NCBI GenBank assembly: GCA_947586625.1
Contig: CANPXS010000001.1
Coordinates: forward strand, 4,001 to 68,000
Direction: 5' to 3'
From: an uncultured Clostridia bacterium
GTDB lineage: Bacteria > Bacillota > Clostridia > Oscillospirales > CAG-272
Length of the DNA: 64,000 nucleotides
Part shown: positions 1 to 64,000 of the stretch, piece after piece
Layout: each line of letters starts with the position of its first letter
How positions within the stretch are numbered: the first letter of the stretch is position 1
Position numbers and translations under genes: made by a program
The notes under the pieces: generated by a model
The model's database searches: none
Told to the model about the DNA's origin: nothing
What the model saw: the letters and a program-made list of their open reading frames with translations, nothing else

Positions 1-278
1 TTGAACGACAGTTTCTGTATCCGCAGATTCGACACCGCACAGTCGGAGTGTCCGACGAATTTCAACAGCGCGCGTATCGTCGATATCATCGAATTTATGC
101 ACTAATCGGCGAACTTGTCACATTCCATAAGATGAGACTTATACGCAAGCGTACTCTCATTTGACAGCGGCTCGTCGCCGAAAAAATCAAAAATAAATGC
201 ATACGGCGGATGCGTTTTCACATGAAATGCATACTCGAAAGGAGTTAAAAAATACAGTCAAAATCAAAAGAAGAGAAA

Positions 279-1168
279 ATGCCCGAAATGAAACCGGATC
301 GCAAAGTCAACTCGCGCGGAGAAGGAATCGTTCCCGAGGAAGCAAAAGAAATCGAGAGCTGTGCATTTTATCTCTGCGAAGAACTTAAAAAAATCATAAT
401 TCCGGACGGCGTGACTGAAATCGGAAAAGAATCGTTCAGGGAATGCAAGTCGCTTGAAAGCATTACTATTTCGGGAAAAATTGCTAAGATTGATGAGAGA
501 GCCTTCTTTTGCTGCGAAAAACAAATGAAATCATCCTTCCCGACGGTTTGAAAAAAATCGGCTTGGGGGCGTTTGAAGGCTGCACATCGCTCAAAAGCAT
601 TACGATCCCGAAGAGCGTTGCCGAAATCGGTGATAGGGCATTTGCCGGCTGCGGTCTTTAAGAGATAATGATCAATAACAAGGCTGCAAAAATACACGTG
701 AACGCATTTATAAATTGCCCGTCACTGAGAAAATTCGAATTCCCGGACGGCACAGTTTTAAGTGCGGAAGAGTTTATGAACAGTGAAGAAGTTGGTATCT
801 ACATTCTGGATTATCTCAGGGAGATCGTCATTGGCGGTGACGCTTACGAGGCATGCAAAGCGGACGGTCACATGCTCGCATATTATCGTAATAAAGAAGT
901 TTGGGGTGAGAAAAACAGCTGTCTGCGCAATGAAATTCATTATGATACAGGCTGGACAAGCCGGTTCTCTTCGGAAGTGCGCACATATATTGCCGGTTAC
1001 AGTGTGGACCGGACGTTCGAGCGCACCGTGTTCACAAACCCATCTGCCGAGCGGCACTACGATTTCGACAGTATGGCCGATTTATTTCTGGTCACTTACA
1101 CGATCAGTTTTGAACCCAAAAAGCTGATGGAGGCTATCCGAAAAGGAGTGATAAAGATGCTGCGATAA
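279..1168 (+). pseudogene. BspA-type leucine-rich-repeat protein gene, disrupted (one frameshift plus one in-frame stop)
   Basis: ORF pieces 279-551, ~548-658 and 668-1168 all show the ~23-aa LRR pattern (I.IP..V..IG..AF..C..L). The frame switches in an A-rich run near 511-530. A TAA at 659-661 is in frame inside AFAGCGL*EIMI. Confidence 0.6.
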
Positions 1169-1203
1169 AATAATGCGGATAAATTGAGCGTGGGATAATG
1201 AAA

Positions 1204-1580
1204 TGTACCTCAAAAGTTAGACAAAGCGGTATAATGTCTAAGGCTGGCGGTATCAACACAGACATTATCAGAAGATGCTGACAGACAAGGGGATCAGGCA
1301 GAGCATGAGCCGCAAGGACAATTTTTTGGATAGTGCTGTTATGGAAAACTTCTTTGGACTCTTGAAAACAGAACTGCTCTATTTGCAGAACTTTGACTCA
1401 CTCGTCCAATTCCGTACGGAATTGGACGAGTATTTGGATTACTACAACAATCGCAGAATCAAGCCGAAACTAAATGGCCTGACACCTGTAGGACACAGAT
1501 CTCAAGCCATTTCAGTTGCTTAATATTCAGTTTTCACAACGTTCTTAAAAAACTTTGTCTAACATTTTGGGGTCAGTTCA
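1204..1580 (+). mobile_element. IS3-family insertion sequence remnant, internally deleted
   Basis: ORF 1275-1523 is only the C-terminal tail of a DDE/rve transposase (..LDEYLDYYNNRRIKPKLNGLTPV). It has imperfect terminal inverted repeats: TGTACCTCAAAAGTTAGACAAAG (1204-1226) versus the reverse complement of 1553-1580 (TGAACTGACCCCAAAATGTTAGACAAAG). Confidence 0.7.
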
Positions 1581-1608
1581 CCTTGACCCCTTTCATTTTC
1601 AAACCTTT

Positions 1609-2019
1609 TTACTCCTTTTTGCCGTCGCCGAACGCGACCGTGACCGCAAGCTCGAGCGACAGCACCGCGTATATTATTATGACGCATTTTGACAGCGGGC
1701 TCGTCAAAAGCTCCATCGCGTGATTGAAAAAGTTAGTGACCGTCATCGTCTCGACGAGCAGCGACATTATCAAGACCGCGTGCGGCAGCACTGCCAAAAG
1801 CGCGCTGTCGCTTTTTTTCTTTATCGCATCGACGAGTGCCGCCGCAAACGTCAGTGCCGAGTACGGGCAGAGGAAATATCCCGTATACTCGGATGTGACG
1901 CGGAACGTCCGCTCGCCCGACATATCGGCAAGACACAGAAGCAGAAAATAACATGCGCCCGCGCCGAGCAAAACGCCCGCCGCTATCCGCAGCGCGATTT
2001 TCAGATGCTGCCGCTTCAT
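1609..2019 (-). CDS. hypothetical integral membrane protein
   Basis: ORF 1609-2070, with a likely start at the internal Met (MKRQHLKIALRIAAGVLLGAGACYFLLL). It has several hydrophobic segments and no family was recognised. Confidence 0.5.
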   Translation of the reverse strand: MKRQHLKIALRIAAGVLLGAGACYFLLLCLADMSGERTFRVTSEYTGYFLCPYSALTFAAALVDAIKKKSDSALLAVLPHAVLIMSLLVETMTVTNFFNHAMELLTSPLSKCVIIIYAVLSLELAVTVAFGDGKKE

Positions 2020-2181
2020 ATGCGCGTTTTCCCTCCCGTCGTCATGCGCTCTGTGACACGATTCTACCACAACAGAGCGGAAAAGTCAATTTTTACGCAT
2101 AAGGTTTTCGACCTGCAATTTTTTTGCGTTTACAGGTAGATTTATCCGTTCTTTTATGCTACAATACAGTGTAGACAACAG

Positions 2182-2613
2182 GTGAAAGGCGGTAGTTATC
2201 ATATGCTCGGCACCGAATACAGCGCCGCGTGTCTCGCCTATCTCGGCGATGCCGCGTTCGAGCTATGGGTGCGCAAAACGCTCCTTTCATGCGGCGTCGG
2301 CACATCGTCCGCGTGCAACGCGGAGTCGCTCTTGTTTGTGACGGCACATTCGCAGAGCGAGGCGCTTTTGCGCATAGAGCCGCTTCTCACGGACGATGAG
2401 TCGGACGCATACAGGCGCGGACGAAACTCGCATGTGACGCCGCCGAAAAGCGCCGCTCCCGCCGACTATCACCGCGCGACCGGGCTCGAAGCTCTCGTCG
2501 GCGCGCTCTACGTCGAGGGGCTCACGTCCCGCATAGACGAGCTTTTGTCGACCGCGTTTGCGGACGTCATATCCGATGTGAAGCGCCGCCACGGGTGCGG
2601 GACTGCGAGGTGA
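2182..2613 (+). CDS. mrnC: mini-ribonuclease III
   Basis: RNase III-like signature LAYLGDAAFELWVR near the N-terminus and ~140 aa size. The start could instead be the ATG at 2203. Confidence 0.85.
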   Translation: MKGGSYHMLGTEYSAACLAYLGDAAFELWVRKTLLSCGVGTSSACNAESLLFVTAHSQSEALLRIEPLLTDDESDAYRRGRNSHVTPPKSAAPADYHRATGLEALVGALYVEGLTSRIDELLSTAFADVISDVKRRHGCGTAR

Positions 2614-2637
2614 TGCATCATAGATAAAGTCAAAATA

Positions 2638-3750
2638 ATGTGCGTATTCGGCACACGTCCCGAGGCGATAAAGATGATCCCGCTCGTGTGCGAGCTCGAG
2701 CGGCGAGACGGTATAACCACTATCGTGACGCTGACGGGGCAGCACAGGCAGATGCTCGACTCGGTAATGAGCGAATTCGGCGTATCCGCCGACTACGATC
2801 TTGACATAATGAAATCGGGGCAGTCGCCGACGGACATATTCGCCGCGGTGCTGACCGGTTTCGACTGCGTCCTTGCGGAGACGTCCCCGGACATGGTGCT
2901 CGTCCACGGCGACACGACGACGAGCGTCGCCGCCGCGCTGTCATCGTTTCACCGGCACATTCGCGTCGGTCACGTCGAAGCGGGGCTCCGCACCGGCGAC
3001 AAATATTCGCCGTTCCCGGAGGAGATGAACCGTACGCTGACGTCCCGCATCGCGGACCTGCACTTCGCGCCGACCGAGAAGAACAGGCAGAACCTGCTCG
3101 CCGAGGGCGTGCGCGGCGAGAACATATACGTGACCGGCAACACAGTGCTCGACGCGTTCGCGTACACGGTGAAGGACGGATACACGTTCACCGATCCCGC
3201 GCTGTCGCGCCTCGACTTCACGCGCGGACGCGTCATAACACTGACCGCGCACAGGCGCGAAAATCAGGGCGTCGGCATTGAAAACATATGCCGCGCCGCG
3301 ATAGAGCTGACGCGCCGATATCCCGATGTGACGATAATTTATCCCGTACACATGTCGCCCGCCGTGCGCGGCACCGTGATGCCGCTTTTGTCTGACCGCG
3401 AGCGCATAATCCTCACCGACCCTCTTCCGACGACAGCGATGCACAATCTTATCGCGCACTCGTATCTCGTCCTGACCGATTCGGGCGGCATACAGGAGGA
3501 GGCGCCGTCACTCGGCGCGCCCGTGCTCGTTTTGCGCACCGAGACGGAGCGTCCCGAAGCCGTCGCGGCGGGCGGCGTTGCGATGGCGGGCGTCAACACC
3601 GACGGTATAGTCGCCGCCGCGTCGGCGATACTCGACGACAAAGCGCTGCACGACAGAATGGCATCGGCGAAAAATCCCTACGGCGACGGTCACGCGTCCG
3701 AGCGCATAGCGGACGCGATAGAGAAATATTTCGGCATCGAGGTAAAATAA
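2638..3750 (+). CDS. wecB: UDP-N-acetylglucosamine 2-epimerase (non-hydrolysing)
   Basis: 370 aa with family motifs: MCVFGTRPEAIKMIPL, HVEAGLRT, DSGGIQEEAPSLGAPVLVLRTETERPE. Confidence 0.93.
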   Translation: MCVFGTRPEAIKMIPLVCELERRDGITTIVTLTGQHRQMLDSVMSEFGVSADYDLDIMKSGQSPTDIFAAVLTGFDCVLAETSPDMVLVHGDTTTSVAAALSSFHRHIRVGHVEAGLRTGDKYSPFPEEMNRTLTSRIADLHFAPTEKNRQNLLAEGVRGENIYVTGNTVLDAFAYTVKDGYTFTDPALSRLDFTRGRVITLTAHRRENQGVGIENICRAAIELTRRYPDVTIIYPVHMSPAVRGTVMPLLSDRERIILTDPLPTTAMHNLIAHSYLVLTDSGGIQEEAPSLGAPVLVLRTETERPEAVAAGGVAMAGVNTDGIVAAASAILDDKALHDRMASAKNPYGDGHASERIADAIEKYFGIEVK

Positions 3751-3751
3751 C

Positions 3752-4240
3752 ATGGCGATAATGGACGACAAATGCGCGCTCGACGTTATGGACGAGCTTT
3801 TGTCCGGCACGTGCCACATCATGAGCGTTCTGCCCGAGCGCGTGCCGAGCGAACGCAAGGACGAATATGCGAGATTTGAGTCGCACATGCTCAATAACTT
3901 TGATGAGTATAGGCTCGCGGAGCGTTTCTCCGAAGCTCTGATGAAACTAATGTGCTATTATCGCTCGACGCTTCTTTACGGCGAATACCGCGAGTCTCCG
4001 ACGCCGGACGACGTGGAATTTGCCGTCGAGGACATAATGGCGAACCGCTCGGGCTCGCTCGTGATATTCCTCGGCGTGACCGAGGACACCGCTTCCGCGA
4101 TGATAACGTTCGAGTGGGACTGCCTCTACGCCGCGCTTTACGGCGGCGACGAGCATATGCATGCGCTTGCCGCGGACATAGCGCGGTCTGCGGGACTTTT
4201 CTTCCGCACGGGGTCTGTGGACGACTACGCCATAATGTGA
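3752..4240 (+). CDS. hypothetical cytoplasmic protein
   Basis: 162-aa ORF starting 1 nt after the wecB stop, with coding-like composition and no recognised family. Confidence 0.55.
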   Translation: MAIMDDKCALDVMDELLSGTCHIMSVLPERVPSERKDEYARFESHMLNNFDEYRLAERFSEALMKLMCYYRSTLLYGEYRESPTPDDVEFAVEDIMANRSGSLVIFLGVTEDTASAMITFEWDCLYAALYGGDEHMHALAADIARSAGLFFRTGSVDDYAIM

Positions 4241-4282
4241 CATTATTTTAATGTTAATAAAAACCATGAAAGGAAAAGAGAA

Positions 4283-4750
4283 ATGAAAAAATTCTTCTCT
4301 GAATTCAAGGACTTCATCAGCCGCGGCAACGTGCTCGACATGGCGATAGGCGTTATCATCGCGACCGCGTTCAGCGCGATCACGAACTCGCTCGTCAACA
4401 ATGTACTTATGCCGCTAATAGGTCTTATCACCGGCGGCACCGACTTCACCGACCGCCTCAACTGGGTCATAGTTGAGCCGACGCTTGACGCGGCGGGCGA
4501 GGTCACGGACCCCGGCGTGACCATCGGCTTCGGCGTGTTTGTCTCCGCCATCATCAACTTCATCATCATCGCCTTCATCTGCTTCGTAATCGTGAAGTCG
4601 TTCAACAAGGCGGCGAAGGTCGCGGCGGAAAAGGCAAAAAAGAAAGAGGAAGAGGAAGCGGAGGCGGCTCCCGAAGAAGCTCCCGCTCCGACCGAGCTCG
4701 ATATACTTACCGAGATACGCGACCTTCTGCAAAAGGACAAAAAGGATTGA
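4283..4750 (+). CDS. mscL: large-conductance mechanosensitive channel
   Basis: N-terminus MKKFFSEFKDFISRGNVLDMAIGVIIATAF, two TM helices and a charged C-terminal tail. RBS AAAGGAAAAGAG lies upstream. Confidence 0.95.
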   Translation: MKKFFSEFKDFISRGNVLDMAIGVIIATAFSAITNSLVNNVLMPLIGLITGGTDFTDRLNWVIVEPTLDAAGEVTDPGVTIGFGVFVSAIINFIIIAFICFVIVKSFNKAAKVAAEKAKKKEEEEAEAAPEEAPAPTELDILTEIRDLLQKDKKD

Positions 4751-4767
4751 GCATAGCTTAATAAGTG

Positions 4768-4806
4768 AAAAGACGGACGCTTCGTTAAGAAGCGTCCGTC
4801 TTTTCC
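4768..4806. terminator. bidirectional intrinsic terminator between convergent mscL and capA-like genes
   Basis: Hairpin AAAAGACGGACGCTTC-GTTAA-GAAGCGTCCGTCTTTT. The A and T tracts are part of the stem, and it overlaps the last codons of the minus-strand gene. Confidence 0.7.
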
Positions 4807-6266
4807 GCTATCGTTTCGTTGAACGTCTGCACCACGTTGCCGAGGACGTCGTTTATAAGTCCGAATACCTCCTTCGACGTCGACACGCCGTAGGAGGAAT
4901 TCTTCAGTCCGTACGCGTCCGGGTCGGCGACGGCAGCGGCGGCGGGCAGTATCTCATGCGCGTAAAAGCCGTTCTTTGCCGTGTACGTGTGTACGAACGT
5001 CGGTATCTGCTCCGCCTTCGTTATCACGACCTCGCCCGTCGAGTATTTGCGCACCGATATGGTCACGATAAGACCGCCCTCTGTGTATTGACTGTTCGTG
5101 GAGTTTTCGAGGGAGCGGCGGTTCTGATTCGACACGAAATTGCCGAGCGAATAAAAGCACAGCGTTTTTCTTCCGCCGTCCGACGACGTGAGCACGTCGG
5201 CGTCCTGTACGACGTGCGGGTGACCGCCGATTATGACGTCGACGCCGAGGTCGCACAGCTTCTGAGCGACGTTTTCCTGGAACGTGTTGTGCTTGATCTT
5301 ATATTCGGAGCCCCAGTGCATATAGGCTATGATTAGGTCGACGCCGTCCGACTTCATCTTTGAAATTATCGACTCGATCTCGGCGTACATAGTGCTCACA
5401 TTCGCGGCGTTGTAGAGGTTCATGTACGATTCATCGCCGTTCTTTATCGCGATGCCGTTTATCGTCGGCGATGTGCCCGTGCCGCCCGACAGGTCGTCGG
5501 CGTAGTTGAGCATGCCTATTTTTATGCCGTTGACGTCGACGACTTTGTACGCGTCGTCGCCGGGCTGCTTTTTCGCGCCTATATATTCGAGTCCGTGCGA
5601 TGTAAACTGATCCTGCGTGCGCAGAAAGCCCGCAAGTCTCGTGTCATAGCAGTGGTTGTTGGCGAACAGCATCATGTCAAAACCCGCGCCTTTGACGGCG
5701 TCGAGCAGTGAGTCCGGCGCGTTGAAGCGCGGGTATCCGGTGTATTCGACATCGGGTCCGGCGAGCGTCGTCTCGAAGTTGGCTACGGCGTAGTCTGCGG
5801 ACGATACGATGTCCTTTATATATTTGAACGAGTTGGAAAAGTCGTACGTGTCGCCGCCTACGGCTTTCGCATACTTCATCTGTGCCAAATGCGCGATTAT
5901 GTCGCCCGCCGACAGTATGGTCGCGTCGGTGCTTGTGACGGGCGGCGGCTCCGTCGTGCCGGTCGGCTCCGTCGTGACGCCGACGGAAATATCGCCCGAC
6001 GACGGCGTATCGCCTCCATGCTGAGCGACGTCCTGCGTGCTCTGCGATTCTGAACCCGTGCCCGTGCCGTCGCCGGTCTTGTCATTCCTGCCGTTTCTGA
6101 TGCGTGCGACGAGAAATATCATGCCGAGTATGAGCAGCCATACTGCGACAAAGCACAAAAACGGGATATTTATATTGTTTTCTTTTTTCCGTCTGCGCTG
6201 CGGCTGCGGCCGTCTCGGCGGCTGCGGCCTCTGCGGCGACGGGTATCGGTTAACGTTACCGTTCAA
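4785..6266 (-). CDS. CapA-family metallophosphatase-like protein, membrane anchored
   Basis: Motifs ANNHCYD, HWGSEY and GGHPHV. An N-terminal Pro/Arg-rich segment precedes one TM helix. TTG start preceded by GAGGTG. Confidence 0.8.
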   Translation of the reverse strand: MNGNVNRYPSPQRPQPPRRPQPQRRRKKENNINIPFLCFVAVWLLILGMIFLVARIRNGRNDKTGDGTGTGSESQSTQDVAQHGGDTPSSGDISVGVTTEPTGTTEPPPVTSTDATILSAGDIIAHLAQMKYAKAVGGDTYDFSNSFKYIKDIVSSADYAVANFETTLAGPDVEYTGYPRFNAPDSLLDAVKGAGFDMMLFANNHCYDTRLAGFLRTQDQFTSHGLEYIGAKKQPGDDAYKVVDVNGIKIGMLNYADDLSGGTGTSPTINGIAIKNGDESYMNLYNAANVSTMYAEIESIISKMKSDGVDLIIAYMHWGSEYKIKHNTFQENVAQKLCDLGVDVIIGGHPHVVQDADVLTSSDGGRKTLCFYSLGNFVSNQNRRSLENSTNSQYTEGGLIVTISVRKYSTGEVVITKAEQIPTFVHTYTAKNGFYAHEILPAAAAVADPDAYGLKNSSYGVSTSKEVFGLINDVLGNVVQTFNETIAEKTDAS

Positions 6267-6396
6267 TATCGTTCACCTCGGTATTTATTGCTGTGACGCG
6301 GACTGCGTCAACGCGCATGCATTATTTACCGACAAAGTATACCACAAAAACCGAAATATGTCAACACGCGTGTAATGACGGCGCCGTGCGGACGGT

Positions 6397-8016
6397 TTAC
6401 ATCGAAAACTCCGCGACGCGCCATCCCGACGCGGTCTTTACCCATACGAGCGCATACGTGCCCGCGCCGCTCTTTTCGTATTTATAATACTTGCCGTGCG
6501 AGTCGAAGTCTATCTTCACCGATATGCAGTCGCCGGAGAACCGCGCGATGTCGCGTATCGTCATGTCGAGCTTGTCGACCTTGAAATTGCTGTTGTAGAT
6601 ATAGGACGAAAGCGTCGTCGTTATGAGGTCGTCAGCCGGCGAGCCCGACATGACAAGCGCCATCACGTTGGCATAGTTCTGCCGCGTATACTCCGTGCCC
6701 TCGTACGAATATTTGATGAACAGACGCGTGAACTCTTCCGACAGCGCGCGTATTTCCTCGTCCTCCGACTGCTTCGGCGCGGCGTAGAACGTGTATTCAA
6801 ATCCGTTTGCCTCCCCGGCGCACCCCGCCGACGTTGTGAACACGGGATCGTTATACAGTCCGACCTCGTAAGTCTCGTACTTTTCGGACGCGCTCGCGCC
6901 ATTCACCTCGGTCGGAAGCTGATACGTGCCGGTGTCCGCGGTCTTATACGAATCCGCGACCTCGACGCCGTTGCAAAAGAGCGTGTCGCCGCGCGGCACG
7001 CGAACCGTGTATCTTCGTCTGTACGATTCGGGATACGAGTACGCGCTCCCGTTCGCGTCCGCCTCGTCCGGCGTCAGCGTATCGCCCGCGAGCGTGACCG
7101 TCACCGTCGGTTCCTTCATCAGCGACGGGAACGTGTAGACGTCGATCTTGGGCGACGTGTCGGGCTCGAACTCCGACGATATACCCGTCACATGCTCGAC
7201 GGACGTGACGAACTCGCCGTCCGCATCGACGCCGTTGACGATGACTTTTGCGTCGGCGGGCGCTTTGACAGTATAGTCCGACCGCGACGATATGTCAAAA
7301 TCGGAATAGTACGTGCTCTCGCCGAGCCTCGATATTATGAGCGGCTCGCCATCGAATTCTGCGTCGACGTCGACAGTGCCGAACACGCTTTTGACCTTGT
7401 ATGATGCGAGCTTGTCTACGCTTTTCTCAAACACCGACAGCGACGCGCTCTCGTATTCCTCGCCCGTCAGATATTCGCCGCCGAGCGGCGTGCCGTTTAC
7501 GGTGACGGACGCTTTTGACGGCACGATAACGGTGACGTCTGACACGCGCGACGATATCCACTCGTCGTATATCTCCACCTTGTCGACATCGTAGCGGGAA
7601 AATCCGTAGCGGAGCTTTTCCGTCGGCGACAGCGTTATCTTCATCAGCTTGCCGCCGCAGAAAACGTCGTACGACGGCGCGCCGCCGCCCACAGTCTCGG
7701 TGAATGTTACGCCATCCTTCATAGCGTCCGCGAGCGTTTCGCCGACAGCGTCCGCAGTTTCAAATCCCGAGCCCATCTCGTCCAAGCGCTCCGATATGAG
7801 CGCCGAAAAAGTCTCGCCGTCGAGTCCATCGACGTACTTTTCGGCGACGTGCTCCGGCAGCGACGTCTCATATGTGCGTATGAAATCGTAGAATATGCCG
7901 GCTCCGACAAGTATCACCGCGACGAGCACGACGCAGAACACGGCGTAATATTTGTAAAATCCGTCGCTTACGCGCTTTTCCTTTCGGTGCGGATTCTTTA
8001 TTCTTCTTCCGTCCAC
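6397..8016 (-). CDS. hypothetical membrane-anchored extracytoplasmic protein
   Basis: 539 aa with an N-terminal TM anchor (YYAVFCVVLVAVILVGAGIFY), then a long soluble region with no recognised family. Confidence 0.7.
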   Translation of the reverse strand: MDGRRIKNPHRKEKRVSDGFYKYYAVFCVVLVAVILVGAGIFYDFIRTYETSLPEHVAEKYVDGLDGETFSALISERLDEMGSGFETADAVGETLADAMKDGVTFTETVGGGAPSYDVFCGGKLMKITLSPTEKLRYGFSRYDVDKVEIYDEWISSRVSDVTVIVPSKASVTVNGTPLGGEYLTGEEYESASLSVFEKSVDKLASYKVKSVFGTVDVDAEFDGEPLIISRLGESTYYSDFDISSRSDYTVKAPADAKVIVNGVDADGEFVTSVEHVTGISSEFEPDTSPKIDVYTFPSLMKEPTVTVTLAGDTLTPDEADANGSAYSYPESYRRRYTVRVPRGDTLFCNGVEVADSYKTADTGTYQLPTEVNGASASEKYETYEVGLYNDPVFTTSAGCAGEANGFEYTFYAAPKQSEDEEIRALSEEFTRLFIKYSYEGTEYTRQNYANVMALVMSGSPADDLITTTLSSYIYNSNFKVDKLDMTIRDIARFSGDCISVKIDFDSHGKYYKYEKSGAGTYALVWVKTASGWRVAEFSM

Positions 8017-8053
8017 GTCTGCCTCCTCTCGGACAGGATAGTATATAGTCTCT

Positions 8054-9193
8054 TTACTTCTCCGGCATTATGAGGAACACGTCCGGCAGCTTGCGCTCGC
8101 CGAAGAAGTACGCGCTCTGTGTCAGCGTTTCGCCGTTGTATATCATCAGCGACGACGACCCGCCGTCGAGGTTCGCGGCGTTGACGGCGCCGAACGACGC
8201 CATTATATTGCATGTGTCGGCGTGCGTCGCTCCGAGCGAATCGGCCTGGCGGCCGTTTATGACGAGCATCAGTATCGCGCCGTCCGCGCGCTGCCCTATC
8301 GCGGTGCGCGGGTTGAGTCCGCCGTTCAGCTTCCGCCTCGACGTTTCCGGCACGCCGTTTACGACGAGCAGCGGTCCGCCCTCAAAGCTCAGTCCGTCAA
8401 CTATCCCGTCCGCGAGCGCCTCTGCGCCCGTCATATTTCCGACATGCAGGATGTGGTTCTTGTCAAAGCCTATCACGCACTTGTAATACGTGTCGGGACT
8501 GCCCCACACGATCTCACCGTCGCGTATGACGACGCCGTCAGGTACAGAACCCGTGCCGCTGCCGCCCTCGTCCCAGAAACCGCCTGCATTGATACCGCCG
8601 ACCGCGCCCTCATCTTCGATGAAACGGCGCAGCGTCTTGCCCGAGTAACCCTCTCCGTAGTTGTCGAGCATACCTATTTTGACCCGAGACGGGTCCTTTA
8701 TTATTATCATTTTGCCCTTGTATGTGTCGCCGTCGACGTCGACGACCTCAACGTCATCCTCCGTCGGCTCGTCGGGCGGCGTCGTGTCGGGCGATGTCGT
8801 ATCATCGCCGGGCGCGGACGTATCGGACGGCGTACCGCCGCCGTTATTATTGCCGCTCATAAACGGCAGAGTTTCGGTCGGCTCCGTTTCGTCGCCGCTG
8901 CCGCCGATGTTGATGAGGTCCGTATTCGTATGCTGCGAGCCGCCACCGTCGCCGAGGTCGAGTATTGCGTTTATCTCATCCTCCGAGAAGAACATGCGCG
9001 CGAGAAATTTCGCCGCCGACGTCTCCATGACGCTGCGCACGAACAGATCGCGCGCCGTCGGCGACGGTCCCTTCGCGAGCACGAGCATGAGACTGTATAG
9101 CGCAATCACGACCGCAAGCAGCAGCGTCAGTATTATAAGTCCCGCGCGTCCCGCGTAAATGAGCGCGCGCGGCGTTTTACGGTATCCTCGCAT
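8054..9193 (-). CDS. phosphodiester glycosidase (NAGPA-domain) family protein
   Basis: C-terminal NAGPA-like signature (..AANLDGGSSSLMIYNG..) and an N-terminal TM anchor. The ATG at 9193 is preceded by AAGGAGGA; the longer ORF to 9316 was rejected. Confidence 0.8.
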   Translation of the reverse strand: MRGYRKTPRALIYAGRAGLIILTLLLAVVIALYSLMLVLAKGPSPTARDLFVRSVMETSAAKFLARMFFSEDEINAILDLGDGGGSQHTNTDLINIGGSGDETEPTETLPFMSGNNNGGGTPSDTSAPGDDTTSPDTTPPDEPTEDDVEVVDVDGDTYKGKMIIIKDPSRVKIGMLDNYGEGYSGKTLRRFIEDEGAVGGINAGGFWDEGGSGTGSVPDGVVIRDGEIVWGSPDTYYKCVIGFDKNHILHVGNMTGAEALADGIVDGLSFEGGPLLVVNGVPETSRRKLNGGLNPRTAIGQRADGAILMLVINGRQADSLGATHADTCNIMASFGAVNAANLDGGSSSLMIYNGETLTQSAYFFGERKLPDVFLIMPEK

Positions 9194-9304
9194 CGCGTCC
9201 TCCTTTGAGGGAAAAATGCCCACAATAATTATACTAATTATATATCCGCTCTGATGCGGTGTCAAGCAAATTTTGACGTTAAAACTATTATGCCCGAATA
9301 CCTC

Positions 9305-9333
9305 TTGACAACTCACAAAACTTGTACTATAAT
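9305..9333 (+). promoter_or_regulatory. sigma-A type promoter of the valS leader
   Basis: TTGACA (9305-9310), 17-bp spacer, TATAAT (9328-9333). Confidence 0.75.
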
Positions 9334-9339
9334 ATCAAA

Positions 9340-9625
9340 ACAACAGCGACGACGGGGAGGAGTAGGCTTTTGCTCCCGCGCAAAGCGAGCCGGAGACGGT
9401 GAGAGTCCGGCGGCGGAGATGAGTCGAAGGTCGCCCCCGAGCTGCGGATGTGAAAGGATACGGGCACCGTGTGCCGTACTGTGTCCGTCAGCGTCCGCCG
9501 TGTGCGCACGTTACAGCGTCATGAGAGGATAAAGGGTCACACCTTTATCAATTCGGGTGGTACCGCGTATTTATTGCGTCCCGATGCCGTACTCTGTGCG
9601 GCGTCGGACGCTTTTTGTTTTGAAA
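9340..9625 (+). promoter_or_regulatory. T-box leader (tRNA-sensing riboswitch), presumably Val-specific
   Basis: Stem-I type AGCGAGCCGGAGACGGTGAGAGTCCGG and the T-box sequence AATTCGGGTGGTACCGCG (9550-9567). A terminator hairpin at 9576-9611 is followed by TTTTTGTTTT. Tentative GUC specifier at 9430-9432. Confidence 0.88.
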
Positions 9626-9636
9626 GGAAAGACATC

Positions 9637-12258
9637 ATGAGAAAAGAACTTCCCAAGACATACGATCCCTCCGACTTTGAGGACCGTATCTACAAGCAGT
9701 GGTGCGACGCGGGATATTTCGCGCCGTCGCGCCCGGGAGCGGAGACGTTCACCATCGTCATACCGCCCCCGAACATTACGGGGCAGCTCCATATGGGGCA
9801 CGCGCTCGACAATACGCTTCAGGACATTCTCATACGCTACAAGCGCATGAAGGGCTTCGACACGCTGTGGGTGCCGGGCACCGACCACGCTTCCATCGCG
9901 ACCGAGGCGAAGATAGTCGAGGCTATGCGCGCCGAAGGACTGACGAAGCAGGACGTCGGACGCGAGGAATTTCTTCGACGCGCGTGGGACTGGCGCGAAA
10001 AGTACGGCAATCGCATAGTGTCTCAGCTCAAGCGCATGGGCTCGTCCTGCGACTGGAGCCGCGAGCGCTTCACTCTCGACGAGGGCTGCTCCGAGGCGGT
10101 GCGCGAGGTGTTCGTGCGCCTTTATGAAAAGGGCCTCATCTACCGCGGCGAGCGCATCATAAACTGGTGCCCGCACTGCAAGACGTCGATATCGAACGCC
10201 GAGGTCAATTACGAGGAGCAGGCGAGCCACTTCTGGCACATCAAGTACCCGCTCGTCGGGGGCGGCGGATACGTCGAAGTCGCAACGACGCGTCCCGAGA
10301 CGCTTCTCGGCGATACCGCCGTCGCGGTCAATCCCGAGGACGAGCGCTACAAGCATCTTATCGGTCAGTACTGCGTGCTGCCTCTCGTCGGACGCCGCAT
10401 CCCGATCGTCGGCGACGAACACGCCCAGCTCGACAAGGGAACGGGCTGCGTAAAGATCACGCCCGCGCATGACCCGAACGACTTTGAGGTCGGCAAGCGT
10501 CAGCATCTTCCGATGGAGGTCTGCCTGACCGAGGACGCGAAGATAACGGACAATTACCCGAAATACGCCGGCATGGACCGCTACGAGGCGCGCAAAGCGA
10601 TAGTCGCCGACCTTGAGGCGGGCGGCTATCTCTGCGGCATCGAGGACTTGTCGCACGAGGTCGGCACCTGCTACCGCTGCGGAACCACCATTGAGCCGAT
10701 GGTGAGTCTGCAATGGTTCGTGAGGATGGAGCCGCTCGCGGGTCCCGCTATCGAGGCGGTAAAGGACGGCAAAGTCAGATTCGTGCCCGAACGATTCGAC
10801 AAAAACTACATGCACTGGATGGAGAACACGCAGGACTGGTGCATATCGCGTCAGCTTTGGTGGGGGCACCGCATTCCGGCGTTCTACTGCGACAAGTGCG
10901 GCGAGACAGTCGTGACGAAGGAATCGCACGCCGTGTGCCCGAAGTGCGGGTGCGAGATGCGTCAGGACCCCGACACGCTCGACACGTGGTTCTCCTCGGC
11001 TCTCTGGCCGTTCTCCACGCTCGGCTGGCCGAAGGAAACGGACGATTACAAGCGCTTCTATCCGACGAACACGCTCGTGACCGGCTACGATATAATCACG
11101 TTCTGGGTGTCGAGAATGATATTCTCCGCGCTCGAATATACTGGGCAGGCGCCGTTCGACACGGTTTTGATACACGGTCTTGTGCGCGACGCACAGGGAC
11201 GCAAGATGTCGAAGTCGCTCGGCAACGGCATCGACCCGCTTGAAATAATCGACAAATACGGCGCGGACGCGCTCCGGTTCGCGCTCGCGACGGGCAACTC
11301 GCCCGGCAACGACATGCGCTTCTCCGACGAAAGGATAGAGGCGGCGCGCAACTTCGTCAACAAGCTGTGGAACGCGGCGCGCTTCGTTCTCATGAACGTA
11401 GACATTGAAAAGGTCGACGTCCCCGACCCGGACACGCTCGCCGTCGAGGACAAATGGATACTGACGCAGTACGAGAACTGCATACGCGAGACGACGGCGG
11501 CGCTTGAGAAATACGAGCTCGGCATCGCGCTGTCGTGCCTCTACGACTTCGTCTGGGACGTGTTCTGCGACTGGTATATCGAGCTTTCGAAGCCGTCGCT
11601 CTCCGACAGCGGCTCATCATCGCACAAGGTGACGCAGAACACGATATCGTACGTGCTCGGCGGAACGCTGAAGCTGCTGCACCCGTTTTTGCCGTTCGTT
11701 ACCGAGGAGATATTCTCCGCGCTGCCGCACACGGACGCGGACGCGGACAGCATAATGGTGTCCCCGTACCCCGAGTACGATGAAAATCTGACGTTCGGTG
11801 CAGAGTCCGCGAAGATGGACGCCGTTATCGAGGCGATACGCGCGATACGCGCGCGCCGCGCCGAGATGAACGTGCCGCCGTCTCGCAAGGCGACCGTCAT
11901 GATCGACACGGAGACCCTGGAAACGTTCGCGGGAACGGAGTCGTTCTTCCGCCGTCTCGCATCGGCATCTGAGGTGGAGATGATTTCGGGCGCGCCGGAC
12001 GGCACCGTGCGCATCGTCACCGGTTCCGCCACCGTCTATATCCCGCTCGGCGAACTCGTTGACATAGAGGCTGAACGCAAACGCCTCGGGAAGGAACTCG
12101 AAAAAGCCGAGGGCGAGATAAAGCGTCTCGAGGGCAAGCTCGGGAACGCGGGATTTATTGCGAAAGCACCCGCCGCAGTCGTCGAGGGCGAGCGCGCGAA
12201 GCTCGAACGCGCAAAAGCAATAAAGGCGCAGCTTGAATCCGCGATAGCGGCGCTGTGA
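9637..12258 (+). CDS. valS: valine--tRNA ligase
   Basis: Class I motifs PPPNITGQLHMGH and KMSKS, with a C-terminal coiled coil. The ATG at 9637 directly follows the T-box terminator; the ORF-track extension to 9469 covers the leader. Confidence 0.97.
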   Translation: MRKELPKTYDPSDFEDRIYKQWCDAGYFAPSRPGAETFTIVIPPPNITGQLHMGHALDNTLQDILIRYKRMKGFDTLWVPGTDHASIATEAKIVEAMRAEGLTKQDVGREEFLRRAWDWREKYGNRIVSQLKRMGSSCDWSRERFTLDEGCSEAVREVFVRLYEKGLIYRGERIINWCPHCKTSISNAEVNYEEQASHFWHIKYPLVGGGGYVEVATTRPETLLGDTAVAVNPEDERYKHLIGQYCVLPLVGRRIPIVGDEHAQLDKGTGCVKITPAHDPNDFEVGKRQHLPMEVCLTEDAKITDNYPKYAGMDRYEARKAIVADLEAGGYLCGIEDLSHEVGTCYRCGTTIEPMVSLQWFVRMEPLAGPAIEAVKDGKVRFVPERFDKNYMHWMENTQDWCISRQLWWGHRIPAFYCDKCGETVVTKESHAVCPKCGCEMRQDPDTLDTWFSSALWPFSTLGWPKETDDYKRFYPTNTLVTGYDIITFWVSRMIFSALEYTGQAPFDTVLIHGLVRDAQGRKMSKSLGNGIDPLEIIDKYGADALRFALATGNSPGNDMRFSDERIEAARNFVNKLWNAARFVLMNVDIEKVDVPDPDTLAVEDKWILTQYENCIRETTAALEKYELGIALSCLYDFVWDVFCDWYIELSKPSLSDSGSSSHKVTQNTISYVLGGTLKLLHPFLPFVTEEIFSALPHTDADADSIMVSPYPEYDENLTFGAESAKMDAVIEAIRAIRARRAEMNVPPSRKATVMIDTETLETFAGTESFFRRLASASEVEMISGAPDGTVRIVTGSATVYIPLGELVDIEAERKRLGKELEKAEGEIKRLEGKLGNAGFIAKAPAAVVEGERAKLERAKAIKAQLESAIAAL

Positions 12259-12269
12259 CTGCATACAAA

Positions 12270-12300
12270 CAAAAAGGGCCTTCGGCCCTTTTTGTTTTTG
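12270..12300 (+). terminator. intrinsic terminator after valS
   Basis: AAAAAGGGCC-TTC-GGCCCTTTTTGTTTTTG. Confidence 0.85.
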
Positions 12301-12305
12301 CGCCT

Positions 12306-12587
12306 TTATTGCCCTTTTTCGAGCGCGTCTATGATAAGCCCCGCCGTGATCGAGAGCGGGACCGAGAAAACGGCGGAGCGTATCATCTCGGGGACGAGTG
12401 CGGCCGCGCGGTGATAGTCGTATAGTCCGTGCGCAACGACGGCGGCGAGTATGAGCCACAGAAGCGCGGCTGTGAGAAAAAACGCGATGAATATGCGCGC
12501 ACGTGCGCCTATATGCATAATTTTATGTATAAACGGATAAACAAAGGAAAACAACTGTCTGCACCTGTTTTTATTAAATATTAACAT
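12306..12587 (-). CDS. small hypothetical membrane protein
   Basis: 93-aa ORF with two hydrophobic segments. The start is uncertain (possibly the internal Met near 12518). Confidence 0.35.
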   Translation of the reverse strand: MLIFNKNRCRQLFSFVYPFIHKIMHIGARARIFIAFFLTAALLWLILAAVVAHGLYDYHRAAALVPEMIRSAVFSVPLSITAGLIIDALEKGQ

Positions 12588-12914
12588 TTATAATTTATTA
12601 TATAACGATACGATGATTTTTTCAATGGCCAATAATTTAACATAAAGTATATTTGTGAAAAAATATTTAGAATATAGTGAAATTTATGTATATTTAGCTC
12701 AAATAAGTAATTAAATACCGCAAAGCTTTGAAAAATAAGGGAATATCTCGATTATTATCAATCAAATTTGCATATAAATCTGAAAAAATGTCAAAAAATG
12801 CATATCAAACGCGTCTTTGACGCCGCGATAACGAAAACGTTAATCCGTGCCCGCGCGCAAAATGTTGTAAAATGCAGATATGACAAACACAGAGCGTGCA
12901 AGGGGGGATAAAAT

Positions 12915-13213
12915 ATGGCGCTCATATTTGAAACACATTCGGACGGCGAAACGATACGCCTCGCATACGCGGAGCGCGTGAAGGCGTGCGCGTCCTGTAC
13001 GCGCTGACGCGGCGAGGCAAGTGCTCGTACACCGTTTACGCCTTCGTCGAGGATGCGGACGGCGTCCGCGACGAAGGCGACGTTACATTTACGGCGCGTG
13101 ACGGCAAAGAGGCGGCGGCGATATTCGACATGGCGGTCAACGGCGTCGTTACGCCGGTGACGCTGCCGTATGTTATCGAAAACATAACGGATATGACGGA
13201 CGCGGCAGGATGA
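12915..13213 (+). pseudogene. small hypothetical protein, apparently frameshifted
   Basis: ATG at 12915 with RBS AAGGGGGG gives MALIFETHSDGETIRLAYAERVK.. and stops after 30 codons. The +1 frame continues as ORF 12986-13213 (VRVLYALTRRGKCSYTVYAFVED..). The frame junction is near 12980-12990. Confidence 0.3.
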
Positions 13214-13336
13214 GCGGGGCGACCCGCTCATTTTGTCTGCGTGTCTCCGCGCCGCGCGAAAATCGTTCTTTCCACTTGAAAACAGAGCGTATACGTGGTA
13301 AAATTAAAGAAAAAACGACAAGGAACGGTGAATGTT

Positions 13337-15493
13337 ATGTCAAAAGGCGGATTCACACTTCCCGGCGAAGCCGGATACGAAAAGCTCACGCTCGAGCTGT
13401 GCGAAAAATGGGGCGCGGACTGCATCCGCGACAGCGACGGCACAACGCTCTCCGACGAGATACTCGCCTCCGGCGTGCCGATATATTCGACCATATGCAT
13501 GGTCCGTTCGATAAATTCGTTTGCGAAGGAGCATAAAAACATGCTCCAGCGCAACTTCCTCTCCACCGACCCGAAGATGGCGGACGGCGAAACGCTTTTG
13601 ATAAAGCCGCTCGAGAAATACTTCCGCGAGCAGTTCACCATCTGCCCCGACGACGACGTGAACGAATTCTGGCAGGTGTGGGACCGCACTGACGGCGCGC
13701 TCGTGCCGAGCGACTGTTGGTCGTACGACCCCGCGTCCGAGACTGTCACGGTGACGGGATGCAAACCGTACCACTTCTACACCGTCTCTTTCCTTGCGTG
13801 CCGCATATGGGAGGAGATCTCGATGTACAACCACATCACCAACGACTGGGGCGACCGCGAGCATCTTATGGCTGTCGAGCCGCGCTATCCCGAGGTGCAG
13901 GATGCGCTACTCTCATATCTTGACGAGTGGTGCCGTTCGCACCCCGCAACAAAAGTCGTTAGATTCACGTCGATGTTCTATAACTTTACATGGATATGGG
14001 GCGCCGACGAGCGCGAACGCTCCATCTACACCGACTGGGGCAGCTATGATTTCAGCGTCAATCCCGTGTCGCTCCGCGAATTCGAGCGCGAGTACGGGTA
14101 CCGCATGACGGCGGAGGATTTCATCAACAATAACCGCCACAACGCGACGCACAATCCGCCGACGGAAAAATACCGCGACTGGATGGAGTTCACGGGCAAA
14201 TTCGTGCGCGAGTTCGGACGCAAATGCGTCGACCTCGTCCACAGCTACGGCAAGCTTGCATACGTGTTCTACGACGATACGTGGATAGGCGTCGAGCCGT
14301 GGAGCGAGCATTTCCATGAGTTCGGTTTCGACGGACTTATCAAATGCGTGTTCAATGCGTTCGAGGCGCGCCTCTGCGCCGGCGCGGACGTAAAAACGCA
14401 CGAGCTGCGTCTGCATCCGTATCTGTTCCCGACGGGACTGTCCGGTGAGCCGACGTTCGCCCCGGGCGGTCATCCCGAAGCTGACGCGCGCCGGTTCTGG
14501 GCATGCGTGCGCCGCGCGCTGCTGCGCGTGAAGATAGACCGCATCGGACTCGGCGGATATCTGTCGCTGACGGAGCCGTTTCCGGCGTTTCAGGACGAGA
14601 TCGCCAAGATAGCGGACGAGTTCCGCACGCTGCGCGACCTGCACGACGCGGGCGGACCGTGGAGCACGGGAATACGCGTCGCGGTGCTGCAATCGTGGGG
14701 CAGTCTGCGCACGTGGAACTGCGCGGGTCATATGCACGAGCATCCCGAGCTGCCGCTCAATCACATATATGAGGCCATGGCGGGTCAGCCGTTCGAGGTG
14801 CGCGCGATATCGGCGCACGACGTTGCCGAGCACGGCGTTCCCGCCGACGTCGACGTAATCATCAACGCGGGACGCGAGGGCGACGCGTGGTCGGGCGGCG
14901 ACGTCTGGGACGATCCGCGCCTGCTTTCGGCGATAACGGAGTTCGCGGCGCGCGGAGGCGGCGTTATCGGCGTCGGCGAGCCTGCGGCGAGACGCGGCGG
15001 CTACCGTCATTTCCGCATAGCGGATATAATCGGCGTCGACAGAGAGGTCGGCGAGACCATATGCTTTGAAAAGTACAAGTACGAGAAAAAGCCGCACTTT
15101 ATCACCGCCGACGGTGCACCGACTCATTTCCACAATAACGCCGCGGGCGCGTACGCGCTCGGCGCCGCAACGGATGTGCTCGCCGACGACGGAACGGGCG
15201 TGACGCTCGCATGCAAGCAGTTCGGCGACGGACGCGGCGTATATATGTCAGGTTTCACGTATAACGCGCGCAATGCGCGCGTCCTCTACCGCACGATACT
15301 GTGGGCGGCATGCAAGGAATCGCTCGCGGACGCGTATATGACGAGCGGCGAGAACTTTGAGTGCGCATACTATCCGAACACGAAAACTCTCGTCGTCATC
15401 AACAACTCGACCGAGTCCGGCACGGTCACGGTCAAAACTCCCGACGGCGACGTTACCGCCGACATCGCGGGCGAGGGAATTGCAATACTGTAA
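13337..15493 (+). CDS. gnpA: 1,3-beta-galactosyl-N-acetylhexosamine phosphorylase (GH112, lacto-/galacto-N-biose phosphorylase)
   Basis: N-terminus MSKGGFTLPGEAGYEKLTLELCEKWGADCIRDSDGT is characteristic of GH112, as is the ~718 aa size. ATG at 13337 after AGGAA. Confidence 0.85.
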   Translation: MSKGGFTLPGEAGYEKLTLELCEKWGADCIRDSDGTTLSDEILASGVPIYSTICMVRSINSFAKEHKNMLQRNFLSTDPKMADGETLLIKPLEKYFREQFTICPDDDVNEFWQVWDRTDGALVPSDCWSYDPASETVTVTGCKPYHFYTVSFLACRIWEEISMYNHITNDWGDREHLMAVEPRYPEVQDALLSYLDEWCRSHPATKVVRFTSMFYNFTWIWGADERERSIYTDWGSYDFSVNPVSLREFEREYGYRMTAEDFINNNRHNATHNPPTEKYRDWMEFTGKFVREFGRKCVDLVHSYGKLAYVFYDDTWIGVEPWSEHFHEFGFDGLIKCVFNAFEARLCAGADVKTHELRLHPYLFPTGLSGEPTFAPGGHPEADARRFWACVRRALLRVKIDRIGLGGYLSLTEPFPAFQDEIAKIADEFRTLRDLHDAGGPWSTGIRVAVLQSWGSLRTWNCAGHMHEHPELPLNHIYEAMAGQPFEVRAISAHDVAEHGVPADVDVIINAGREGDAWSGGDVWDDPRLLSAITEFAARGGGVIGVGEPAARRGGYRHFRIADIIGVDREVGETICFEKYKYEKKPHFITADGAPTHFHNNAAGAYALGAATDVLADDGTGVTLACKQFGDGRGVYMSGFTYNARNARVLYRTILWAACKESLADAYMTSGENFECAYYPNTKTLVVINNSTESGTVTVKTPDGDVTADIAGEGIAIL

Positions 15494-16384
15494 ATGAAGC
15501 TCGACCTTCACGAACTCTACGGCATCGACGTCTGCGGCGCGCTGCCGCTAGACGTCTGCATCATATCTAAGCCGTATCTTCTACAGCGCGCGGGGATAGG
15601 GACCGACGGCAGCGTGCTGCTCTTTCTGCTCCCGTACTACACGCGCGGCGGCGAGGGCGGCAACGTCTCCATGTACGCCGCCGCCGAGGATTACCACGGG
15701 TTCTGCCGCGAACTGTTCTCCGACGTGTGCGCGCGGCTGACGCGTCTCTGCCCGGACGGCATATTCTGCGGCTACGCGGATCACGCGCCCGTCTACGAGG
15801 TCGACGCCGCCGCAAAAGCGGGACTCGGCGTGTACGGCAAAAACGGACTTTTGCTCTCGCGCGCGTATTCGTCGTTCGTGTTCATCGCGGGGATATATTC
15901 GAGCATTCCCGCCGTAAAATGGGAAGAACTCGTATGCGGCGTCAGGCTGCCCGACAGCTTTGAGCCGCGTTACTGCCCCGACTGCGGGCGGTGCCGCGAC
16001 GCGTGCCCCGCACACGCGATAATGGATAAGGGCCGCATCGACACCGAAAAATGTCTGTCTGCGGTGACGCAGAAAAAGCGGCTCACGGAGGCGGACGAGT
16101 CTGCGGTCGCGGACGCCGAATACGTGTGGGGCTGCGACATATGCCAGCTCGTGTGCCCGTATACGATTGCCGCAAAAGCGGCGGGCACGCTCGAAACGCC
16201 GCTTTCATACTTCAAGGAAAAACTCATAAAAACTCTCGACATGCACACTCTCGACGAGCTCTCCCGCGACGGCGAGTTCGAGCGGCGCGCGTTTTCGTGG
16301 AGGGGCGAGGCGACCGTCCGCCGCAATCTGCGCCTGCGTGAAAAGTGTGTAAACGAGCAAGAAAAAGCAAAAGAGGACGACTGA
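15494..16384 (+). CDS. QueG-family (epoxyqueuosine reductase-like) 4Fe-4S protein
   Basis: Two ferredoxin-type clusters (CPDCGRCRDACP and CDICQLVCPY) and the QueG-like core DHAPVYEVDAAAKAGLGVYGKNGLLL. Confidence 0.7.
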   Translation: MKLDLHELYGIDVCGALPLDVCIISKPYLLQRAGIGTDGSVLLFLLPYYTRGGEGGNVSMYAAAEDYHGFCRELFSDVCARLTRLCPDGIFCGYADHAPVYEVDAAAKAGLGVYGKNGLLLSRAYSSFVFIAGIYSSIPAVKWEELVCGVRLPDSFEPRYCPDCGRCRDACPAHAIMDKGRIDTEKCLSAVTQKKRLTEADESAVADAEYVWGCDICQLVCPYTIAAKAAGTLETPLSYFKEKLIKTLDMHTLDELSRDGEFERRAFSWRGEATVRRNLRLREKCVNEQEKAKEDD

Positions 16385-17220
16385 TGACGGAAAAAATAAC
16401 GGAAAAGCAGAAAAATGACATACTTGACGCTGTGAGACGTGCCGGATGCGGACTTTTATCCGCGCACGACATCGAATCGCACATGAAGGTCAAGCCGGGA
16501 GACGCAAATTTTGCGACGGTTTGGGACGTGGAAACGCAGCGCGTCCTCTGTTCGCGCCTGCATGAGATAATACCCGAGGCGGGATTTCTCGCCGAGGAGG
16601 ACGCCGAAAACGACGGTGACGCATACGCGGAGCGCGCGAACGCAAATGACGACGCAATAACATTCATCGTCGACCCCATCGACGGCACGACAAATTTCAT
16701 ACACGGACTGTCTCACAGCGCAGTCTCGGTCGCGGTGTCTGCGTGCGGCTCGCCCGTGTTCGGCTGCGTTTATAACCCCTACCTCGACGAGATGTTTTAC
16801 GCGTCAAAAGGCAGCGGTGCGTACCTCTGCAAAAACAGCGTCACATCTCCCGTACACGTCTCCGACCGCACCCTCGACCGCGCTCTCTGCGCGTTCGGCA
16901 CGTCACCCTACGAGCGCTCGCGCGCCGACGTCACGTTCGAGCTTGCAAAGCGGATGTTTCTTTCGTGCCGCGAGGTGAGGCGCGAGGGCTCGGCGGCGCT
17001 CGATATATGCTACGTCGCCGCAGGACGCTACGACGTCTACTTCGAGCTGCACATATGCCCGTGGGATTTCGCCGCCGCGCTGCTCATTCTGACCGAGGCC
17101 GGCGGCATGATGACGGCGCTCGACGGCTCCCCCGTCGACGACAGACGCCCTACGTCTGCGTTCGCGTCCAATATCGCCTGCCGCCCTGCGGCAGCGGCGA
17201 TACTTTCGACTCAGATATGA
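16384..17220 (+). CDS. inositol monophosphatase family protein
   Basis: Motifs FIVDPIDGTTNF and PWDFAAALLILTEAGG. The ATG at 16384 overlaps the upstream TGA. Confidence 0.88.
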   Translation: MTEKITEKQKNDILDAVRRAGCGLLSAHDIESHMKVKPGDANFATVWDVETQRVLCSRLHEIIPEAGFLAEEDAENDGDAYAERANANDDAITFIVDPIDGTTNFIHGLSHSAVSVAVSACGSPVFGCVYNPYLDEMFYASKGSGAYLCKNSVTSPVHVSDRTLDRALCAFGTSPYERSRADVTFELAKRMFLSCREVRREGSAALDICYVAAGRYDVYFELHICPWDFAAALLILTEAGGMMTALDGSPVDDRRPTSAFASNIACRPAAAAILSTQI

Positions 17221-20200
17221 AGCTCGTTTACGCAAACGGACAGACGGCGGGACTCGACTATCTGTCCCGCTCCGTCGCAGACGCGGTCGCGGACGCGCAA
17301 TGCGCGCGCGGCGGCCGCGTTTTTGTCGTTATCCCCGATCAGATGGCGGTCACGGTCGAGGACGCGCTTTCGCGCGCGACGCCGCCGTCGGCACAGTTCG
17401 ACTACGACGTCGTCAGTTTCCGCCGCCTCGCCGACTACATTTTCCGCGCGAAGGGTGGCGTATTCTACCGTTTCGCCGACAAAGCCGCGGAGACGGTGAC
17501 GATGTGGCGGGCATTTTCGTCCGTGTCCGAGCATCTGCTCCACTACAAAAACTCCGTCACGCCCGACACTGTCCCGTCGCTTCTCTCCGCCGTCGAAGAG
17601 CTCAAATCGAGCATGGTCACGCCGGAGGACATGATGCGCGCGGCAATAAAGCTGTCGGGCGAGGGCGCGCCCGAGTCGAGAGTCCAAAAATACATCGACA
17701 TCGCAAACATATACGAAGCATACGGCGAGCTGCTCCACGACACGTACGACGACAGGCTCGAGGCGCTGACGCACGCGGTCGAACGCGTGCGCGGCACCGA
17801 TTTCTTTGAGCATTCGCGCGTGTTCGTGTTCGCGTTTTCGGGCTTCACCGCGCAGCAGAGCGCGATGATAGCGGAGATGACAAGCGCGCAGTCGCTGACG
17901 CTCATATTCCCAATCCCCGGCGACGGGCGCGACGTCGGCGAGCGCCACGACTTCGACGGTATCGCAGAGACGCGCTTGCGTCTGCGTGCGCTCGCCGCAC
18001 GGCGCCGCGTGCCGTTCGAGATCGAATATACGGGCGAGCGAAAAGACGGCTGTGTTTCGCTTCTGACTGACGCTTTGTGGCGCGGGACTACGAAACTGAC
18101 CGACGACGTTCCCGACGGCGTTGAGATAATAGAGGCCGCGTCGAGGCGCGGCGAAGCCGAGGCTGCGGCGATAAAGATATCCGCCGCCGTCCGCGCCGGA
18201 CTGCGCTTTCGCGACATCGCCGTATGCACGGGATCGCTCGAAAACTACCGCGGCATCATAGACGGTGTATTCGACGCATACTCGATACCGTATCACATGT
18301 CGTACCGCGCGCCGGTAGAGAAAATGCAGCTCGCGTCCGCTCTCCTTGCCGCGCTGCGCACGGTCATATACGGCTGGCGCGCCGACGATATTGTCGCATA
18401 CATAAAAACGGGACTTACGGGCCTTGATCCCGACGACGAGGACGAGCTCGTATTATACATGACGACGTGGAACATAGGCGGACGGCGCTTCCGCGACCCC
18501 GACGGCGGCGCGTGGGCGATGAACCCCGACGGCTACACCGTCAACTGGACCGAACGCGGAAAACAGATGCTCGGCCGCGTCAATATATCGCGCACAGCGG
18601 TCGCGGAGCCGCTCGAGGAGCTTGCGGACGCGTTCGGCGACGACACTGACGCGAAAGTCAAGACCGACGCCGTGCGCGCGTTTCTCGAGCGCGCCGCGTC
18701 AAACGCAGATGACAGCGCCGCCGAGCGTCTGCCCGACATTATCGCCGACGCGCTCGACGCCGTCGGCAACATAACGGGGCCGATAAAAGCCGCCGACTAC
18801 TTCACGTGCCTGCGCCTCGTGCTCGACACGCTGTCGGTCGGCACGATCCCGTCGCGCACCGACGAGGTGCAGATTTCGGACACGATAGGCATGCGCGGAC
18901 GCGGCTGCCGCCTTGTCATCATTTTGGGCTGCGCGGACGGCGAGCTTCCCGCGTTCGGTGCGGGCGGATTCTTCACCGAATCGGAGCGTATGTCGCTCGA
19001 AGGCGTCGGCGTCACCGTCGGCGAGAGCGCCGAATACAGGTCCGCGATGGAGCTTTACAACCTTACGCGTTGCGTCTCGTTCGGCGAAAACGTCGTCTTC
19101 ACATACCGCACGCAGGAAAACGGCTCGCTCCCGACCGTCATCGACCGCGTGCGCGCCATATTCCCAAACGTGAAGCGCGTAAAATTCGACGGCGTGACGA
19201 GCGCCGATCTCATATATTCATCATCGGGCGCCGTTTCGGGCTTTACGAGGATAAAAAACGGCGCCGAGCGCGACGCCGCAGTCGCGGAGCTTTATGACAT
19301 ACCCGCCGCGCGGCGCGTCGTCGACGGCATGTCGACGCCTATATCGGCGTCGTACGAGGTCGTATCGGACGAGACGGCGAAGTCGATATTCGGCGGCAGC
19401 ATCTCGTTTTCACAGTCGAGGCTCGAGAGCTTTGTCACATGCCGCTTCGGATTTTACTGTTCATACGTGCTCGGACTGCAAAAGCAGGCGCGCGCCCGCA
19501 TAGACTACGCCAACATCGGCACATTGATACACGCTGTGCTTGAAAAGATATTCTCCTCGGGCATGATAACGCGCGAAAACGTGACCGACGGCGAACTCGA
19601 ACGCGCCGCCGACGGGATAATCGCCGATTATATGACGCTGCTTTTCCCGCGCGGCAGTCAGAACGCCCGCATGCGCGGACTGTGGCGGCGGCTGCGCCGC
19701 TCCGTGCTTGTGTTTCTGCGCACGTTCCGCGACGAATTTGCACAGAGCAAATTCCGTCCCGTGCTGTTTGAGGTTCCGTTCGGCATGGGAGAGGGCTCGA
19801 TGCCGCCGCTCAAAATAAGGCTCGACGGCGGCGGGTACGCGTATCTGCGCGGCGTCGCAGACCGCGTCGACACGTACCGCGACGCGGACGGACACCTCTA
19901 TATACGCGTCGTCGACTATAAGACGGGGCAGAAGACATTCTCCCCCGACGACATAAAGGAGGGTCACAACCTCCAGCTGCCGCTCTATCTTTACACTATC
20001 TGCGCCGACGGCGAGAGCCGCGTCGAATCGCTCGGCGGAAAAAGCGGCGACATTCTCGTTCCCGCAGGATTTCTTTACGTCGGCGTTCGCCCGTCCGACA
20101 CGGACGCGGGAGGAGGCGTAGGAGTCGGCATCGACGAGAGCGACGCCTACGAGCGTTCGCGCCGTCTGCCTCGGCGCGGCATACTGCTCGCCGATGAGCA

Positions 20201-20447
20201 TGTACTACGCGCGATGGACAGCTCGCTTTCGGGCGAGTACATTCCCGTGCGGTTCAAGTCGGACGGCATGCCGTACGCGGACAGCATATCGTCGCTCGCC
20301 GACGGCGACGGCTTTGACGCCATCTACCGCGACCTCGAGGACACCGTGCGCCGCATATGCGCGGAGGCTCGGTCGGGGGACGCGTCCGCCGTACCGGGCG
20401 ACGCGTGCGCATACTGCCGCTCGAAGGCGGTGTGCAGGAGAGTATAG
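17217..20447 (+). CDS. addB: helicase-exonuclease AddAB, subunit B
   Basis: It starts at MKLVYANGQTAG (ATGA overlap with the upstream stop). The C-terminal RecB-type nuclease has VVDYKTG and the Cys cluster ..CAYCRSKAVC. It sits directly upstream of addA. Confidence 0.92.
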   Translation: MKLVYANGQTAGLDYLSRSVADAVADAQCARGGRVFVVIPDQMAVTVEDALSRATPPSAQFDYDVVSFRRLADYIFRAKGGVFYRFADKAAETVTMWRAFSSVSEHLLHYKNSVTPDTVPSLLSAVEELKSSMVTPEDMMRAAIKLSGEGAPESRVQKYIDIANIYEAYGELLHDTYDDRLEALTHAVERVRGTDFFEHSRVFVFAFSGFTAQQSAMIAEMTSAQSLTLIFPIPGDGRDVGERHDFDGIAETRLRLRALAARRRVPFEIEYTGERKDGCVSLLTDALWRGTTKLTDDVPDGVEIIEAASRRGEAEAAAIKISAAVRAGLRFRDIAVCTGSLENYRGIIDGVFDAYSIPYHMSYRAPVEKMQLASALLAALRTVIYGWRADDIVAYIKTGLTGLDPDDEDELVLYMTTWNIGGRRFRDPDGGAWAMNPDGYTVNWTERGKQMLGRVNISRTAVAEPLEELADAFGDDTDAKVKTDAVRAFLERAASNADDSAAERLPDIIADALDAVGNITGPIKAADYFTCLRLVLDTLSVGTIPSRTDEVQISDTIGMRGRGCRLVIILGCADGELPAFGAGGFFTESERMSLEGVGVTVGESAEYRSAMELYNLTRCVSFGENVVFTYRTQENGSLPTVIDRVRAIFPNVKRVKFDGVTSADLIYSSSGAVSGFTRIKNGAERDAAVAELYDIPAARRVVDGMSTPISASYEVVSDETAKSIFGGSISFSQSRLESFVTCRFGFYCSYVLGLQKQARARIDYANIGTLIHAVLEKIFSSGMITRENVTDGELERAADGIIADYMTLLFPRGSQNARMRGLWRRLRRSVLVFLRTFRDEFAQSKFRPVLFEVPFGMGEGSMPPLKIRLDGGGYAYLRGVADRVDTYRDADGHLYIRVVDYKTGQKTFSPDDIKEGHNLQLPLYLYTICADGESRVESLGGKSGDILVPAGFLYVGVRPSDTDAGGGVGVGIDESDAYERSRRLPRRGILLADEHVLRAMDSSLSGEYIPVRFKSDGMPYADSISSLADGDGFDAIYRDLEDTVRRICAEARSGDASAVPGDACAYCRSKAVCRRV

Positions 20448-20538
20448 GGAGTTCACACGCTTTTTATAAAAGCGGTCGATCAAAGTTTTCAAAAAAGGGG
20501 GCGCAGGGGAAACATTTCCGCTTTTCCTGCAAACCGAA

Positions 20539-23500
20539 ATGCCGAACTTTACAAAATCACAACTTGACGCGATCACAACGACAGGTCACGATCTGCTCGT
20601 TTCGGCGGCGGCGGGCTCGGGCAAAACGACGGCGCTGACGGAGCGCATCGTGCGCCGCATCGAGGCGGGCGTCGACATCGGACGGCTGCTGATCGTGACG
20701 TTTTCGCGCGCGTCGGCGGCAGACATGAAAAAAAAGCTCGCGGACGCGCTGCTTTCGCGCGCCGAAACGACTGGAGACAGACGGCTGCTGCGTCAGAGCG
20801 CGCGTCTCGGCGAGGCCGAGATCGGCACGATACACAGCTTCTGCTATTCGCTCGTCCGCCGTCACAGTGAGCTGTGCGGACTGCCCGCGAAGCTGCGCGT
20901 CCCCGACGACGCCGAGGCGAAGCTGCTGCGCGAGGAGTGCATGAACGATACCGTCGACGCATTCTACGAGTCCGACAGCGGCGACGGCACAGACCCCGCC
21001 GCAGATATTGTAGCGCTCGCCGACCACATCGCGGGCAGCCGCGACGACGCGGCGATGACGAATACGCTGCTTTCGCTTTATGAGAAAACGTCGTGCCTGA
21101 CGCGGCGGTTTTACGCGATCGGTGACAGCGCCGACGCGCTCGAACATGCGGACGCCGATACATTTCTCGACTCCGACGCGGGCAAATACATAAAGCGCGC
21201 AGCCAAAGACGGCGTACACTATTATGCTGCGATAATGGAGCGCGCGTGCGCCGACATCGCCGCATACGACAAATACGCGGAAAAGTATCTGCCGTCGTTT
21301 ACCGCGTCGCTCGACTCGCTGCGCCGCGTCGAGGCGGCGCTCGACGGCGGCATCTACGGCGATACTGCCGCGGCGATAGACGCGTACTCGTCGCCGAGGC
21401 TCGGCGTCGTAAAGGGTGAGAAGCCGCCCGAAGTCGAATTTTACTGCTCGAAACGCACGGAGGCGCAGAAATACCTCGCCACCATCCGCCGCGAATATTT
21501 CTCCGCCGACGCGGACACGCTCGCCTCGTCGCTATCCGCGACATCGTCCGTGTGCCGCGGCATCGTGCGAGTTCTCTCGGACTTTGACCGCCGCTACCGC
21601 GAGGAAAAGCGTCGGCGCGGGCTCGTCGACTATGACGATCTCGAGCACATGGTGTACGAACTGCTTCTGCGTCCCGACGTGCGCGATGAGATCGCCGCCG
21701 ACTACGACGAAATTTACATAGACGAGTACCAGGACGTGAACACCGTGCAGGACGCGATATTCTCGCTTCTGTCGCGCGGCGAGCACGGCAGCAGATTCAT
21801 GGTCGGCGACGTAAAACAGTCCATATACGGTTTCAGAGGCGCTGACCCGACTATATTCGACCGCCACCGCCGCACGCTCGATACCGTATTTATGCAGGAA
21901 AATTTCCGTTGCGACGCGCCCGTCGTCGACTTCGTTAACGACGTCTGCGGTCAGCTTTTGCCGCACGGCAACGTGACGTACGAGCTGCGCGATGAGCTGC
22001 GCCATGCGAAGACCGACGCCGATATAACTTCGCGTCCGCGCGTTATCGTGACAGGGCGCGACGGCGAGGCCGCCGCCGTCGCCGATATTGCGGCAACCGC
22101 CGTCGCGGACGGCTACCGTCCCGACGACATAGCGATACTTCTGCGCTCCGCTAAAAGCCGGGGCGGCGACATCGCGGACGCGCTGCGTGCGCGCGGCATA
22201 CCGGTACAGAACGACACGCAGGCAAACTTCTTCGAGTGTCCCGAGGTGCTGCTCGTGCTCTGCCTTCTCCACGTATGCGACAGCCCACTCTACGACGTTT
22301 ACACGGCGGGCGCGCTGCGTTCGCCCGTATTCGGATTCTCTCTCGACGACCTGTCGCGCCTTTCGTCGTGCGGCGAGCACGGCGAGCCGCTGTGGTATAA
22401 GATCAAAGATGCCGCAAACGAAACCGACGGCGACACCGCGCACGAAAACGCGCTTATGACAGACGCGGTGCGCGCCAAATGCCGCGACGCATACGAGACG
22501 ATAAACCGCTGGCGCGAGGTCACGCGCACCATGACCGCCGACGAGGTCATTCGCCTCATCTACGACGAGACCGGCATCGAGTCGCTTCTGTGGACAGACG
22601 TAAACGCCGCGTCCGGCTCGCCGCAGCTCCGCGCCGACAACCTGTCCGCGCTCTACGACTACGCGCGCGGGTTCGAATCGGGCGGCTACCGCGGACTGCA
22701 CCGCTTCGTCGCCTACGTCGACAGCATCGTCGAGGGCGGCGTCAACAGCCCCGTCCGCGCGTCGGGGCCGGGCGGCACGGTGCGCATCATGACGATACAT
22801 CAGTCAAAAGGGCTCGAATTCCCCGTCGTGATAGTCGCCGGCTGCGGAAGCGCGCGAAACGAAAGCGACATTAGAGCGTCCGTTTTGTGGTCGCGGACTG
22901 CGGGCGCGGCTATGAAGCTGCGCGCGAACGCGTCGTCGACCGTCATGATCGACACGCTGCCGAGACGCGGCGTCGCCGCCGCCGTCGCCGACGAGGGCAC
23001 GGCGGAGGAAATGCGCATCCTGTACGTCGCGCTGACGCGCGCGAAGGAGCAGCTTTTCATTACCGCCGCCGTCGCAGACCCCGAAAAGACTGCCGCCGAC
23101 GCAAAGCGGGAGGCGGAGTTTTTCTCCGCGCACACGGTGCGCAGGGAAAAGACCGCGCTCGGCTGGATACTCACGTCGCTGTACGCATCGGGAAACGATT
23201 CCGCCGACGTGGAGATACGCGCCGACGCAGATGTAGAAGATGTAGCAGATGTAGAAAATGTAGAAGATGCAGCAGATGCAGATACCGCAGTCGAAGCCGA
23301 AAACGCCGCCGACGGCGCGCAATCGCAGCCTCACGCCGACGTCCCCGACGAGGACGAGGTCAACAAGTACCGCAAACTGATACGCGAGCGCCTCGACTAC
23401 CGCTACCCGTACGAGCGCATAGGCTCGCTGCCCGCGAAACTGTCGGTGTCGCGTCTGCGCCCCGACATACTCGACTCCGCCGACGAGGACGCGGTGTCTC

Positions 23501-24081
23501 TCGTCTCCGTGAAACCGTCCGCGTCGGAGGGACCGAACAAATCCGCACTCGCGGGCACCGCGACCCACATCTATATGCAGTTCTGCGACTTTGACGCCGC
23601 CGCCCGCGACGCAAAAGCGGAGGGTGAACGGCTGCTCTCGCTCGGCTACATCGCGCTTGCCGACTTCGACCGCATACGGTGGGACGAGATTGAAGCATTC
23701 TTCCGCTCCGACATATATGCGCGCATATCATCGTCGGACAAGGTGTGGCGCGAGCGCCGCTTCAACGTCAGACTGCCCGCGTCCGACTTCACCGAAGATG
23801 AATCCGACCGCGAGCTTTACCGTGATGAAGAACTGCTCGTGCAGGGCGTCATAGACTGCTTTTTCCGCGAGAGGGGCGGCATCGTGCTCCTCGATTACAA
23901 GACCGACCGACTGTCGCCGTACGAGCTTTCGCACCCCGACGCGGCATCACGCGTCCTGCGCGAACGTCACTCGCGTCAGCTCGGCTACTACCGCGCCGCG
24001 CTCACGCGCATATTCGGCGAGCCGCCCGCGCACACGTACGTGTACTCGATGGCGCTCGGCGGCACGGTCGAGATATATTAA
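20539..24081 (+). CDS. addA: helicase-exonuclease AddAB, subunit A
   Basis: UvrD/PcrA-type Walker A AAAGSGKTTAL and a C-terminal nuclease GVIDCFF..LLDYKTD. 1180 aa. Confidence 0.95.
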   Translation: MPNFTKSQLDAITTTGHDLLVSAAAGSGKTTALTERIVRRIEAGVDIGRLLIVTFSRASAADMKKKLADALLSRAETTGDRRLLRQSARLGEAEIGTIHSFCYSLVRRHSELCGLPAKLRVPDDAEAKLLREECMNDTVDAFYESDSGDGTDPAADIVALADHIAGSRDDAAMTNTLLSLYEKTSCLTRRFYAIGDSADALEHADADTFLDSDAGKYIKRAAKDGVHYYAAIMERACADIAAYDKYAEKYLPSFTASLDSLRRVEAALDGGIYGDTAAAIDAYSSPRLGVVKGEKPPEVEFYCSKRTEAQKYLATIRREYFSADADTLASSLSATSSVCRGIVRVLSDFDRRYREEKRRRGLVDYDDLEHMVYELLLRPDVRDEIAADYDEIYIDEYQDVNTVQDAIFSLLSRGEHGSRFMVGDVKQSIYGFRGADPTIFDRHRRTLDTVFMQENFRCDAPVVDFVNDVCGQLLPHGNVTYELRDELRHAKTDADITSRPRVIVTGRDGEAAAVADIAATAVADGYRPDDIAILLRSAKSRGGDIADALRARGIPVQNDTQANFFECPEVLLVLCLLHVCDSPLYDVYTAGALRSPVFGFSLDDLSRLSSCGEHGEPLWYKIKDAANETDGDTAHENALMTDAVRAKCRDAYETINRWREVTRTMTADEVIRLIYDETGIESLLWTDVNAASGSPQLRADNLSALYDYARGFESGGYRGLHRFVAYVDSIVEGGVNSPVRASGPGGTVRIMTIHQSKGLEFPVVIVAGCGSARNESDIRASVLWSRTAGAAMKLRANASSTVMIDTLPRRGVAAAVADEGTAEEMRILYVALTRAKEQLFITAAVADPEKTAADAKREAEFFSAHTVRREKTALGWILTSLYASGNDSADVEIRADADVEDVADVENVEDAADADTAVEAENAADGAQSQPHADVPDEDEVNKYRKLIRERLDYRYPYERIGSLPAKLSVSRLRPDILDSADEDAVSLVSVKPSASEGPNKSALAGTATHIYMQFCDFDAAARDAKAEGERLLSLGYIALADFDRIRWDEIEAFFRSDIYARISSSDKVWRERRFNVRLPASDFTEDESDRELYRDEELLVQGVIDCFFRERGGIVLLDYKTDRLSPYELSHPDAASRVLRERHSRQLGYYRAALTRIFGEPPAHTYVYSMALGGTVEIY

Positions 24082-24098
24082 CTCATATAAAACATAAA

Positions 24099-24146
24099 AC
24101 GTCCCGACGACGACCGCAAAAGCGGTCGACGCCGGGGCGTTTTATC
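24099..24146. terminator. bidirectional terminator between convergent addA and aminotransferase genes
   Basis: Imperfect long hairpin CGTCCCGACGACGACCGC-AAAA-GCGGTCGACGCCGGGGCG, flanked by AAAA and TTTTAT. Confidence 0.55.
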
Positions 24147-24162
24147 GTTTCTTGATGTCTTT

Positions 24163-25422
24163 TCACTCGAGGCACGCCAGCTTGACGCACAGACAGAGCA
24201 CGTCCATCGCCGTCTGCAAGTCGTCGTTTTCGGGGAACGACGGCGCGATGCGCAAATTCTTGTCCTCGGGGTCGTGGTGGTACGGGTATGTAGCGCCCGC
24301 CTCCGTCAGCTTCACGCCGACGTAACGGCACAGCTCGTACACCTTCTTCGCGTGACCGGGCAGAACGTCGAGGCTCACGAAATAGCCTCCCTTCGGACGT
24401 CTCCAGCTCGCGATGCCGAGACCGCCGAGCTCGCGCTCGAGCGTGTCGCACACGATCTCAAACTTCGGACGCAGAAGCGCCGCATGCTCCTCCATGTGGC
24501 GGAGTATGCCGTCCGCGTTGCCGAAATACTTGACGTGACGTATCTGATTTATCTTGTCGTACCCTATCGTCTGCACCGACATGAGTTCCTTCGTCCGGTG
24601 CAGATTGTCCTCGCTCGCCGCCATTATAGCGACTCCCGAGCCCGGGAACGTTATCTTCGACGTCGACGCGTAGTACATTATCATGTTCTCGTTGCGTCTG
24701 CCGAGCTTTTTTGCCTCGGTGAAGATGTTGAGAAGCTCCGTTTTGTCGTCCGGATAAAGATCATGCACCGCGTACGCGTTGTCCCAGTATATTCTGAAAT
24801 CGGGCGCTTTCGGTTCGAGCGCCGCGAAACGACGCACGACATCGTCGCTATATGTGATACCGCTCGGATTCGAATACTTCGGCACGCACCAAATGCCCTT
24901 TATCTCCGCGTCGGAGCCGACGAGCTCCTCCACAATGTCCATATCGGGACCGTCGTCCGTCATCGGAACGGGTATCATCTCTATCCCCAGCGACTCGCAT
25001 ATTGCAAAATGACGGTCATATCCCGGCACGGGGCACAAGAACTTCACATGCTTTTCGCGTCCCCACGGACGCACGCTGCCGTATACGCCGAACTGCATCG
25101 CGCGGATTATGCTGTCGTACATGATGTTCAGACTCGAATTTCCCGCGACGAGTATGTTCTCCGCCGGTATTCCGAGCAGCTCGGAGAACAGACGCTTTGC
25201 CTCCGGTATTCCGTCGAGCACGCCGTAATTGCGGCAGTCGCCTACCTCGGAAATGCAGTCCGCGCTGCTCTTGACGACGTCGAGCATTCCCATCGAGATG
25301 TCGAGCTGGCTCTTTCCCGGCTTTCCGCGCGTTAAGTCGAGCGCGTAGCCGCGGCTCTTTATATCCTCATATTCGCGCCAAAGCGCGTCTATGTCAATCG
25401 TTGTATTTACGTTTACGTTCAA
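24163..25422 (-). CDS. PLP-dependent aminotransferase (class I/II fold)
   Basis: 419 aa. The N-terminus ..LDLTRGKPGKSQLD.. and the core ..YASTSKITFPGSGV.. (putative PLP-lysine context) are typical of this fold. Confidence 0.8.
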   Translation of the reverse strand: MNVNVNTTIDIDALWREYEDIKSRGYALDLTRGKPGKSQLDISMGMLDVVKSSADCISEVGDCRNYGVLDGIPEAKRLFSELLGIPAENILVAGNSSLNIMYDSIIRAMQFGVYGSVRPWGREKHVKFLCPVPGYDRHFAICESLGIEMIPVPMTDDGPDMDIVEELVGSDAEIKGIWCVPKYSNPSGITYSDDVVRRFAALEPKAPDFRIYWDNAYAVHDLYPDDKTELLNIFTEAKKLGRRNENMIMYYASTSKITFPGSGVAIMAASEDNLHRTKELMSVQTIGYDKINQIRHVKYFGNADGILRHMEEHAALLRPKFEIVCDTLERELGGLGIASWRRPKGGYFVSLDVLPGHAKKVYELCRYVGVKLTEAGATYPYHHDPEDKNLRIAPSFPENDDLQTAMDVLCLCVKLACLE

Positions 25423-25452
25423 AACGTTCGCCCCTTTTCAAAACTTCAAAAC

Positions 25453-26856
25453 TTAAAACTCCGCGTTGCCGACCGTTCTCGGGAACGGCTCCGTGTCGCG
25501 TATGTTGCCCATTCCCGTCATATACATGAGCAGTCTGTCAAAGCCGAGACCGTAGCCCGCATGCTTGACGCTGCCGTAACGGCGCAGCTGCATGTACCAG
25601 TCGTAATCCTCGGGACGCAGACCGCATCTCTCGATAGCCGCCGCAAGATAGTCGGCGCGCTCCTCGCGCTGACTGCCTCCTATCATCTCGCCGACGCCGG
25701 GCACGAGCATGTCGCACGCCGCGACAGTCTTGCCGTCATCGTTCAGACGCATGTAGAACGCCTTTATCTCCTTCGGATAATCGGTCACAAACACCGGCTT
25801 GCCGAATATATGCTCGGTCAGGTACCGCTCATGCTCCGTCTGCATATCCATGCCCCAGAACACGGGATACTTGAACTCCGCGCCCGACTTCGAAAGCAAC
25901 TCGACCGCCTCCGTATACGTGACGCGTCCGAAATCGCTCCCGATGAGCGCGCGAAGCTGCTCGAGCTTGCCGGGAGCAACGAATTTATCGAAAAACTCCA
26001 TCTCGGCGGGGCACGTTTTGAGAACGTGGCGGATTATGTGCTTTATCATCGCCTCTGCGAGTTCCATATCGTCCTCGAGGTCAGCGAACGCTATCTCGGG
26101 CTCTATCATCCAGAACTCGGCGGCGTGACGCGTCGTATTCGAATTTTCGGCGCGGAACGTCGGACCGAACGTGTACACATTCGAATACGCCATAGCGAAC
26201 GTCTCGACGTTGAGCTGACCCGAAACGGTCAGATTCGCCGGCTTGCCGAAGAAATCCTTCGTATAATCTATTTTTCCGTCCTCGCCGCGCGGCGGATTCT
26301 CCATGTCGAGCGTCGTGATGCGGAACATCTCGCCGGCGCCCTCGCAGTCGGAGCAAGTCACGATAGGCGTGTGCACGTACACGAATCCGCGCTCATTGAA
26401 GAACGTGTGGATCGCATACGCTGCCTCGCTTCTGACGCGGAACACGGCGTTGAACGTGTTCGTGCGCGGACGCAGATGAGCGACCGAACGCAGATATTCC
26501 ATTGTATGACGCTTGTTCTGAAGCGGATAATCCGGCGTCGACGTTCCCTCGACCGTCACCGACTCGGCGTGTATCTCAAACGGCTGCTTCGCGTCGGGCG
26601 TCATCACGAGCTCGCCGCGCACATGCAGCGCGCAGCCTATGTTCTGATGCGCGATCTCGTCATAGTTGCCGAGCACCGACGACTCGAACACCACCTGTAA
26701 ATTAGTGAAATACGTTCCGTCGTTGAGCTCGATAAATCCGAACGCGTTCGACGCGCGCAGCTTGCGCGCCCATCCCGCGACGTGCAGCTTCTGACCCGCG
26801 TATTTTTCGGGGTCGGAGAATATCTGTTTTACCGTTGTAAGATCTTTTCTTTCCAT
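25453..26856 (-). CDS. asnS: asparagine--tRNA ligase
   Basis: 467 aa with an N-terminal OB fold ([23 protein letters not shown]) and a class II core. It ends in ..[10 protein letters not shown]. Confidence 0.96.
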
Positions 26857-26973
26857 AGACTGTCCTTTTGCGATTTTGCATTTTTCGCTCGCCGCAATTT
26901 CATTTTCACATGGGCATCGCGTATATTATAGTATAGTATTGCAGAGTTTGCAATATCCAATATTCATAATAGT

Positions 26974-29406
26974 TTACAAAGTTTTTGAATTTTCTTGGGA
27001 AACTTTTTCGCCAGCACGCTGTTTTTCACGCCAAAAGTCATCGAGCACACGCATGACGGCGCGCCTGTCGCCCACATATCTCATATTCTGCCAGTGCGAC
27101 GGGAACAATGCCCTATACTGCGCAGTCCCGAATCTGTCGTCCACGAGCAGCACGACGCCGCGGTCGCTCTCGCTTCTTATAACGCGCCCCGCCGCCTGCA
27201 AGACCTTGTTCATGCCGGGGAACACGTACGCGAACTCGAACCCGCGCTCGCATATTCGCTCATAGTAATCGCGCAATAGATTCAGCTCCGTCGAAAGCTG
27301 CGGCATGCCGACGCCGACGACGATGACGCCCGACAGCCTGTCGCCGGGCAGATCGACGCCCTCCGAAAACACGCCTCCGAGCACGCAGAAGCCCACCTTC
27401 GTCACCTTCGGCGACTCCGTGAACTCGTCTATGAACGACTGCCGCTCGCGCTCCGACATGTGCTGCTTCTGCACCACGACCTCGACGCCACTCCTGTCGC
27501 CGAACGCGCCGCGCAAAAGCTCGAGATACGAATACGACGGCAGATAGCAGATGTAATTGCCGACCTTCGCTTTGACGACCGCCTCGATAAGCTCCGCGAT
27601 CTCACCCGCCGTCACAGCCCTGTCCGCCATTCTCGTGCTGATTTTGTCGGCGGCGAGAATGCACAGATTGTCGCGCTCATACGGCGACGGCAGCTCGAGC
27701 GTCTCGCACTCGCCGCACCCGAGCACGCGCGCGAAATAATCCGGCGGCTCGAGCGTCGCCGAGAACATCACGACAGCGCTCGCGCGTCTCATACGCTCGT
27801 CAAGATGCGCCGATGCGTCAAGGCACATGTGCGTGCAAATCACATCTCCGCCCCTCATCTCGACGAAAGCGGTGTGACGCCTGTCAAACATGTCCGCCGA
27901 CACGGCGAAATCTGACAGCATGCGCTTCACCCGCGACAGTATCTTCGCCGCGCGCCTCTCCTCGCCGCTCTCGCCTCCGCGCATCAGAAACGCTTCGCGA
28001 CCGCACATCGCCGACGCTTCCTCCGCCGCTTTCGCGACGGCGGAAAACGGCTCGCCGCCGACGTAGAACCCGCGCATCTCGCCGTCTCCGCCGACAGTCA
28101 CGTCCTCGCACATCGCCGACGCCTTCCCTATCGCGTCCTCGACGAGCGCCAGCGACTCCTTCACATCAGCGTCGCGCGACACGTCCTTCGCCGCCGTCAC
28201 CGCCGACCGCGAAAGCGACGCCGAATACATCTCTCGCGCCCTGTCGACGAGGTTGTGAGCCTCGTCGCACAGAAGCGCGTATTTTTCACTCTTGTGTACG
28301 CTGTCCGCGCCGAAGAATCGGCGCAGGTACACGCGCGGATCGAACACATAGTTGAAATCGCATATTATAATATCGCACATCTCGGCGGCGTCGAGCGACA
28401 GCTCATACGGGCAAACGCGGTGACGCTTCGCGACCTCGACCGTCAGCTCCGGCGTGATGCATTTTCCCGCTCCTACCTCGGCGACGAGCTCCCACACCGC
28501 GTCTGCGGCACGGTCATAGTGACCGCTTGCATATTCGCAGCACTCGGCGCGGCAGTATTCGCCGTCGCCGTGACCGTCCGCGCACATGCGCTCGCGCGCC
28601 AAAACCGTTATCGCGCGCAGATGATCCGTCCTTTTGCACAGCGCCGACGACGCGTCCTCCGCCGCGAGCCTCGTCGACGTCTTAGCCGTGAGGTAGAACA
28701 CCCTGTCGACGAATCCCTCGCCGACTGCCTTGACGGACGGATAGAGCGCCGCCATCGTCTTGCCCGTACCCGTCGGCGCCTGTATCATGACGCGACCGCC
28801 GCGTCTGCACGCGCGCATGACGGCTGTCATGAACTCGGTCTGACCCTCTCTCGCTCCGCCGTACGGAAACCGCAGTTTCTTTATCGCCTGCGGCATCTTC
28901 GACTTTTTTTCGAGCGTGAGATGCGCGAACCGCTCCCACCGCGATATTATCGCCATCGCCTCGGCTTCGAGTTCCTCGCGCGAGAACACGCACTCGAAGC
29001 TGCGCTCTCTGCCTGCCGACTTCGGCACATACGTTATCCTGACGGCGGCGCGCCGCTGACCCGTGCCTCGGCACCACATGAACGCGTACAGCACGCCCTG
29101 CGCGATGTGCGCCTGCGGTATCGCGCCGTTTCCGCCGAAGAACGTGCCGGGCACCGTTTTAAGCTCCTCGACGGTGTCGTATTCCTCGCCCGTATAGATG
29201 AGGTCCGCCCTGCCGTCGATGTGATATTCGATGCCGCCGCTCTCAAACTCGAATGAGAGCGGCACCTCCGCCATTGCGCATCTTCCGTCCTCGACGCGCT
29301 TGTGCGCGAGCACGCCCTCCTCGACCGTAACGCCCGACGCGCGCCCGCCGATGTCCCCGCTCCGCGCGGCTGTATCCACTATTTCGGTAACGGTGACTGA
29401 GATCAT
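26974..29406 (-). CDS. DinG/XPD-family Fe-S DNA helicase with an N-terminal PD-(D/E)XK nuclease domain
   Basis: Helicase motifs APTGTGKT, DEAH (LLCDEAHNL) and QAAGRVIRSESDRG. Four-Cys cluster C-x9-C-x3-CC. N-terminal nuclease-like GRADLIY..VEELKT. The ATG at 29406 was chosen because the ORF extension to 29469 runs into a repeat hairpin. Confidence 0.85.
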   Translation of the reverse strand: MISVTVTEIVDTAARSGDIGGRASGVTVEEGVLAHKRVEDGRCAMAEVPLSFEFESGGIEYHIDGRADLIYTGEEYDTVEELKTVPGTFFGGNGAIPQAHIAQGVLYAFMWCRGTGQRRAAVRITYVPKSAGRERSFECVFSREELEAEAMAIISRWERFAHLTLEKKSKMPQAIKKLRFPYGGAREGQTEFMTAVMRACRRGGRVMIQAPTGTGKTMAALYPSVKAVGEGFVDRVFYLTAKTSTRLAAEDASSALCKRTDHLRAITVLARERMCADGHGDGEYCRAECCEYASGHYDRAADAVWELVAEVGAGKCITPELTVEVAKRHRVCPYELSLDAAEMCDIIICDFNYVFDPRVYLRRFFGADSVHKSEKYALLCDEAHNLVDRAREMYSASLSRSAVTAAKDVSRDADVKESLALVEDAIGKASAMCEDVTVGGDGEMRGFYVGGEPFSAVAKAAEEASAMCGREAFLMRGGESGEERRAAKILSRVKRMLSDFAVSADMFDRRHTAFVEMRGGDVICTHMCLDASAHLDERMRRASAVVMFSATLEPPDYFARVLGCGECETLELPSPYERDNLCILAADKISTRMADRAVTAGEIAELIEAVVKAKVGNYICYLPSYSYLELLRGAFGDRSGVEVVVQKQHMSERERQSFIDEFTESPKVTKVGFCVLGGVFSEGVDLPGDRLSGVIVVGVGMPQLSTELNLLRDYYERICERGFEFAYVFPGMNKVLQAAGRVIRSESDRGVVLLVDDRFGTAQYRALFPSHWQNMRYVGDRRAVMRVLDDFWREKQRAGEKVSQENSKTL

Positions 29407-29423
29407 GGTTTTGTTGGTTTTTT

Positions 29424-29700
29424 GCAGGGAGAGAGAACCTTTTTGAAAAAAGTTTCTCTCTCCCTGCACCCTCTCTTTTCAAAAACTTTTACTACTTTTT
29501 TGTTTTGATAAATCTAACAAAAACAATATCCTCGGAGATAGCTTAAGATAATCACTAATCGGTCCGCTTTTGGAGAAGGTAGCATCTCCTCACTTTGTTC
29601 GGAGCTGCCACACTTTCCGCGTAAGCGGAAAGTGTCGGAGGTTTGGCGCGTAAGCGACGAGATACCCCTCTCATTTTCAAAAACTTTTATTAAATCGATT
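29424..29700 (+). repeat. composite structured intergenic repeat, copy R1 (hairpin H, tail, module C, module B)
   Basis: Hairpin GCAGGGAGAGAGAACC..GTTTCTCTCTCCCTGC (29424-29467). Tail ACCCTCTCTTTTCAAAAACTTTTA. Module C AACAATATCCTCGGAGATAGCTTAAGATAATCACTAATCGGTCCGCTTTTGGAG. Module B includes ACACTTTCCGC-GTAA-GCGGAAAGTGT (29610-29635). Confidence 0.9.
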
Positions 29701-29716
29701 CTCCCACCGACACGCG

Positions 29717-30472
29717 TCAGAACAAGTACAGCGCCTTATTCGGGAAATCAAGAAGTGAAAGCTGCTGCGAAAGTATTTGATATCCGATCACGCCGTCTAC
29801 GTCGCGCCTTTCGCGTATCTGAGAAATATCCGTAAACACCGCGTTCACATTTTTGTATACGCGAGACCCCGCCTTTATCTCGGGGACGACATATACGCCC
29901 GGCGAGTCCGCGAGCGGAGCGGCGTCTATCTTATCCGCAAGCTCGCTTGACAAAAGACACGTATTTGCGCCCGTGTCAAGGACGAATCTGTGCGTCTCGC
30001 CCGAGATCTCAAGCTCCACGACGGGCAGCCCTTCTATATAAAGCGGGAGCTTTTCCGCGCCGCAGGTGCTGATGTCGGGCGCAACCGTAATGACAGAGTG
30101 CTCATAGTCGAGCAGTATCGCCGCGCCTCCGAACGCCTCGATCCCGACGGAGCCGAGAAAGCGTATATCCGGCTCGACCGTCCTGAGCGCGTTTTCCACA
30201 TAATCCATATCCATGCGGATAACGGACAGGTCGTATACTTTGATATTTCCGAAAGCGAACTCATGCAGCGTCGATAGCACAGCGCCGTTGACCGCCATCC
30301 CTTCATTAAACAGCGCGACCTCTTTATTCTCGCCTAAAAGCTCGGGAAAATACTTGCCGTTCAGCGACGTCTGCATCGCTCCCGTGTCAAAAGCGAAGTA
30401 CCCCTCGACATCGCCGGCATCAGCCTTTATAAGTATTATCCCCAAAATATTTTTGAACTCTATTTTCTCCAT
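29717..30472 (-). CDS. fused-dimer retropepsin-like aspartyl protease, cytoplasmic
   Basis: 251 aa from MEKIEF (RBS GGGGGA). It has two halves, each with its own catalytic motif (FAFDTGAMQTSL and FVLDTGANTCLL) and a downstream G..G...L element. No signal peptide. Confidence 0.8.
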   Translation of the reverse strand: MEKIEFKNILGIILIKADAGDVEGYFAFDTGAMQTSLNGKYFPELLGENKEVALFNEGMAVNGAVLSTLHEFAFGNIKVYDLSVIRMDMDYVENALRTVEPDIRFLGSVGIEAFGGAAILLDYEHSVITVAPDISTCGAEKLPLYIEGLPVVELEISGETHRFVLDTGANTCLLSSELADKIDAAPLADSPGVYVVPEIKAGSRVYKNVNAVFTDISQIRERRDVDGVIGYQILSQQLSLLDFPNKALYLF

Positions 30473-30531
30473 GACTGTTTCCCCCGATAAGCAGCGCATG
30501 TTCTATGCGCTTTTTTCATTATTCCCCGCCG

Positions 30532-32784
30532 CTACAGCTTCTTCTCCGCAAATCTCGCCTTTATCTCATCGGTGCGCAACCGCTCCGTCATATACGCGCG
30601 GCGCAACAGCTCCGACGGAACGTAATCGTCGTACTTATCAAACGCCGGCGTCTCGTTGTCGCCGACGAGGTCGGCGACGTCGACGCCCGCCTCAAAGTCG
30701 GCGGCTATATTTCCGAGCAGCTCCTTCGCCGTCGTCTTCTCCATCTTGAACGAGATGAAGTAGCAACCCTCGTACTCGATGCCCGACAGCCCGAACCGCT
30801 TCGCATTCTTCGACAGATACCGCCGCAGCGTGCGGAACGATTTCGTCCCGAGCCACGGGAACATGCAGTACGTGAGTCCCCCGAGCGACACGAGCGGCGA
30901 GGACAGCATACCCGTGTTCCTCGCGACGCGGCGCGCGAGGTCGAGCCGCTTTGACGCGCCCGGCTTGAGATACGGATACTCCGTATCTTCCGCGAGCACG
31001 CGGTACATGCGCTCGAGTATGCGCGTGTGTATCTCGCCGAGTTCGCCCGGCCACGATATCTCCATCTTGCCCCCGACCGACTTGACGTATATCAGCTTGC
31101 GCGCAAGGTCGAGCTCCTCGACTTCCCAAACGCGTCCCGCGAGCGCGAATCTGTCGCCGACGGGCGGCGCCTCCGATATCGTGCCGATCTCGTCCGACTC
31201 ACAGCGGACCGTGTAATCCTCCGCATCCTTGAACACGGCGTAAAACTTGAATCCCGACGTCAGCCGTTCGCCCTTCATGCCGACGATCAGACCGCCCTCG
31301 TCGGTCAGCTCTAAAAAATCGTTTTTCACCATCGAGACGAGCAGCGTCCTGAAATCTTCCCTCTCGACAGCCTCGAACGGCGGCAGCGACAATATCCTGT
31401 CTGCGAGCCGCTTCGGCGACAGCTCGCCCGACGCGACGAGCGTCGACAGCGTCTGCTGAAAAAGGAGCGAGAACGGCATTTTCCTCGTCAGCGGCGGCTC
31501 TATGAACCGCTCCTCTATATAAAGCTGTATTATCGCTATCGCGCGCAAAAGCTCCCACGGCATCATCTGCGGCAGCGGCGTGTCCGGCACGGGCGCGTCC
31601 TCGCGGAACACCATCATCATTTCGGGCGGCTCTCCGCGCCGCCCCGACCTGCCGAGTCTTTGCAGAAACGACGACACCGAAATCGGCGACCCTATCTGCA
31701 CGATGCGCTCAAGCCTGCCTATATCTATGCCGAGCTCCATCGTGACAGTCGCACACGCCACCATGCGCTCCTCGTCGCTTTTGAGAAGCGTCTCCGCCTC
31801 CTCGCGTATCGACGCGGACAGATTGCCGTGATGTATCAGGAAAATATCGGGTTCGCGGCGATTCTCCGCGATCTGACGCAGCGTAGCGCACACATACTCC
31901 GTCTCCTCGCGCGAATTTGAAAACACGAGCGCGCGCCGCCCCTTCACGCAGTCGTACACATATTCATATCCGGGGTCGATCTCGCTCGGCATCTCGTCGG
32001 GCTCGAGCCCGAGATCGCCCTGCGACGGCGTTTTACGTATCTCATGCGTACCGACGTGCAGCGTCTCCTCGTCGGCGAGGTAAAAATGCTCGAGTCCGAG
32101 CCGCCACCGCAGCGGCACAGGCTTCACCTCCGGCACATCGCACACGCGCGTGTCGCCGCCCGACAGCCACTTAGCCGCGACCTCGACGTCGCCGACTGTC
32201 GCCGACAGTCCTATCCTGCGCGGACGGTGTCCGATCGCGCGCGAGATGCGTTCGAGCTGGCATATGACCTGATTGCCGCGGTCCGTGTTCGTCATCGTGT
32301 GTATCTCGTCGATTATGACGTAGCGCAGATCGGAAAATATGCGCGGTATGTCGTTCGGTCTGTTCATCAGCATAGACTCGAGCGACTCTGGCGTTATTTG
32401 CAGTATGCCCGCCGGCGACCGCAAAAGCTTCGCCTTGTGCGACTGCGCGACGTCGCCGTGCCAGTGATAGACGGGGATCCCCGTCGCGTCGAGCAGCTCG
32501 TCGACGCGCAGAAACTGATCGTTTATCAGACTCTTGAGCGGCGCGACGTATATCGCCCCGACGCTCTTCGGCGGGTCGGAGTAAAACTCCGACAAAATGG
32601 GGAACAGCGCCGCCTCCGTCTTGCCCGACGCCGTCGCCGACGTGATGAGCAGATTGTTGTCCGTGCAGAGTATAGTCTCCGCCGCCGCCAACTGTATCTC
32701 ATGCAGCCGCTCCCACCCGTGCGAATATATGTATTCCTGTATGAACGGCGAAAACCGCTCCATCACCTCTTCGGCTGATCTCAT
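30532..32784 (-). CDS. sngC: Lhr-like SF2 DExH helicase (Shango SngC-like)
   Basis: Motifs SATASGKTEAA, YVAPLKSLINDQ, VIIDEIHTM, GLSATVGD, ELGIDIG and QRLGRSGRRGE. ATG at 32784; the TTG-start extension to 32856 translates a repeat hairpin. Confidence 0.85.
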   Translation of the reverse strand: MRSAEEVMERFSPFIQEYIYSHGWERLHEIQLAAAETILCTDNNLLITSATASGKTEAALFPILSEFYSDPPKSVGAIYVAPLKSLINDQFLRVDELLDATGIPVYHWHGDVAQSHKAKLLRSPAGILQITPESLESMLMNRPNDIPRIFSDLRYVIIDEIHTMTNTDRGNQVICQLERISRAIGHRPRRIGLSATVGDVEVAAKWLSGGDTRVCDVPEVKPVPLRWRLGLEHFYLADEETLHVGTHEIRKTPSQGDLGLEPDEMPSEIDPGYEYVYDCVKGRRALVFSNSREETEYVCATLRQIAENRREPDIFLIHHGNLSASIREEAETLLKSDEERMVACATVTMELGIDIGRLERIVQIGSPISVSSFLQRLGRSGRRGEPPEMMMVFREDAPVPDTPLPQMMPWELLRAIAIIQLYIEERFIEPPLTRKMPFSLLFQQTLSTLVASGELSPKRLADRILSLPPFEAVEREDFRTLLVSMVKNDFLELTDEGGLIVGMKGERLTSGFKFYAVFKDAEDYTVRCESDEIGTISEAPPVGDRFALAGRVWEVEELDLARKLIYVKSVGGKMEISWPGELGEIHTRILERMYRVLAEDTEYPYLKPGASKRLDLARRVARNTGMLSSPLVSLGGLTYCMFPWLGTKSFRTLRRYLSKNAKRFGLSGIEYEGCYFISFKMEKTTAKELLGNIAADFEAGVDVADLVGDNETPAFDKYDDYVPSELLRRAYMTERLRTDEIKARFAEKKL

Positions 32785-32798
32785 GGTTTGATTTATAT

Positions 32799-33280
32799 CC
32801 GGAGGGAAAGGGACTTTTTGAAAAGTCCCTCTCCCTCCGGACCTCCCTCTCTTCAAAAACTTTTATTATATTTTTTATTTTGGCAAAGTAAACGGAAACA
32901 ATATCTTCGGAGATAGCTTAAGATATGCACTAATCGGTCCGCTTTTGTGCGAGGAGCATCTCCTCACTTCGTTCGGAGCTGCCACACTTTCCGCAAAGCG
33001 GAAAGTGTCGGAGGTTTGGAGCGTAAGCGACAAAACTCCCAACTTTCTACAAAAAGGTTCCTCGCAAATGAAAGAAGTCCCTCTCCCATTAATCACTATA
33101 TTTCAAAAACTTTTATTTCTTTTCTATTTTTACAAATCTGACGAAAACAATATCTTCAGGGCGGACTTAAGATAATCACTAATCGGTCCGCTTTTGGAGA
33201 AGGTAGGGGACACCTTTTACAAAAAGGGGTCCCCGAAACAAAAAAGTTTCCCCCATCTTATATCCCAAAAACTTATCACC
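32799..33280 (+). repeat. composite structured intergenic repeat, copy R2 (two tandem units)
   Basis: Hairpin CCGGAGGGAAAGGGAC..GTCCCTCTCCCTCCGG (32799-32840). It is followed by the tail, module C and module B (hairpin 32984-33008), then a second hairpin, tail, module C and hairpin. Same orientation as R1. Confidence 0.9.
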
Positions 33281-34708
33281 TTATATCACGATATCGTTCG
33301 GGTCAAAATCTGCACGTGCCGGCCTCGTCTCTGCCGCACCGACCGACTCGCCATCGCCCTTATCCTCATCGATCGCACTGTCGCCGCCCTCGTCGCTGAC
33401 GCCTCCCTCGTCGCCGTCTCCGACCGGCGTGAGCTTGACAGCGTCGCCGAGGATATCGGCAAATTCCGCCTCGGGATTCTGATAAAGGATATTGAGCACC
33501 GATATATAATCGCGTATTATCTCACGCGGCGTAATCATGATATTCGCGCCCGCCGTCTCGAGACAGACGCGGACGAACGTCTCGGGGTCGCCCTCCGACA
33601 CGCGCGGCTGCCAGTTATAGTAAAGCGCATGCAGCGCCGTCACGCGCAGGACGAGCGCCAACAGCTCGTTATCCGACAGCCTGCGCAGCCTTATGACGGG
33701 GCCGAGCATATTGCGGTACTCGCCGCTGTCGAACCTGCCGTCTGCGAGTCTGCCGCGCAGCGCCTCATAGCTGAAAAGTCCGCGACGTCTGTCCTCCAAA
33801 AACTGCGGCGTGCCGCCGAACACGAGCATCAGATGCTCCGCCCTGCCCTCGAGCGTGTCGTTATACATGGACAGTATCTTTTCGTAGTTGTTTTCGCGGC
33901 TCGTGCGATTCGGTATCTTATATAGGTTGACGCACTCGTCGATGAACACGACGAGTCCCGAATATCCTATCCCTGCGGCGAGGCGCGAGATCAGCTTGAT
34001 ATACTCGTACCAGTTGTCGTCGCCGACGATGCCGCCGACGCGCAGCGCCGCCTTCGCCTCCGTCTTGGTGTTGTACTCGCCGCGCAGATACCGCATGCAC
34101 GCGCTTTTCGACTCCTCGTCGCCGCTTTCGCACGCGTCGAAATATCTCGACAGCACGAGCGCGAAGTCAAAGCCGCCGACGCCGCCCTCTAACTCGCGCA
34201 CCGTGTCGAAAATCCTTGCGCGCACGGTCTTGTCAAACTCATCGCTGCCGACCGCAAAGCCGTCCGCCGCGACTCTCGACTTTATATCCGATATCCACTT
34301 AGCCAAAATCTGCGGCAGCGCGCCGCCGTCCGGCGACGACTTCGTCGCAAGATTGCGCACAAGCTCGCGGTACGTCGCAACGCCAGCGCCAGACGACCCG
34401 CACAGCCTGCGTTCTATCGAGAGGTCGCAGTCTGCGGTGACGAATCCCCTTTCGAGTGCGTAGCCGCGCAAAAGCTGTATCAGAAAACTCTTACCCGAGC
34501 CGTAGCGCCCGATGAGGAATCTCATCGCGCCCTCGCCCTCGGCGACGCGCTTCATATCGTCCGTCATCGCCGCGATCTCATCCGTCCTGCCTATCGCGAT
34601 ATAGGGCGCGCCCGCGCGCGGCACGACTCCCGCCGACAGCGAATTCATCAGCTGCGACAGTATTCGCCTCGGCACCCTCTCCGCGGACTGTGTATTTATA
34701 TAGGGCAT
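33281..34708 (-). CDS. sngB: DUF2791-type P-loop ATPase (Shango SngB-like)
   Basis: 475 aa with Walker A GRYGSGKS, Walker B GLVVFIDE and an acidic C-terminal tail. It lies between the TerB-like and helicase genes. Confidence 0.8.
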   Translation of the reverse strand: MPYINTQSAERVPRRILSQLMNSLSAGVVPRAGAPYIAIGRTDEIAAMTDDMKRVAEGEGAMRFLIGRYGSGKSFLIQLLRGYALERGFVTADCDLSIERRLCGSSGAGVATYRELVRNLATKSSPDGGALPQILAKWISDIKSRVAADGFAVGSDEFDKTVRARIFDTVRELEGGVGGFDFALVLSRYFDACESGDEESKSACMRYLRGEYNTKTEAKAALRVGGIVGDDNWYEYIKLISRLAAGIGYSGLVVFIDECVNLYKIPNRTSRENNYEKILSMYNDTLEGRAEHLMLVFGGTPQFLEDRRRGLFSYEALRGRLADGRFDSGEYRNMLGPVIRLRRLSDNELLALVLRVTALHALYYNWQPRVSEGDPETFVRVCLETAGANIMITPREIIRDYISVLNILYQNPEAEFADILGDAVKLTPVGDGDEGGVSDEGGDSAIDEDKGDGESVGAAETRPARADFDPNDIVI

Positions 34709-34714
34709 ATGGTT

Positions 34715-35015
34715 TATTCCCGGGGGAAAAACTTTTTATAAGAAAGTTGGCGTTTCCTTCGTAAACGCACGAGTTTTCTTCAAAAACTCTGTCCCCCCGA
34801 ACCCCCTTTTCAAAAACTTTTATTGACAATTTTTAATTATTGGTCAGGTAAAATTTAGTGCGGCTCCGAGCGCAGCGGCGAGCCGCCGATCGCTTTTGGG
34901 GAGGGGTGCGGGGAACACCTTTTCTTGGAAAAGGGGTTATCCGCCTTGTCCAAAAAAGTTTTCCCTCCGGACCTCCCTTTCAAAAACTTTTCCTGACTTT
35001 TTTATCTTACTATGA
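34715..35015 (+). repeat. composite structured intergenic repeat, copy R3 (diverged)
   Basis: It contains the tail motif TTCAAAAACT three times, G-rich/C-rich hairpins, and CCCTCCGGACCTCCCTTTCAAAAACTTTT shared with R2. Module C is degenerate (GCCGATCGCTTTTGG). Confidence 0.75.
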
Positions 35016-35020
35016 CTTTT

Positions 35021-36859
35021 TTACTCTAAATCCTGTCTGTAATCTTCAACGACTGCGTAGCCCCCGTCGCCGCCGGCTTCGAGCACGATATCGCCGATCT
35101 CGTCCGTTTCGGTCGCCGCATCGTTTATGCGCGCCGCGACCTCGTCCGCATAAATGCCGCGTTCGCGGCAATACTCGCCCTGCGCGTCAACACCCGCACC
35201 CGCAAGCACGAGACGCAGGAATCCCGCAGCGTCCCCGTCGAGCCGCGAATAAAGCCCGCCGCCGCTTACATCATCGCTTATTTCCGCCTTCGCGACTTCG
35301 ACCGCGTTCTCAACCGCATCTTCCACCGCATCCGCAACCGCAGTTGTATCCGTATCGTCGGCTTCAGCTTCCGTCTCCGTCAAAAGCTCCGTCGACGCCC
35401 ACGACGCACGCTCTATCTCCGCCGCGCTCTCCGCGTCCATGCCCACCGACAGCGCCTCGTACATGCTCCCGTCGTAGTCGCCGCCGAAAACGATGTCGTC
35501 GCTATTCTCGCCGTCCGCGCGCGTCGACTTCTTCGTTCTGTAAAACTGCGTCGGGAACTCGCGCGCAAAGTACTCGTCGACGAGCGACGCCAAATCGGGC
35601 GCAAGCTCGCCCACGCGCAGACGCGCCTTTATCCCGAGGCAAGACCGCAGCTTATTCTCCGCATATTTGACAAGCTCCGTTGCCGTCGACCGCAGTTCCC
35701 GCGACCGCACATACGACAGATACTCGATGTCGATGCGGCACTTGACGTTGTGCGCGCAAAGCGACCCGCAGAACGCGTCCCGCGAAACGACCGCCTCCCT
35801 CATCGACCCGCGCGATAACATATCGCCCCGCCGCTCAATGACATATCCGACGGCACCCGGCATATGGCGCTTGTATTCGTCCGCAGTTTTCTCTTCGAGC
35901 GCAAATTTGCTCTTCTGCCAATGGTAATCGGACGAAAGATCCATCCACGACCCGGCGCCGATGCTGCCGCCGTCGCCGGACATATAGAACTCCTTCAGCG
36001 TCGCCGCTTCGAGCACGGCGGGCAGAATGGGCGCAAGCTGCTCGAGCGGCGCTTGCAGACGGTTGATGAGACAGTAATCCGCCACCCATTCCGACAGGTA
36101 CTTGTCGAGCACCTTGTCCTTTTCCCTGTACGCGAGCCACACCGCGCACAAACTGCGCACGCCGTCCTCGGGCGCGATGACGCCGCGCAGATTAATTATC
36201 TCATACACATACAAAAGCACGTACGAGAACGACGCCGGCAGCCAAACTCCCGCCCTCGCGTTCTCGCGCCACCAAAGATAGTACGACAGCTGCGCCTTCG
36301 ACATCTGCCTGTACTGCGGCGTATACGAGAAGAAATCGACTTTTTCGCACTCGTGACCCTTCACATCCGCGTACCGCTTCGCGTCAAAGCGGAACTGCTC
36401 GTAAAAGCTGTACCGTGACGGCCACTGCATGACGCGCACACGCTTGATGAGGCCGTGCTCGGGCTCGTATTCGAGTATCGGCTCCGCCGTCGTACGCGAT
36501 GTGCGCGAGACGCTCTCGCGTCTCGGCAGGCGTAGCCTGTCCGCGTCCGTGTCCGTGTCATTATCAATATCTATATCAATACCGCCGCCGCCGCCAGACG
36601 ACCCGGTCATATTTACATTTATGTTTATATTTCTGTCTATGTTTACATTCGCGTTTATATTCACATTCGCGCCCGTGACCTCGCGGAACCGCGCCGACAG
36701 ACTGCCTCGCCCCCGCTGCGTCTCCGTCCTTGACGCTTCCGGCGCACCGAACTCTATTTCCACCGTCTCGACGTCGCGCTCGCGCCTTTGCACCGGCGGA
36801 CGCTTTTTCGGCACGAGAGAGGACAGATCCCAGAAGTCGTCCTTGTTCGTTTCAGCCAT
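35021..36859 (-). CDS. sngA: TerB-N/TerB-C domain protein (Shango SngA-like)
   Basis: 612 aa from MAETNKDDFWD (RBS GAAAGGAGAG). TerB-N-like core FFSYTPQYRQMSKAQLSYYLWWRENARAG. TerB-C-like tail ..ADEVAARINDAATETDEIGDIVLE..YAVVEDY. The ORF extension to 37108 lies in repeats. Confidence 0.8.
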   Translation of the reverse strand: MAETNKDDFWDLSSLVPKKRPPVQRRERDVETVEIEFGAPEASRTETQRGRGSLSARFREVTGANVNINANVNIDRNININVNMTGSSGGGGGIDIDIDNDTDTDADRLRLPRRESVSRTSRTTAEPILEYEPEHGLIKRVRVMQWPSRYSFYEQFRFDAKRYADVKGHECEKVDFFSYTPQYRQMSKAQLSYYLWWRENARAGVWLPASFSYVLLYVYEIINLRGVIAPEDGVRSLCAVWLAYREKDKVLDKYLSEWVADYCLINRLQAPLEQLAPILPAVLEAATLKEFYMSGDGGSIGAGSWMDLSSDYHWQKSKFALEEKTADEYKRHMPGAVGYVIERRGDMLSRGSMREAVVSRDAFCGSLCAHNVKCRIDIEYLSYVRSRELRSTATELVKYAENKLRSCLGIKARLRVGELAPDLASLVDEYFAREFPTQFYRTKKSTRADGENSDDIVFGGDYDGSMYEALSVGMDAESAAEIERASWASTELLTETEAEADDTDTTAVADAVEDAVENAVEVAKAEISDDVSGGGLYSRLDGDAAGFLRLVLAGAGVDAQGEYCRERGIYADEVAARINDAATETDEIGDIVLEAGGDGGYAVVEDYRQDLE

Positions 36860-36908
36860 GATCCGCACTCTCCTTTCGGCATAAAAAACATTTGTTCTAT
36901 ATCGTATT

Positions 36909-36937
36909 ATTATACCACAAAATTGCGATTTTGTCAA
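36909..36937 (-). promoter_or_regulatory. consensus extended -10 promoter of the Shango-like operon
   Basis: On the minus strand: TTGACA (36937-36932), 17-bp spacer ending in TGG, TATAAT (36914-36909). It lies about 50 nt upstream of the sngA-like ATG. Confidence 0.75.
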
Positions 36938-37019
36938 TCCGTTCGCAACGTTTTTTTGACGCTGCCGCCAAAAAAATAAGCGGGAGATGTGGTGCGAAAG
37001 AAAAATTGTAAGTGTATAT

Positions 37020-37542
37020 TTTGAAACGAGAGAAACTTTTTTCATTTGCGAGGAACCTTTTTGTAGAAAGTTGGGAGTTTTGTCGCTTACGCTCCAAACC
37101 TCCGACACTTTCCGCTTTGCGAAAATGTGTGTGTAACGTCTTCTCGTTACACTCGAAGCCGTCCTGCACTTTCCGCTTCGCGGAAAGTGTGGCAGCTCCG
37201 AGCAAAGCGAGGAGATGCTCCTCGCACAAAAGCGGACCGATTAGTGCATATCTTAAGCTATCTCCAAAATTATTGTTTCCGTTTACTTTGAAAAAACTTG
37301 TCATAAAAATTCTTGAAATATAGGTGTTAATGGGAGAGAAACTTTTTTCAGTTGCGAGGAACCTTTTTGTAAAAGTTTCCTCCCGCTCCTCCAAAAGCGG
37401 ACCGATTAGTGATTATCTTAAGCTATCTCCGAGGATATTGTTTCCGGTTGCTTTTTCAAAAGAAAAAATTGTAATAAAAGTTCTTGAAAAGAGAGGGTGC
37501 AGGGAGAGAAAAACTTCTTTCAAGAAGTTTTTCTCTCCCTGC
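37020..37542 (-). repeat. composite structured intergenic repeat, copy R4 (two units, inverted relative to R1-R3)
   Basis: Reverse complement of the R2/R1 module order. The long unit 37028-37290 has a 61-nt internal hairpin duplication. The short unit ends in hairpin 37499-37542, which abuts the csaB stop codon (37553). Confidence 0.9.
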
Positions 37543-37552
37543 AATAAACACC

Positions 37553-38647
37553 CTACTTACTCTCCACCATTCTGCGCAGCTCGTAAAGACCTCCCATAGC
37601 GCGCTGCGACATCTGCGCCGCCATCGACAACGCCAGCGAGGCGAAATGCTCGCGTCTCGCCGTCACCTCGTCGACGAAGCGGCACAGCGACACCGAGTCC
37701 GACATCTCATCCATACCGGCGCATACGCTGTCCGTCATGCGGCAGAACGACGTTATCTTCGGGTCGCAGCCGACGCCGACGGACGGCGTCCCCATCGCGC
37801 ACGCGAATATAAGCGTGTGCAGTCTCATGCCGAGCGCGAACTCGGCGCCGCTCATGACGCGCTTCGCGTCCGCGATGCTGAAGCTGCCGTCCCACACGCG
37901 CGCACATCGGCACATCCGCGCTATGCGCAACGACAGTGCGAGATCCTCGTCGCGCTGCATCGGCACGAGCAGCGGCACGATGCCGTGCTCGCGTATACGA
38001 ACGCATACGTCCGCGAATACGCGCGGCAGCGTCATCATCGCGCCCCTGTGCGGACGAGGCGATACGACCGCATACCGCTCGCCCGCGCCGATCCCTGCGG
38101 AGCTTGCGTCTCTGCCGCCCGTATCGTCAATGCCGCCGAGCAGAAACGCCGTGTCGGCGGCGACCGCGACATGCATGTCCGAGACGTTGAGCCCCATCTT
38201 CTGCAAAAGCGCATACGACTCGCTGTCGCGCAGCGTTATCCTGTCTATGTACTTCAAAACCGAGGCCGTTCGCCTTCGGCTCGAATCGCGCATCAGCGGA
38301 CCTATACCGTTAGACAGCAGCATCGTCTTCATGCCGCGCATCTCCGCCTCGTAGAGGAGCCATAAATAATAATAGAGCGAACGGCAGCTCGTCACATCCT
38401 GCAAAAGACTGCCTCCGCCGAATACGAACGACGTCCCCGCGTTCATTTCGCCTATGACGTCGACGAGCGAATACCTATGTACGGCGCGTACGCCGTACAT
38501 GCGCTCCGTCTCGCTCGGGCGCATAGACAAAACGGTGACGGTCTTGCCCGGCATCATTTTTCTTATTTCGTCAAGAACTATCGCCAACAGCGCCTCGTCG
38601 CCGCTGTTGCCGAAGCCGAAATATCCCGCGAGAACGATGTCGGACAA
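37553..38647 (-). CDS. csaB: polysaccharide pyruvyl transferase CsaB
   Basis: N-terminus MSDIVLAGYFGFGNSGDEALLAIVLDEI. 364 aa. Confidence 0.88.
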   Translation of the reverse strand: MSDIVLAGYFGFGNSGDEALLAIVLDEIRKMMPGKTVTVLSMRPSETERMYGVRAVHRYSLVDVIGEMNAGTSFVFGGGSLLQDVTSCRSLYYYLWLLYEAEMRGMKTMLLSNGIGPLMRDSSRRRTASVLKYIDRITLRDSESYALLQKMGLNVSDMHVAVAADTAFLLGGIDDTGGRDASSAGIGAGERYAVVSPRPHRGAMMTLPRVFADVCVRIREHGIVPLLVPMQRDEDLALSLRIARMCRCARVWDGSFSIADAKRVMSGAEFALGMRLHTLIFACAMGTPSVGVGCDPKITSFCRMTDSVCAGMDEMSDSVSLCRFVDEVTARREHFASLALSMAAQMSQRAMGGLYELRRMVESK

Positions 38648-38664
38648 CCCGTCACCCCCTTTTT

Positions 38665-40704
38665 TCAGTTTTCGCTTTCGAACTCTACGGAAAAATATTT
38701 ATTCAGTATACGTGTAAAAACTATATTCAGCGCGTAAACGACCGCCGATGTGAAAATGCCGAGCAAAAGACCGTTCGCGAGCCGCCCGAACTGTATCCCC
38801 GCATTCGTGAACACATGGCAGAACGTGTTCGTCACGGACGCGGGCAGTATAGCCGCGCCGACGGCGAGTCCCCACGGCAAAAGCGTCCCGTGCCACTTTT
38901 TCGCGTACCACACGAGCAAAACGAGACACGGATACGCGGCGACGAACTCCTTCGTGCGCGGACGCGCCGCCATATGCTCGGTGATGAATTCTCTCATCGA
39001 TTCCTCCGCCGACGATATCGATGATACGTTTCCGCTCCTGACGATATATATGACGCTCACCGCCATCATTATGACGGCTGCCGCCGCCCACGACATCCTT
39101 ATCCGTGCCGACATCACGTCTCTGACGTCGCCCGGGAACGAGCCCTTTTTATGTATGAACATCACGTAATACGCGGCGGCGGCGTAGAGAAGCGGCGCGT
39201 ACAGCGATATTTTTATGCCGCGGAATATGTCGTTGTTGAAATAATAGTCGATGCCGGACAAAAGCGAGCACATAACGACGCCGCCGACGGCGAGCACTGC
39301 GAGCACCGGCACGGCGACAGCCGCCGTAAGCGGCAGTACGCCGAGCCTGCCGCGCAGCTTTTTGAGCGCGTACAGCATGACGGACACCGCAAAGCACGAT
39401 ATAGCCAGCGCCGCGCACGTCGGATACAGCAGCACGAGCGGCTCCGGCATTACGAACGTGACCGCGAACGACGCGACCGCAAGCAGAACCGCAGCGATGA
39501 ACGCTTTCATACCGTCGAGCTCGAACACGGCAGCGACGGCTCCGACCGCGATCACCGCAACGAACGCTGCGGCGATGTTCGGCGTCAGCGCGTACCTCTC
39601 GTATCCGTCAAGACGCGTATCACATTCTTTCACGTCATAGCCGAGCGACGACAGCTTTTCTATCGCCGACCCCGCCGCCTTTGACGTGTCGGACGCGAGC
39701 GTCTCCGCCGACTTTCCGCCGAGCGAAAGCTGCGTCACGCTTACAAAGCGCGAATTTCTGTCTATCACGGAGTTGAGGTACTGGTTGCGCCTGAACATGT
39801 ACCCCGTCGAATCGGGCGACGACTGGTCGTAGGTTTCAAACGCGCGCAGGACGCGCCCGTCCGCCGCGTCGAATATTTTGTCGTAACCGATTATGTCCTC
39901 GTTTGAAAGCTGCGTCGCGTTCTCCGCCGCGACGAAATAAAGTCCCCGCGACGCGATGAGCTCCGCCATCCTGTCGATGTTTTTGTCTGCGTTCTCGTCC
40001 GTTTCTTTGCTTCTGCTGTCATTGCGCAGCCACAGATACTTGACACCGTTTTCGTCTACTATCCTTTCAAGCTCGTCTATATAGCCGACGCTGCTCCTCG
40101 ACCCCATGCGCAGCGAAACAGCAACGTCGAACCCGCGCGCCCTCATTTCCGCTATCGCCGCCTCGTCAAATCCGAGCGGGATGTCGTACGTCGGAATATT
40201 GCCGTCGAATATCACAAAAACACTGCTGCCGCCTACATCGCCGACGTCCGCGTACTCATCGGGCGAAAACGACAGCGGCAGACAGCGGCGCACTCTTTCC
40301 GCGTCGTCCTGGTCGGACGCGATTATTACATGTGAGGCATACGAAATATTTTCGACTTTGCCGAGAGCCTCCGCCAAGATGCGCGACTCCTCGTCGTACT
40401 TGTGCCTTATGTCGTGATAACGTGCGCCGACTATGTCGCCTCTGTCGACGAGCACGTTCATCGTCAGCTCCGGCACCGTCACCGTCGTGACGCCCGCCGC
40501 CTTTATCTCGTCGAGATGATGCTCCAGCGACTGCTCGCCGAGTCTGTTTTTCGCGTCCGAGTACAGAAGCGAGAACACGACGCTGTCGTTTTCCCTCTCC
40601 GCCGATACTCGCGCGAAAAACTGCGGCAGAAGCGCGCATGCAAGAAAAAGCGCAAGTACCGATATCGGCAGAAGCGCCGCCGTGCGCCGTTTATCTTTCA
40701 TCAT
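38665..40704 (-). CDS. large polytopic membrane protein (DUF5693-like), csaB-associated
   Basis: 679 aa: signal/anchor, an ~350-aa soluble domain, then about 9 hydrophobic helices. The family name is from memory only. Confidence 0.7.
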   Translation of the reverse strand: MMKDKRRTAALLPISVLALFLACALLPQFFARVSAERENDSVVFSLLYSDAKNRLGEQSLEHHLDEIKAAGVTTVTVPELTMNVLVDRGDIVGARYHDIRHKYDEESRILAEALGKVENISYASHVIIASDQDDAERVRRCLPLSFSPDEYADVGDVGGSSVFVIFDGNIPTYDIPLGFDEAAIAEMRARGFDVAVSLRMGSRSSVGYIDELERIVDENGVKYLWLRNDSRSKETDENADKNIDRMAELIASRGLYFVAAENATQLSNEDIIGYDKIFDAADGRVLRAFETYDQSSPDSTGYMFRRNQYLNSVIDRNSRFVSVTQLSLGGKSAETLASDTSKAAGSAIEKLSSLGYDVKECDTRLDGYERYALTPNIAAAFVAVIAVGAVAAVFELDGMKAFIAAVLLAVASFAVTFVMPEPLVLLYPTCAALAISCFAVSVMLYALKKLRGRLGVLPLTAAVAVPVLAVLAVGGVVMCSLLSGIDYYFNNDIFRGIKISLYAPLLYAAAAYYVMFIHKKGSFPGDVRDVMSARIRMSWAAAAVIMMAVSVIYIVRSGNVSSISSAEESMREFITEHMAARPRTKEFVAAYPCLVLLVWYAKKWHGTLLPWGLAVGAAILPASVTNTFCHVFTNAGIQFGRLANGLLLGIFTSAVVYALNIVFTRILNKYFSVEFESEN

Positions 40705-40721
40705 GCGAATACCTCCAAGAC

Positions 40722-42209
40722 CTAATCTTCGCGGCGTTTTTTTATATCCGCGAACAGCGACTTATGAAGTCCCGTCGCAAATATAACGGCGATATACGCC
40801 GCGCCGCACACAGAGAGCGGCAGCAAAAACATCACCCTGTCCGCGCATATACCGGGAGCGGCAGCGCGGAATATCACATAGACCGCAAGCGCCGCGAGCC
40901 CGGACAGCAGAACGCGTCCCGCGTCGCGTATCGTCGACCGCGTTATATACTTCCCGACCGCTGTCTTCATGCGCAGCGATATATATACCGCGTATATGGT
41001 CAGCAAAAGCGACGTCTCGGCGGCGACGCCGTACACGCCGAGATGCTCGTACACGATGCCGCCCGTCAGCAGCTTTATTATTATAACAGCCGCCGCGCTG
41101 CATACCGTGTCGATATAGCGCGACGACAGATAAAGCACCTTAGAAAAAAGCTCCTGCGCGATGTAGCCGAATACGCCGAGACTGTATATCAGGAATGACG
41201 CCGACGTCGTCGATGCAGCTTCGGCGGTGAACTCGCCCCTCTCCCACAAAAGCGAGACGATGTTATGCCCGAACGTCGCCGCGACGAGCAGATACGGCAC
41301 GAATATGACGAACATAAGCGTTATCATCGCGCCGACGAGTCCGCGCACATAGTCGAGCTTGCCCTCGGCGTGATTTTTCGATATTGCTGGGAATATGACG
41401 CTCGACATCGCCACGACGAACACGCTCGACACCGTGACGAACAGATTCGACGCGTAGTTGACGGACGTTATCGCGCCCTCGCTGCCGCTGACGAACCGCC
41501 TGTCGATTATGAAGCAAAGCTGAAAGCCCATGTTTGACGCGAATATCGCCGCCGCCTCGCCGACGCCGAACGAGCCTTTCCCGCCCCGAGAGAACATGCG
41601 GTAGCCGAGCCTGTAAAACTGCGGGAGCTGAAACACGATGTGAAGCCCCCACCCGATCGTCGTCACAACACTTACCGCGATGACGTCGGGATCGGTAAAC
41701 AAAAGCTGCGCTATCAGTATGACGTTATAGGGCAGACTGACTATCGAGGGAATGAAAAAGCGGCGGCTGTTCTGAAGCACGCCCGATATGACGTACGCGA
41801 CGCAGACGAAGCACAGCGACGGCGTCATTATGCGCGTCACCGTGACCGCCGTCGGTATCATGTCCTCGCGCAGGTCGGGCAGGAGCACCGCAACGAGCGC
41901 CCGCGCAAACACCGCCATCAACGCCGCTCCCGCGGCCGTGAAAATAAACGTGCGCGTGATGAACGACGACACATACGCGCGTCTTTCATTCTCCGTGCCG
42001 AGCTCGAGACGGCCGAGATTTTTTATCGCCAGCGTCGAGAGCGCCATGCCGATGCCGGTGAAAAGCAGCGTCACGACGCCGAATACGCCGAAATATATGT
42101 CGCTCGCCGCCGTCGCGCCGAATTTGCCCGCAAAGATTATGTCGCGAAGAAATCCTACGATCTTTGCGAGCAGTATCCCGAGCGTGACTATAAAATACTG
42201 TATGCTCAA
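40722..42209 (-). CDS. murJ: lipid II flippase MurJ / MviN family
   Basis: N-terminal LAKIVGFLRDIIFAGKFGATAASDIYF and many TM helices. The TTG start at 42209 (TTGA overlap with the gtrA stop, RBS GAAGGGG) was preferred to the Arg-rich extension to 42464. Confidence 0.85.
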   Translation of the reverse strand: MSIQYFIVTLGILLAKIVGFLRDIIFAGKFGATAASDIYFGVFGVVTLLFTGIGMALSTLAIKNLGRLELGTENERRAYVSSFITRTFIFTAAGAALMAVFARALVAVLLPDLREDMIPTAVTVTRIMTPSLCFVCVAYVISGVLQNSRRFFIPSIVSLPYNVILIAQLLFTDPDVIAVSVVTTIGWGLHIVFQLPQFYRLGYRMFSRGGKGSFGVGEAAAIFASNMGFQLCFIIDRRFVSGSEGAITSVNYASNLFVTVSSVFVVAMSSVIFPAISKNHAEGKLDYVRGLVGAMITLMFVIFVPYLLVAATFGHNIVSLLWERGEFTAEAASTTSASFLIYSLGVFGYIAQELFSKVLYLSSRYIDTVCSAAAVIIIKLLTGGIVYEHLGVYGVAAETSLLLTIYAVYISLRMKTAVGKYITRSTIRDAGRVLLSGLAALAVYVIFRAAAPGICADRVMFLLPLSVCGAAYIAVIFATGLHKSLFADIKKRRED

Positions 42210-42694
42210 GCGTCCCGCCCCTTCTTCTTTCTGAATACGAACAGCTTGCCGAACACATAATTGCCCGCCATGACGACGACCGCCGCCGCCATTTTGGACA
42301 CCGTCTCGGCGTAATTCTCGGAGCCGTCCACTACGCGCAGTATCAGAAGCGCGCCCGCGTACGTTATGACGTAGTCGAGTCCGAGCGTCAGAAGCCGTCC
42401 CGACGCAAACGCCGCCAGCTGCTTCGGCACGCTCACCGACTTGTCCGCGTCGGTGAACACCCACGCGCGGTTAGTGAAAAACGAGAAAAGCACCGCGCAC
42501 ACCCACGATATGACCTGCGCCGCCGTGTAAAGCGCTATATAGCGCGCGCTCTCGACGTCGCCCGGCTCGATGCCGATGATACCGCGTCCGACGCTCATCA
42601 AAAGAAAGTACACGCCCCAGCTCACCGCCGTCGTCAGCACGCCGAATATGAGATACATTATTATCTCGCGGTATTTAGTAAACAGCTTTTTCAT
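42206..42694 (-). CDS. GtrA family membrane protein
   Basis: 162 aa, four TM helices, with the motif FFTNRAWVF. Confidence 0.8.
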   Translation of the reverse strand: MKKLFTKYREIIMYLIFGVLTTAVSWGVYFLLMSVGRGIIGIEPGDVESARYIALYTAAQVISWVCAVLFSFFTNRAWVFTDADKSVSVPKQLAAFASGRLLTLGLDYVITYAGALLILRVVDGSENYAETVSKMAAAVVVMAGNYVFGKLFVFRKKKGRDA

Positions 42695-43296
42695 TTCGTA
42701 AGCTCCGATGTGATCTTTTCAAATTCCTCGCGCGTTATAAGCACGTTCATCGCCGACAAAAGCGCGTTTGCCGTCATTCCCGGTGGCAGCTCGAGACGTC
42801 TCGCCGTCTCGTCGCGCCACCTCTGCGCGTCGTCGGAGCCCGACAGTCCCGCCGCGTACATGTCCGCCTTCGTTATGCCGCCGCGCGACTTTCCGTCATC
42901 GTGACCGCGCGAAAACGGCAGAAGCAGCTCATAGAGCTTGTCCGCGTCGATGCCCTCGACGCCGAGCGTGCCCGCCTTTGACGGCGACCTTTTGCGCTTT
43001 TCCTTGCCCTTTATAGCGGGGATATAGAGCTGCACGACGCTGCCCGCCGGCACCGCCGACGTTATATACGAGCGTATGACACCTCCCGCGCCGTCGCTGT
43101 CGGTGAGAAGTATTATGCCGCCGCTCTTTGCAAGTTTTCTTATGAGCGCCAGCTTTTCGCCCCTGTTGAATATCCCGAATCCGTTCGTCGTGATAATGAC
43201 GCCGTTCACCACCGACGCTATTTTCTCCCTGTCGTATTTGCCCTCGACAATGATGGGTATGTCGACAGTCAGCTTTTCGCGCCTCTCCGCCGCCAT
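42691..43296 (-). CDS. Toprim-domain protein (RNase M5-like)
   Basis: IIVEGKYDREKI..GGIILLTDSDGAGGVIRSYI matches the Toprim E...DxD pattern. The ATG at 43296 overlaps the holA stop by 1 nt. Confidence 0.75.
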   Translation of the reverse strand: MAAERREKLTVDIPIIVEGKYDREKIASVVNGVIITTNGFGIFNRGEKLALIRKLAKSGGIILLTDSDGAGGVIRSYITSAVPAGSVVQLYIPAIKGKEKRKRSPSKAGTLGVEGIDADKLYELLLPFSRGHDDGKSRGGITKADMYAAGLSGSDDAQRWRDETARRLELPPGMTANALLSAMNVLITREEFEKITSELTK

Positions 43297-44372
43297 TACG
43301 CCCCCACCTCGCACACGAGCCGTTCGAGCGCCTCATATCCGCCGCCCGTCGACTTGATGCGCCTGTCGGCGTCCGCGCACGCGAGCACCGCGCGCTCGAT
43401 CTCGTCCTCCGTGCGCGCCGACGCGCTTTTCATATATAATTTCACTTTGTATTCGTGCATGCCGAGCGTCTGCGAAATAGCGGGCGCCGACGCGCCCGTC
43501 GACAACAGCGCCTTCACCGCCATTATGTCCGACAGAACGCGCGCGATCCCTGCCGAAACGATGACAGGCTCCGTCTTTCGGCGCATCTCGTCGTACAGCG
43601 CCGACAGCGCCGCGTCGCGCCGCTTATCGAGTATCGCGTTCGACAGCGCGAACGCGTCGTATCTGTCGCCGCGGCAGCATACGGCAGCCACGTCGTCCTT
43701 CGTTACATGGTCGCGCCCGTGTGCGCGCACGTACGACGTCAGCTTGTCTATCTCGCCCGACAGCGACGTCATGTCCTCGCCGACGAGCGACACCATCGCG
43801 TCGGCGGCGTCCCATTCGGGCGTTATCCCCTCATGCGTGAAATGGCGCTCGACCCATCGCCTGAGCTGCGCCGGCGTCGTCGCGGGAAAATATACGACGT
43901 TCACCCCGTCCGTCGCGCACAGCTTCTTATACGCCGCCGACGGGCGCTTCGGCGGCTCGCCGCAGTCGAAAGTCCCCGGCATCAGGCACAAAAGAACTAT
44001 CGCGTCGTCCGCATACTCCGACGATGCAGACATAGCCCCGATCAGCGCGTCAAAATCGGAGTCTTTAAGTCCGTCCGCCGCCTCGACCGACACCTCGACG
44101 AGCCGCTTGCGCGACACCGCGTCCGGCTCCGTCAAAAGCATCGACATCATCGACATGACCGGCGTTGCCGCCGCGTCAACGATCGCGTCCGCGTCCGCTT
44201 TAGTCTCGTATCCGACGACGGCGCGGTCATACTCCGCCTCCGGCGACGAATACGGCTCGCGCGTCCTGTCGCGGTAGTGCCTGATGAGGTACGACTCCTC
44301 GCCGCACAGAACGTACGCGCCGCCGCGTCCCGCGCGCAGCGCGTTTTTGTATTCGGACTCGGTCATGTTCAT
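43296..44372 (-). CDS. holA: DNA polymerase III subunit delta
   Basis: 358 aa, N-terminus ..GAYVLCGEESYLIRHY. Delta-subunit length and layout. Confidence 0.85.
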   Translation of the reverse strand: MNMTESEYKNALRAGRGGAYVLCGEESYLIRHYRDRTREPYSSPEAEYDRAVVGYETKADADAIVDAAATPVMSMMSMLLTEPDAVSRKRLVEVSVEAADGLKDSDFDALIGAMSASSEYADDAIVLLCLMPGTFDCGEPPKRPSAAYKKLCATDGVNVVYFPATTPAQLRRWVERHFTHEGITPEWDAADAMVSLVGEDMTSLSGEIDKLTSYVRAHGRDHVTKDDVAAVCCRGDRYDAFALSNAILDKRRDAALSALYDEMRRKTEPVIVSAGIARVLSDIMAVKALLSTGASAPAISQTLGMHEYKVKLYMKSASARTEDEIERAVLACADADRRIKSTGGGYEALERLVCEVGA

Positions 44373-44373
44373 T

Positions 44374-44943
44374 TTATACCTCCGCCGCGTCCTGCGGCGT
44401 CAACGTCACGTTCATCGTTATTCTGTTGAACTGCGGCGGCGACATTCCCGTCTCGACCGTGTATATCATATCGAGTACGCCGCCGTCCTCGCCGACCGTG
44501 TTTTCAATGCGTCTCGCCGTCGTGTAAATGAGGAGCGGCAAACTGCCCGTATTGTACGCGCACGTATGGCGTACGCCCTGTTCGAGAACGAGCGCCGTAT
44601 AGACGTCGCCGCCGCGCGTTATCGTGACGAGCTCGCGGTCGCCGTCGTCAAACGACACCGATGTCACCGTCTCGCCCATGCTCTCGACGTCGGGCTCGCG
44701 GTATCTTATCTCCGTTTTGCCGTCGCCGGTGTAGAGCTCGCCCTCCGTATACATATCGAGGCTGTCGTCGTCGCTCTCGTCCTCAATGATAAGGCGCAAA
44801 AGCGCCTTCAGCTGCTCGCCGTCCTCGTCGTCGACCTGATCGAGCATTTCGGCAAAATAGCACAGCGACTCCGCCGCGTCCGGCTCGATGTCGTGGAAAT
44901 GCGAGCTCACGCGTATCCCGACCTTTTTACCTGCGATATCCAT
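44374..44943 (-). CDS. DUF1934-like small beta-barrel protein
   Basis: 189 aa from MDIAGKKVGIRV. The family assignment is tentative and from memory. Confidence 0.6.
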   Translation of the reverse strand: MDIAGKKVGIRVSSHFHDIEPDAAESLCYFAEMLDQVDDEDGEQLKALLRLIIEDESDDDSLDMYTEGELYTGDGKTEIRYREPDVESMGETVTSVSFDDGDRELVTITRGGDVYTALVLEQGVRHTCAYNTGSLPLLIYTTARRIENTVGEDGGVLDMIYTVETGMSPPQFNRITMNVTLTPQDAAEV

Positions 44944-45048
44944 CAAATCCCGCCTCAATAAAGAAATACATGTTAAATATACCACAACGGTGCATGCTTG
45001 TCAACTTTTCTCACGTTCGCAAGCGATGTTTGCGGGGAAAATAAACTT

Positions 45049-45453
45049 ATGAAAAATCATCGTTTTTTTGTTAAATTCGTCTCGGCGTCCGCCGCGTTCG
45101 CGCTAGCGCTTGCGGCGATGTCGCCGATATGCCTCGCTTATGAGCTGCCCGACGCGGAGCTTCTCGCCGCCTACATCGAGGGCGGTCCCGCCGACGAGCT
45201 CTACGGCATGATAGCCGTCGGCGCCACCATAATAAACCGCATACGCTCAGACGATTTCACCGATTCTCTCTCTGCGAACGCGTCCTCACTCGGCATATTC
45301 CCGTCGCCGTCGCCGTCCGAGATGGCGCTGTACGCGTCGCATCTTGTGCTGTCGGGCGAGGACCCGACGCACGGCGCTGTCCGCATCATACGCGGCAACG
45401 CGGACGGCGAAAACGTCACGCTCGTCACGTGCGGACTGTCGTTTTCGCGTTAG
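45049..45453 (+). CDS. secreted SleB-type cell wall hydrolase domain protein
   Basis: Signal peptide MKNHRFFVKFVSASAAFALALAAM, then AVGATIINRIRSDDFTDSL (Hydrolase_2-like). Confidence 0.6.
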   Translation: MKNHRFFVKFVSASAAFALALAAMSPICLAYELPDAELLAAYIEGGPADELYGMIAVGATIINRIRSDDFTDSLSANASSLGIFPSPSPSEMALYASHLVLSGEDPTHGAVRIIRGNADGENVTLVTCGLSFSR

Positions 45454-45636
45454 TGAAAACCATTCGCGTTAGTGAAAACCATTCGCGTTAGTGAAAACCA
45501 TTCGCGTTAGTGAAAACCATTCGCGTTAGTGAAAACCGTTCACGTTAGTGAAAACTTTGCGCGGCAGCACAAACCATTCGCGTCAACGCAAACCGTTTAC
45601 GGCAACGCAAACCGTTTACGGCAACGAAAAACGGGA
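45447..45636 (+). repeat. 19-bp tandem repeat array, 10 units in register
   Basis: GCGTTAGTGAAAACCATTC occurs 5 times near-perfectly (45447-45541), then five progressively diverged units (e.g. ACGGCAACGCAAACCGTTT). The first unit contains the stop codon of the upstream CDS. Confidence 0.9.
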
Positions 45637-45652
45637 CGCTGCAGCGTCCCGT
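45626..45652 (-). terminator. intrinsic terminator downstream of tRNA-Pro
   Basis: Minus-strand hairpin ACGGGACGC-TGCA-GCGTCCCGT followed by TTTTT. Confidence 0.8.
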
Positions 45653-45670
45653 ATTCGAAGGGTTTTAATA

Positions 45671-45744
45671 TCGGAGTGACTGGATTCGAACCAGCGGCCT
45701 CTTGGTCCCGAACCAAGCGCTCTACCGGACTGAGCCACACCCCG
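45671..45744 (-). tRNA. tRNA-Pro (anticodon CGG)
   Basis: The reverse complement CGGGGTGTGGCTCAGTCCGGTAGAGCGCTTGGTTCGGGACCAAGAGGCCGCTGGTTCGAATCCAGTCACTCCGA folds as a cloverleaf. The anticodon loop is TTCGGGA and the T-loop is GGTTCGAATCC. Confidence 0.95.
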
Positions 45745-45774
45745 ATATACGGTCGCTTCCGCGACAGCCTAAAC

Positions 45775-45804
45775 AGTATATCACGCGCGCCCCCGTCATG
45801 TCAA
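45775..45804 (-). promoter_or_regulatory. promoter of tRNA-Pro
   Basis: On the minus strand: TTGACA (45804-45799), 18-bp spacer, TATACT (45780-45775). Confidence 0.65.
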
Positions 45805-45859
45805 GTAGTTGGGGCAAAAAAGTTAATAAAAGTTTCCGTGGGGACTGCTGTGCCGCCTT

Positions 45860-46400
45860 CGCCGGCGGGAATGATGCACGCTTTCCGCGAAGCGGAAACC
45901 ACCGCCGCCCAAACGGTGACAATGAGCCGGAGGCTTCCAAGCAAAACCTACGCGCACCGTGCTCGTGCGCTGACGGCTCGTCCAGCGTCAAACGCAGACA
46001 CGACGTTTTGACGGTGATATCGCCCCGTCGCGAGGGAGCTGTTCGCAGGAAGTTATAACGCGGTGTTCTTTTGGAGAGGGGGGGCGGGCGTAGGTTGGCG
46101 CGAAGCGACAAACTACCACTTTTCTCTTAATAAGAAAAGGTCCTCATCCCCGTTTATCTCTTTCTTGCGAGAAAGTCCCCCTTGTCAAAAACATGTTCGT
46201 AGGTGTGAAAGACGTCACCACGTCAGGTGTGCAAAGGTAGCTGCCGGTGGAGACGCACCGCATGATGAACCGCGTGTGAGCAGTATCTCCTCACTGCGTT
46301 CGGAGCTACGACACGTTTTCGCTTCGCGAAAAGTGTGGGAGATGCCAGTTTCGGAAACGGGTGAGCAGTAGCGCGAAAAATAATACATAAATTTGTGAAA
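45860..46400 (+). repeat. decayed tandem copies of repeat modules (module B type and hairpin/tail type)
   Basis: Examples: CACGCTTTCCGC-GAA-GCGGAAACC (~45876). GCAGTATCTCCTCACTGCGTTCGGAGCTACGACACGTTTTCGCTTCGCGAAAAGTGTGG (~46283-46340). CGTAGGT...GCCGG units, and a hairpin/tail-like stretch ending in TTGTCAAAAACATG (~46130-46195). Confidence 0.7.
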
Positions 46401-46405
46401 AGCAC

Positions 46406-46434
46406 TTGACAAATCATCAAATTTGTGGTATAAT
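46406..46434 (+). promoter_or_regulatory. perfect extended -10 sigma-A promoter with no downstream ORF
   Basis: TTGACA (46406-46411), 17-bp spacer ending in TGG, TATAAT (46429-46434). Confidence 0.75.
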
Positions 46435-46440
46435 ATAGGT

Positions 46441-46790
46441 GGTCAAGGGAAAGAGGTGTTTGTAGGTTGAGCGGGGGAGTCTGCGAATAGCTCCCTCGCG
46501 GCATGGCGAGTACGCGGCAGGTCGTCGCTGACGCGACGACCTGCGACACATTTCCGCTTCGCGGAAAGTGTGGTGAAAAACTGGCATCAGGTAATAACGC
46601 ACGAGTACGGCGCGCGTAGGTGAAGCTGGGAAGCCGGTATCTCCTCACTACGTTCGGAGATACTACACGTTTCCGCTGACGCGGACAGTGTGACGTTACC
46701 CTCACTTGGTCGGCGGCGGTTTTGCTTCGCAGAAAGTGCCGTGTAATGATTGTACAAACAAACCGCCGCGAGGCGGTTTGTTTGCATATG
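46441..46790 (+). ncRNA. candidate novel structured non-coding RNA (~350 nt)
   Basis: It is bounded by the consensus promoter and the terminator hairpin CAAACAAACCGCC-GCGA-GGCGGTTTGTTTG (46755-46784). It contains no credible ORF. Inside are a perfect 12-bp hairpin (46517-46544) and two module-B hairpin pairs. Confidence 0.5.
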
Positions 46791-46860
46791 TGCTGCAAGC
46801 CCGTTTGTAAAATCCCCACATTTTTTGCGTTTCCCGCGCACAGATTTTACATTTGACACA

Positions 46861-46889
46861 TTGACATGATTTTTGTGCGGGGATATAAT
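46861..46889 (+). promoter_or_regulatory. promoter of the mrp-like operon
   Basis: TTGACA (46861-46866), 17-bp spacer, TATAAT (46884-46889), about 20 nt before the mrpE ATG. Confidence 0.7.
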
Positions 46890-46909
46890 CTAATAAATAT
46901 GAAAGAATT

Positions 46910-47404
46910 ATGCGGCGGTACGTCGGAATGATACTTATACTTTTTATTTTTTGGATAATTTTATCGGGCAGAGTGACGCTCGAAATAGCTGTCTTCGGCG
47001 CGCTTGCGACGGCGCTCGTGTACATAATAACGTCGCGCGCGCTCGGGTGGGACATAAAGCGCGAGCTTGCGTTTTACAGGCTGACGCCGCACATCGCCGC
47101 TTACGGCGCGCTGCTCTTCGTCGAGATCATAAAGTCCAACATCGCCGTTCTGCCGTATGCGTGGGGAATAAAAAAGCCGAACGGGCGCATCGTGGAGTTC
47201 GATTCGGGGCTGCAGAGCGAGACCGCGGTCGCGGTGCTCGCGAACAGCATCACGATGACGCCGGGCACGATAACGATATCCGCCGACGGCGGACGGCTGA
47301 CGGTACACTGTCTTTCGCCGGAGTTCGCGGACGGCATCGAGTCGACAAAGTTCGCAAAACGGCTTTCCAAAATGGAGAAAATACCGGGGGTGATAAAGAA
47401 ATGA
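46910..47404 (+). CDS. mrpE: cation:proton antiporter subunit E (MrpE/MnhE)
   Basis: 164 aa, N-terminal TM pair, with the motif NSITMTPGT typical of MnhE. Confidence 0.85.
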   Translation: MRRYVGMILILFIFWIILSGRVTLEIAVFGALATALVYIITSRALGWDIKRELAFYRLTPHIAAYGALLFVEIIKSNIAVLPYAWGIKKPNGRIVEFDSGLQSETAVAVLANSITMTPGTITISADGGRLTVHCLSPEFADGIESTKFAKRLSKMEKIPGVIKK

Positions 47405-47703
47405 CTGTCGCCGAAGCGTACAGATATATGTTCCTCGCCGTGCTCGCGGCGCTGTCCGCATATGCGTGCTGCGGAATCGTCCGCGCGATAGCGACGAAAA
47501 ACACCGCGTGCCGCGTGCTCGGCGTGAATATGACGGGCAGCGCCGTAATAGCCGCGATAATAGTCATGACGGTGATGATGGGGGAGAGCTACCTTGCCGA
47601 CGTGGCGCTTTTATACGTGCTCGTCAACTTCGTCTCGGTCGTGATACTCAACCGCGTTTTCGTCGCGGCTAATGAAAAAAAGCGCGGGGAGGCGAAAAAG
47701 TGA
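47401..47703 (+). CDS. mrpF: cation:proton antiporter subunit F (MrpF/MnhF)
   Basis: 100-aa, three-TM protein. ATGA overlap with the mrpE stop. It is read in the frame of ORF 46951-47703 from the ATG at 47401. Confidence 0.75.
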   Translation: MTVAEAYRYMFLAVLAALSAYACCGIVRAIATKNTACRVLGVNMTGSAVIAAIIVMTVMMGESYLADVALLYVLVNFVSVVILNRVFVAANEKKRGEAKK

Positions 47704-48047
47704 TGGCGGCGTGGGTCAGATTCGGTTTCAGCGCGTTCTTTGCTGTAATCGGAGTATTCGCGTTCATAAGCGCCGCCGTCGGCGCGTTCCGTCTCGACTA
47801 CGTGCTGTCGCGCATGCATGCGACGGCGCTCGCCGACACGGTCGGCATCGGCGCAATAGCTGTATCGGCGTCGATCGCGGCGGGCGTCGACTTTGTGACG
47901 CTGAAGCTGTTGTTTTCTGCGGCGGCGATGGTTTTGACCTCGCCGGTGTCGACGCATATGCTCGCGGAGCTCGAATACAGGACGGGCGACGAGCTTTATA
48001 AGCACGTCAAATTCAAAGTCGGGAAGAAGTGGGAGAGACTGAAATGA
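47700..48047 (+). CDS. mrpG: cation:proton antiporter subunit G (MrpG/MnhG)
   Basis: 115 aa with ..YVLSRMHATALADTVGIG.., typical of MnhG. The start overlaps the mrpF stop. Confidence 0.8.
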   Translation: MMAAWVRFGFSAFFAVIGVFAFISAAVGAFRLDYVLSRMHATALADTVGIGAIAVSASIAAGVDFVTLKLLFSAAAMVLTSPVSTHMLAELEYRTGDELYKHVKFKVGKKWERLK

Positions 48048-48403
48048 GCGGAGATATCATCGAGGGCATAAGGATCGCGCTGCTTATAATGCTCATTATC
48101 GCCGCAGTCGCGGCAAGCGTAATGAAAAAGCTCGTGCCGGCGCTCATAGTTTTCACCTCGTTTTCGCTCATAATGGCGCTTTTGTGGATACTGCTCGAAT
48201 CGCCGGACCTCGCCATAACGGAGGCGGCGGTCGGCGCGGGAGTTTCGGGAGTGCTATTTTACATGGCGATACACAGAATGGGTCAGATGAAGGAAAAATT
48301 CGAAGATAAGGAGGGCGGCGCAGGCGATGAAGAAGGCGAAGAAAGCGCCAAAGACGCAGCCGGAGACGGCGAAGGTAAGCGGGACGGCGGCGAGCAGCAT
48401 TAA
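48044..48403 (+). CDS. MnhB N-terminal-like (DUF4040) membrane subunit with an acidic tail
   Basis: LLWILLESPDLAITEAAVGAGVSG motif. ATGA overlap with the mrpG stop. Confidence 0.75.
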   Translation: MSGDIIEGIRIALLIMLIIAAVAASVMKKLVPALIVFTSFSLIMALLWILLESPDLAITEAAVGAGVSGVLFYMAIHRMGQMKEKFEDKEGGAGDEEGEESAKDAAGDGEGKRDGGEQH

Positions 48404-49253
48404 AAAGTGGCTCGACTTCGACCTCGACATAGATTCGCTGCCGGTGCCGCCGCCACGTGAGAGCGCGGAGGACGACGGCGGCGACGAGACGCCGCTTCTC
48501 TCGCGCATACCGAAGAGCGCGCCGCGGTTCGTGTATACGGCGCTCGCCGCGATATGCTCGATAGTGCTGACGGCGACGCTGATATTGACCGTCGAGGGCA
48601 TGCCGCGTTACGGCGAGGATCAGGACTACATGGACACCGTGACGTACGAGTACATCACGCACGGCATGGAATACACAGGCGCGGTCAACATCGTCGCGGG
48701 CATCATACTCGAGTACCGCGCGTTCGACACGCTCGGCGAGTCGTTCGTGCTGTTCTGCGCGGTGACGTGCGTGCTCGTGCTGCTGCGCGCAGACAGCGCG
48801 GACTCGATGCCGGAGGACGTCGTATTCCGCGACCTGTCGCACGACGCGATACTGCGGCGCACGGTGCTTGCGATCGTGCCGCTCGTATTCATGTTCGGCG
48901 TATACGTGCTCTTAAACGGGCATCTGTCGCCGGGAGGCGGATTCTCGGGCGGAGCCGTGATAGGCGCGGGGCTCGTGATGGTGTCGGTCGCATACGGCGG
49001 CGACGTGTCGGGGCGCATCGTCTCGGAGCGCGTATTCAAAATAGTGACAACGTGCGCGCTGTCGTTTTACTGTCTCGGTAAAAGCTACACGTTTTTTACG
49101 GGCGCGAACGGGCTTCACAGCATCGTCGGCAACGGCACGCCGGGCAACATACTGAGCGCGGGGCTGATCCTGCCTTTGAACGTCGCCGTCGGCATGGTCG
49201 TGGCGTGCACCGTATACGGCATATACAGAATGTTTGACAAAAGGAGCTTTTAG
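48327..49253 (+). CDS. mrpB: MnhB-domain antiporter subunit (MrpB-like)
   Basis: GAVNIVAGIILEYRAFDTLGESFVLF motif. AAGGAGGG lies 11 nt before the ATG at 48327. It overlaps the upstream gene by 77 nt. Confidence 0.75.
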   Translation: MKKAKKAPKTQPETAKVSGTAASSIKKWLDFDLDIDSLPVPPPRESAEDDGGDETPLLSRIPKSAPRFVYTALAAICSIVLTATLILTVEGMPRYGEDQDYMDTVTYEYITHGMEYTGAVNIVAGIILEYRAFDTLGESFVLFCAVTCVLVLLRADSADSMPEDVVFRDLSHDAILRRTVLAIVPLVFMFGVYVLLNGHLSPGGGFSGGAVIGAGLVMVSVAYGGDVSGRIVSERVFKIVTTCALSFYCLGKSYTFFTGANGLHSIVGNGTPGNILSAGLILPLNVAVGMVVACTVYGIYRMFDKRSF

Positions 49254-49256
49254 GCG

Positions 49257-49634
49257 ATGGGCAATCTCTTATACAACTACGAAGAAGCCGTCGCGCTCAT
49301 ACTGTTTTCTATCGGCTTCATGACGCTCCTGTTTCACAAAAATCTCCTGCGCAAGCTGATAGGCATGAACATAATGGACTCGGGCGTTTACCTTTTCCTC
49401 GCGTCGATGGGGTACATATACGGGCGCCGCGCGCCTATCGTCGAAAACGGCGACGTGAGCGCGGAGCATTACGTCAACCCCGTCCCCGCCTCGCTCGTGC
49501 TGACCGGCATCGTCGTCTCCGTCTCGGTGACGGCGGTCATGCTGTCGCTCGCGGTCAGGCTCTACGAGCGGTATCACACCCTCAACCTCGACGAGATCTA
49601 CGCCGCCGCCCGCACGAGACGCGAACATCGGTAG
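49257..49634 (+). CDS. mrpC: cation:proton antiporter subunit C (MrpC/NuoK-like)
   Basis: 125 aa, three TM helices, with LIGMNIMDSGVYLFLAS. Confidence 0.8.
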   Translation: MGNLLYNYEEAVALILFSIGFMTLLFHKNLLRKLIGMNIMDSGVYLFLASMGYIYGRRAPIVENGDVSAEHYVNPVPASLVLTGIVVSVSVTAVMLSLAVRLYERYHTLNLDEIYAAARTRREHR

Positions 49635-49639
49635 TAGTG

Positions 49640-49735
49640 GTTTCGTGGGGGAGAGGAGAACTCTTATAAGAGTTCCCCTCTCCCCCACACCCCCACACCC
49701 TTCAGAATTTTTTATGACTTTTTTCTATTAAAGGT
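49640..49735 (+). repeat. hairpin-plus-tail repeat module inside the mrp operon
   Basis: GGGGGAGAGGAGAACTCTTATAAGAGTTCCCCTCTCCCCC followed by ..CCCTTCAGAATTTTTTATGACTTTTTT. This matches the hairpin/tail design of R1-R4. Confidence 0.75.
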
Positions 49736-49747
49736 ATTTGATTATAT

Positions 49748-51259
49748 ATGGAATTTATCAGAAATTTTCCGTTTTTTTCGGTGGCAGTATTTCTGTTTTC
49801 CGCGGTCATATGCTCGGTATTAAAACCGCGAGCGGCGCGGATATGGACTGTCGCCGCCGAGACGGCGGTGCTCGCGTTCTCTGCGTGCGTGCTATACTAC
49901 ACATGGTCGACGGGAGAGTTTTTTCGCTACAACATGGGCCATTTCGACGCGCCGTGGAGCAACCAGCTCCGCGCAGGCGTGCTCGAGGGCGTCGCGGCGA
50001 CGGGTTTTTCGCTTATTTTGCTTTTGTCTCACATAGGCGGCATGCGATATGTGAATGCCGACATCGAGAATAAAAAGCAGTCCGCGTACTGCACGCTTTT
50101 AAATCTCATCGGCGCGGCGCTGATGGCGCTCGCGTACACGAACGATTTGTTCACCGGCTACGTTTTCCTTGAAATAATGACGCTTTCGTCTTGCGGCATA
50201 CTTATGATAAGACGCGCGGGACGCACGGCGCTTGCGGCGACGCGGTACATGGTGATAAATTTGCTCGGGTCGGGTCTGTTTCTGCTCGGGACTTGCCTGT
50301 TCTACGGTATCACGGGTCATCTTCTGATGGAGTACATAGGCGCGGGAGTCGCAACACTCGACGCGACGGGCGATTACGCGGTGCCGCTGACGGTCACGAT
50401 AGGTCTCGTATGCGCGGGACTTGCGATAAAGGCGGGACTTTTCCCGTTCCACACATGGATGCCGGACACGTACGGCACGGCGACGCCCACGTCGTCGGCG
50501 GTGCTGTCGGGGATCGTGTCAAAGGGGTACATATTCCTGCTTGTCAAGATCATGTACCGCGTCGCGGGCGTGAACACGGAGGCGATGACGGCGGCGCGCC
50601 ACATTCTTTACGTTTTCGGCATACTCGGCATAATCCTCGGCTCCGTTTGGGCGATGCGGTCCGCGTACCTCAACCGCATGATAGCGTTCTCGTCGGCGGC
50701 GCAGATAGGCTACATCTTCGTCGGCATAGGGCTCGGCGGGACGGCGGGATTTACGGCGGCGCTGTTCCAGCTCATCGCGCACGGACTGACGAAGCCGCTT
50801 CTCTTTTTGTCGGGCGCAAGGCTCGCGGAGTCGTCGGGCGACAGTCAGTATTTCGCCGACTTACAGGGAGCCGCGCACAGGAACCGCGCGGCAGGAGCCG
50901 CGTTCACAGTGGCGGCGCTTTCTATGGTGGGAATACCGCTTCTTGCGGGATTCCCCGTCAAGCTATATTTTGCGATCGCGTCCGTGCAGCACGGCATACT
51001 CGTCGACGCGGTGACGCTTCTGACGCTTGCGGTCAGCACGCTGCTCAACGCTCTTTACTTCATACGCACGGCGATAAGGATATACACGCCGTCGGTGCGT
51101 CCGGCTGAGAAAAACGAGTCGCAGGTCGTGATAGACAAAAAAAGCGACCCCGGGCTCGCTGTCGCGGCCGTGGGATTTGCGCTTGCGATAGTGTCGCTCG
51201 GCGTGTTCCCGGGCTCGCTCTCGTCACTGATAACGACGGGACTGTCGATGTTCGCATAA
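49748..51259 (+). CDS. MrpD/NuoN-type proton-conducting membrane transporter, copy 1
   Basis: 503 aa, about 14 TM helices, with GLFPFHTWMPDTYGTATPTSSAVLSG. Confidence 0.85.
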   Translation: MEFIRNFPFFSVAVFLFSAVICSVLKPRAARIWTVAAETAVLAFSACVLYYTWSTGEFFRYNMGHFDAPWSNQLRAGVLEGVAATGFSLILLLSHIGGMRYVNADIENKKQSAYCTLLNLIGAALMALAYTNDLFTGYVFLEIMTLSSCGILMIRRAGRTALAATRYMVINLLGSGLFLLGTCLFYGITGHLLMEYIGAGVATLDATGDYAVPLTVTIGLVCAGLAIKAGLFPFHTWMPDTYGTATPTSSAVLSGIVSKGYIFLLVKIMYRVAGVNTEAMTAARHILYVFGILGIILGSVWAMRSAYLNRMIAFSSAAQIGYIFVGIGLGGTAGFTAALFQLIAHGLTKPLLFLSGARLAESSGDSQYFADLQGAAHRNRAAGAAFTVAALSMVGIPLLAGFPVKLYFAIASVQHGILVDAVTLLTLAVSTLLNALYFIRTAIRIYTPSVRPAEKNESQVVIDKKSDPGLAVAAVGFALAIVSLGVFPGSLSSLITTGLSMFA

Positions 51260-51275
51260 GGGGGAAAAACGGAAG

Positions 51276-52712
51276 ATGACGTATATTATTCTTACTATCG
51301 TTATACCGATCATCGCGGGCGCGCTGTTGCCCGTGTGGAGATTCGGCAGCCGCACGACGGCGCGCGCCGTATATGTGCTCGCAGCGACGGCGGCGACGTG
51401 CGCGGCGGCTGTGATGTCGTTTCTGCGCGGCGAGTCGGTTCTGTTTCTGACGCTCGCTGACGGCGTCACTATCTCGTACGGCGTCGACAGGATCGCGGTC
51501 ATATTCGCCGCCGTGTTCGTGTTCTCATTCTTCATCGTCGCGATATATGCGCCCCGCTACATAAAGCACGAGGGGCGCGACGACAGATTCTTCGCATTTT
51601 TCCTTCTCTCGCTCGGCGCGATGATGTCGCTGTCGTTCTCGTCGAACCTCGTGACGATGTATTTCTCGTTCGAGCTCGTGACGCTGCTCTCGATGCCGCT
51701 CGTGCTCCATTCGGGCACGAAGGAGGCGAACGCGGCAGCGCTCAAATATCTTTTCTACTCGATAGCGGGCGCGCTCATGGGTCTTTTCGGCATCGTGGTG
51801 CTCCACCCGATAACGAACGCGGGCGCGTTCTCGCTCGGCGGCACGCTGTCATCGACTGCCTCGTCTGCGATGGTGTGCACGGCGGTGTTTATGTGTGTCG
51901 TCGGGTTCGGCGCGAAGGCGGGCATGTACCCGATGCACGGCTGGCTGCCGTCCGCGCACCCTGTCGCGCCTGCACCCGCGTCGGCGCTTCTGTCGGGCAT
52001 AATAGCAAAGGCGGGCGTCCTCGCCGTAATACGCGTCGTATTCTACGTTGTCGGCATAGACGCGATACGCGGCACATGGACGGCTGTGACGTGGACGGTG
52101 CTCGCATCGATAACGGTCATTATGGGGTCGATGATGGCGTACCGCGAGGACATACTGAAAAAGCGCCTCGCGTATTCGACGGTGTCCAACATCTCGTACA
52201 TGATGCTCGGACTGTCGATGCTGTCCGCGACGGGCGAGCTCGGCGCGATAATGCACTTTATCGCGCACGCGCTGGCGAAAAATGCGCTCTTTCTGTCGGC
52301 TGGTTCGGTGATATATAAAACGGGCAAAACTAAGGTGTCGGAGCTGTCCGGCATCGGACGCAGGATGCCGGTGACGATGGGGGCGTTCACGGTCGCCGCG
52401 CTGTCGCTTATCGGAATACCGCCGCTGCTCGGATTTACGTCGAAGTGGTATTTGTGCATGGCGGGAGTTGAGGAGGGCGGCGCGCTCGCAATAATCGTGC
52501 CCGCTGTACTCATAGTGTCGGCGCTTCTGACGGCGGGGTATCTGTTGCCCGTTGTGATAAAAGGCTATTTCCCCGGCAAGGGCAGCGCGAAGCCGGACGT
52601 TGACGAGGCTCCCGTGCCAATGGTGTTTGCCGCAGTTTTATTTGCGGCGCTGTCGCTCGTAACGGGCATATTCGCGCCCGTGCTCGCGGACTTCATAGGC
52701 GGTGCACTATGA
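51276..52712 (+). CDS. MrpD/NuoN-type proton-conducting membrane transporter, copy 2
   Basis: 478 aa with GMYPMHGWLPSAHPVAPAPASALLSGIIAKAG. Confidence 0.85.
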   Translation: MTYIILTIVIPIIAGALLPVWRFGSRTTARAVYVLAATAATCAAAVMSFLRGESVLFLTLADGVTISYGVDRIAVIFAAVFVFSFFIVAIYAPRYIKHEGRDDRFFAFFLLSLGAMMSLSFSSNLVTMYFSFELVTLLSMPLVLHSGTKEANAAALKYLFYSIAGALMGLFGIVVLHPITNAGAFSLGGTLSSTASSAMVCTAVFMCVVGFGAKAGMYPMHGWLPSAHPVAPAPASALLSGIIAKAGVLAVIRVVFYVVGIDAIRGTWTAVTWTVLASITVIMGSMMAYREDILKKRLAYSTVSNISYMMLGLSMLSATGELGAIMHFIAHALAKNALFLSAGSVIYKTGKTKVSELSGIGRRMPVTMGAFTVAALSLIGIPPLLGFTSKWYLCMAGVEEGGALAIIVPAVLIVSALLTAGYLLPVVIKGYFPGKGSAKPDVDEAPVPMVFAAVLFAALSLVTGIFAPVLADFIGGAL

Positions 52713-54157
52713 GCGAATATTTTCTGCTTCTGCCGATACTTATACCGATAGCGGGCGGCGCGATCTTGTGGTTTTTCCGCACCGGAGACTTGGTGCGCAA
52801 CATCATAACGGAGCTTTTCGTGCTCGCGAACGCTGCGTGCACATGGACGCTCGCGTTTTTCCGTCCGCAGAATGAGCTTCATATGTTCGCGTTCAGCGAA
52901 CGTCTCGTTTTGAAGCTGCGCCTTGACGGACTCGGGACGTTCTTCCTCGTCATGGCGTCGACGCTGTGGATATTCGTCGCGGTATATGCGTTTTCGTATA
53001 TGAAGACGGAGGAGCACAGGCACATGTTCTTCACGTTCTTCACGCTGTCGCTCGCCGCCGTCGACGGAGTCGCGCTCGCGGGCAACATAATCACGCTTTA
53101 CTTCTTTTACGAAATGCTGACGCTGACGACGCTGCCGCTCGTCATGCACGGCTGCAAAAAAGTCGACATGCACGCGGGACGCGTCTACGCCGCGTATCAG
53201 CTCGGCGGCGCCGCGTTCGCTCTCGTCGGGATAATATATCTCACCTCTGTCGCGGGAGCGGGCGATTTCGTGCTCGGCGGCTACGTCAAGACGGCCGATA
53301 CGACCGTCATGGCTGTGTGGCTCGTGATGCTGCTCGGCTTCGGCGTCAAGGCGTGCATATTCCCCCTTTACCGTTGGCTTCCGACGGCGTCGGTGGCACC
53401 GACGCCCGTGACGGCGCTGCTGCACGCGGCGGCTGTCGTCAAAGCGGGCGTGTTCGCGGTGATGAGGCTGTCGTATTTCACGTTCGATCCCGCGATACTT
53501 AGGGGGAGCAGAGTCGGCGGAGCCGGTTTCCTGCTCGCGTGCTTCACGGCTGTGTTCGCCTCGGTGTTGGCAGTTCGCGAGGGTCACTTCAAAAGACGGC
53601 TCGCGTATTCGACGGTGTCGAATCTGTCCTATATTCTCGTCGGCGTTCTGACGTTCACGGAAGCGGGACTTGCGGCGGGGCTTTGCCATATGCTTTATCA
53701 CGCTATGATAAAGCTGAACGCGTTCCTCGCGTGCGGCGCGTTTATGAAGCGGACGGGAAAGCATAACGTGGAGGACCTTGACGGCATAGGATACAAGATG
53801 CCGGTCACGTTCGCATGCTTCACCGTGTCGGCGCTGGCGCTGTGCGGTATACCGCCGCTTAACGGATTTGTGTCGAAGTGGATGCTGCTCTCGTCGGTGA
53901 CGGCGGGCGGCGACGTGCTGTCGATGATAGGCGGCGCGTCGCTGATAGCGGCGTCGCTTCTGTGCGCCGTATACATGCTGACGTGCGCGGTGCGCGCGTA
54001 TTTCCCCGCGAAGGGGAGCGTCCCGACAGACGCGAAAGAGGCTCCGCTCGGCATGGTGCTGCCGATGGCGGTGTTCGCCGTCGCAAATATACTGCTCGGC
54101 GTTTTCTCGACGCCGATAACGAACATCGTGACCGCGATCGCGGGCGGCGCGTTTTAG
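52709..54157 (+). CDS. MrpD/NuoN-type proton-conducting membrane transporter, copy 3
   Basis: 482 aa with IFPLYRWLPTASVAPTPVTALLHAAAVVKAG. It overlaps the upstream stop. Confidence 0.85.
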   Translation: MSEYFLLLPILIPIAGGAILWFFRTGDLVRNIITELFVLANAACTWTLAFFRPQNELHMFAFSERLVLKLRLDGLGTFFLVMASTLWIFVAVYAFSYMKTEEHRHMFFTFFTLSLAAVDGVALAGNIITLYFFYEMLTLTTLPLVMHGCKKVDMHAGRVYAAYQLGGAAFALVGIIYLTSVAGAGDFVLGGYVKTADTTVMAVWLVMLLGFGVKACIFPLYRWLPTASVAPTPVTALLHAAAVVKAGVFAVMRLSYFTFDPAILRGSRVGGAGFLLACFTAVFASVLAVREGHFKRRLAYSTVSNLSYILVGVLTFTEAGLAAGLCHMLYHAMIKLNAFLACGAFMKRTGKHNVEDLDGIGYKMPVTFACFTVSALALCGIPPLNGFVSKWMLLSSVTAGGDVLSMIGGASLIAASLLCAVYMLTCAVRAYFPAKGSVPTDAKEAPLGMVLPMAVFAVANILLGVFSTPITNIVTAIAGGAF

Positions 54158-54169
54158 GGAGGTGCGGAT

Positions 54170-56110
54170 ATGGTGCTTGTAACGCTTGTGCTTCTGCCGA
54201 TATTGTCCGCGCCCGTATGCGCGCTTCTCGCAAAGAAGCTGCGCGCCGGATTTTACCCTGTCATAATAGTGTGCGCGGTCGAGACCGCACTGTCTGTGGC
54301 GCTGTTTGACGCGTCGTCGTCGCTGTCGCTGCCGTATGCGGCGATATGCCTTGCCTCCGACGGGTTCCACGCCGTATATGCGCTCGCGTCGTCGTTCGCG
54401 TGGCTCGTCTCCGCGCTGTTTTCGGTCGAATACTTCCGCCGCCACGGCGACGGCGCACACGACGCGCGGTACATATTTTTCTATCTTTTGACGCTCGGCG
54501 CGACCGTGGGCGTGTTCCTGTCCGCGGACCTGTTCACGACGTTCATATTCTTCGAGATCGCGTCTTTATCGTCGTACGTTTGGGTGCTGCACGACGAGAC
54601 CGACGGCGCGATGGAGGCGGCGAGGACGTATCTGTCCGTCGCGATATTCGGCGGCATGGTGCTTCTGTTCGGACTGCTCCTGCTGTCGCCGTATCAACAA
54701 AACGGACTTAATATCGAATCGCTTGTACCCGGCGCGCCGTATGCAGTCGGAGTGCTTCTCCTGTTCGGCTTCGGCGCGAAGGCGGGCATGTTCCCGCTCC
54801 ACATATGGCTGCCGAAAGCGCATCCTGTCGCGCCCGCGCCTGCGAGCTCGATTCTGTCGGGCATACTGACGAAGGTCGGAGTATACGGCATAATCATTAC
54901 GACCGTGCGTCTGTATGCGGGTGATGTGAAATGGGGCGTTCTGCTCTTCGTGCTCGGCACGGTGACGCTTCTGCTCGGAGCCGTGCTCGCGCTCCTGTCC
55001 GTCGACATAAAGCGCACGCTCGCGTGCTCGTCGATGTCACAGATAGGGTTCATTCTGACCGGCATCGGCGCCGTCGCGGCACTCGGCGACGAGTGCGCGC
55101 TCGCATCCGCGGGCGTCGTGCTCTACATGCTCAATCACACGCTGATGAAGCTGATACTGTTCACTATCGCCGGCATCATACACATGAACTTGCACAGCCT
55201 CGACTTAAACGATATTCGCGGCTGGGGACGCAGCCACCCGTTTATAGGCATAGCGTTCGCGCTCGGAGGCGCGGGACTCGCCGGTATCCCCGGCACGGGC
55301 GGCTATATTGCAAAGACGCTTCTGCATGAGGCGATAGTGGAGTCGGCGGAAATCGCGCCGATCGCGCACACGGTTGAGATACTGTTCTTGTTCGGCGGCG
55401 GCTGCACGCTCGCGTATATGATAAAGCTGTTCGTGTGCGTGTTCATAGAAAAACCGTCCGAACATGTGACAAAGCATAAGGGCGGACGCGCCGTGACCGT
55501 TGCGACAGCGCTTGCGCTGATGTTGGCCGTTTTGCCGACCGCATTCACATGCATACCGGCGATCGCTAAAGAGGTCGCGGCGCGCGGAATGGCGTTCGCG
55601 GGCGGCGGCGAGTGGCACGACGTCGAATTCTTCGGTTGGGAGTGCCTGTCGGGCGCAGTCATAACGATGACGGTCGGCATCGTGCTCTACTTCGCGTTCG
55701 TGCGCACCGCGACGCGTCGCGGCGGCAATTATGTCAATATATTGCCCGCGTGGTGTGACCTCGAGCGCACCGTATACGTGCCCGTCATAAACGCGCTGAC
55801 GCGCGCAGGGGGTGCTGTCGCGCGTTTGTTCGGCGAAAACGTTTTGACGTCGCGGCTTTGCAGATGGGGCATGGCGGCGGCAGGCTTCGTCTGCCACCTC
55901 GTATGCGACGCTGCCGACCTCATTGTTTACGCGCTGCGCAGGACGATACTCCGTCCCGCGCGCGAGAGGACGCGAGCGAAGCGTTCGCACCCCGTCGTCG
56001 ACGCCGTTTACAGGGAGCGGGCGACCGACAATTTCTCGTATTCGCTAATAACGACCGTCGTCGGCGTGTGCGTGATACTGTTGTTTTTGTTCATAGTGCC
56101 AAGATTATAG
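54170..56110 (+). CDS. MrpA/NuoL-type proton-conducting membrane transporter
   Basis: 646 aa with GMFPLHIWLPKAHPVAPAPASSILSGILTKVG and a longer C-terminal extension than the three D-like paralogues. Confidence 0.85.
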   Translation: MVLVTLVLLPILSAPVCALLAKKLRAGFYPVIIVCAVETALSVALFDASSSLSLPYAAICLASDGFHAVYALASSFAWLVSALFSVEYFRRHGDGAHDARYIFFYLLTLGATVGVFLSADLFTTFIFFEIASLSSYVWVLHDETDGAMEAARTYLSVAIFGGMVLLFGLLLLSPYQQNGLNIESLVPGAPYAVGVLLLFGFGAKAGMFPLHIWLPKAHPVAPAPASSILSGILTKVGVYGIIITTVRLYAGDVKWGVLLFVLGTVTLLLGAVLALLSVDIKRTLACSSMSQIGFILTGIGAVAALGDECALASAGVVLYMLNHTLMKLILFTIAGIIHMNLHSLDLNDIRGWGRSHPFIGIAFALGGAGLAGIPGTGGYIAKTLLHEAIVESAEIAPIAHTVEILFLFGGGCTLAYMIKLFVCVFIEKPSEHVTKHKGGRAVTVATALALMLAVLPTAFTCIPAIAKEVAARGMAFAGGGEWHDVEFFGWECLSGAVITMTVGIVLYFAFVRTATRRGGNYVNILPAWCDLERTVYVPVINALTRAGGAVARLFGENVLTSRLCRWGMAAAGFVCHLVCDAADLIVYALRRTILRPARERTRAKRSHPVVDAVYRERATDNFSYSLITTVVGVCVILLFLFIVPRL

Positions 56111-56187
56111 ATGTAGGGAAGCAATAAATACGGGCGGGAGCGCATGATGTGCGTTCCCGCCCCGATAATTTATGAAAATAGGCTGTA

Positions 56188-56891
56188 TCAGTTTGCCGGC
56201 AGGAATCCGCGTATCGCTCCCGCGACCGCGCTGACGGGCATCGACTGTATCCATACGGTGCCGGGTCCCGTGAGGACCGTGTTGAAGAAGCCCTCGCCGC
56301 CGAAGAGCTTATTCTTGAGTCCCGCGACTGACTGTATATCGAGTCCTACCGTCGACGTCATCGCGGCGAGATAGCCCGTGTCGACGATGAGCTGTTCGCC
56401 GGGCGCAAGGTCGTAGCGGCAGCAGTAGCCGTCTATCTCGATAAACGCCGTGCCGCTGCCGGAAAGCTTCTGCATGATGAAGCCCTCGCCGCCGAAAAAG
56501 CCCGCGCCGAGCTTCTTCTGCATATGTACCGACAGCGTGACCGTTTGCTCGGACGCGAGGAACGCCGACTTCTGCGCTATTATCTCCTGACCGGGCGCGA
56601 TGTTGAACGCCATTATGGTGCCGGGGAAGCTCGAGCCCCATCGGCCGTCACGGGGCCGGGACGGCCGATGGGGCTCTTGCCCTCTCCGCCCTCGGCGGTG
56701 TATATGTTCTGGAACATGGATTCGCCCGAGAACATGCGTCCCATCGCTTTGCTGAGTCCGCCCGCTTTAGTCTCCATCTTCATGTTCGGCGACATCCAGC
56801 TCATGGAACCTTTTTCCGTTATGAGCGACTCGCCTGCGTCGACGTGGCATATGACGACGGGGAGCGGTTCGCCTACTATCTCGTATCTCAT
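56188..56891 (-). pseudogene. AIM24/TIGR00266-family gene split by a frameshifting palindromic insertion
   Basis: The N-terminal part (56613-56891, MRYEIVGEPLPVVICHV..MFQNIYTAEGGEGK) and the C-terminal part (56188-56613, preceded in frame by SSFPGTI) are in different frames. The junction coincides with the 42-bp quasi-palindrome at 56634-56675. Confidence 0.7.
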
Positions 56892-57041
56892 GTAATACCT
56901 CCGAATGATATGCTAAATTGATTGTTATAATGATATTATACTACCGATCGGTCAAAAATGCAACTGTAAGCACCGATGAGTTGACAACCGTCTGTGTCGG
57001 GGATATACTGTATATATAAACCGCTCATAAAGGGGACGCAT

Positions 57042-57512
57042 ATGGAAAATACAGCCTTTTACACCTGCACCGTCAATTCTCCCGTCGGTGCCATTACCAT
57101 AACCGAGCATGACGGCGCGATCGTACATATCAAGATCAAATCGACGGCTCCGAAATCGTCGCCCGAAACGCCGTTGCTAAATGACGCCTGCCGTCAGCTC
57201 GACGAATATTTCGCACGCGAAAGGAGAGCTTTCGACCTTCCGCTCTCCCCTGTAGGGACGCCGTTTCGGTTACGCGTTTGGGACGCGCTCCGCACGATCC
57301 CGTACGGCTGCCGCGTATCATACGGCGACATTGCGCGCATGATAGGCTCGCCGCGAGCATGCCGCGCCGTCGGCGGCGCCAATCACGCAAACCCAATACC
57401 GATAATTATCCCCTGCCATCGCGTCATAGGCGCGTCCGGCGCGCTCGTCGGCTTCGGCGGCGGGCTCGACGTCAAAAAATACCTGCTCGACCTCGAATCG
57501 GACAGCGTATAA
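57042..57512 (+). CDS. ogt: methylated-DNA--protein-cysteine methyltransferase
   Basis: Active-site IPCHRVIG. ATG at 57042 after AAAGGGGA. Confidence 0.9.
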   Translation: MENTAFYTCTVNSPVGAITITEHDGAIVHIKIKSTAPKSSPETPLLNDACRQLDEYFARERRAFDLPLSPVGTPFRLRVWDALRTIPYGCRVSYGDIARMIGSPRACRAVGGANHANPIPIIIPCHRVIGASGALVGFGGGLDVKKYLLDLESDSV

Positions 57513-57525
57513 AACAAAAAATTGT

Positions 57526-57555
57526 GGGAGACGGCTTTCGAAAAGGCCGTCTCCC
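57526..57555. terminator. hairpin terminator between convergent ogt and the zinc-ribbon gene
   Basis: GGGAGACGGC-TTTCGAAAAG-GCCGTCTCCC, with an A/T-rich left flank (T-run for the minus-strand gene). Confidence 0.6.
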
Positions 57556-57580
57556 GCAATTAGTCTTTCACATTTTTACT

Positions 57581-59227
57581 TTATCTCATGCCTTCGACGA
57601 CGAGCGTGAACTCCGTTCCCGATTCAACCGCGTACATGTCGACAGTACCCGTTTCGGAATTGTAACCGGCGAAGCAGTACGTCACCGACGACAGCGGCAG
57701 CAAGCTGTACGACGAGCTCGTGTAGGCGTCGTCGAGCACTTGCGTCTTTTTGCCTCCGTTCTTGCACGCGTAAAGAACGCCGCTGTTCGACGAATAGCTG
57801 TATTCGCCGATAAACATCGCGTATCCGTCGTGTGTTACGGCAACGCTGACAATATCGTCAGCCACCTTTTTCGGCTTTTTCGTTCCCTTTGCAAACCAAA
57901 GCGCATCGTCCTCGTCGATGTAGTACGCGGACTTTCCGTCTCTCGACATTGCAAACGTATTGACGTCCTCCGCGATTTCCACGGATTCGTCTATATCGTT
58001 CTCTTTGACGCGGTAAAGAGTATCGTCGCGCATATAGTACAGCGTCTTGCCGTCATCGCTGATACTCACGCTGCCGTATGTCACCGACGACGCGACGCGC
58101 TCCGTCTCAACATCGTCCTCGAGGTATACGATAGTCCCCGCAGACGTGTTGTAGTAGAACATCTCTGAAAGCGTTTCCACTCCGTACGTCGCCGCGGAGA
58201 AAACTCCGCCGCTGTATAATGTGTACAATGTTCCGTGCTGCGCAGTCCCCGGTATTATCGGCACGATCATGCCCGAACCGAGCTTCTGCTTGTCACCGCC
58301 CTTGATTGAGATATAGCAGTCGCCGTCAGACGCCGTGAATATCATTTCTGTGTTGTCGCGATTGAAAACGAACGTGCCGCCGACGCCGACCGACAGCTTC
58401 GTGCTGTCGCCCTTCATGTCGTAGATGTAGAGACCGTCTTTGTCGGTGTTGTAGCAGTAGATGTATTTGCCCTTGTTCGATATCGCAATAGCGACGAGCG
58501 CGTCGTCTATCTCGACCGACTTTTTGCCGTTGTAGACGTAGAGGTCATCGTCTCCGTTCTTGTCGGTGACCACGTAAGCCACATACTTGCCGTCCGGTGA
58601 CATTACAATACTCGAAGAAGCATTGACATCGTCCGCCACATTCGACTTTTTGCCGTTTTTGATGTTGTATACGCCGAGCGTACCGTCCTCGTCGACATAT
58701 GCGATGATACCGCCCGACAGCGTCATATTTTCAACTCCGTCGAGCACCTGATCGAGACCGCCGTCCTTGTTGCTGACGTACACGTCGCCGTCAGACATAA
58801 GGATTGCCACGGTCTGTCTGTCCATCGACGAGAGCGTAATTTTGACGCCGCCTTCATCGTCGCCCAACTGCTCCGACACCGGAGTTGCCGCGGCTCCGTT
58901 GACGAGGAACGATCCGTCCGCGCCGAATGTGGGAGCAAGCACCGAATCGACCATATCAAACTTTCCGCCGCCATTCGACAAAACAGCGATGACCGCTATC
59001 ACAACGATCAAAACGACCACTGCCGCAGCCGCTATAAGCGCGGTCTTTTTTCCGGGCGCTTTGCCCTTCAGTTTTTCCGCTATCTGCTCTATCTGTTCCT
59101 TATTATTGACCGTATTCACGGCTTGTCCGGCATTATTTTCCGCTTCACTCTTTTCAAACGGAGCGCCGCATGTGAGACAATAATTGTTTTCGGGAGCGTT
59201 ATCGGCTCCACACCTCGGACATTTCAT
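57581..59227 (-). CDS. zinc-ribbon / TM / beta-propeller-repeat (DUF5050-like) protein
   Basis: It starts at MKCPRCGADNAPENNYCLTCGAPF (RBS AGGAGGGG), has one TM helix, then repetitive D/G/Y-rich strands. The longer ORF to 59311 was rejected. Confidence 0.8.
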   Translation of the reverse strand: MKCPRCGADNAPENNYCLTCGAPFEKSEAENNAGQAVNTVNNKEQIEQIAEKLKGKAPGKKTALIAAAAVVVLIVVIAVIAVLSNGGGKFDMVDSVLAPTFGADGSFLVNGAAATPVSEQLGDDEGGVKITLSSMDRQTVAILMSDGDVYVSNKDGGLDQVLDGVENMTLSGGIIAYVDEDGTLGVYNIKNGKKSNVADDVNASSSIVMSPDGKYVAYVVTDKNGDDDLYVYNGKKSVEIDDALVAIAISNKGKYIYCYNTDKDGLYIYDMKGDSTKLSVGVGGTFVFNRDNTEMIFTASDGDCYISIKGGDKQKLGSGMIVPIIPGTAQHGTLYTLYSGGVFSAATYGVETLSEMFYYNTSAGTIVYLEDDVETERVASSVTYGSVSISDDGKTLYYMRDDTLYRVKENDIDESVEIAEDVNTFAMSRDGKSAYYIDEDDALWFAKGTKKPKKVADDIVSVAVTHDGYAMFIGEYSYSSNSGVLYACKNGGKKTQVLDDAYTSSSYSLLPLSSVTYCFAGYNSETGTVDMYAVESGTEFTLVVEGMR

Positions 59228-59408
59228 TTTTACCCCTCCTGTTGTGACCGCAAAAGCGCCGCACACGACGCCGCCCGCAGACATAGGGTTTTGCCCTACA
59301 TTATATTTCATATATGATTATACAATTTGCATCGTATTTTGTCAATACCCGTGCCGCATTTTGCACAGTCGCGACAGATGTTTACCGCGATGTTTTTTCA
59401 AAAAACGG

Positions 59409-59437
59409 TTGACAAATAAAGCAGTTTATTCTATAAT
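59409..59437 (+). promoter_or_regulatory. consensus promoter of the oadB leader
   Basis: TTGACA (59409-59414), 17-bp spacer, TATAAT (59432-59437). Confidence 0.75.
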
Positions 59438-59443
59438 AATCAT

Positions 59444-59633
59444 GTACAGGGAGTAGCCGGCGGAAACGCGGCTGCGGGCGTCAGTACGGATGTGTGCAGA
59501 GCGCACGTCCCGCCCGGGCATAAACGGCGCGGTTTTGCGTCGTGACGGCAAGACTGTTGTGGGATACGTGTTTTCGTCGTGCCCGCAGCGGTCTTTTTTC
59601 ATTAGTAAATTATATCCGTAAGGAGCTTTATAT
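59444..59633 (+). promoter_or_regulatory. structured 5' leader with intrinsic terminator (candidate riboswitch/attenuator)
   Basis: GNRA-capped hairpin AGCCGGCG-GAAA-CGCGGCT. Nested stem GCGGGCG..GGATGTGTGC-AGA-GCGCACGTCC..CGCCCG. A 14-bp terminator stem (59550-59563 / 59582-59595) is followed by TTTTTT. RBS AAGGAG precedes the ATG at 59634. Confidence 0.55.
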
Positions 59634-60731
59634 ATGGAGATACTTTACGAAAACCTGCTCAACATCACATGGCAGATGGTCGTCATGTGGGTGATAGGCG
59701 GCGTCCTCATCTACCTCGCGATCGCGAAGGACATGGAGCCGACGCTGCTCCTTCCGATAGGATTCGGCGCGATACTCGTCAACCTGCCTATGTCGGGCGC
59801 GCTCGAACCGCTGCAGACCCTATTCGACGCCGGTATCGCGAACGAGCTGTTCCCGCTGATACTGTTCATCGGCATCGGCGCGATGTGCGACTTCTCGCCT
59901 ATACTGTCGAATCCGAAGCTGATGCTGTTCGGTGCGGCGGCGCAGTTCGGCATATTTTTCACGCTCTGCATGGCGTCCATGTTCTTCGACATCAACGACG
60001 CGGCGTCGATAGCGATAATAGGCGCCGCAGACGGTCCGACCTCGATCGTTGTGGCGCAGAAGCTCGGCTCGAAGTATCTCGGCGCGATAATGGTCGCCGC
60101 GTACTCGTATATGTCGCTCGTACCGATCATACAGCCGCCGGTCATAAAGGCGCTGACGACGAAGAAGGAGCGCATGATACGCATGCCGTACGTGGAGCAT
60201 GAGGTGTCGAAAAAGACGAAGATCATGTTCCCGATAGTTATAACCGTTATCGCGGGCATCATCGCTCCCGACTCTGCGGCGCTCGTGGGATTTCTGATGT
60301 TCGGCAACCTGATACGCGAATGCGGCGTCCTCGATTCGCTGTCAAATACAGCGCAGAACGTGCTTGCAAATCTTGTAACGATATTCCTCGGCATCACGAT
60401 AGCGCTCCGCATGCAGGCGGCGGAATTTCTGACCGTCAACACGCTGCTCATAATCGGTCTCGGACTCATCGCTTTCATCGTAGACACGGCGGGCGGCGTC
60501 ATATTCGCAAAGATAATGAACCTGTTCCTCAAGGACGGTCACAAGATAAACCCGATGATAGGCGCAGCGGGCATTTCCGCGTTCCCGATGTCGGGGCGCG
60601 TCGTCCACAAGATGGCGCTCAAGGAGGACCCATCCAACTTCATACTGATGCAGGCGATGGGAGTGAACGCGTCCGGTCAGATCGCGTCCGTCATCGCGGG
60701 CGGTCTGATACTCGGATTTTTCCTGAAATAA
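59634..60731 (+). CDS. oadB: sodium ion-translocating decarboxylase, beta subunit
   Basis: 365-aa polytopic membrane protein. The stretches IGAADGPTSIVVAQKLG and MQAMGVNASGQI are typical of OadB/GcdB/MmdB. Confidence 0.88.
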   Translation: MEILYENLLNITWQMVVMWVIGGVLIYLAIAKDMEPTLLLPIGFGAILVNLPMSGALEPLQTLFDAGIANELFPLILFIGIGAMCDFSPILSNPKLMLFGAAAQFGIFFTLCMASMFFDINDAASIAIIGAADGPTSIVVAQKLGSKYLGAIMVAAYSYMSLVPIIQPPVIKALTTKKERMIRMPYVEHEVSKKTKIMFPIVITVIAGIIAPDSAALVGFLMFGNLIRECGVLDSLSNTAQNVLANLVTIFLGITIALRMQAAEFLTVNTLLIIGLGLIAFIVDTAGGVIFAKIMNLFLKDGHKINPMIGAAGISAFPMSGRVVHKMALKEDPSNFILMQAMGVNASGQIASVIAGGLILGFFLK

Positions 60732-60797
60732 TGCGCGGCGAATTGCGTTTTTCGCCGCAGTGACGGAACAAAAACTACTATTATTTAGGAGGGTGTC

Positions 60798-60947
60798 ATG
60801 GATTTCAATCCTATGAATTTTGTTGAAAATTTGCGCTATATGGGGCTCGGTATGCTGGGCATATTTATCGTGATGGGCGTCATCATCGCGTTCACGGCGA
60901 TTCTCGATAAAATAACGTCCGGCAAAAAGAACGGCGAGGACAAGTGA
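60798..60947 (+). CDS. oadG: decarboxylase gamma-type small membrane subunit (OadG-like)
   Basis: 49-aa ORF, too short for the ORF track: MDFNPMNFVENLRYMGLGMLGIFIVMGVIIAFTAILDKITSGKKNGEDK. RBS AGGAGGG lies 7 nt upstream. Confidence 0.65.
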   Translation: MDFNPMNFVENLRYMGLGMLGIFIVMGVIIAFTAILDKITSGKKNGEDK

Positions 60948-61284
60948 CCGCGCCGCGTTCATAAATAAAGACAAGCAGAAAAAACCTCTCCGATCTCACT
61001 TTGCATCGGAGTATTTTTCTTCTTTCACTCCCCCCTATAAAAATTCAACCCGCGGTTAACAACATATTTACTGACGGTGCCTTTACTTTTTCCGCGTCCG
61101 CGTATAAAATATACTCGGATGCGGACGTCGGCATACTCTTTACTAAAACAGAGGTATCGTCATGAAGATCAATATCGGAACAAACATAAAGCGAGGCAAA
61201 AAGTATTGATTTTCTCCGGGCGAAGTGTTACAATTTTGGCAGTAAGGCGGCGTTATGAGCGCCGTCGGGAAAGGACTTTGAATC

Positions 61285-62322
61285 ATGGCTTCCGAGAGTA
61301 AAAAAACGTATAAGACGAGCGGCGAAACAGAGCTGCCCGAGCTTAAGTTTCCGCCGGCAGATTACAGCCGAGAGAATTCGGAAATAGACATCCTCAGATC
61401 AAACACATTTGCACATGCATTCGACGGGTATGCTTCAAAGTGTTTATCCGGCAAGGATTTTAAATACACCGTCCCCATAACAGACGATTATTTCCGCGAT
61501 AAGAGAGATGCAGATTGGAATATGAATAAGGAAATAGCGCGACTGTTTGGCAAAGTGGAAAAGGGCATGGCGGAGTCAATGCAGGACTATATAATCGAAC
61601 ACAACGGCGTTATAGATTCTTGGTTCAATCCCGTAGACACTTTATATACAGATAACTTAACAACAGGCAAAGAAGCTCACCATTTCAATTATATGGGTTA
61701 TTTTCCTCCGAAAAATATACACGACTGGTATGTCTATCCCGGGACTTTTAATTATCGGCACGCGAAAGAAAAGGAAGACGAACTTTACGATAAATATCGG
61801 AAAGCAAAAAACGAGGAAAAAGGCTTTTTGGCTGCTCTTCTCACCGCCGGTGGGCTTTATCTTTCCATAGGCGCGCTGACGGTCCTCGGCGACCTTATAT
61901 TCCATATCGGCAGCTTTATCGACCCGTTCTTTGAGAAATTCCCCGCGCTCGGGACCGTGCTCGACCTGCCCTACATCATCCATTCGCTTATATTCGGCAT
62001 CTTCGGCGAAATAGAAGTTACAAAGGCGGCGGTGTTCTGCTCCGCCCTGCTCGCGGGAGCCTGCATTCTTGTTGCAGGGGTCTTATTCGCCGATATAAAA
62101 CGGCTCTATAATAACTCAAAAAACTATCATAAAGCCAAAAAGGAATATTTCAGCCATATAAAGAGCAAAGAATTCAAAAAGCTTATGAAGGAGTATAAGA
62201 TCGAGGCAAACGTTTATGAGTCCTTTGCCCTCAAATGGCATCAGGAATGGTTCAATTGGCTTATAAAAGTCGGCTACATAAAACCGGTCAGTTCCAAACA
62301 CAAACGCAGACTGTCCAGATAA
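61285..62322 (+). CDS. hypothetical membrane protein in an AT-richer segment
   Basis: 345 aa: a ~185-aa soluble N-terminus, 2-3 TM helices, and a Lys-rich C-terminus. No recognised family. Confidence 0.65.
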   Translation: MASESKKTYKTSGETELPELKFPPADYSRENSEIDILRSNTFAHAFDGYASKCLSGKDFKYTVPITDDYFRDKRDADWNMNKEIARLFGKVEKGMAESMQDYIIEHNGVIDSWFNPVDTLYTDNLTTGKEAHHFNYMGYFPPKNIHDWYVYPGTFNYRHAKEKEDELYDKYRKAKNEEKGFLAALLTAGGLYLSIGALTVLGDLIFHIGSFIDPFFEKFPALGTVLDLPYIIHSLIFGIFGEIEVTKAAVFCSALLAGACILVAGVLFADIKRLYNNSKNYHKAKKEYFSHIKSKEFKKLMKEYKIEANVYESFALKWHQEWFNWLIKVGYIKPVSSKHKRRLSR

Positions 62323-62331
62323 GGCTGCGAC

Positions 62332-63225
62332 ATGCTCTACTATAATCTCTCCACATACCTGCGAAACACATACGGTCACAGACTCGGCAAGCTCTGCATC
62401 GACGGCGGCTTCACATGCCCCAACCGCGACGGGACCTGCGGTGTCGGCGGCTGCATATTCTGCGGCGAGCGCGGCGCGGGCGAACACATAATATGCGGCT
62501 CAATAGCGGAGCAGGCAAAGCGCTACTTCGACTCGCCCGCGTCGGCGAAATACCGTGAGCACATAGTATACTTTCAAAATTTCACCGGCACGTACGCGCC
62601 GCCCGGGACGCTGTACGAACGGTACGCATCCGCACTCGACGTCGGCGGCGACAGCGTGCGCGTGCTCGCTGTCGGCACGCGCCCCGACTGCATAGACGAT
62701 GAACGCGCCGACACGCTCGCGTCGTTTATCACCGACCGCCGCGATGTCTGGTGCGAGCTCGGACTTCAAACAGCGTCGGACGAGACCGCGCGCTTCATAA
62801 ACCGCGGATACAGGACCGCGCGCTTCGCAGACGCCGTGCAAACGCTGCACTCGCGAGGGATAAAAGTCGTCGCGCATATGATGATAGGACTGCCGCGTGC
62901 CGAAAACGTCCGCGAGAACGCGGGCGACGTCGCCGCGACCGTCGACCTCATAAACTCGCTTCCCGTGTTCGGCGTCAAGATACACTCCCTCTACGTCATG
63001 CGCGGCACGCGCCTCTGCGACCTCTACGAGCGCGGACTTTACACGCCGCTGACGCTCGACGAATACGCCTCGCTCGCCGCATCTTCGATATCGCGCCTGC
63101 GCCCCGACATCGTCCTGCACCGCATAACCGGCGACTGTCCCCGCGATATGCTCGCGGCGCCCATGTGGTGCGCGGACAAACGCTCCGTCATCGCGGCGAT
63201 TGAGACGCGTCTGCGCGCACGGTAA
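62332..63225 (+). CDS. TIGR01212-family radical SAM protein
   Basis: N-terminal FTCPNRDGTCGVGGCIFCGERG cluster motif. 297 aa. Confidence 0.88.
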   Translation: MLYYNLSTYLRNTYGHRLGKLCIDGGFTCPNRDGTCGVGGCIFCGERGAGEHIICGSIAEQAKRYFDSPASAKYREHIVYFQNFTGTYAPPGTLYERYASALDVGGDSVRVLAVGTRPDCIDDERADTLASFITDRRDVWCELGLQTASDETARFINRGYRTARFADAVQTLHSRGIKVVAHMMIGLPRAENVRENAGDVAATVDLINSLPVFGVKIHSLYVMRGTRLCDLYERGLYTPLTLDEYASLAASSISRLRPDIVLHRITGDCPRDMLAAPMWCADKRSVIAAIETRLRAR

Positions 63226-63240
63226 ACGGAAAAAGGAAAA

Positions 63241-63261
63241 GCCCCGACCGAAGGTCGGGGC
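63241..63261. terminator. hairpin terminator between convergent genes
   Basis: GCCCCGACC-GAA-GGTCGGGGC, preceded by an AAAA-rich run. Confidence 0.65.
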
Positions 63262-63281
63262 TTGCCCATATAAAGGAGCGA

Positions 63282-63596
63282 TCACTGCTCCTCGTTTTCG
63301 TTATCGGACTGTTCGGACTCTTCTTCGTCCTTTTCGTCTGCGTCGCCGCAGCAGCACTCATCGGACTCTTCCTCGTCCTCATCCTCATCGCAGCAGCAAT
63401 CGTCGTCATCTTCGCAGCAGCACTCGTCGCCGTCATCGTCGAGATCGTCGATATCCTCGAGCTCGACCGTGATCTTGAGATACTTCTTGAACACGCGTTC
63501 AAGCACAGCCTCCGCAGCTACAAAAGCTCCTATAACGGCGGCGATTATAATGAGCGCGCGCCACAAACCTTTACACGGGCAGTTTTTCTTTTCCAT
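63282..63596 (-). CDS. small membrane-anchored acidic protein with three CCC triplets
   Basis: MEKKNCPCKGLWRALIIIAAVIGAFVAA (TM), then a D/E-rich tail: ..GDECCCEDDDDCCCDEDEDEEESDECCCGD.. Confidence 0.6.
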   Translation of the reverse strand: MEKKNCPCKGLWRALIIIAAVIGAFVAAEAVLERVFKKYLKITVELEDIDDLDDDGDECCCEDDDDCCCDEDEDEEESDECCCGDADEKDEEESEQSDNENEEQ

Positions 63597-63732
63597 TCTA
63601 AAAAACTACCTCCTTTCTCTCTCGATTATTTCGGCGGGGACTACCCTGCCGACTATAATTATATCATGTGTACGAGCCGTAGTCAAGCCGATTTTGCCGC
63701 TTAGCGAATGTTTTTCGCACAAAATCCGACTG

Positions 63733-63894
63733 TCAGCCGACCGCCTGCCATCCGTCGCGGTACACAAACGCGGGAACGTGCGCCGACACACCGTCGTCTC
63801 CGCCGACTCTCACGTCAAACACCGGCACGGAAACGCTCACGCCCTCTGACTTTATTATCGCAGCCTTCATCGACCCGCCGACCGCTATCTTCAT
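63733..63894 (-). CDS. hypothetical small protein (53 aa)
   Basis: MKIAVGGSMKAAIIKSEGVSVSVPVFDVRVGGDDGVSAHVPAFVYRDGWQAVG. Its ATG overlaps the TGA of the upstream partial gene (ATGA). Not in the ORF track (<60 aa). Confidence 0.35.
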   Translation of the reverse strand: MKIAVGGSMKAAIIKSEGVSVSVPVFDVRVGGDDGVSAHVPAFVYRDGWQAVG

Positions 63895-64000
63895 TGGCCG
63901 ACCGGCAGCTTTGCCGTCGCCGCATACGTCCTAATTACCCTCTGCGGCGACGTCCAGTACGCGTCGTTCGCCGCATACGGCTCATACCCGCCGAAAACGT
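63891..64000 (-). CDS. 3' end of an unidentified gene truncated by the window edge
   Basis: An open frame on the minus strand ends ..VFGGYEPYAANDAYWTSPQRVIRTYAATAKLPVGQ* at 63891-63893. Confidence 0.35.
   Translation of the reverse strand, partial: VFGGYEPYAANDAYWTSPQRVIRTYAATAKLPVGQ

Follow-up and report, generated by a model that had tools for sequence, protein, structure and literature searches.

Mosaic repeat arrays with a triplex-type anchor motif occupy the junctions of a Shango defence operon in a Clostridia genome

The window analysed here, a 64-kb stretch of DNA from an uncultured Clostridia bacterium, contains a minus-strand operon (26974..36859) that is interrupted by repeat arrays. 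Read along that strand it encodes SngA (35021-36859; PADLOC 7.5e-44; Pfam TerB_N, a TerB protein), SngB (33281-34708; PADLOC 2.7e-160; Pfam BrxC_BrxD, a BrxC/D-type ATPase), SngC (30532-32784; PADLOC 1.9e-239; Pfam DEAD/Helicase_C), an Asp protease confined to this lineage (29717-30499) and a DinG-like helicase (26974-29406). With SngA, SngB and SngC side by side, the cluster is a Shango system. Its predicted native promoter, TTGACA-17-TGgTATAAT (36937-36909, minus strand), matches the consensus at 12/12 positions and lies outside the repeat, and a Shine-Dalgarno sequence, AGGAG, stands 8 nt ahead of the SngA ATG at 36859.

Every array is anchored by module H together with the tail that follows it, H being a near-perfect palindrome of 42-48 nt with a purine-rich 5' arm and a stem of 17-24 bp. 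R1 (29417..29700, plus strand), bounded by the start of the DinG-like gene (29406) and the stop of the Asp-protease gene (29717), consists of H (29423-29468), a pyrimidine tail (29469-29479), CAAAAAC (29480-29486) and TTTTACTAC (29487-29495), a promoter-like TTGATA-16-TATCCT (29505-29532), a conserved spacer with module C (29516-29572), module B (B1, 29586-29604; B2 hairpin, 29605-29640; B3, 29637-29658) and a second tail (29666-29692). R2 (32792..33280, plus strand), flanked by the start of SngC (32784) and the stop of SngB (33281), begins with H (32798-32841), tail (32842-32869), promoter-like site (32880-32907) and C (32928-32947); B (about 32955-33040) sits within the 5' half of a further hairpin, H', whose 3' part (about 33041-33068) is followed by a second tail (about 33090-33121) and a second unit with promoter-like site (33129-33156), C (33177-33196), H' (33207-33235) and a degenerate tail to 33280. 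R3 (34709..35020, plus strand), with the start of SngB (34708) on one side and the stop of SngA (35021) on the other, has an H variant with a second hairpin nested inside it (34720-34799), a tail (34801-34827), a GC-rich module replacing C (about 34858-34900), a hairpin (about 34908-34945) and a second mirror tail (about 34960-35000). R4 (37020..37552, minus strand) separates the csaB stop (37553) from the Shango promoter, and comprises H (37543-37498), tail (37497-37470), promoter-like site (37459-37432), C (37411-37392), H' with its tail (about 37385-37300), another C (37246-37227), a long B with two B2 hairpins (37225-37073), and the 3' part of H' with a degenerate tail (37072-37020). An earlier note, made from the sequence alone, had described R1-R3 in one orientation and R4 as inverted, with its hairpin directly past the csaB stop; this was borne out, H beginning 9 nt after the stop on the transcribed strand. 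That note had also placed R4 inside the operon transcript, and here we disagree: the promoter of the operon lies downstream of R4, which leaves R4 outside the transcript.

Similarity among the four arrays is far above chance: in array-array comparison R1 and R2 are 84% identical over 235 nt (E 7e-64), R1 and the inverted R4 89% over 164 nt (E 2e-57), and R2 and R4 95% over 104 nt. The order H, tail, spacer, C, optional B and H'/tail is constant in the window and at 18 loci of a related metagenome-assembled genome (MAG), with from 1 to at least 5 units per array. The proposal that all four arrays share the same ordered modules stands for R1, R2 and R4, while R3 keeps H and the tails and has neither the conserved spacer nor C. 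Unit lengths given as ~170 and ~260 nt become, measured from tail to tail, 162-171 nt for units lacking B, 198-250 nt for those that have it and ~300 nt for those with the long B. Two structural details were not recovered: RNAalifold on 21 units finds only the downstream hairpin H' and no 6-bp stem in C, and a GNRA loop in B occurs in R1 alone (GTAA), other copies having AAA, GAA or TTC. A copy predicted at 49.64-49.74 kb proved to be a solitary H and tail unit (49645..49716, plus strand; H 49645-49688, tail 49689-49716) between plus-strand genes at 49257-49634 and 49748-51259. The supposed copies at 45.86-46.75 kb instead form a mosaic of a second dispersed family, sharing only B-like hairpins with the arrays. 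One B-like module, with B1 and B2 hairpins (46283..46341, plus strand), is inserted in a copy of that second family, and another B-like copy is located at 46637-46692.

Searches with a 20-mer of C, a module near-invariant across copies and near-identical between dispersed ones, found 5 copies in the window and 19 further sites on 18 contig stretches, all in the MAG Lapin-014__bin21 (rabbit-gut Clostridia). The modules are therefore not unique to this window, the case that the earlier note had named as telling against its reading. Five other metagenome matches were at chance level, and among the sequences searched there were no sites besides the window and Lapin-014__bin21. The repeats had no match among phages and plasmids, and against Rfam 15 gave generic hairpin matches far under threshold (best 35 bits, cut-off 55.8 bits). 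The MAG copies keep the module order and are located at gene boundaries, where the same units adjoin unrelated genes, so a role specific to the defence operon finds no support. The arrays are a lineage-specific, genome-wide, non-coding repeat family that is not specific to this operon, and the expectation of a REP/BOX-like dispersed repeat is upheld by multiple copies in a related genome, ordered modules and their lack in syntenic compact operons.

With their multiple copies, intergenic position, ordered modules and variable number of internal units, the arrays are mosaic repeats of the BOX/BIME type. REP elements are characterised by a link to RAYT and a conserved GTAG head. Like REP/BIME elements of enterobacteria and pseudomonads, the arrays contain extragenic palindromes at gene ends joined with other short motifs in mosaic clusters, although REPs are 20-40 nt long and alternate in orientation within BIMEs, whereas the units here are direct tandem repeats. 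REP/BIME elements can attenuate transcription or stabilise upstream mRNA (PMC3049150, PMC4666352). Pneumococcal BOX (boxA, tandem boxB, boxC; Croucher et al. 2011, PMC3049150) is likewise a modular, composite, non-coding and highly base-paired repeat of a Gram-positive genome, with a variable internal unit number (sizes 67-637 bp), found at 5' and 3' operon ends and within operons where co-transcription is possible. This likeness is one of organisation, and kinship in sequence is not expected; BOX, for which its own transposase is not known either, is without a mirror or triplex-type module, and has reported terminal inverted repeats and target duplications (PMC3049150) of a kind not definable in the arrays.

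The same features bear on whether a unit of roughly 165 nt (spacer, C, H', tail) could be a non-autonomous element mobilised in trans by a single-strand transposase (HUH/Y1, of IS200/IS605 or RAYT type) that reads folded hairpins and inserts 3' of ...TTTTATTAC/TGAC. IS608 integrates 3' of TTAC, and in the IS200/IS605 family sites are recognised through base pairing or base triples with DNA beside a hairpin. Every unit comes after a tail with T(T/G)AC at its end and itself closes with this motif, unit borders carry hairpins, and the near-identity of dispersed C copies is as expected of recent spread. However, the same flanking direct repeat arises by tandem duplication, no solitary C units lacking the H and tail anchor were seen, and an unsystematic look noticed no transposase-like gene in the window. 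The MITE-like character previously proposed likewise finds no footing, since the arrays start with a palindrome and finish with a tail, with no terminal inverted pair seen, and target duplications are not definable, the orthologous sites (empty in the relative L026, minimal in L029 and L032) being too diverged to read them. We consider mobilisation in trans an unlikely origin.

Related species carry a syntenic SngA-SngB-SngC-DinG operon in compact form, its genes 10-105 nt apart (L026, 23/62/19 nt; L029, 10/97/28 nt; L032, 18/93/10 nt) and with no more than a single minimal H and tail unit. The place of that unit is the SngB|SngC junction, which is repeat-free in L026 and minimally occupied in L029 and L032. 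Normal GGAGG sites are kept at the repeat-free SngA|SngB junctions of L026 and L029, and L032 keeps AAGGAG downstream of its own H and tail. Among close relatives arrays differ by whole repeat units: for the SngA|SngB gap, L024 has 245 nt and L025 82 nt where the window has 312 nt, and for the SngB|SngC gap, L025 has 333 nt where the window has 496 nt. Together, compact orthologous operons and whole-unit differences identify the arrays as recent insertions or expansions. At the orthologous R1 site in the MAG the flanks are about 96-97% identical and the spacer and C near-identical, with the 5' arm, 3' arm and tail altered together and B replaced by H'. In practice, repeats of this kind break short-read assemblies; the closest SngB homologues lie on contigs of 1.5-5 kb.

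Such variation has to be set against the view that the arrays serve the operon adaptively as cis-acting regulatory RNA (by way of processing sites, stabilisers, attenuators or insulators), uncoupling expression of SngA, SngB, SngC and DinG, a view that we regard as improbable. The arrays are strongly structured as RNA, as had been anticipated: mRNA-sense R2 has an MFE of -169 kcal/mol (z = -6.0). Precedent exists in the BIME, ERIC, Correia and BOX repeats, which can attenuate, cleave or stabilise transcripts (PMC3049150). Furthermore, arrays occupy 4/5 Shango-cluster junctions and about 1/39 elsewhere in the window (Fisher p about 2e-4), an enrichment expected under neutral spread only if that spread is local. 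R1-R3 are antisense to the operon and would present hairpins without a U-rich tail on the mRNA, while R4 has a terminator-like orientation past csaB. In a scan for terminators (GC-rich hairpin, U-tract within 0-2 nt, sense orientation, downstream of a gene) the H of R4, with its tail CCCTCTCTTT, was the only one to pass; visual inspection puts about 15 sites in sense orientation behind a stop and 7-12 in antisense, facing a start codon. Against regulation by the arrays, orthologous operons function without them, array content varies among close relatives, identical kinds of units adjoin unrelated genes in the MAG, the sense-oriented H and tail at 49.6 kb lies between two co-oriented genes, and consensus RNA structure is confined to the hairpins. 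Ordinary terminators of a different look are present in the window at 4767, 12265, 46751 and 57520.

Alternatively, each unit could be a small transcription unit, with a sigma-70-type promoter in the spacer and a short, C-containing RNA acting as a multicopy sRNA, which in R1-R3 would be antisense to the 3' ends of defence genes. TTGAnA-16-TATCyT (9/12 matches) does occur at the same place in 4/5 C-containing units of the window, its -10-like TATCYT falls within the near-invariant block AACAATATC, and C is conserved in sequence without structure. However, 9/12 matches are frequent by chance (4.3 expected per 8.4 kb), the -35 region is highly variable among copies, the stretch after H' is A-rich rather than U-rich and so provides no terminator, and there is no Rfam match; we therefore think this very improbable. 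The near-invariance of C suggests a sequence-specific function, which the mosaic-repeat reading favoured below leaves unexplained.

A further feature of the family is the pyrimidine tail after H. On the same strand, this tail reads as a parallel complement to the 5' half of the hairpin and thereby mirrors the 3' arm. Tails fit their own stem better than other stems in permutation tests: mirror covariation was 11.0 vs 7.9 for the whole half (0/20,000 permutations as high) and 6.26 vs 4.04 for the purine tract alone (0/50,000), counts that overstate independence as the copies are related. At inner positions +1 to +5 the parallel-complement rule is kept in 93-100% of 27 copies with changes on both sides, and the mirror and direct-repeat models are separated here by three independent asymmetric inner variants only. 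In the unit at 49645-49716 the asymmetric inner variant CTCTTA has its match, CAGAAT, in the tail. Internal units without the 5' arm score similarly (8.1 vs 9.0, p = 0.16), and inheritance by duplication therefore accounts for part of the signal.

Judged by its sequence, H and tail has the R-Y-H order of the class III intrastrand triplex motif, with the other strand in class I. Allowing at most one interruption and a 2-7-nt turn, 16/27 non-identical copies have 8 or more triplets of T*A-T or C*G-C type, a level reached by 20% of non-cognate pairings; canonical triplets number 10 in R1, 9 in R2, 11 in R4 and 6 in the 49.6-kb copy, where the class calls for at least 6-8 with at most 1 mismatch. 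About 40% of copies have poor tails, e.g. CCCCTATCTTTT. The turn ahead of the tail is 3-4 nt, and the purine and pyrimidine blocks flank a 14-20-nt self-paired core in place of the 1-6-nt loop of the short-loop criterion (ITxF). ViennaRNA, which considers Watson-Crick pairs only, folds H very stably and leaves the tail unpaired, and C+*G-C triplets in succession are disfavoured at neutral pH. Both triplex formation and a function, if there is one, are what we infer from sequence patterns. Going further, H and tail may be a selected three-stranded fold in which the tail follows the purine arm by the pyrimidine motif (C for G, T for A), crosses at a C:C position that is invariant among copies, and continues on the other strand by the purine motif (A for A-T, G for G-C) as an alternate-strand triplex, seeding duplication or conversion of units at gene junctions including the defence island. 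We put this forward as a tentative possibility.

The nearest precedent is the E. coli BoxC/PIT/TM_ECO repeat (Holder et al. 2015, PMC4666352; Hoyne et al. 2000, as cited in PMC4666352), also a short, multicopy, strictly intergenic palindrome, in which purine strand, Watson-Crick pyrimidine strand and third strand are consecutive on one strand. Composition (G/A vs C/T, with sequences of GGGAGAGGG/CCCTCTCCC type), an unclear orientation rule and loci that differ between close relatives are likewise common to both. However, the block order is R-Y-H (class III/I) here and Y-R-RH (class II) in TM_ECO, whose consensus CCCTCNCCC-N3-6-GGGNGAGGG-N3-GGGNGAGGG has 0 matches on both strands of the window. 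The stem here is also far longer (17-24 bp), with a self-paired AAACTTYTT...AARAAGTTT core against a 3-6-nt loop, and the arms are highly diverse between copies where those of TM_ECO are near-identical. Unlike in TM_ECO, the match of the tail extends past the purine tract of the stem, in the manner of alternate-strand triplex recognition, and the motif anchors tandem arrays of further modules, in a Clostridia lineage rather than in Proteobacteria. Dispersed mosaic repeats and E. coli triplex motifs were already known; what appears new is a tail that co-varies with its own stem.

On balance we lean towards a selfish or neutral BOX/BIME-like mosaic repeat with a triplex-type anchor, inserted or expanded in a once-compact Shango(+DinG) operon with incidental effects. 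Such a repeat would have spread to gene boundaries in one rabbit-gut Clostridia clade; single strands exposed during replication or transcription would fold into the hairpin or triplex, and the fold could stall or misalign synthesis, so that units would be gained by duplication, lost, or converted starting at the tail. The E. coli intrastrand triplex motifs are dispersed and have a proposed link to instability, with a stable triplex in isolated single strands only, not seen in vivo (PMC4666352). Long structured spacers, a hairpin past csaB, loss of Shine-Dalgarno sequences before SngB, SngC and DinG, and weak antisense promoter-like sites would all be by-products.

A compact defence operon can therefore be split by structured repeats of 0.3-0.7 kb with its genes still intact, which raises the question of how SngB, SngC and DinG are translated without a Shine-Dalgarno sequence. 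Bacterial intrastrand triplex motifs have so far been based on pattern counts and one near-invariant E. coli motif, and this family, with many different stems that each have a matching tail, allows a covariation argument for a triplex as well as direct mutational and biophysical tests. If the selected three-stranded fold is true, the three-way compensatory change, across orthologous as well as paralogous sites, would be the first comparative-sequence proof of a selected triple helix in a bacterial dispersed repeat.

On the minus strand, the window carries genes for CsaB (37553-38647), SngA (TerB_N; 35021-36859), SngB (a BrxC/D-type ATPase; 33281-34708), the SngC helicase (30532-32784), a retropepsin-like Asp protease (29717-30499) and a DinG-like helicase (26974-29406), and SngA, SngB and SngC together constitute the Shango anti-phage system (PMC10250203; bioRxiv 10.1101/2022.05.11.491447). 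Intergenic gaps of 310, 496, 312 and 693 nt between the DinG-like gene and csaB are occupied by the repeat arrays R1 (29417-29700), R2 (32792-33280), R3 (34709-35020) and R4 (37020-37552, inverted), respectively. Using self-BLAST we matched R1 to R2 over 235 nt (84%, E 7e-64), R2 to R4 over 104 nt at 95%, and R1 to R4 over 164 nt at 89%, this last match being inverted and joining their first units (29417-29578 and 37549-37386). Module mapping gave a single order throughout: an anchor hairpin (H), the tail directly after it, an AT-rich spacer ending AACGAAAACAATATC, module C, an optional module B, a second hairpin (H') and the next tail. The four arrays of shared, ordered modules described in the earlier note are therefore real, although this description holds for R1, R2 and R4 and needs correction for R3, which has a variant H, two tails and a different GC-rich module in place of C.

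The invariant 20-mer of C, CACTAATCGGTCCGCTTTTG, is present in five copies in the window, and among 185,579 species-representative genomes we found 19 further sites, all in one fragmented metagenome-assembled genome (MAG), uncultured Clostridia bacterium Lapin-014__bin21. Arrays in this MAG have the same modules in identical order, comprise from one to at least five units and lie beside unrelated genes, while three of its loci (L007, L010 and L001) are orthologous to R1, R2 and R4. A degenerate C pattern gave five matches in JGI metagenomes, all due to chance and with flanks lacking similarity; likewise, Rfam at gathering and E-value thresholds returned nothing, blastn of R2 against phages and plasmids gave no match, and an exact look-up found no record of the window's SngB sequence. 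The modules are thus not confined to the window, and the proposal of a REP/BOX-like dispersed repeat is supported, whereas an operon-specific functional role is not, since the MAG arrays flank unrelated genes. The repeat is a genome-wide family of one lineage and not an operon device. The R1 and R4 first units are similar within the window while their MAG orthologues are dissimilar to each other, which suggests ectopic gene conversion within the locus.

We followed SngB homologues of 77-97% identity to their contigs. Three related genomes keep SngA-SngB-SngC-DinG-AsnS as a closely packed syntenic block, with SngA/SngB, SngB/SngC and SngC/DinG gaps of 23, 62 and 19 nt in L026, 10, 97 and 28 nt in L029, and 18, 93 and 10 nt in L032. 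A single minimal H and tail, oriented as in R2, is present between SngB and SngC in L029, L032 and a further relative, L031. Between SngA and SngB, the window has 312 nt, L024 (97% SngB identity) 245 nt and L025 (92%; H and tail only) 82 nt, and the SngB/SngC gap of 496 nt is reduced to 333 nt in L025, equivalent to one unit fewer. Close relatives therefore differ by whole repeat units, and the arrays are insertions into a once-compact operon. The nearest SngB homologues lie on contigs of only 1.5-5 kb, which fits assemblies breaking at repeats.

Between the inverted first units of R1 and R4 lies a segment of 8.1 kb that extends from the protease gene to SngA, and this pair of units could act as a substrate for inversion. 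A composite transposon bounded by the same inverted arrays was ruled out, as DinG, which lies outside the R1-R4 segment, is part of the ancestral operon. The DinG/Rad3-type helicase (26974-29406), whose best PADLOC match is type IV CRISPR-associated DinG (9.8e-115), directly follows SngC in all relatives examined (L026, L029 and L032), and is possibly a fourth, conserved component gene in this variant of Shango. The Asp protease gene (29717-30499) separates SngC from the DinG-like gene in this lineage alone (the window and MAG locus L007) and is absent from those three relatives, where DinG begins 10-28 nt after SngC.

By our own count, arrays occupy four of five junctions in the Shango cluster, whereas the rest of the window has them at ~1 of 39 junctions (Fisher p ~2e-4), which suggests local spread. 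A perfect native operon promoter, TTGACA-17-TGgTATAAT (36937-36909, minus strand), lies downstream of R4, so that R4 belongs to the csaB 3' region, where its H is terminator-like. R1-R3 lie within the presumed transcript, in an orientation that gives no U-rich tail after the hairpin. Transcript 3' ends would be sought after ...CUUUUAUUAC. As mRNA-sense RNA, R2 folds with -169 kcal/mol (z = -6). H adjoins the start codons of DinG, SngC and SngB at ~10-17 nt through an A-rich linker (...AAAACC-ATG), the minus-strand start regions at 29406-29423 (DinG-like), 32784-32798 (SngC) and 34708-34720 (SngB) carrying H and the linkers AAAAAACCAACAAAACC, ATATAAATCAAACC and GAATAAACCAT. None of these three starts has a Shine-Dalgarno sequence within 20 nt; repeat-free junctions in compact orthologues have GGAGG (SngA/SngB in L026 and L029), and L032 keeps AAGGAG downstream of its H and tail. 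The reverse complement of the tail supplies a GGAGG-like stretch immediately 5' of the hairpin, and the hairpin could conceivably bridge the two parts of a split ribosome-binding site. The DinG-like and SngC frames also remain open upstream through the whole of H (26974-29469 and 30532-32856, minus strand), adding 21 (GTG) and 24 (TTG) codons and inflating ORF calls, but this is probably chance.

Covariation at five pairs shows H' to be a genuine, conserved hairpin. C has no consensus structure, yet no sequence of the repeat is more strongly conserved. Module B, nested as an insertion within the 5' half of H', combines a small hairpin whose loop is TCACTNCGTTC, one or two hairpins of 11 bp in which one CG/TA pair is compensatory, and a GGAGGTTTG...CAAAACTCC hairpin that has GCGTAAGC as its cap. 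A promoter-like TTGAnA-16-TATCyT (9 of 12 matches) is present on the H-to-C strand in four of the five C-containing window units, and in R1-R3 it points antisense to the operon.

B-like pieces also occur inside a second dispersed family at 45.88-46.69 kb. This ~0.7 kb element (45880-46790) has copies in L005, L006, L009, L016 and L018, often beside H/C arrays in the MAG, and contains ~150-nt inverted arms (45917-46064 and 46480-46640), a CAAGGGGGACTTTCT...AGAAAGTCCCCCTTG hairpin, a near-consensus promoter TTGACA-17-TGTGGTATAAT on the plus strand (46407-46436) and a terminator of canonical form (46751-46788). Judged by these features, it is a candidate multicopy RNA of ~330 nt, with no match in Rfam. 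Elsewhere, ~10 tandem copies of a 19-nt unit, TTCGCGTTAGTGAAAACCA, decay toward the 3' end of 45406-45633 and adjoin a tRNA gene (45671-45744, minus strand), while five copies of a 9-nt ATGTAGAAG-like repeat (23222-23284) encode an acidic D/V/E-rich stretch inside an AddA-like gene (20539-24081).

H is a near-perfect palindrome of 42-48 nt, rich in purines along its outer 5' arm and with AAACTTYTT-loop-AARAAGTTT as its inner core, and as single-stranded DNA it folds with -21 to -24 kcal/mol (z = -6.4 to -8.7), leaving the tail unpaired. Read 5' to 3', the tail complements the 5' half of H taken in the same direction, and hence mirrors the 3' arm, as in GGGAGAGAAAAA...TTTTTCTCTCCC-TGCA-CCCTCTCTTTT. 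Using 27-29 non-identical copies, we found that each tail fits the stem of its own copy better than those of other copies (11.0 vs 7.9, a score attained in 0 of 20,000 permutations), also in the purine tract alone (6.26 vs 4.04; 0 of 50,000), although these counts are not probabilities because the copies are related. The rule extends past the purine tract into CTTCTTG, such that inner stems CTTCTT, CTTTTT, CTCTTT, CTTTCT and CTCTTA are accompanied by tails CAAGAAC, CAAAAAC, CAGAAAC, CAAAGAC and CAGAAT, respectively; it is kept at positions +1 to +5 in 93-100% of copies, and the crossover position is C:C in every copy. A direct-repeat relation of the tail to the 3' arm (7.0 vs 6.3) and antiparallel Watson-Crick pairing between tail and stem (0.57 vs 0.01) both gave a much weaker signal, and both are excluded by asymmetric variants such as CTCTTT to CAGAAAC and CTTTCT to CAAAGAC, although the asymmetric variants represent only ~3 independent lineages. 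Pairing of the T-rich 5' flank with the tail CAAAAAC in R1 was not general across copies. At the R1 orthologue in the MAG, the flanks are ~96-97% identical and spacer and C near-identical, while both arms and the tail differ coordinately (GGGAGAGAGAA/CCCTCTCTTTT vs GGGGGAAAAGAAAA/CCCCCTTTTCTTT). About 40% of tails match their stem poorly, and internal units without a 5' arm score similarly to terminal ones, a non-significant difference that makes this control uninformative. This mirror-tail covariation, missed in the earlier note, is a new and testable feature. The core palindrome AAAACTTCTTGAAAGAAGTTTT also follows a stop codon in two viral contigs (IMG/VR UViG_3300031555; GC 58%; L034 1230-1320 and L035 1870-1960), one of which has the tail end TTTCAAGAACTTTTGAC and neither of which has purine or pyrimidine outer arms.

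Along the purine strand the tail follows the code of a parallel, pyrimidine-motif third strand (T*A-T, C*G-C), and thereafter that of the antiparallel purine motif, read on the opposite strand (A*A-T, G*G-C). Such continuation on the opposite strand amounts to alternate-strand triplex recognition. Papers on this topic are found in the reference list of PMC2532714. At least eight canonical triplets with at most one interruption could be formed in 16 of 27 copies, compared with 20% of non-cognate pairings, and from these sequences we infer that H and its tail could form a triplex. Adjacent C+ triplets are disfavoured at neutral pH. A triplex acting in RNA at 3' ends was rejected as the main reading: in a hand tally, with orientation read by eye because automatic ORF-based calls are unreliable in GC-rich DNA, antisense start-adjacent copies had ~9.1 triplets and sense after-stop copies ~7.1, and purine-motif triplexes do not form in RNA (PMC4666352), both of which favour a constraint at the DNA level.

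Dispersed intrastrand triplex motifs are already known from E. coli, where BoxC/PIT/TM_ECO lies between genes, shows no bias in orientation and lacks promoter and terminator activity; its single strand adopts a triplex in vitro, and the motif is linked to genomic instability in its vicinity (PMC4666352). The window repeat differs from TM_ECO in sequence and block order (class III/I rather than class II); its self-paired core is long, its arms vary widely between copies yet have tails that match them, and further modules are attached in tandem. Its mosaic organisation is like that of BOX/BIME (PMC3049150). Mosaic intergenic repeats and intrastrand triplex motifs are thus known kinds, whereas the mirror-tail covariation is new. 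The best-supported reading takes the element for a mosaic repeat, selfish or neutral, that is organised like BOX/BIME and anchored on an intrastrand triplex-type palindrome, although this does not explain the strong conservation of C. Under this selfish or neutral reading, folding of an exposed single strand would lead to slippage and conversion, and arrays would grow and shrink from the tail side.

Follow-up and report, generated by a model that had tools for sequence, protein, structure and literature searches.

The locus described here lies in a 64,000-nucleotide stretch of a contig from an uncultured Clostridia bacterium, and this whole stretch is referred to as the window. An ORF check found four intact minus-strand open reading frames between positions 29717 and 36859, in the 5' to 3' order sngA, sngB, sngC and a protease gene. 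The first of these, sngA (35021-36859), encodes a TerB_N-domain protein of 612 aa. It is followed by sngB (33281-34708), which encodes a BrxD-like P-loop ATPase of 475 aa, and by sngC (30532-32781), which encodes an SF2 DExH helicase of the SngC/BrxHI clade. The frame of sngC is open up to a TTG codon at 32856 (774-aa ORF), and its relatives favour the ATG start that yields a protein of 749 aa. The last gene (29717-30472) encodes a predicted two-lobed (fused-dimer), cytoplasmic clan-AA aspartic protease of 251 aa. A putative consensus promoter of sigma-70 type is found on the same strand 5' of sngA (36937-36909). It has the form TTGACA-17-TATAAT with an upstream extended TG, matches at 12 of 12 positions and is the single perfect match in the 8.4 kb that were scanned (29300-37700).

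The initial annotation of this DNA had described three co-directional minus-strand genes behind a perfect promoter, with housekeeping genes on both flanks, and the ORF and promoter searches agree with it. The flanking genes are of housekeeping type and encode AsnRS, a DinG-like helicase, a pyruvyl transferase and a DUF5693 protein. The DinG/XPD-like helicase (26974-29406, minus strand, 810 aa) matches Helicase_C_2 and DEAD_2 and has a weak N-terminal PD-(D/E)XK signal (PDDEXK_1, E 0.0024). Within this clade its place next to the Shango triad is conserved, and its gene adjoins Shango in the comparative loci L013-L016 and L018-L021. It was also considered as a defence gene. Its strong PADLOC match is typeIV_DinG, but the generic rad3/YoaA/DinG models match it too, every one with a score below its cutoff, and the typeIV_DinG match is therefore not taken as evidence of defence. 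PADLOC matched no type IV CRISPR-Cas model among the other locus proteins scanned.

Identity of the Shango triad

[quoted passage not shown] It was defined as a three-gene system of a TerB protein, an ATPase and a helicase that gives modest protection, and protection against phages has been demonstrated for the Escherichia coli and Pseudomonas aeruginosa systems only (PMC10250203; bioRxiv 10.1101/2022.05.11.491447). SngC has been grouped with BrxHI, DruE and DpdJ in one helicase clade (PMC12278908).

SngA of the window matches Pfam TerB_N (3.8e-20, 73 bits against a cutoff of 25) and the PADLOC SngA model (7.5e-44), with residues 116-612 aligned to model positions 63-524 of 528. Its N-terminal region is of low complexity. 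A TerB_N-like core and a TerB_C-like tail had been proposed for this protein; the core is borne out, whereas the tail gives no TerB_C match even at E <= 10. SngB is the 475-aa DUF2791-type ATPase that had been suggested. It matches Pfam BrxC_BrxD (PF10923, formerly DUF2791) with 1.8e-152, its PADLOC match to SngB is 2.7e-160 against 1.4e-51 for BrxD, and its translation carries a GSGKS Walker A motif and an FIDE motif. SngC matches the PADLOC SngC model at 1.9e-239 against 1.2e-122 for BrxHI, and the match spans residues 32-766 of the 774-aa ORF and model positions 6-714 of 720. The motifs GKT, DEIH, SAT and QRLGRSGRRG are invariant across 26 homologues. The assignment of SngC as a DExH helicase holds (Pfam DEAD 1.7e-29, Helicase_C 9.9e-15), while its proposed Lhr type is weak, with WH_Lhr at 23.3 bits under its cutoff of 27 and SngC and BrxHI as the best models.

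The HMM and PADLOC searches that had been proposed as a check thus matched TerB_N, PF10923, DEAD/Helicase_C, Asp_protease_2 (in the protease) and all of SngA, SngB and SngC, the last three nearly over full length. The genes are adjacent and co-directional in the order A-B-C, and this order recurs in most of 80 related loci, in agreement with the earlier naming of the triad as Shango. Judged by its sequence, the triad is a standard three-gene Shango system, and phage protection itself is predicted. In two of the comparative loci (L031 and L076) unrelated genes lie between sngB and sngC.

Intergenic junctions and the hairpin leader

The junctions at this locus had been described as 310-500 bp long and filled with structured repeats. 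They measure 312 nt between sngA and sngB (34709-35020) and 499 nt between sngB and sngC (32782-33280), and the repeats in them could be mapped. The former junction holds two degenerate copies of the repeat module that also occurs in the latter. The latter is filled with modular dispersed repeats and contains a promoter-like site (32892-32865) and a conserved hairpin leader (32797-32842) that lies 13 nt before the sngC ATG. Repeats also fill the spacer between the protease gene and the DinG-like gene (29407-29716), where a hairpin leader (29422-29469) is found 17 nt before the DinG-like ATG and the DinG-proximal part is common to L013. The region upstream of the sngA promoter (36938-37552) is likewise filled with repeats, and a terminator-like hairpin follows the pyruvyl-transferase gene there (37543-37498). 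All four of these regions are described on the minus strand. An arm of the upstream region (37386-37549) is an inverted copy, 87-89% identical, of 29417-29578, and this pair brackets the protease gene together with Shango.

The core of the repeat comprises a perfect hairpin of about 22 bp together with a purine-rich tract and an A-rich spacer. The hairpin covaries: both sides are changed in 11 of 22 pairs and 88.8% of the cells are paired, a value that none of 500 shuffles reached. Most junctions in relatives are overlaps or gaps of up to about 30 nt. Their sngA-sngB junction mostly ranges from a 22-nt overlap to +30 nt, and their sngB-sngC junction is 2-120 nt long and retains the hairpin module alone. 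The modular repeats occur in the closest relatives only. At gathering thresholds, Rfam matched T-box and tRNA only in the whole window, so the repeats are not a described RNA family. A permissive Rfam search of 29.3-37.7 kb gave sub-threshold matches to generic hairpins of miRNA type, on palindromes only, and these were rejected.

The long junctions are read as an insertion of repeat elements in this lineage and not as a property of Shango. Lineage-specific modular intergenic repeats would have expanded within the operon and beside it, and one copy of the repeat core would form the conserved leader directly before the start codon of sngC. The covarying hairpin leader, or repeat module, before sngC and other genes of this lineage may interest specialists.

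The two-lobed aspartic protease next to sngC

The fourth gene had been read as that of a 251-aa fused-dimer aspartyl protease, and the evidence favours this reading. The protein contains two DTGA motifs (D29-T-G-A and D166-T-G-A) that are invariant or nearly so in 49 homologues. Pfam Asp_protease_2 matches its C-terminal half only (1.3e-12). The N-terminal and C-terminal halves align with each other in a profile alignment with hhalign (E 2.9e-4 over 100 columns); BLASTP finds no similarity between them, and the duplication is detectable by profile-profile comparison only. An AlphaFold2 (AF2) model (pLDDT 90.6, pTM 0.86) retrieved PDB entry 9iy9, a putative endopeptidase of Bacteroides fragilis, and pepsins with a Foldseek probability of 1.00 and TM scores of 0.6-0.68. 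The model and the alignment of the halves support a single chain folded as two retropepsin-like lobes, with a pepsin-like bilobal beta fold and internal pseudo-symmetry, and proteolytic activity is predicted. Like 9iy9 and the A1 pepsins, the protease is one chain of two lobes with a DTG in each. Its match to 9iy9 has a Foldseek E of 9e-12 and a TM of 0.67, with both lobes matched by profile, and its matches to plasmepsins, pepsin and renin have E values of about 1e-10. It differs from them in that it is smaller (251 aa against 420 in 9iy9 and about 325 in pepsins), has neither a signal peptide nor an N-terminal extension, and is 11-17% identical in sequence, with Pfam recognizing only its C-terminal lobe. 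This lobe also matches the RVP domain of Ddi1 (4z2z and 2i1a, about 7e-4); Ddi1 RVP and Asp_protease_2 domains, however, are one-lobe homodimers, whereas the lobes of the protease are fused and diverged.

The initial annotation had proposed that this locus encodes a four-gene variant of Shango in which the protease is an effector or an activation step. The 59 nt that it gave between the helicase stop and the protease gene are present as a spacer (30473-30531, minus strand) with a 7-8 bp hairpin and a canonical Shine-Dalgarno sequence (GGGGG) before the ATG. No promoter-like site was found in this spacer. The hairpin was rejected as a terminator: its sense strand is without a U-tract, the fold of the spacer is no better than that of shuffled sequences (z -0.39), and the sole terminator-like call lies on the plus strand (30493-30511). 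Since the spacer has neither a promoter-like site nor a sense-strand intrinsic terminator, the protease gene may be co-transcribed with sngC in this strain, as a newly recruited accessory gene would look. This co-directional arrangement, the intact state of both DTGA motifs and the retention of the arrangement in L012, a contig with a 95.7%-identical copy of the locus, speak for a four-gene system, but the comparative loci speak against it. The protease HMM was scanned within 10 kb of sngC in 80 SngC loci from species-representative genomes and matched in 0/80; as a positive control, the same HMM matched 92/92 protease loci. The HMMs for the survey of protease loci were built on subsamples. 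In that survey L012 was the single case of Shango among 92 protease-family loci, and any Shango gene was found in 0/91 independent loci. SngA, SngB and SngC were likewise found in none of 80 metagenome protease loci.

The protease is also absent from the sister lineages that share the genes downstream. L013 (SngC 97% identical) and L014-L016 (86%) contain SngA-SngB-SngC followed directly by the same DinG-like gene and asnS. The family of the protease is widespread and stand-alone, with 1031 clusters at E <= 1e-10 and about 50 distinct cluster patterns among its neighbours, and the GC3 of the gene is 0.647 against 0.73-0.80 in its neighbours. The survey of protease co-occurrence that had been suggested thus came out negative in 80 of 80 Shango loci, syntenic ones included, and the proposed four-gene membership is refuted because the protease is absent from them; we regard a four-gene variant as very unlikely. 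Tight adjacency and co-direction are in themselves no evidence of membership in a system. Genes after sngC in other loci include those of AddB, UvrA, DGOK, an aminotransferase, DegV and a TIM-barrel protein. The 80 loci also gave no sign of any other conserved fourth gene of Shango, as the genes that follow sngC in them are heterogeneous and of housekeeping type. A preprint of 2025 about modularity in defence names TerB and Shango, and an aspartic protease is absent from it.

DNA homology between the window and L013 ends at 30533, in the stop codon of sngC, and resumes at 29575. The least probable of all the readings weighed here is that the protease gene stood ancestrally between sngC and the DinG-like gene and that the relatives lost it more than once. 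The spacer of about 400 nt of repeats at this junction in L013 could be a deletion scar, but independent losses would be needed in L013, L014-L016 and L018-L021, and several junctions are clean (4-140 nt). The gap between the open frames of sngC and the DinG-like gene is 4-49 nt in L014, L016 and L021, and about 140 nt of the L014 junction are unaligned in the DNA alignment. The atypical GC3 of the protease within the block also argues against ancestry, as does the location of its closest homologues elsewhere in related genomes; homologues 71-74% identical adjoin ftsZ, a restriction-modification cluster or nrdD.

These different sites suggest another reading, in which the protease gene is an accessory gene in its own right that belongs to variable regions resembling defence islands. 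It may act by itself in defence or counter-defence and have landed beside Shango since such regions attract one another. Defence-type genes are present in two of the six contexts of close homologues: L004 has Peptidase_U49, and L008-L010 have a restriction-modification cluster, AAA_15 and a Peptidase_S8/AAA pair. The protease also matches PDC-M08B, a PADLOC candidate, weakly (5.2e-06) and over about 40 residues only. Most neighbours, however, look to be of housekeeping or miscellaneous type. Pfam identifies the dcw/ftsZ cluster, nrdD and an MGMT-type gene among them, and representative sequences judged by eye suggest a metal-ABC permease, an MFS transporter, an amidohydrolase and an RNA methylase. 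A search of viral contigs found no relatives of the protease, and a full-text search of the literature found no paper that links retropepsins to anti-phage defence. We consider this reading unlikely. It is very unlikely that the protease is a very recent, strain-specific recruit of Shango that is read through from sngC and modulates its action, perhaps through cleavage of SngA or an attack on a phage protein; if it were so, a defence system would have been caught acquiring a new module. In a weaker variant of this last reading, the family of small cytoplasmic 'mini-pepsins' may itself be unrecognised cargo of variable, defence-rich regions.

We therefore favour, with a probability of roughly 0.85, a canonical three-gene Shango system with a lineage-specific insertion of a passenger protease and repeat-expanded junctions. 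A stand-alone protease gene would have been inserted between sngC and the DinG-like gene in this strain lineage. Transcription of sngC may run on into this gene, which would be neither a functional nor an evolutionary component of Shango. The observations that count against a mere passenger are the spacer free of a promoter-like site and of a sense-strand terminator, the persistence of the protease-Shango arrangement in L012, the outermost inverted repeats that bracket the protease and Shango together, the defence-type genes in two of the six contexts of close homologues, and the weak PDC-M08B match. The protease belongs to an uncharacterised family of cytoplasmic single-chain two-lobed aspartic proteases of about 250 aa that is common in gut Clostridia and of specialist interest; the sole name found for this subfamily in searches is 'aspartyl protease family protein', and none of the names is functional.

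Evolution, proposed mechanism and comparison with known systems

The nearest relatives of the locus are metagenome-assembled genomes from rabbit gut. The identities of SngC and AsnRS run parallel across relatives (97/94, 86/88-90 and 80/81%), and since one tracks the other, Shango appears to be vertically inherited in this clade of gut Clostridia, where its chromosomal site beside asnS and the DinG-like gene is fixed. SngA is the fastest-evolving gene of the block, with 58% identity to L013, where SngC is 97% identical. This divergence, much faster than that of SngB and SngC, is consistent with a role in specificity or sensing and could guide mechanistic work. We infer that SngA, as the TerB_N partner, is probably the sensor of infection or the provider of specificity, and that phage nucleic acid is the probable target of SngB, a BrxD-like ATPase, and of SngC, a BrxHI/Lhr-like DExH translocase. 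With this locus, an example of Shango that looks vertically inherited is added from Clostridia, and there is little to pursue otherwise.

The locus shares an ATPase-plus-helicase module with BREX, where SngB resembles BrxD (NCBIfam 9.9e-51, beside the PADLOC value of 1.4e-51) and SngC resembles BrxHI (1.2e-122). BrxD for SngB and BrxHI for SngC are the only BREX models matched in the seven proteins scanned with PADLOC (26974-40704), and PglX, PglZ, BrxA, BrxB and BrxC have no match in them. It differs from BREX in that the Shango models score far above BrxD and BrxHI, and the NCBIfam BrxD score of SngB is 173 bits, under the cutoff of 350. With known Shango systems it shares a TerB_N protein, a BrxD-like ATPase and a DExH helicase in the same order and with intact catalytic motifs. 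It differs from them in that SngA is without a TerB_C match, the intergenic junctions are expanded by repeats, the host belongs to a gut Clostridia lineage and is not a proteobacterium, and the system is apparently inherited vertically, next to asnS and a DinG-like gene, and not carried in a mobile island.

Gene layout and the two-lobed protease

The minus strand from 29717 to 36859 holds four intact, co-directional open reading frames. These are the Shango genes sngA (35021-36859, 612 aa), sngB (33281-34708, 475 aa) and sngC (30532-32781 from its ATG, 749 aa, with the open frame extending to a TTG at 32856), followed by a protease gene (29717-30472, 251 aa). The protease gene starts 59 nt after the sngC stop and is preceded by a GGGGG ribosome-binding site. 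The remaining junctions measure 312 nt (sngA-sngB) and 499 nt (sngB-sngC). Upstream of sngA lies a minus-strand consensus promoter sequence (36937-36909; TTGACA-17 nt-TATAAT with TG upstream), which is the sole 12/12 match within 8.4 kb. A promoter-like site (32892-32865; TTTACT-16-TATAAT) is found inside the repeats of the sngB-sngC junction, and hence the triad may not rely on the lone upstream promoter. The flanking genes, which look like housekeeping genes, encode an asparaginyl-tRNA synthetase (AsnRS; 25453-26856), a DinG/XPD-like helicase (26974-29406), a polysaccharide pyruvyl transferase (37553-38647) and a DUF5693 membrane protein (38665-40704). A T-box leader is found further away (9340-9586, plus strand, 119.8 bits). 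Re-reading of the frames and junctions showed that the initial annotation was accurate in its coordinates, gene sizes, motifs and spacing, and also in its perfect promoter, housekeeping flanks and long, repeat-filled junctions.

Sequence and predicted fold agree with the earlier description of the protease, which really does appear to be a fused dimer, of a common kind. The Pfam family Asp_protease_2 (1.3e-12) covers only its C-terminal half. The DTGA motifs at D29 and D166 are both invariant or nearly so in an alignment of 49 homologues. Profiles of the N- and C-terminal halves align across 100 columns (E 2.9e-4), and in this alignment DTGA falls on DTGA, G-x-x-G on G-x-x-G, and the terminal strands LLDY and LLDF on each other. 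AlphaFold2 gave a high-confidence model (pLDDT 90.6, pTM 0.86). Its top structural match is 9iy9, a putative endopeptidase of Bacteroides fragilis (E 9e-12), followed by plasmepsins, chymosin, pepsin and renin, and the best matches range in TM from 0.6 to 0.68. The protein has no signal peptide, and a beta strand of the model already begins at residue 2. Exhaustive searching with a profile found 1031 family clusters (50% identity) at E <= 1e-10, among them forms near 250 aa and N-terminally extended forms of about 300-425 aa; hence the fused two-lobe architecture is widespread. The most specific name that sources give to the subfamily is 'aspartyl protease family protein'.

Reciprocal surveys of protease and Shango loci

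It was initially proposed that the four genes form a Shango variant with the protease as an effector or activation step. An alignment of 26 SngC homologues led to 80 loci in species-representative genomes, all Clostridia MAGs, with flanks of up to 10 kb. A protease HMM made from about 120 homologues matched none of these 80 loci, flanks included, at E <= 1e-3, and as a positive control it matched 92/92 protease loci. The closest syntenic relatives also lack the gene. In L013, from a sister species (SngC 97% and AsnRS 94% identical to the window), and in L014-L016 (SngC 86%), the order is SngA-SngB-SngC and then directly the DinG-like helicase and AsnRS, as in the window. DNA homology between L013 and the window stops at window position 30533, in the sngC stop codon, and restarts at 29575; L013 holds about 400 nt of repeats where the window has the protease interval. 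At the same junction L014 has about 140 nt without DNA alignment to the window. The gap from sngC to the next open frame is 4-49 nt in L014, L016 and L021, and such tight junctions in outgroups favor a gain in the window's lineage over repeated loss. The only locus with the protease at the same site is L012, a 3-kb contig that belongs to the same lineage, as it is 95.7% identical to the window.

Protease homologues are found in many other places. Those of 71-74% identity follow ftsZ of the dcw cluster (L001-L003), adjoin a restriction-modification/AAA_15 cluster (L008-L010) or occur near nrdD (L011); for those of 53-58% identity the neighbor is an HTH or MGMT-type gene. Clade-specific HMMs for SngA, SngB and SngC found no match in any of 80 further metagenome protease loci (857 kb in total, 39 of them 10 kb or longer). 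Immediate protease neighbors fall into about 50 distinct cluster patterns, and no relative of the protease was found on viral contigs. The protease gene is compositionally distinct from its surroundings, with a GC of 52.6% and a GC3 of 64.7% versus a GC3 of 73-80% in seven surrounding genes. The protease is best explained as a gene inserted beside sngC in this lineage only, with a probability of roughly 85%, while a real functional link to Shango defense is very improbable. The protease gene may be transcribed by read-through from sngC. Overall, the initial observation is correct and the inference drawn from it over-reaching.

Two contexts of close protease homologues hold defense-type genes. 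L008-L010 contain a methylase/specificity restriction-modification cluster, an AAA_15 ATPase, a Peptidase_S8 and AAA pair, and RelB; in L004 the homologue lies near a Lit-like Peptidase_U49.

Elsewhere in this group, genes unrelated to Shango are often found next to the operon or inside it. The gene 3' of sngC elsewhere encodes AddB, UvrA, 2-keto-3-deoxygalactonokinase, an aminotransferase, DegV or a TIM-barrel isomerase, and in some related loci it overlaps the sngC stop codon. AddB overlaps or directly follows the stop in six distant loci (L035, L040, L042, L044, L046 and L070) and UvrA does so in L082; the L086 gene is a match by size alone. These DNA-repair genes, along with the DinG-like neighbor in the window, may reflect chance or a loose association. 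Between sngB and sngC, L031 encodes a 335-aa secreted, membrane-anchored protein (8685-9692) and L076 a membrane protein with a second, 279-aa protein (8006-9927). Such inserts of 1.5-2 kb hold unrelated genes and are also found in L027 and L034. No conserved fourth gene was found among the related loci, and the protease looks like one more of the heterogeneous passengers around Shango.

Repeats, hairpin modules and evolution of the block

A modular repeat family is common to four spacers (29417-29700, 32797-33250, 34776-35003 and 37028-37549), with further copies at 46.27-46.69 kb, near a minus-strand tRNA-Pro(CGG) gene (45670-45745). The spacers have 40-44% GC and the window overall has 57%. 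Among 172 fetched loci the repeats are restricted to the closest relatives (L011-L014, L016 and L017), and in related operons the genes mostly overlap or stand no more than about 30 nt apart; the long junctions of the window are thus lineage-specific insertions. The sngC/DinG-like spacer of L013 (12250-12650) consists throughout of short tandem or dispersed repeats, among them a unit of roughly 50 nt (GTGTGCGATATCTCGCCGCTGCCGCG...) that is present about three times and a series of units resembling GGGAGAAACTTTT.

The core module of these repeats has the order AAAAGTT(T/C)TTGAA(A/G)AGAGAGGG, a near-perfect hairpin of about 22 bp, 12-20 A-rich nt and ATG. Its purine-rich tract is GAAAAGAGAGGG. 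Copies are found in the window (32797-32842, 29422-29469, 37496-37545 and 49644-49689) and in its relatives (L013:9939-9984, L014:9935-9986, L016:2796-2840 and L017:1616-1665). The module lies directly 5' of sngC in the window, L013, L014, L016 and L017, 5' of the DinG-like gene in the window, L012 and L013, and 5' of an oxidoreductase-like frame in L011. In inverted orientation it lies 3' of the pyruvyl-transferase gene, where it is terminator-like. In 11 copies compared, pairing holds in 88.8% of cells and 11/22 pairs covary, with changes on both sides; slid registers reduce pairing to 50-67%. None of 500 shuffles reached the observed pairing, a control that overstates significance because the copies are related to one another. 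No Shine-Dalgarno sequence is found between hairpin and ATG, and we speculate that folding of the stem could make the purine tract on its 5' side part of a split ribosome-binding site. The module could also act in RNA processing or stability, or as a terminator in the other orientation.

Across L013-L019, SngC and AsnRS identities to the window run in parallel (97/94, 86/88-90 and 80/81%), a pattern suggesting that the system is fixed in the chromosome and passed on vertically. Identities of SngB lie in between (92, 77-79 and 66-72%) and those of SngA are lowest (58, 51-55 and 43-47%). From this fast divergence we infer that SngA may be under diversifying pressure, and it suggests that SngA is a specificity or sensor component or has been exchanged by recombination. 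In L018 and L019 the DinG-like/asnS pair lies at the opposite side of the triad, divergent from sngA, and hence the cassette was inverted relative to its neighbors at least once. The outermost window repeats (29417-29578 and 37386-37549) form an inverted pair, 87-89% identical, and recombination between such repeats could be an inversion route. These arms flank the protease plus the whole Shango block.

The DinG-like helicase (810 aa) has a weak N-terminal PD-(D/E)XK signal (E 0.0024). Its gene adjoins Shango in 8/9 of the closest related loci (L013-L016 and L018-L021; SngC 74-97%), with variable side and orientation; L017, the remaining locus, is cut off inside sngC (a fragment of 3.6 kb). 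The protein evolves faster than AsnRS (67% versus 94% identity to L013), and the adjacency may be synteny alone or a functional link.

The triad among known defense systems

The earlier assignment of the triad to Shango is borne out by Pfam domains and by nearly full-length PADLOC matches. SngA matches TerB_N (3.8e-20), SngB BrxC_BrxD/PF10923 (1.8e-152), and SngC DEAD (1.7e-29) and Helicase_C (9.9e-15). The PADLOC Shango models match at 7.5e-44 (SngA), 2.7e-160 (SngB) and 1.9e-239 (SngC). Two details of the assignment were not reproduced: a search of SngA for TerB_C found no match even at E <= 10, and the Lhr winged-helix match of SngC is sub-threshold (23.3 bits versus 27). At residues of about 70-160 (36380-36650), SngA contains (N-I/V)n and (D-I/T)n runs of low complexity, whose coding sequence is made of short tandem repeats of 12 nt, and this N-terminal region falls outside the PADLOC match.

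Shango comprises three genes, for a TerB-like protein, an ATPase and a DEAD/DEAH helicase, and its protection is modest, about 10-100-fold (PMC10250203; bioRxiv 10.1101/2022.05.11.491447; bioRxiv 10.1101/2025.09.30.679545). A defense-specific SF2 clade unites SngC with BrxHI, DruE and DpdJ (PMC12278908). The PADLOC models of BREX score worse on the window proteins than those of Shango (BrxD 1.4e-51, BrxHI 1.2e-122). By these profile matches the triad is confirmed as Shango, a new member of an already known system.

Follow-up and report, generated by a model that had tools for sequence, protein, structure and literature searches.

A gene encoding a protein with two aspartic protease-type motifs lies 59 nt behind the helicase gene of a Shango anti-phage system in an uncultured Clostridia bacterium. 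The locus is part of a 64,000-nucleotide stretch of contig CANPXS010000001.1 that was analyzed as a whole (the window; all coordinates refer to it), and the gene is called AspP here, a label coined in this analysis. The locus raises the question of whether AspP is a genuine two-lobed protease and, if so, whether it belongs to the defense system beside it. The reading that we favor, at a probability of about 0.7, is that AspP is a soluble cytoplasmic clan AA aspartic endopeptidase that stands alone, is not a Shango component, and was inserted by chance beside Shango.

The AspP Gene and the Adjacent Shango Genes

The genes upstream of AspP are those of the Shango anti-phage system, SngA, SngB, and SngC. 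In the direction of transcription, the locus is organized as follows:

35021–37108, minus strand: SngA, a TerB_N protein (Pfam TerB_N, E = 4.9e-20; PADLOC SngA, E = 8.3e-44)
33281–34708, minus strand: SngB, a BrxC/BrxD-type ATPase (Pfam PF10923, E = 1.8e-152; PADLOC SngB, E = 2.7e-160)
30532–32856, minus strand: SngC, the Lhr-like DEAD-box helicase of the system (PADLOC SngC, E = 1.9e-239)
30493–30511, no strand assigned: hairpin inside the 59-nt SngC–AspP spacer, lacking a T-run when read on the coding (minus) strand (terminator scan and sequence)
30480–30485, minus strand: Shine-Dalgarno-like GGGGGA, 7 nt 5′ of the AspP ATG (sequence)
29717–30472, minus strand: AspP coding sequence, 251 aa (MEKIEF...), predicted single-chain two-lobed clan AA (retropepsin-like) aspartic protease (ORF list, Pfam, homologs, AF2, and Foldseek)
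29410–29716, no strand assigned: MITE-like repeated element separating AspP from the DinG-like gene (repeat comparison)
26974–29406, minus strand: DinG/XPD-like helicase gene, the ancestral immediate downstream neighbor of SngC (Pfam Helicase_C_2 and DEAD_2)

The true start of SngC is probably near 32784, its homologs being about 750 aa long, and the start codon of SngA is not certain, since its open reading frame extends at the 5′ end into a repeat element. Related copies of the repeat are located at 32803–33206, 34944–35003, 37082–37549, and 46282–46691. A preliminary description of this DNA had singled out the SngC–protease junction as the only one in the cassette that lacks a repeat and had assigned to AspP a ribosome-binding site of its own, GGGGGA; both observations hold. 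The Sng models match the three upstream genes, and no homology of AspP to SngA, SngB, or SngC was detected in the PADLOC scan. No known RNA was found between 26.8 and 38 kb with Rfam.

The homolog search yielded 226 AspP homologs, and a longer reading of the gene from an ATG at 30499 was rejected, as the MEKIEF position corresponds to the start of the homologs. An exact-sequence look-up of the AspP protein matched no record. The spacer hairpin is terminator-like on the plus strand only, and the scans found neither a coding-strand terminator after SngC nor a consensus promoter for AspP. Because AspP follows SngC directly on the same strand, with a gap of 59 nt in which neither a promoter nor a coding-strand terminator is predicted, its co-transcription with Shango by read-through is likely.

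Catalytic Motifs and Their Conservation

The domains and motifs of AspP, all on the minus strand, are as follows:

30074–30472, minus strand: N-lobe, residues 1–133, a divergent retropepsin-like domain with a flap hairpin (hhalign; beta-rich lobe in AF2)
30377–30388, minus strand: DTGA active-site motif 1, D29–A32 (sequence)
30251–30331, minus strand: predicted flap beta-hairpin of the N-lobe, residues 48–74, with a flexible tip at 57–60 (DSSP strands 48–53 and 61–74)
30140–30157, minus strand: hydrophobic-hydrophobic-Gly psi-loop motif of the N-lobe, LGSVGI, residues 106–111 (G107 and G110 invariant)
29717–30073, minus strand: C-lobe, residues 134–251 plus the stop codon, a canonical Asp_protease_2 domain (Pfam PF13650)
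29966–29977, minus strand: DTGA active-site motif 2, D166–A169 (sequence)
29780–29797, minus strand: hydrophobic-hydrophobic-Gly psi-loop motif of the C-lobe, DGVIGY, residues 226–231 (G227 and G230 invariant)

The two DTG motifs that had been noticed in AspP, FAFDTGAMQTSL in the N-half (D29) and FVLDTGANTCLL in the C-half (D166), are both present and essentially invariant across homologs. When 35 close AspP sequences (40–75% identity) are aligned, both catalytic Asp residues, D29 and D166, are invariant, as are G31, A32, and the remainder of motif 2 (T167-G168-A169), and T30 is conserved to 90% or more. Across the wider superfamily alignment, D29, G31, and A32 are again invariant, and motif 2 is conserved at 90% or more. 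Among 115 full-length close homologs, 114 carry two D[TS]G motifs and 111 carry two DTGA motifs, with a median motif-to-motif spacing of 137 residues. Most of the distant relatives of 250–750 aa in the wider alignment retain both Asp motifs and both Gly motifs.

The Gly-rich elements LGSVGIEAFG and DGVIGYQILS, described as following each Asp by about 80–90 residues, are present, but they lie 78–81 residues past D29 and 61–64 residues past D166. They had been labeled flap or closing elements, and this label is wrong: they are the hydrophobic-hydrophobic-Gly motifs of clan AA, which complete the psi-loop (PMC2761423). Their cores, S-V-G110-I in the N-lobe and V-I-G230-Y in the C-lobe, are conserved in both the close and the wider alignments. 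An Ala residue after the motif Gly goes with activity at near-neutral pH, for example in HIV protease and renin (PMC2761423), and the Ala in both AspP motifs would fit a similar pH preference. The conservation of the motifs suggests that AspP is a catalytically active protease.

A Predicted Two-Lobed Fold

The C-half of AspP is readily recognized by Pfam, matching PF13650 (Asp_protease_2) at residues 152–232 (E = 1.3e-12; 48.7 bits against a cutoff of 24.3), and the C-lobe also matches PF13975 (40.1 bits vs. 28.2) and PF00077 (24.1 bits vs. 20.7). The N-half alone reaches only 13 bits with PF13975 (E = 0.16), below the cutoff. BLASTP between the two halves of AspP finds no significant similarity, and a profile–profile comparison is therefore needed to see the likeness of the lobes: in hhalign, the N-half and C-half profiles are collinear over 113 columns, with DTGA aligned on DTGA (E = 7.5e-5). 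Given this alignment and the Pfam match, the double motif goes beyond what chance would produce.

The AlphaFold2 model of AspP is bilobal (pLDDT 90.6, pTM 0.86). Its best Foldseek match is 9iy9 (E = 4e-11), which is also the best PDB match by sequence, the AspP profile matching both 9iy9 domains. The next matches are plasmepsins, pepsin, chymosin, and renin, which align over both lobes with E-values of 1e-8 to 1e-10, query-normalized TM scores of 0.60–0.68, and identities of 11–13%. AspP is thus confidently predicted to be a single chain of two retropepsin-like lobes with a pepsin-like bilobal fold, in which the two Asp residues would come together as a dyad at the lobe interface. The proposal of a single-chain pseudo-dimeric retropepsin, for which a structure prediction and search had been suggested as a check, is supported by the conserved Asp in each lobe and by the hhalign, AF2, and Foldseek results.

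A clear flap hairpin is seen in the N-lobe only, the C-lobe model having no counterpart of the first flap strand. Hairpin 48–74, whose tip (residues 57–60) has a pLDDT below 50, would be the flap in this model. In AspP, the first beta strand of the N-lobe stands at the very start of the chain, as seen in the AF2 model, where residues 2–19 are confidently modeled beta strands, and in the wider alignment; the protein has no signal peptide and no TM helix, in agreement with the preliminary description. Because it lacks a signal peptide, AspP is predicted to be cytoplasmic.

An aspartic-protease fold may also have lost its protease activity, and AspP could then act as a module that binds peptides or proteins or that has a regulatory role. 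The pepsin-fold xylanase inhibitors, which are not peptidases, and the Ddi1-type domains, whose activity is conditional, set precedents, and the high divergence of the N-lobe (Pfam E = 0.16), together with the apparent lack of a canonical flap hairpin in the C-lobe, points the same way. However, the two DTGA motifs and the two psi-loop Gly motifs show near-perfect conservation, in 114 of the 115 close homologs and in most of the distant relatives, as would be expected if selection maintained catalysis. The Ala that follows the Gly is likewise in keeping with an enzyme that works at neutral pH (PMC2761423). An inactive fold is consequently unlikely, and an active endopeptidase is the preferred reading.

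The AspP Family and Its Relatives

AspP belongs to a small Clostridia subfamily of short (about 250 aa) proteins without a signal peptide, within a large bacterial superfamily that comprises 1,039 clusters (50% identity) at E ≤ 1e-10, many of which align with the complete two-lobe module in a single stretch. The single-chain pseudo-dimer architecture is already widespread, and AspP is not the first example of it. The longer superfamily members mostly look exported: by a heuristic, signal-peptide-like N-termini occur in 59 of 82 long forms but in just 1 of 49 short forms. Bacterial superfamily proteins of about 300–425 aa contain the same module with both Asp motifs, collinear with AspP residues 3–251. 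An example is 9iy9, a 420-aa "putative endopeptidase / exported protein" of Bacteroides fragilis; a literature search found no paper on it, and none on tandem retropepsin proteins in Bacteroides. Compared with proteins of this type, AspP is the bare 251-aa module, lacking the signal peptide and an N-terminal domain of about 145 aa; identity is about 18–30%, and AspP comes from Clostridia whereas 9iy9 comes from Bacteroidota.

AspP has the lobe fold, DTGA, and the psi-loop Gly in common with retropepsins and retropepsin-like homodimers (HIV-1 protease, A2; Ddi1, A28; SASPase; Rickettsia APRc; Pseudomonas RimB/RloA), and it shares with retropepsins the Pfam families PF13650, PF13975, and PF00077. 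In engineered tethered-dimer HIV proteases, two lobes are joined in one chain, as they are in AspP. The known retropepsin-like enzymes assemble as homodimers of a single lobe (PMC12239564, PMC4140852), whereas AspP has two diverged, asymmetric lobes fused in a single chain.

In this respect, AspP resembles the pepsins (family A1), including the bacterial pepsin homologs (shewasins), which are bilobal single chains with one Asp per lobe; the bacterial homologs also have no signal peptide (PMC2761423). However, AspP is about 70–80 residues shorter than pepsins and 11–13% identical to them, and it has no match to PF00026 (pepsin A1) at E ≤ 0.1. Because AspP groups by sequence with the retropepsin-like families, its duplication and fusion may have been independent of those of pepsins.

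A 74%-identical ortholog of AspP lies just after ftsZ, and a role like that of SpoIIGA (A36), which processes pro-sigma-E, was considered for this reason. SpoIIGA, which we take to consist of an N-terminal multi-pass membrane domain and a single C-terminal aspartic protease lobe, was rejected as a model: AspP has two lobes, no TM or membrane domain, and a context that is not conserved. The SpoIIGA family is not among the Pfam matches of AspP.

Insertion of AspP Between SngC and the DinG-Like Gene

Six other Shango loci (L081–L086), with SngC 67–97% identical to that of the window, were compared with the window. In L081, L082, and L083, SngC is followed by DinG, AsnS, and an aminotransferase gene, with no protease. 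The SngC–DinG gap consists of 579 nt of repeats in L081, the closest Shango locus without the protease (SngC 97% identical), and is 20 and 4 nt in L082 and L083, respectively (SngC 86% identical in both). Comparison by blastn with these three loci delimits the additional DNA of the window:

29576–30531, minus strand: segment with no counterpart in L081, comprising the leader, AspP, and part of the repeat element

As SngC abuts DinG in L082 and L083, no protease occurs in L081–L083, and this segment is absent from L081, AspP is an insertion into the SngC–DinG spacer that is specific to this lineage. Its base composition differs from that of its surroundings (GC 52.6% and GC3 64.7%, compared with a GC3 of 75–80% in the flanking genes).

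The contexts of the AspP family vary widely. Clustering of the open reading frames at 46 loci found no conserved neighbor, and neither did a Pfam census of 79 flanking open reading frames, in which 81 families had four members or fewer each. Genes of the family are found, for example, behind ftsZ, behind an MGMT gene, or flanked by an ECF sigma factor gene on one side and an HTH-TPR gene on the other. The window has no synteny, beyond the AspP gene, with the loci of its 65–75% identical orthologs.

That contexts differ even among such close orthologs, that the GC3 of AspP is below that of its neighbors, and that the gene adjoins a repeat element in a repeat-collecting spacer would all be accounted for if AspP were the passenger of a small mobile cassette that moved with the flanking MITE-like repeat, its presence reflecting the spread of the element and not a host function. 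However, the repeat stands beside an AspP-family gene only in the window and in L001, a second assembly of the same species, apart from one weak 65-nt match in L005; no transposase or integrase was found near AspP, and no target-site duplication is evident at the insertion borders. The family sequence is well conserved, as expected of a functional host gene. Such a passenger is highly unlikely, and a functional protease inserted by chance is preferred.

Relationship of AspP to Shango

The preliminary description had AspP tightly coupled to the helicase, as a protease wired to a DNA-sensing helicase/ATPase module that might provide proteolytic activation or an abortive-infection output, and had proposed neighborhood conservation as a check. 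The pairing is not conserved. Among 45 genome loci that encode the AspP family, only one has Sng genes within 10 kb, and this is L001, in which the SngC–AspP arrangement is kept; the loci in 44 other species have no Sng gene within 10 kb. Conversely, the protease is absent from all six other Shango loci, L084, L085, and L086 included. In L086, unrelated genes (tRNA_edit and DUF3795) sit inside the Shango locus. With the family unlinked to Shango, the six Shango loci devoid of it, and its insertion confined to one lineage, the coupling is not supported.

Defense systems are modular and are known to acquire protease effectors. On this background, AspP could be a functional fourth component of Shango, recruited recently and in this lineage only, that acts as an effector or activator when phages infect the cell, being turned on by the helicase/ATPase module or processing it. 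The position and strand of the gene, its own ribosome-binding site, the lack of a coding-strand terminator or consensus promoter after SngC, and the retention of the arrangement in L001 would agree with this, as would a weak partial PADLOC match to the candidate defense protein PDC-M08B (E = 5e-6). However, the association fails in 44 of the 45 family loci and in all six other Shango loci, including the one with a 97% identical SngC, and in L082 and L083 SngC abuts the DinG-like gene (4–20 nt). The composition of AspP is atypical for its surroundings, and Shango loci tolerate interlopers, such as those in L086. In addition, AspP is absent from the published three-gene definition of the system, and three genes alone suffice for Shango defense in P. 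aeruginosa (10.1101/2022.11.11.516204). A fourth component is therefore scarcely probable.

A further, very improbable reading is that, in this rabbit-gut Clostridia lineage, the Shango operon has taken up a housekeeping-type, cytoplasmic, two-lobed aspartic protease that is transcribed together with SngC and is starting to take on an accessory or effector role peculiar to the lineage. Once activated, it might, for instance, cleave one of the Sng proteins or a target in the phage or the host; if true, this would be a defense system caught in the act of acquiring a new effector module.

A Model for AspP and Its Implications

In the preferred reading, that of a stand-alone protease, the two tandem retropepsin-like lobes of AspP would descend from an old duplication and fusion. 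Each lobe would contribute one Asp to the catalytic dyad (D29 from the N-lobe, D166 from the C-lobe) and one hydrophobic-hydrophobic-Gly psi-loop, and hairpin 48–74 of the N-lobe may serve as a single flap, as in pepsins. The gene was inserted in this lineage between SngC and its ancestral follower, the DinG-like gene, in a spacer where MITE-like repeats accumulate as well. Transcription of AspP may occur by read-through from the Shango operon, which would be an accident of position.

The locus corrects a tempting case of guilt by association: a protease gene lies 59 nt behind a defense helicase and is yet a recent interloper. Because comparative genomics shows this, an annotation of AspP as a Shango effector should be avoided. 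AspP itself is predicted to be a clean natural case of a cytoplasmic aspartic protease of the "tethered-dimer" type, of minimal size (251 aa). Bacteria contain two-lobed retropepsin-like proteins in abundance (more than 1,000 clusters at 50% identity), and it is this whole family, and not the AspP locus specifically, that bears on the origin of bilobal pepsins from single-lobe ancestors (PMC2761423).

The AspP Gene and Its Surroundings

AspP, a two-lobed aspartic protease, is encoded directly downstream of three same-strand genes that Pfam and PADLOC searches assign to the anti-phage system Shango. Shango is a three-gene system (10.1101/2022.11.11.516204; 10.1101/2022.05.11.491447), and its three genes suffice for defense in P. 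aeruginosa (10.1101/2022.11.11.516204).

29717-30472, minus strand: AspP, 251 amino acids, N-terminus MEKIEF
30480-30485: GGGGGA, ribosome-binding site, 7 nt ahead of the AspP ATG at 30472
30377-30388: DTGA codons of AspP motif 1, FAFDTGAMQTSL, containing Asp29
29966-29977: DTGA codons of AspP motif 2, FVLDTGANTCLL, containing Asp166
30532-32856, minus strand: SngC, Lhr-like DEAD helicase (PADLOC, E=1.9e-239)
33281-34708, minus strand: SngB, BrxC/BrxD ATPase (PF10923, E=1.8e-152)
35021-37108, minus strand: SngA (TerB_N)
26974-29406: DinG/XPD-like helicase gene downstream of AspP, followed by asnS and then an aminotransferase gene (PADLOC typeIV_DinG, E=1e-114)
29410-29716, 32803-33206, 34944-35003, 37082-37549, and also 46282-46691: MITE-like repeats, in both orientations

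The AspP ORF can be extended upstream to an ATG at 30499; homologs start at the MEKIEF position. All motifs reported in the preliminary description are found in this ORF, including the Gly elements LGSVGIEAFG and DGVIGYQILS, which lie 78-81 residues past the first Asp and 61-64 past the second rather than 80-90 residues past each. These elements had been taken for flaps, but correspond instead to the hydrophobic-hydrophobic-Gly psi-loop motif, which together with the Asp motif is the sole sequence similarity between pepsin lobes (Rawlings and Bateman, PMC2761423).

The listed starts of SngC (TTG at 32856) and SngA (GTG at 37108) are probably too far upstream. The likely SngC start is Met25 at 32784, because homologs are about 750 amino acids long and span 96-97% of the ORF. 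In SngA, the ORF opens with residues (MSEVWSVSDKTPNFLQKGSSQMK; start region 36800-37108) that are a translated repeat element, and the TerB-type genes called upstream of SngB in six other Shango loci (L081-L086, found via SngC relatives) encode 582-644 amino acids vs 695 in the window. Upstream of TerB_N, SngA carries a low-complexity Asn/Ile/Asp-rich stretch, NVNINANVNIDRNININVN...GGGGGIDIDIDNDTDTDAD (residues ~145-185, window 36560-36680).

Family Membership and Predicted Fold of AspP

Residues 152-232 match Asp_protease_2 (PF13650; E=1.3e-12, 48.7 bits vs a cutoff of 24.3), with weaker matches to gag-asp_proteas and RVP that still exceed their thresholds; the N-half by itself reaches at best E=0.16 in Pfam. 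No NCBIfam model is specific to AspP, the closest (TIGR02281 and TIGR03698) scoring far under their cutoffs, and NCBI calls one named family member an 'aspartyl protease family protein'. The two halves do not match each other by BLASTP, but profiles of each half built from 35 homologs align collinearly over 113 columns (E=7.5e-5), pairing DTGA with DTGA and Gly motif with Gly motif.

At E<=1e-3, 226 homologs were found, almost all of about 250 amino acids. Asp29, Gly31, Ala32, Asp166, Thr167, Gly168, Ala169, Gly107, Gly110, Gly227, and Gly230 are invariant in the 35-sequence alignment (40-75% identity). Two D[TS]G motifs, at a median spacing of 137 residues, are present in 114 of the 115 full-length close homologs, and two DTGA motifs in 111.

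The AlphaFold2 model computed from the alignment has two beta-rich lobes (pLDDT 90.6, pTM 0.86). Confidence is low only at residues 57-60, the hairpin tip that connects strands 48-53 and 61-74; this hairpin probably represents the N-lobe flap. The first flap strand has no C-lobe equivalent in the DSSP string of the model, which would give AspP a pepsin-like asymmetry, with a flap in one lobe only. The top Foldseek match in the PDB is 9iy9 (E=4e-11), a Bacteroides fragilis protein of 420 amino acids labeled 'putative endopeptidase / exported protein'. Below it rank hundreds of chains from plasmepsins, pepsin, chymosin, and renin that align over both lobes (query-normalized TM 0.60-0.68). By sequence, the family profile matches both 9iy9 domains (E=1.6e-5) and Ddi1 (E=1e-3).

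Because structure prediction and Foldseek give a protease-like fold and both Asp residues are conserved among homologs, the earlier reading of AspP as a single-chain pseudo-dimer stands. By sequence and predicted fold AspP belongs to clan AA, and can be likened to a mini-pepsin or a naturally tethered retropepsin dimer. It falls outside pepsin family A1, having no PF00026 match, 11-13% identity, and about 75 fewer residues.

Distribution of the Two-Lobed Architecture

When 1.84 billion cluster representatives were searched exhaustively with the profile, 6,883 proteins scored E<=1e-3, of which 1,039 reached E<=1e-10 and 53 reached E<=1e-30. Many matches of 300-425 amino acids cover the complete module in a single alignment (query 3-251 vs ~147-417), and in 19 of these, when aligned, Asp29, Gly31, Gly107, Gly110, Gly227, and Gly230 are invariant and Asp166 is at least 90% conserved. 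Judged from these sequences, the two-lobed single-chain architecture is not unusual.

The longer relatives have a signal-peptide-like N-terminal sequence and an extra N-terminal domain in the alignment; AspP is related to such exported proteins of the 9iy9 type but lacks both. Since signal-peptide-like N-termini are mostly confined to long forms (59/82, vs 1/49 short forms, by a crude heuristic), AspP belongs to a short, apparently cytoplasmic subfamily of gut Clostridia, found in rabbit, human, mouse, and ruminant MAGs of Oscillospiraceae, Lachnospiraceae, Ruminococcus, and Christensenellaceae.

Relationship Between AspP and Shango

The preliminary description had coupled the protease to the helicase/ATPase module. 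Among 45 loci with a full-length or near-full-length AspP family member (one genome per GTDB species), tblastn found SngA, SngB, SngC, and the DinG-like protein at one only, a locus 96-98% identical to the window and thus of the same species. Clustering of all ORFs revealed no conserved neighbor: no ORF family is common to more than 11 loci and none adjoins the gene. The 79 immediately flanking ORFs fall into 81 Pfam families of at most four members each. Contexts include positions after the dcw cluster/ftsZ, overlapping the end of an MGMT gene, and between ECF sigma factor and HTH-TPR genes; even orthologs with 65-75% identity show no synteny with the window. A 74%-identical ortholog (L002; L076:5111-7759) lies at the end of a dcw cluster (mraY-ftsW-murG-...-ftsQ-ftsZ, a 134-amino-acid ORF, then the protease), a context not kept in other family loci. 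In many Firmicutes, spoIIGA-sigE-sigG occupies the end of this cluster.

Conversely, the AspP gene is present in none of the six other Shango loci. L081 (SngC 97% identical in amino acids) has SngA-SngB-SngC, 579 nt of repeats, and DinG-AsnS-aminotransferase; in L082 and L083 (86%) this block recurs with only 20 and 4 nt between SngC and DinG; and L084 (80%), L085 (74%), and L086 (67%) have other genes downstream. AspP shows neither homology to a Sng protein nor conserved co-occurrence with Shango, the two testable features of a component. L086 has two small, unrelated genes (tRNA_edit/YbaK-like and DUF3795) between SngB and SngC, at L086:4000-4790, so that interlopers inside Shango clusters are not unique to the window.

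Recent capture of AspP as a functional Shango partner would fit its position on the SngC strand, 59 nt downstream of SngC. Because a promoter/terminator scan found no consensus promoter for AspP and no coding-strand terminator after SngC (a hairpin at 30493-30511 has its T-run on the opposite strand only), read-through co-transcription from SngC is plausible. Residues 208-249 (window 29717-29840) also give a weak, partial PADLOC match to the candidate defense protein PDC-M08B (about 128 amino acids; two models, E=5e-6 and 2e-5), which suggests that some candidate defense system includes a retropepsin-like protein with a single lobe. The comparative evidence outweighs these points and leaves such a capture a small probability. 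The structural reading of AspP is supported and the helicase-coupling reading is not.

The block SngABC-DinG-asnS-aminotransferase is syntenic in four related species, the DinG-like gene following SngC at L081:8832-11228, L082:8282-10732, and L083:8263-10701; in L084 and L085, DinG-like genes are near Shango and not adjacent to SngC. The placement of the DinG-like gene after SngC could be plain synteny or mark an unrecognized fourth partner of this Shango clade.

Insertion of AspP into the SngC-DinG Spacer

By blastn, window 30531-29576, which holds the leader, the AspP gene, and part of a repeat, is missing from L081; from 29575 on, the two are collinear again. AspP has a GC content of 52.6% and a GC3 of 64.7%, vs a GC3 of 75-80% in asnS, the DinG-like gene, SngC, and SngB. 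The parsimonious reading of these sequence comparisons is that AspP entered the SngC-DinG spacer by an insertion specific to this lineage; the spacer has accumulated MITE-like repeats in both the window and L081.

The repeat family, with a unit of about 150-300 nt and no Rfam match, fills intergenic spacers of the Shango cassette and contains near-perfect palindromes (e.g., TGCAGGGAGAGA...TCTCTCCCTGCA). The 20-mer CAAAAGCGGACCGATTAGTG has five exact copies, all in 29.5-37.4 kb of the window; the L081 spacer (L081:8253-8830) is filled by different repeats. SngC DNA is 91.6% identical between window 30533-32866 and L081:5917-8252, vs only ~72-81% for the flanking SngA/SngB and DinG-asnS-aminotransferase genes, which may reflect recent recombination or transfer of SngC between the two species.

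Probable Activity of AspP

With no conserved genomic partner, genomic context gives no lead on substrates. AspP most likely acts in the cytoplasm as a single-chain aspartic endopeptidase, in which Asp29 and Asp166, each in a psi-loop, would form the catalytic dyad at the lobe interface and the N-lobe hairpin would serve as the flap. Both lobes have DTGA in place of DTGT/S, which, from the example of HIV protease and renin, suggests that AspP would work at near-neutral pH (PMC2761423). AspP belongs to a known, largely uncharacterized kind of protein.

Follow-up and report, generated by a model that had tools for sequence, protein, structure and literature searches.

A candidate small-RNA transcription unit assembled from palindromic repeat modules upstream of the mnh operon in a narrow group of rabbit-gut Clostridia

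The window analyzed here is a 64-kb stretch of DNA from an uncultured lineage of rabbit-gut Clostridia. Between a tRNA-Pro gene (45670-45745) and mnhE (46910-47404), which belongs to an mnh/mrp Na+/H+ antiporter operon, its plus strand contains a promoter, P1 (46406-46434), downstream of which lie about 345 nt of hairpins and an intrinsic terminator with a 13-bp stem. P1 consists of TTGACA (46406-46411), a 17-nt spacer and the extended -10 sequence TGgTATAAT (TG at 46426-46427, TATAAT at 46429-46434), which amounts to a match at 12 out of 12 consensus positions plus the TG, as the preliminary description of this region had proposed. Immediately upstream, adjoining the -35 hexamer, an A/T-rich tract resembling an UP element can be read in the sequence (46373-46405). 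A second perfect promoter (46861-46889) serves mnhE and the mnh/mrp operon; it bounds the putative RNA on the downstream side and lies outside it. Sites with at most one mismatch to the promoter consensus are strongly enriched in the whole 64-kb window (14 sites, against 0.35 expected from shuffled sequences), and nearly all of them precede genes, a tRNA or a T-box, including mnhE, tRNA-Pro and the T-box leader. In this organism, therefore, a match to the consensus is a good predictor of a true promoter. Self-comparison showed that the P1 block is present in a single copy within the window.

Judging from promoter geometry alone, the transcript would start near position 46441. The predicted leader (46441-46470) contains a Shine-Dalgarno-like sequence, AGAGGTG (46452-46458), which had been overlooked previously, located 8 nt 5' of a TTG triplet at 46467. 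This TTG opens a mini-ORF of only 7 codons that ends at the TAG at 46488-46490.

The leader is followed on the plus strand by a series of palindromes. Hairpin H1 (46471-46499; -17.7 kcal/mol) is formed by GCGGGGGAG and CTCCCTCGC around an 11-nt loop and includes a G-U pair, so that full pairing is confined to the plus strand; its 5' arm is missing in the promoter-less paralogues described below. H2 (46517-46544; -24.1 kcal/mol) is a perfect 12-bp palindrome, and H3 (46546-46572) is a hairpin of the type that we call B2, with the sequence ACACATTTCCGC-TTC-GCGGAAAGTGTG. Further downstream lies a segment common to all copies of the element, the conserved core (46598-46635; CGCACGAGTACGG..GTAGGTGAAGCTGGGAAGCC), followed by a complete repeat module, module B (46637-46691), which comprises the hairpins B1 (46637-46663), with an 8-bp stem and a conserved 11-nt loop (TCACTNNGTTC), and B2 (46665-46691). 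A degenerate B2-type hairpin, H6 (46714-46741), precedes the terminator (46755-46790), whose hairpin (46755-46784; -21.3 kcal/mol) has 13 perfect base pairs (CAAACAAACCGCC-GCGA-GGCGGTTTGTTTG). The centre of its stem is GC-rich and is flanked by A- and T-tracts on either side, so that the terminator is potentially bidirectional. The terminator hairpin with its A/U tracts, the pairing of the two H1 arms and the perfect 12-bp stem had all been noticed in the preliminary description, and each was recovered at the same position. The two pairs of module-B hairpins that it placed inside the RNA were borne out in part: one is the complete module B at 46637-46691, and the other turned out to be an inverted C-type module (the 12-bp stem) next to the B2-type hairpin at 46546-46572.

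Compared with shuffled sequences, the folding energy reached z = -4.9 on the plus strand and -7.5 on the minus strand. Since both strands fold far better than shuffled sequences, the folding energy reflects the palindromes and not a strand-specific RNA. The RNAalifold consensus of the window and two homologous copies (L087 and the more distant L103, see below) contains a helix in which the leader (~46460-46470) pairs with the start of the core (~46596-46606), with the variable hairpins enclosed between them. In an alignment that effectively contains two sequences, the three one-sided changes in this helix all keep the pairing, and we regard it as a hint. Outside this helix the minimum free energy folds of the window and of L103 differ, and no common global fold was found. 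To judge from the sequences compared, then, the RNA is not a conserved, globally structured one; it is the local hairpins alone that recur.

No known RNA family accounts for the element. With Rfam 15 at gathering thresholds, the only matches in the whole window were the T-box (9340-9586) and tRNA-Pro, and a permissive scan of 45400-47100 gave nothing better than E=0.28; permissive scans that included two homologous copies (L103 and L084) had best values of E=0.28-0.66, far below threshold. Within the element, none of the covariance models for 6S RNA, tmRNA, RNase P, SRP, T-box, nhaA-I or the DUF1646 riboswitch scored at its gathering threshold, and a search for tRNA and tmRNA with ARAGORN returned tRNA-Pro (45670-45745) alone. 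The earlier impression that the RNA does not resemble the cores of tmRNA, RNase P, SRP or 6S RNA thus agrees with the family search, and its statement that the longest ATG ORF has 38 codons and lacks a ribosome-binding site was equally accurate (46503-46619; no Shine-Dalgarno sequence). No plus-strand ORF of at least 20 codons in the element is preceded by a ribosome-binding site, and the copies of the element share no conserved ORF or credible protein. Gene callers at times predict a spurious ORF across the element.

Self-comparison of the 64-kb window defined three repeat modules, B1, B2 and C. Module B combines hairpin B1, with its TCACTNNGTTC loop, and hairpin B2 (ACACTTTCCGC-loop-GCGGAAAGTGT). 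Five complete copies occur in the window, none being expected by chance: four on the plus strand (starting at 29584, 32958, 46285 and 46639) and one on the minus strand (37216). Lone B2-type hairpins were found at 46546, 45877 and 37100, with the degenerate one at 46714. In an alignment of seven copies of module B, 94.7% of the cells were paired and three pairs had changed on both sides, which argues that the module hairpins themselves are maintained. The modules are short imperfect palindromes in several intergenic copies and in both orientations, they form mosaics that differ between strains by insertions and deletions, and within the window they are concentrated at two loci, 29-37 kb and 45.8-46.7 kb. 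At the first of these loci, modules B and C together occupy two intergenic regions of a Shango-like operon (29582-29665 and 32956-33040, both given on the plus strand; an mRNA from the minus strand would carry the complement), with the C-type module standing after module B, and an inverted module B (37165-37218, minus strand) lies upstream of the promoter of the TerB_N gene. At the second locus, a complete module B (46283-46336) lies upstream of P1 and is not transcribed from it. H2 itself is an inverted, "perfected" C-type module, the segment 46522-46573 matching the reverse complement of 29608-29660 at 87% identity. Searches for the modules elsewhere yielded little: module B had no match in the JGI metagenomes and a single chance match, inside a coding region (L082), in IMG/VR; the B2 hairpin pattern had none in IMG/VR, nor did a pattern combining P1 and H1 in the JGI metagenomes.

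The body of the RNA also has an inverted paralogue on the minus strand (45805-46150; nhmmer E=9e-115), which adjoins the tRNA-Pro promoter upstream and has no promoter ahead of it. Together with the module copies elsewhere, this supports the earlier proposal that the RNA is derived from repeats, its body being a mosaic of palindromic modules.

Comparison with 14 further contigs, from members of the 90% cluster of MnhE, revealed two alleles of this locus within one species. The W-type allele, present in the window and in L084, L087, L088, L089 and L090, carries P1, the body and the terminator, and its copies are 98.6-100% identical. The L-type allele is found in L002, in L091-L096 and, as far as its 190 upstream nucleotides show, in L097. 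Its body is related and its terminator is the same, but no promoter precedes the element and the upstream genes are different. Because this promoter-less allele occurs in the same species, the whole unit must be dispensable there. The best described L-type contig, L002, is from a rabbit-gut Clostridia metagenome-assembled genome that is the closest relative in the GTDB collection (MnhE 96% identical). Its positions 1850-8535 are 95.2% identical in nucleotide sequence to 46720-53409 of the window, and the two are collinear only from 46720 onwards; the boundary of collinearity between the two alleles lies at this position, in hairpin H6. The L002 element lacks module B and the block containing H2 and H3, and upstream of it a gene of the LysR family takes the place of tRNA-Pro. 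It is 82% identical to the minus-strand paralogue, compared with about 60-79% to the plus-strand RNA body, and the L-type element appears to be a hybrid, its 5' end being nearer to the minus-strand paralogue and its 3' end nearer to the plus-strand copy. L-type copies also vary among themselves, as L002 and L092 differ by a 33-nt module C. Neither the L-type allele nor the minus-strand paralogue contains H2 or the transcript's module B, and H3 sits in a block of about 80 nt that is unique to the W-type allele. The core, however, is found in the paralogue, in L002 and in L092.

Among W-type strains P1 is identical in L084, L087 and L089, and these strains diverge sharply upstream of ~46270. The RNA of the window differs from that of L087 and L089 at 4-5 of 350 nt (98.6-98.9% identical), whereas 9 of 164 third codon positions differ in mnhE and mnhEFG as a whole is 96.4-96.9% identical. 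That the RNA is less diverged than the third positions of mnhE suggests either constraint or a recently shared block, and recent recombination of the block might be all that lies behind the high conservation. The substitutions among W-type copies are 46441 G>A, 46497 C>A, 46543 G>A, and changes at 46684 and 46686 in the 3' arm of B2; in L087 and L089, 46497 C>A breaks a pair in H1 and 46543 G>A breaks a pair in H2, and none of the 4-5 substitutions is compensated.

More distant copies were reached by using a spurious 198-aa ORF on the minus strand as a protein query, which led to P0047 and from there to P0069, encoded on the 617-nt ENA contig L103. This contig, read on its minus strand, provides DNA sequence; P0047 is a protein from an NCBI contig, and its nucleotide features were obtained by back-translation alone. 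In L103 a block matching 46160-46272 of the window (86% identical) lies upstream, module B is missing from the position that it occupies ahead of P1, and the UP-element-like tract is again A/T-rich, though only 57% identical. The promoter is perfect here too (TTGACA-17-TGgTATAAT), with no change at the 14 positions of the hexamers and the TG and 5 changes in the 17 positions of the spacer. The leader is 81% identical and the same TTG opens an ORF of 24 codons; the stem of H1 is identical, all three changes falling in the loop. H2 and H3 are absent, and the core (87% identical) resembles that of the minus-strand paralogue. Module B occupies the same position as in the transcript and shows compensatory changes in both hairpins. 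At the 3' end the terminator is replaced by a different hairpin and a T-run, after which another TTGACA follows. P1, the leader, H1, a core ending in GCTGGGAAGCC and module B are therefore common to the window allele and L103, for both of which the DNA was read. When P0047 is back-translated, the result fits both hexamers at a spacing of 17 nt, the SD-like leader and the 3' arm of H1, and the core is apparently not followed by module B. Conservation outside the genome of the window, which the preliminary description had called for, is hence seen both in the five other assemblies that share the W-type allele and in the more distant pair, with P1 intact in L103 and compatible in P0047. P1, the leader and H1 behave as if under selection, being kept while spacer, loops and flanks drift. 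The body varies greatly, with blocks of about 80 nt gained or lost and, in L103, replacement of the 3' end together with the terminator. The distribution of the element is narrow. It is absent upstream of mnhE in L003 (MnhE 67% identical) and L101 (73%), the upstream regions of L003, L098-L100, L101 and L102 being unrelated, and none of 80 MnhE loci from GTDB species other than that of L002 carries it.

Based on these data, we lean with moderate confidence towards the view that the element is an independent, lineage-restricted non-coding transcription unit. It has features expected of a small-RNA gene, namely a promoter of its own that is kept in relatives and an intrinsic terminator before the next gene. 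P1, as a strong promoter of the housekeeping type, would start transcription near 46441, the transcript would fold as a string of largely independent hairpins (H1, the perfect C-type stem, B2-type hairpins and module B), and it would end, at a length of about 345 nt, at the terminator hairpin (46755-46784). The body would be a copy of a repeated intergenic element in which the REP/BOX-like modules B1, B2 and C are inserted or lost. Points against such an independent unit are the L-type allele without a promoter, two paralogous bodies that also lack one, the great variability of the body, the uncompensated substitutions in two strong stems and the differing global folds; and the terminator, as part of a backbone common to the promoter-less allele, is not evidence specific to this RNA. 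The predicted small RNA probably does not occur outside a narrow group of rabbit-gut Clostridia, some strains of which lack it.

Much less certain is a specific trans-acting mechanism. Such an RNA might act through its module hairpins, either by pairing with complementary copies in other transcripts or by titrating a hairpin-binding factor. A possible partner is the operon at 29-37 kb, whose genes for a TerB_N protein, a BrxC/D-type ATPase and a DEAD-box helicase fit the designation Shango-like, and in which copies of the modules stand after stop codons, between genes. Transcripts of the operon, read from the minus strand, would carry copies of module B (29582-29635 and 32956-33009) to which the module B of the RNA is antisense. 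Local cofolding with the latter gave ddG values of -25.5 kcal/mol (29582-29665) and -24.5 kcal/mol (32956-33040), so that a heteroduplex of about 55 bp is predicted to be more stable than the separate hairpins by about 25 kcal/mol. Pairing could thus begin with loop-loop contacts and extend into a duplex of about 55 bp with the mRNA segments. The block of the RNA formed by the C-type module and B2 has the same sense as the operon mRNA and would therefore act as a mimic. Prediction of duplexes between the whole transcript and the intergenic regions of the operon was uninformative, since control segments scored equally. Pairing or competition with the intergenic RNA of the operon, as suggested earlier, is possible in so far as the calculations make it thermodynamically feasible. 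That the RNA is indeed a trans-acting partner of the Shango-like defence island, through mRNA pairing or as a sponge for a hairpin-binding protein, has in our estimation only a slim chance of being right; if it were true, expression of the defence genes would be tied to a strain-variable RNA locus.

It is also conceivable that transcription from P1 has no function. An orphan promoter with a leftover ribosome-binding site and start codon, or a promoter-bearing repeat cassette, might fire into the repeat mosaic, so that the RNA would be a functionless by-product and the backbone terminator would merely stop it and insulate the mnh operon. The locus is a rearrangement breakpoint at which the two alleles differ upstream and are collinear only from 46720; the L-type allele has the terminator and no P1; the SD-like sequence and the TTG after P1 lead into an ORF of only 7 codons; the body is a hypervariable mosaic of modules; and the stem-breaking substitutions are uncompensated. 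Repeats that carry promoters have been documented, as in the REP2 and Correia elements of Neisseria (PMC3184786). We nevertheless consider this account, including the insulating role of the terminator, rather unlikely, because the hexamers, spacing and TG of P1 survive in L103, and apparently in P0047, despite divergence of the spacer and flanks, which argues for selection on promoter activity; the leader and H1 are conserved as well, and the P1 block is present only once in the window. The RNA might instead serve as a cis-acting leader of the mnh/mrp antiporter operon, with conditional read-through past 46755-46784 adding to its expression. In every W-type contig the element stands immediately 5' of mnhE and reads in the same direction; the sequences of L103 and P0047, too, end at a TTGACA similar to the mnh promoter; and the T-box leader in the window likewise consists of a perfect promoter followed by a leader. 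However, the perfect promoter at 46861-46889 intervenes between the terminator and mnhE; it is kept in L002, L003 and L101, and neither the L-type allele nor L003 nor L101 has any other promoter at that place. Moreover, we identified no alternative anti-terminator structure and no Rfam riboswitch match, the Na+ and Li+ families included, the terminator region is not kept in L103, and at L003, L101 and the 80 MnhE loci the operon is present and the element is not. These observations make a leader function quite improbable.

The conserved leader could, on the other hand, encode a small or regulatory peptide that starts at TTG 46467 behind AGAGGTG. The 8-nt spacing is ideal, the arrangement is kept in L103 and compatible in P0047, and the frame runs for 24 codons in L103 (MGGGACEQLPRDGAIAPTRRRVCV); the minus-strand paralogue and L002 keep it open as well and encode similar residues. 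Yet in the window, L084, L087 and L089 a stop codon closes the frame after 7 codons, the window has a 1-nt deletion further on relative to the other copies, and the start codon lies at the foot of the -17.7 kcal/mol hairpin. Furthermore, the paralogues with an open frame have no promoter or matching start, and no clear excess of third-position changes is apparent, the counts by eye on alignment A4 being 2/1/4 for codon positions one to three between L103 and the paralogue and 5/4/5 between the paralogue and L002. All in all, a peptide seems a poor prospect. Least of all do we believe in an invertible switch, in which the inverted copies at 45877-46048 and 46481-46635 would flip P1 between the mnh and the tRNA-Pro sides. 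P1 does lie between inverted paralogous segments, and the L-type element looks like a hybrid of the two; but the arms, which are not collinear, reach no more than 84-86% complementarity over 29-38 nt, P1 has a single orientation relative to both flanks in L084, L087, L089 and L103, the adjacent genes examined include no recombinase, and what lies upstream of the L-type element is unrelated sequence, not an inverted copy.

We therefore classify the element as a repeat-derived, lineage-specific small-RNA candidate, a kind of RNA that has precedents. No new class of system is involved, and the wider impact is limited by how narrowly the element is distributed. If the transcript is real, it would be a case, in gut Clostridia, in which mobile palindromic modules have been put together into a small RNA that some strains of a species have and others lack, its promoter being preserved while its body is reshuffled, and it would be useful for understanding how repeats yield RNA genes.

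With the curated RNAs (6S RNA, tmRNA, RNase P, SRP, large non-coding RNAs and the Na+/Li+ riboswitches) the candidate shares its size range, a strong promoter and a terminator; unlike them, it has no covariance-model match near threshold and no conserved global architecture. Closer likenesses are found among repeat systems, although there is no sequence relationship to BOX, REP/BIME, REP2 or Correia elements. The BOX elements of pneumococci (boxA-boxB-boxC) are modular, hairpin-forming and strain-variable, and can be expressed as RNA or co-transcribed (Croucher et al. 2011, PMC3049150). As in Streptococcus pneumoniae, intergenic modules, here B1, B2 and C, occur in varying combinations and orientations; unlike BOX, with which it shares no sequence similarity, the mosaic belongs to an uncultured rabbit-gut Clostridia lineage, and one copy owns a conserved consensus promoter and a terminator. 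REP and BIME elements are imperfect, intergenic and clustered palindromes. In enterobacteria they measure about 25-35 nt, stand after stop codons or between the genes of operons in both orientations, form mosaics, and have hairpins that are maintained by compensatory change, as is module B. The modules of the 64-kb window, on the other hand, are found at two loci only, and the likeness is a tentative one. Apart from the general properties of REP elements, it has been described that REP2 repeats supply a promoter, ribosome-binding site and start codon and that small intergenic transcripts arise (PMC3184786). With an SD-like sequence and a TTG behind P1, the element is laid out like the REP2 and Correia elements of Neisseria; the difference is that the P1 block is single-copy in the window and that the repeat mosaic itself, not a downstream gene, would be transcribed.

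The genes of the Shango-like operon, the minus-strand defence genes at about 29-37 kb, are each separated from the next by composite repeats of 250-600 nt (29410-29716, 32780-33280, 34709-35020 and 36940-37552). These spacers include strong hairpins with A/T-rich loops and a conserved stretch, about 100 nt long, that contains AAAAGCGGACCGATTAGTG, and among their repeats are the motif TAAAAGTTTTTGAAAAGAGAGGG and the modules B (hairpins B1 and B2) and C. Two near-identical blocks of modules B and C, located at 32944-33048 on the plus strand and at 37070-37232 on the minus strand, are inverted relative to each other and enclose the genes for the BrxC/D-like ATPase and the TerB_N protein; in the block at 37 kb, the B2 hairpin is duplicated and an extra hairpin is inserted. 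The longest TerB_N ORF (35021-37108) contains, in its 5' end, a perfect minus-strand promoter (TTGACA-17-TGnTATAAT) at 36909-36937, and the true TerB_N start codon therefore probably lies downstream of 36909. Another perfect promoter lies at 9305-9333; the T-box leader directly behind it (9340-9586; 119.8 bits) precedes an ORF of 929 aa.

Between the SleB-like gene and the terminator of tRNA-Pro, at 45406-45633, a 19-nt unit (TTCGCGTTAGTGAAAACCA) is repeated in tandem about 11-12 times, and the copies decay in the direction of the tRNA. When contig L087 is aligned to the window, the array differs in register or length, which suggests that its copy number is variable. In contig L084, which is otherwise identical, the terminator stem of the candidate RNA has lost 4 nt from its 3' arm (L084 about 830-840, corresponding to window positions 46773-46784); because the coverage is about 2x, this deletion may be an assembly error.

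Comparison with L002 (1-1850) and L092 (1-645), which represent the L-type allele lacking the promoter of the candidate RNA, placed a strain-level rearrangement breakpoint at 46720. The mnh antiporter operon is preceded by holA-DUF1934-SleB-tRNA-Pro in the promoter-containing W-type strains and by a LysR-family regulator in the L-type strains, and collinearity of the two alleles starts inside a degenerate B2 hairpin (46720). A 33-nt C-type module (GTGGTAGTTTGTCGCTTCGCGCCAACCTACGCC), sitting at the base of an A/T-loop hairpin, is present in L002 (about 1625-1660) but absent from L092 (about 440-450), an insertion/deletion difference between two contigs that are otherwise about 95% identical.
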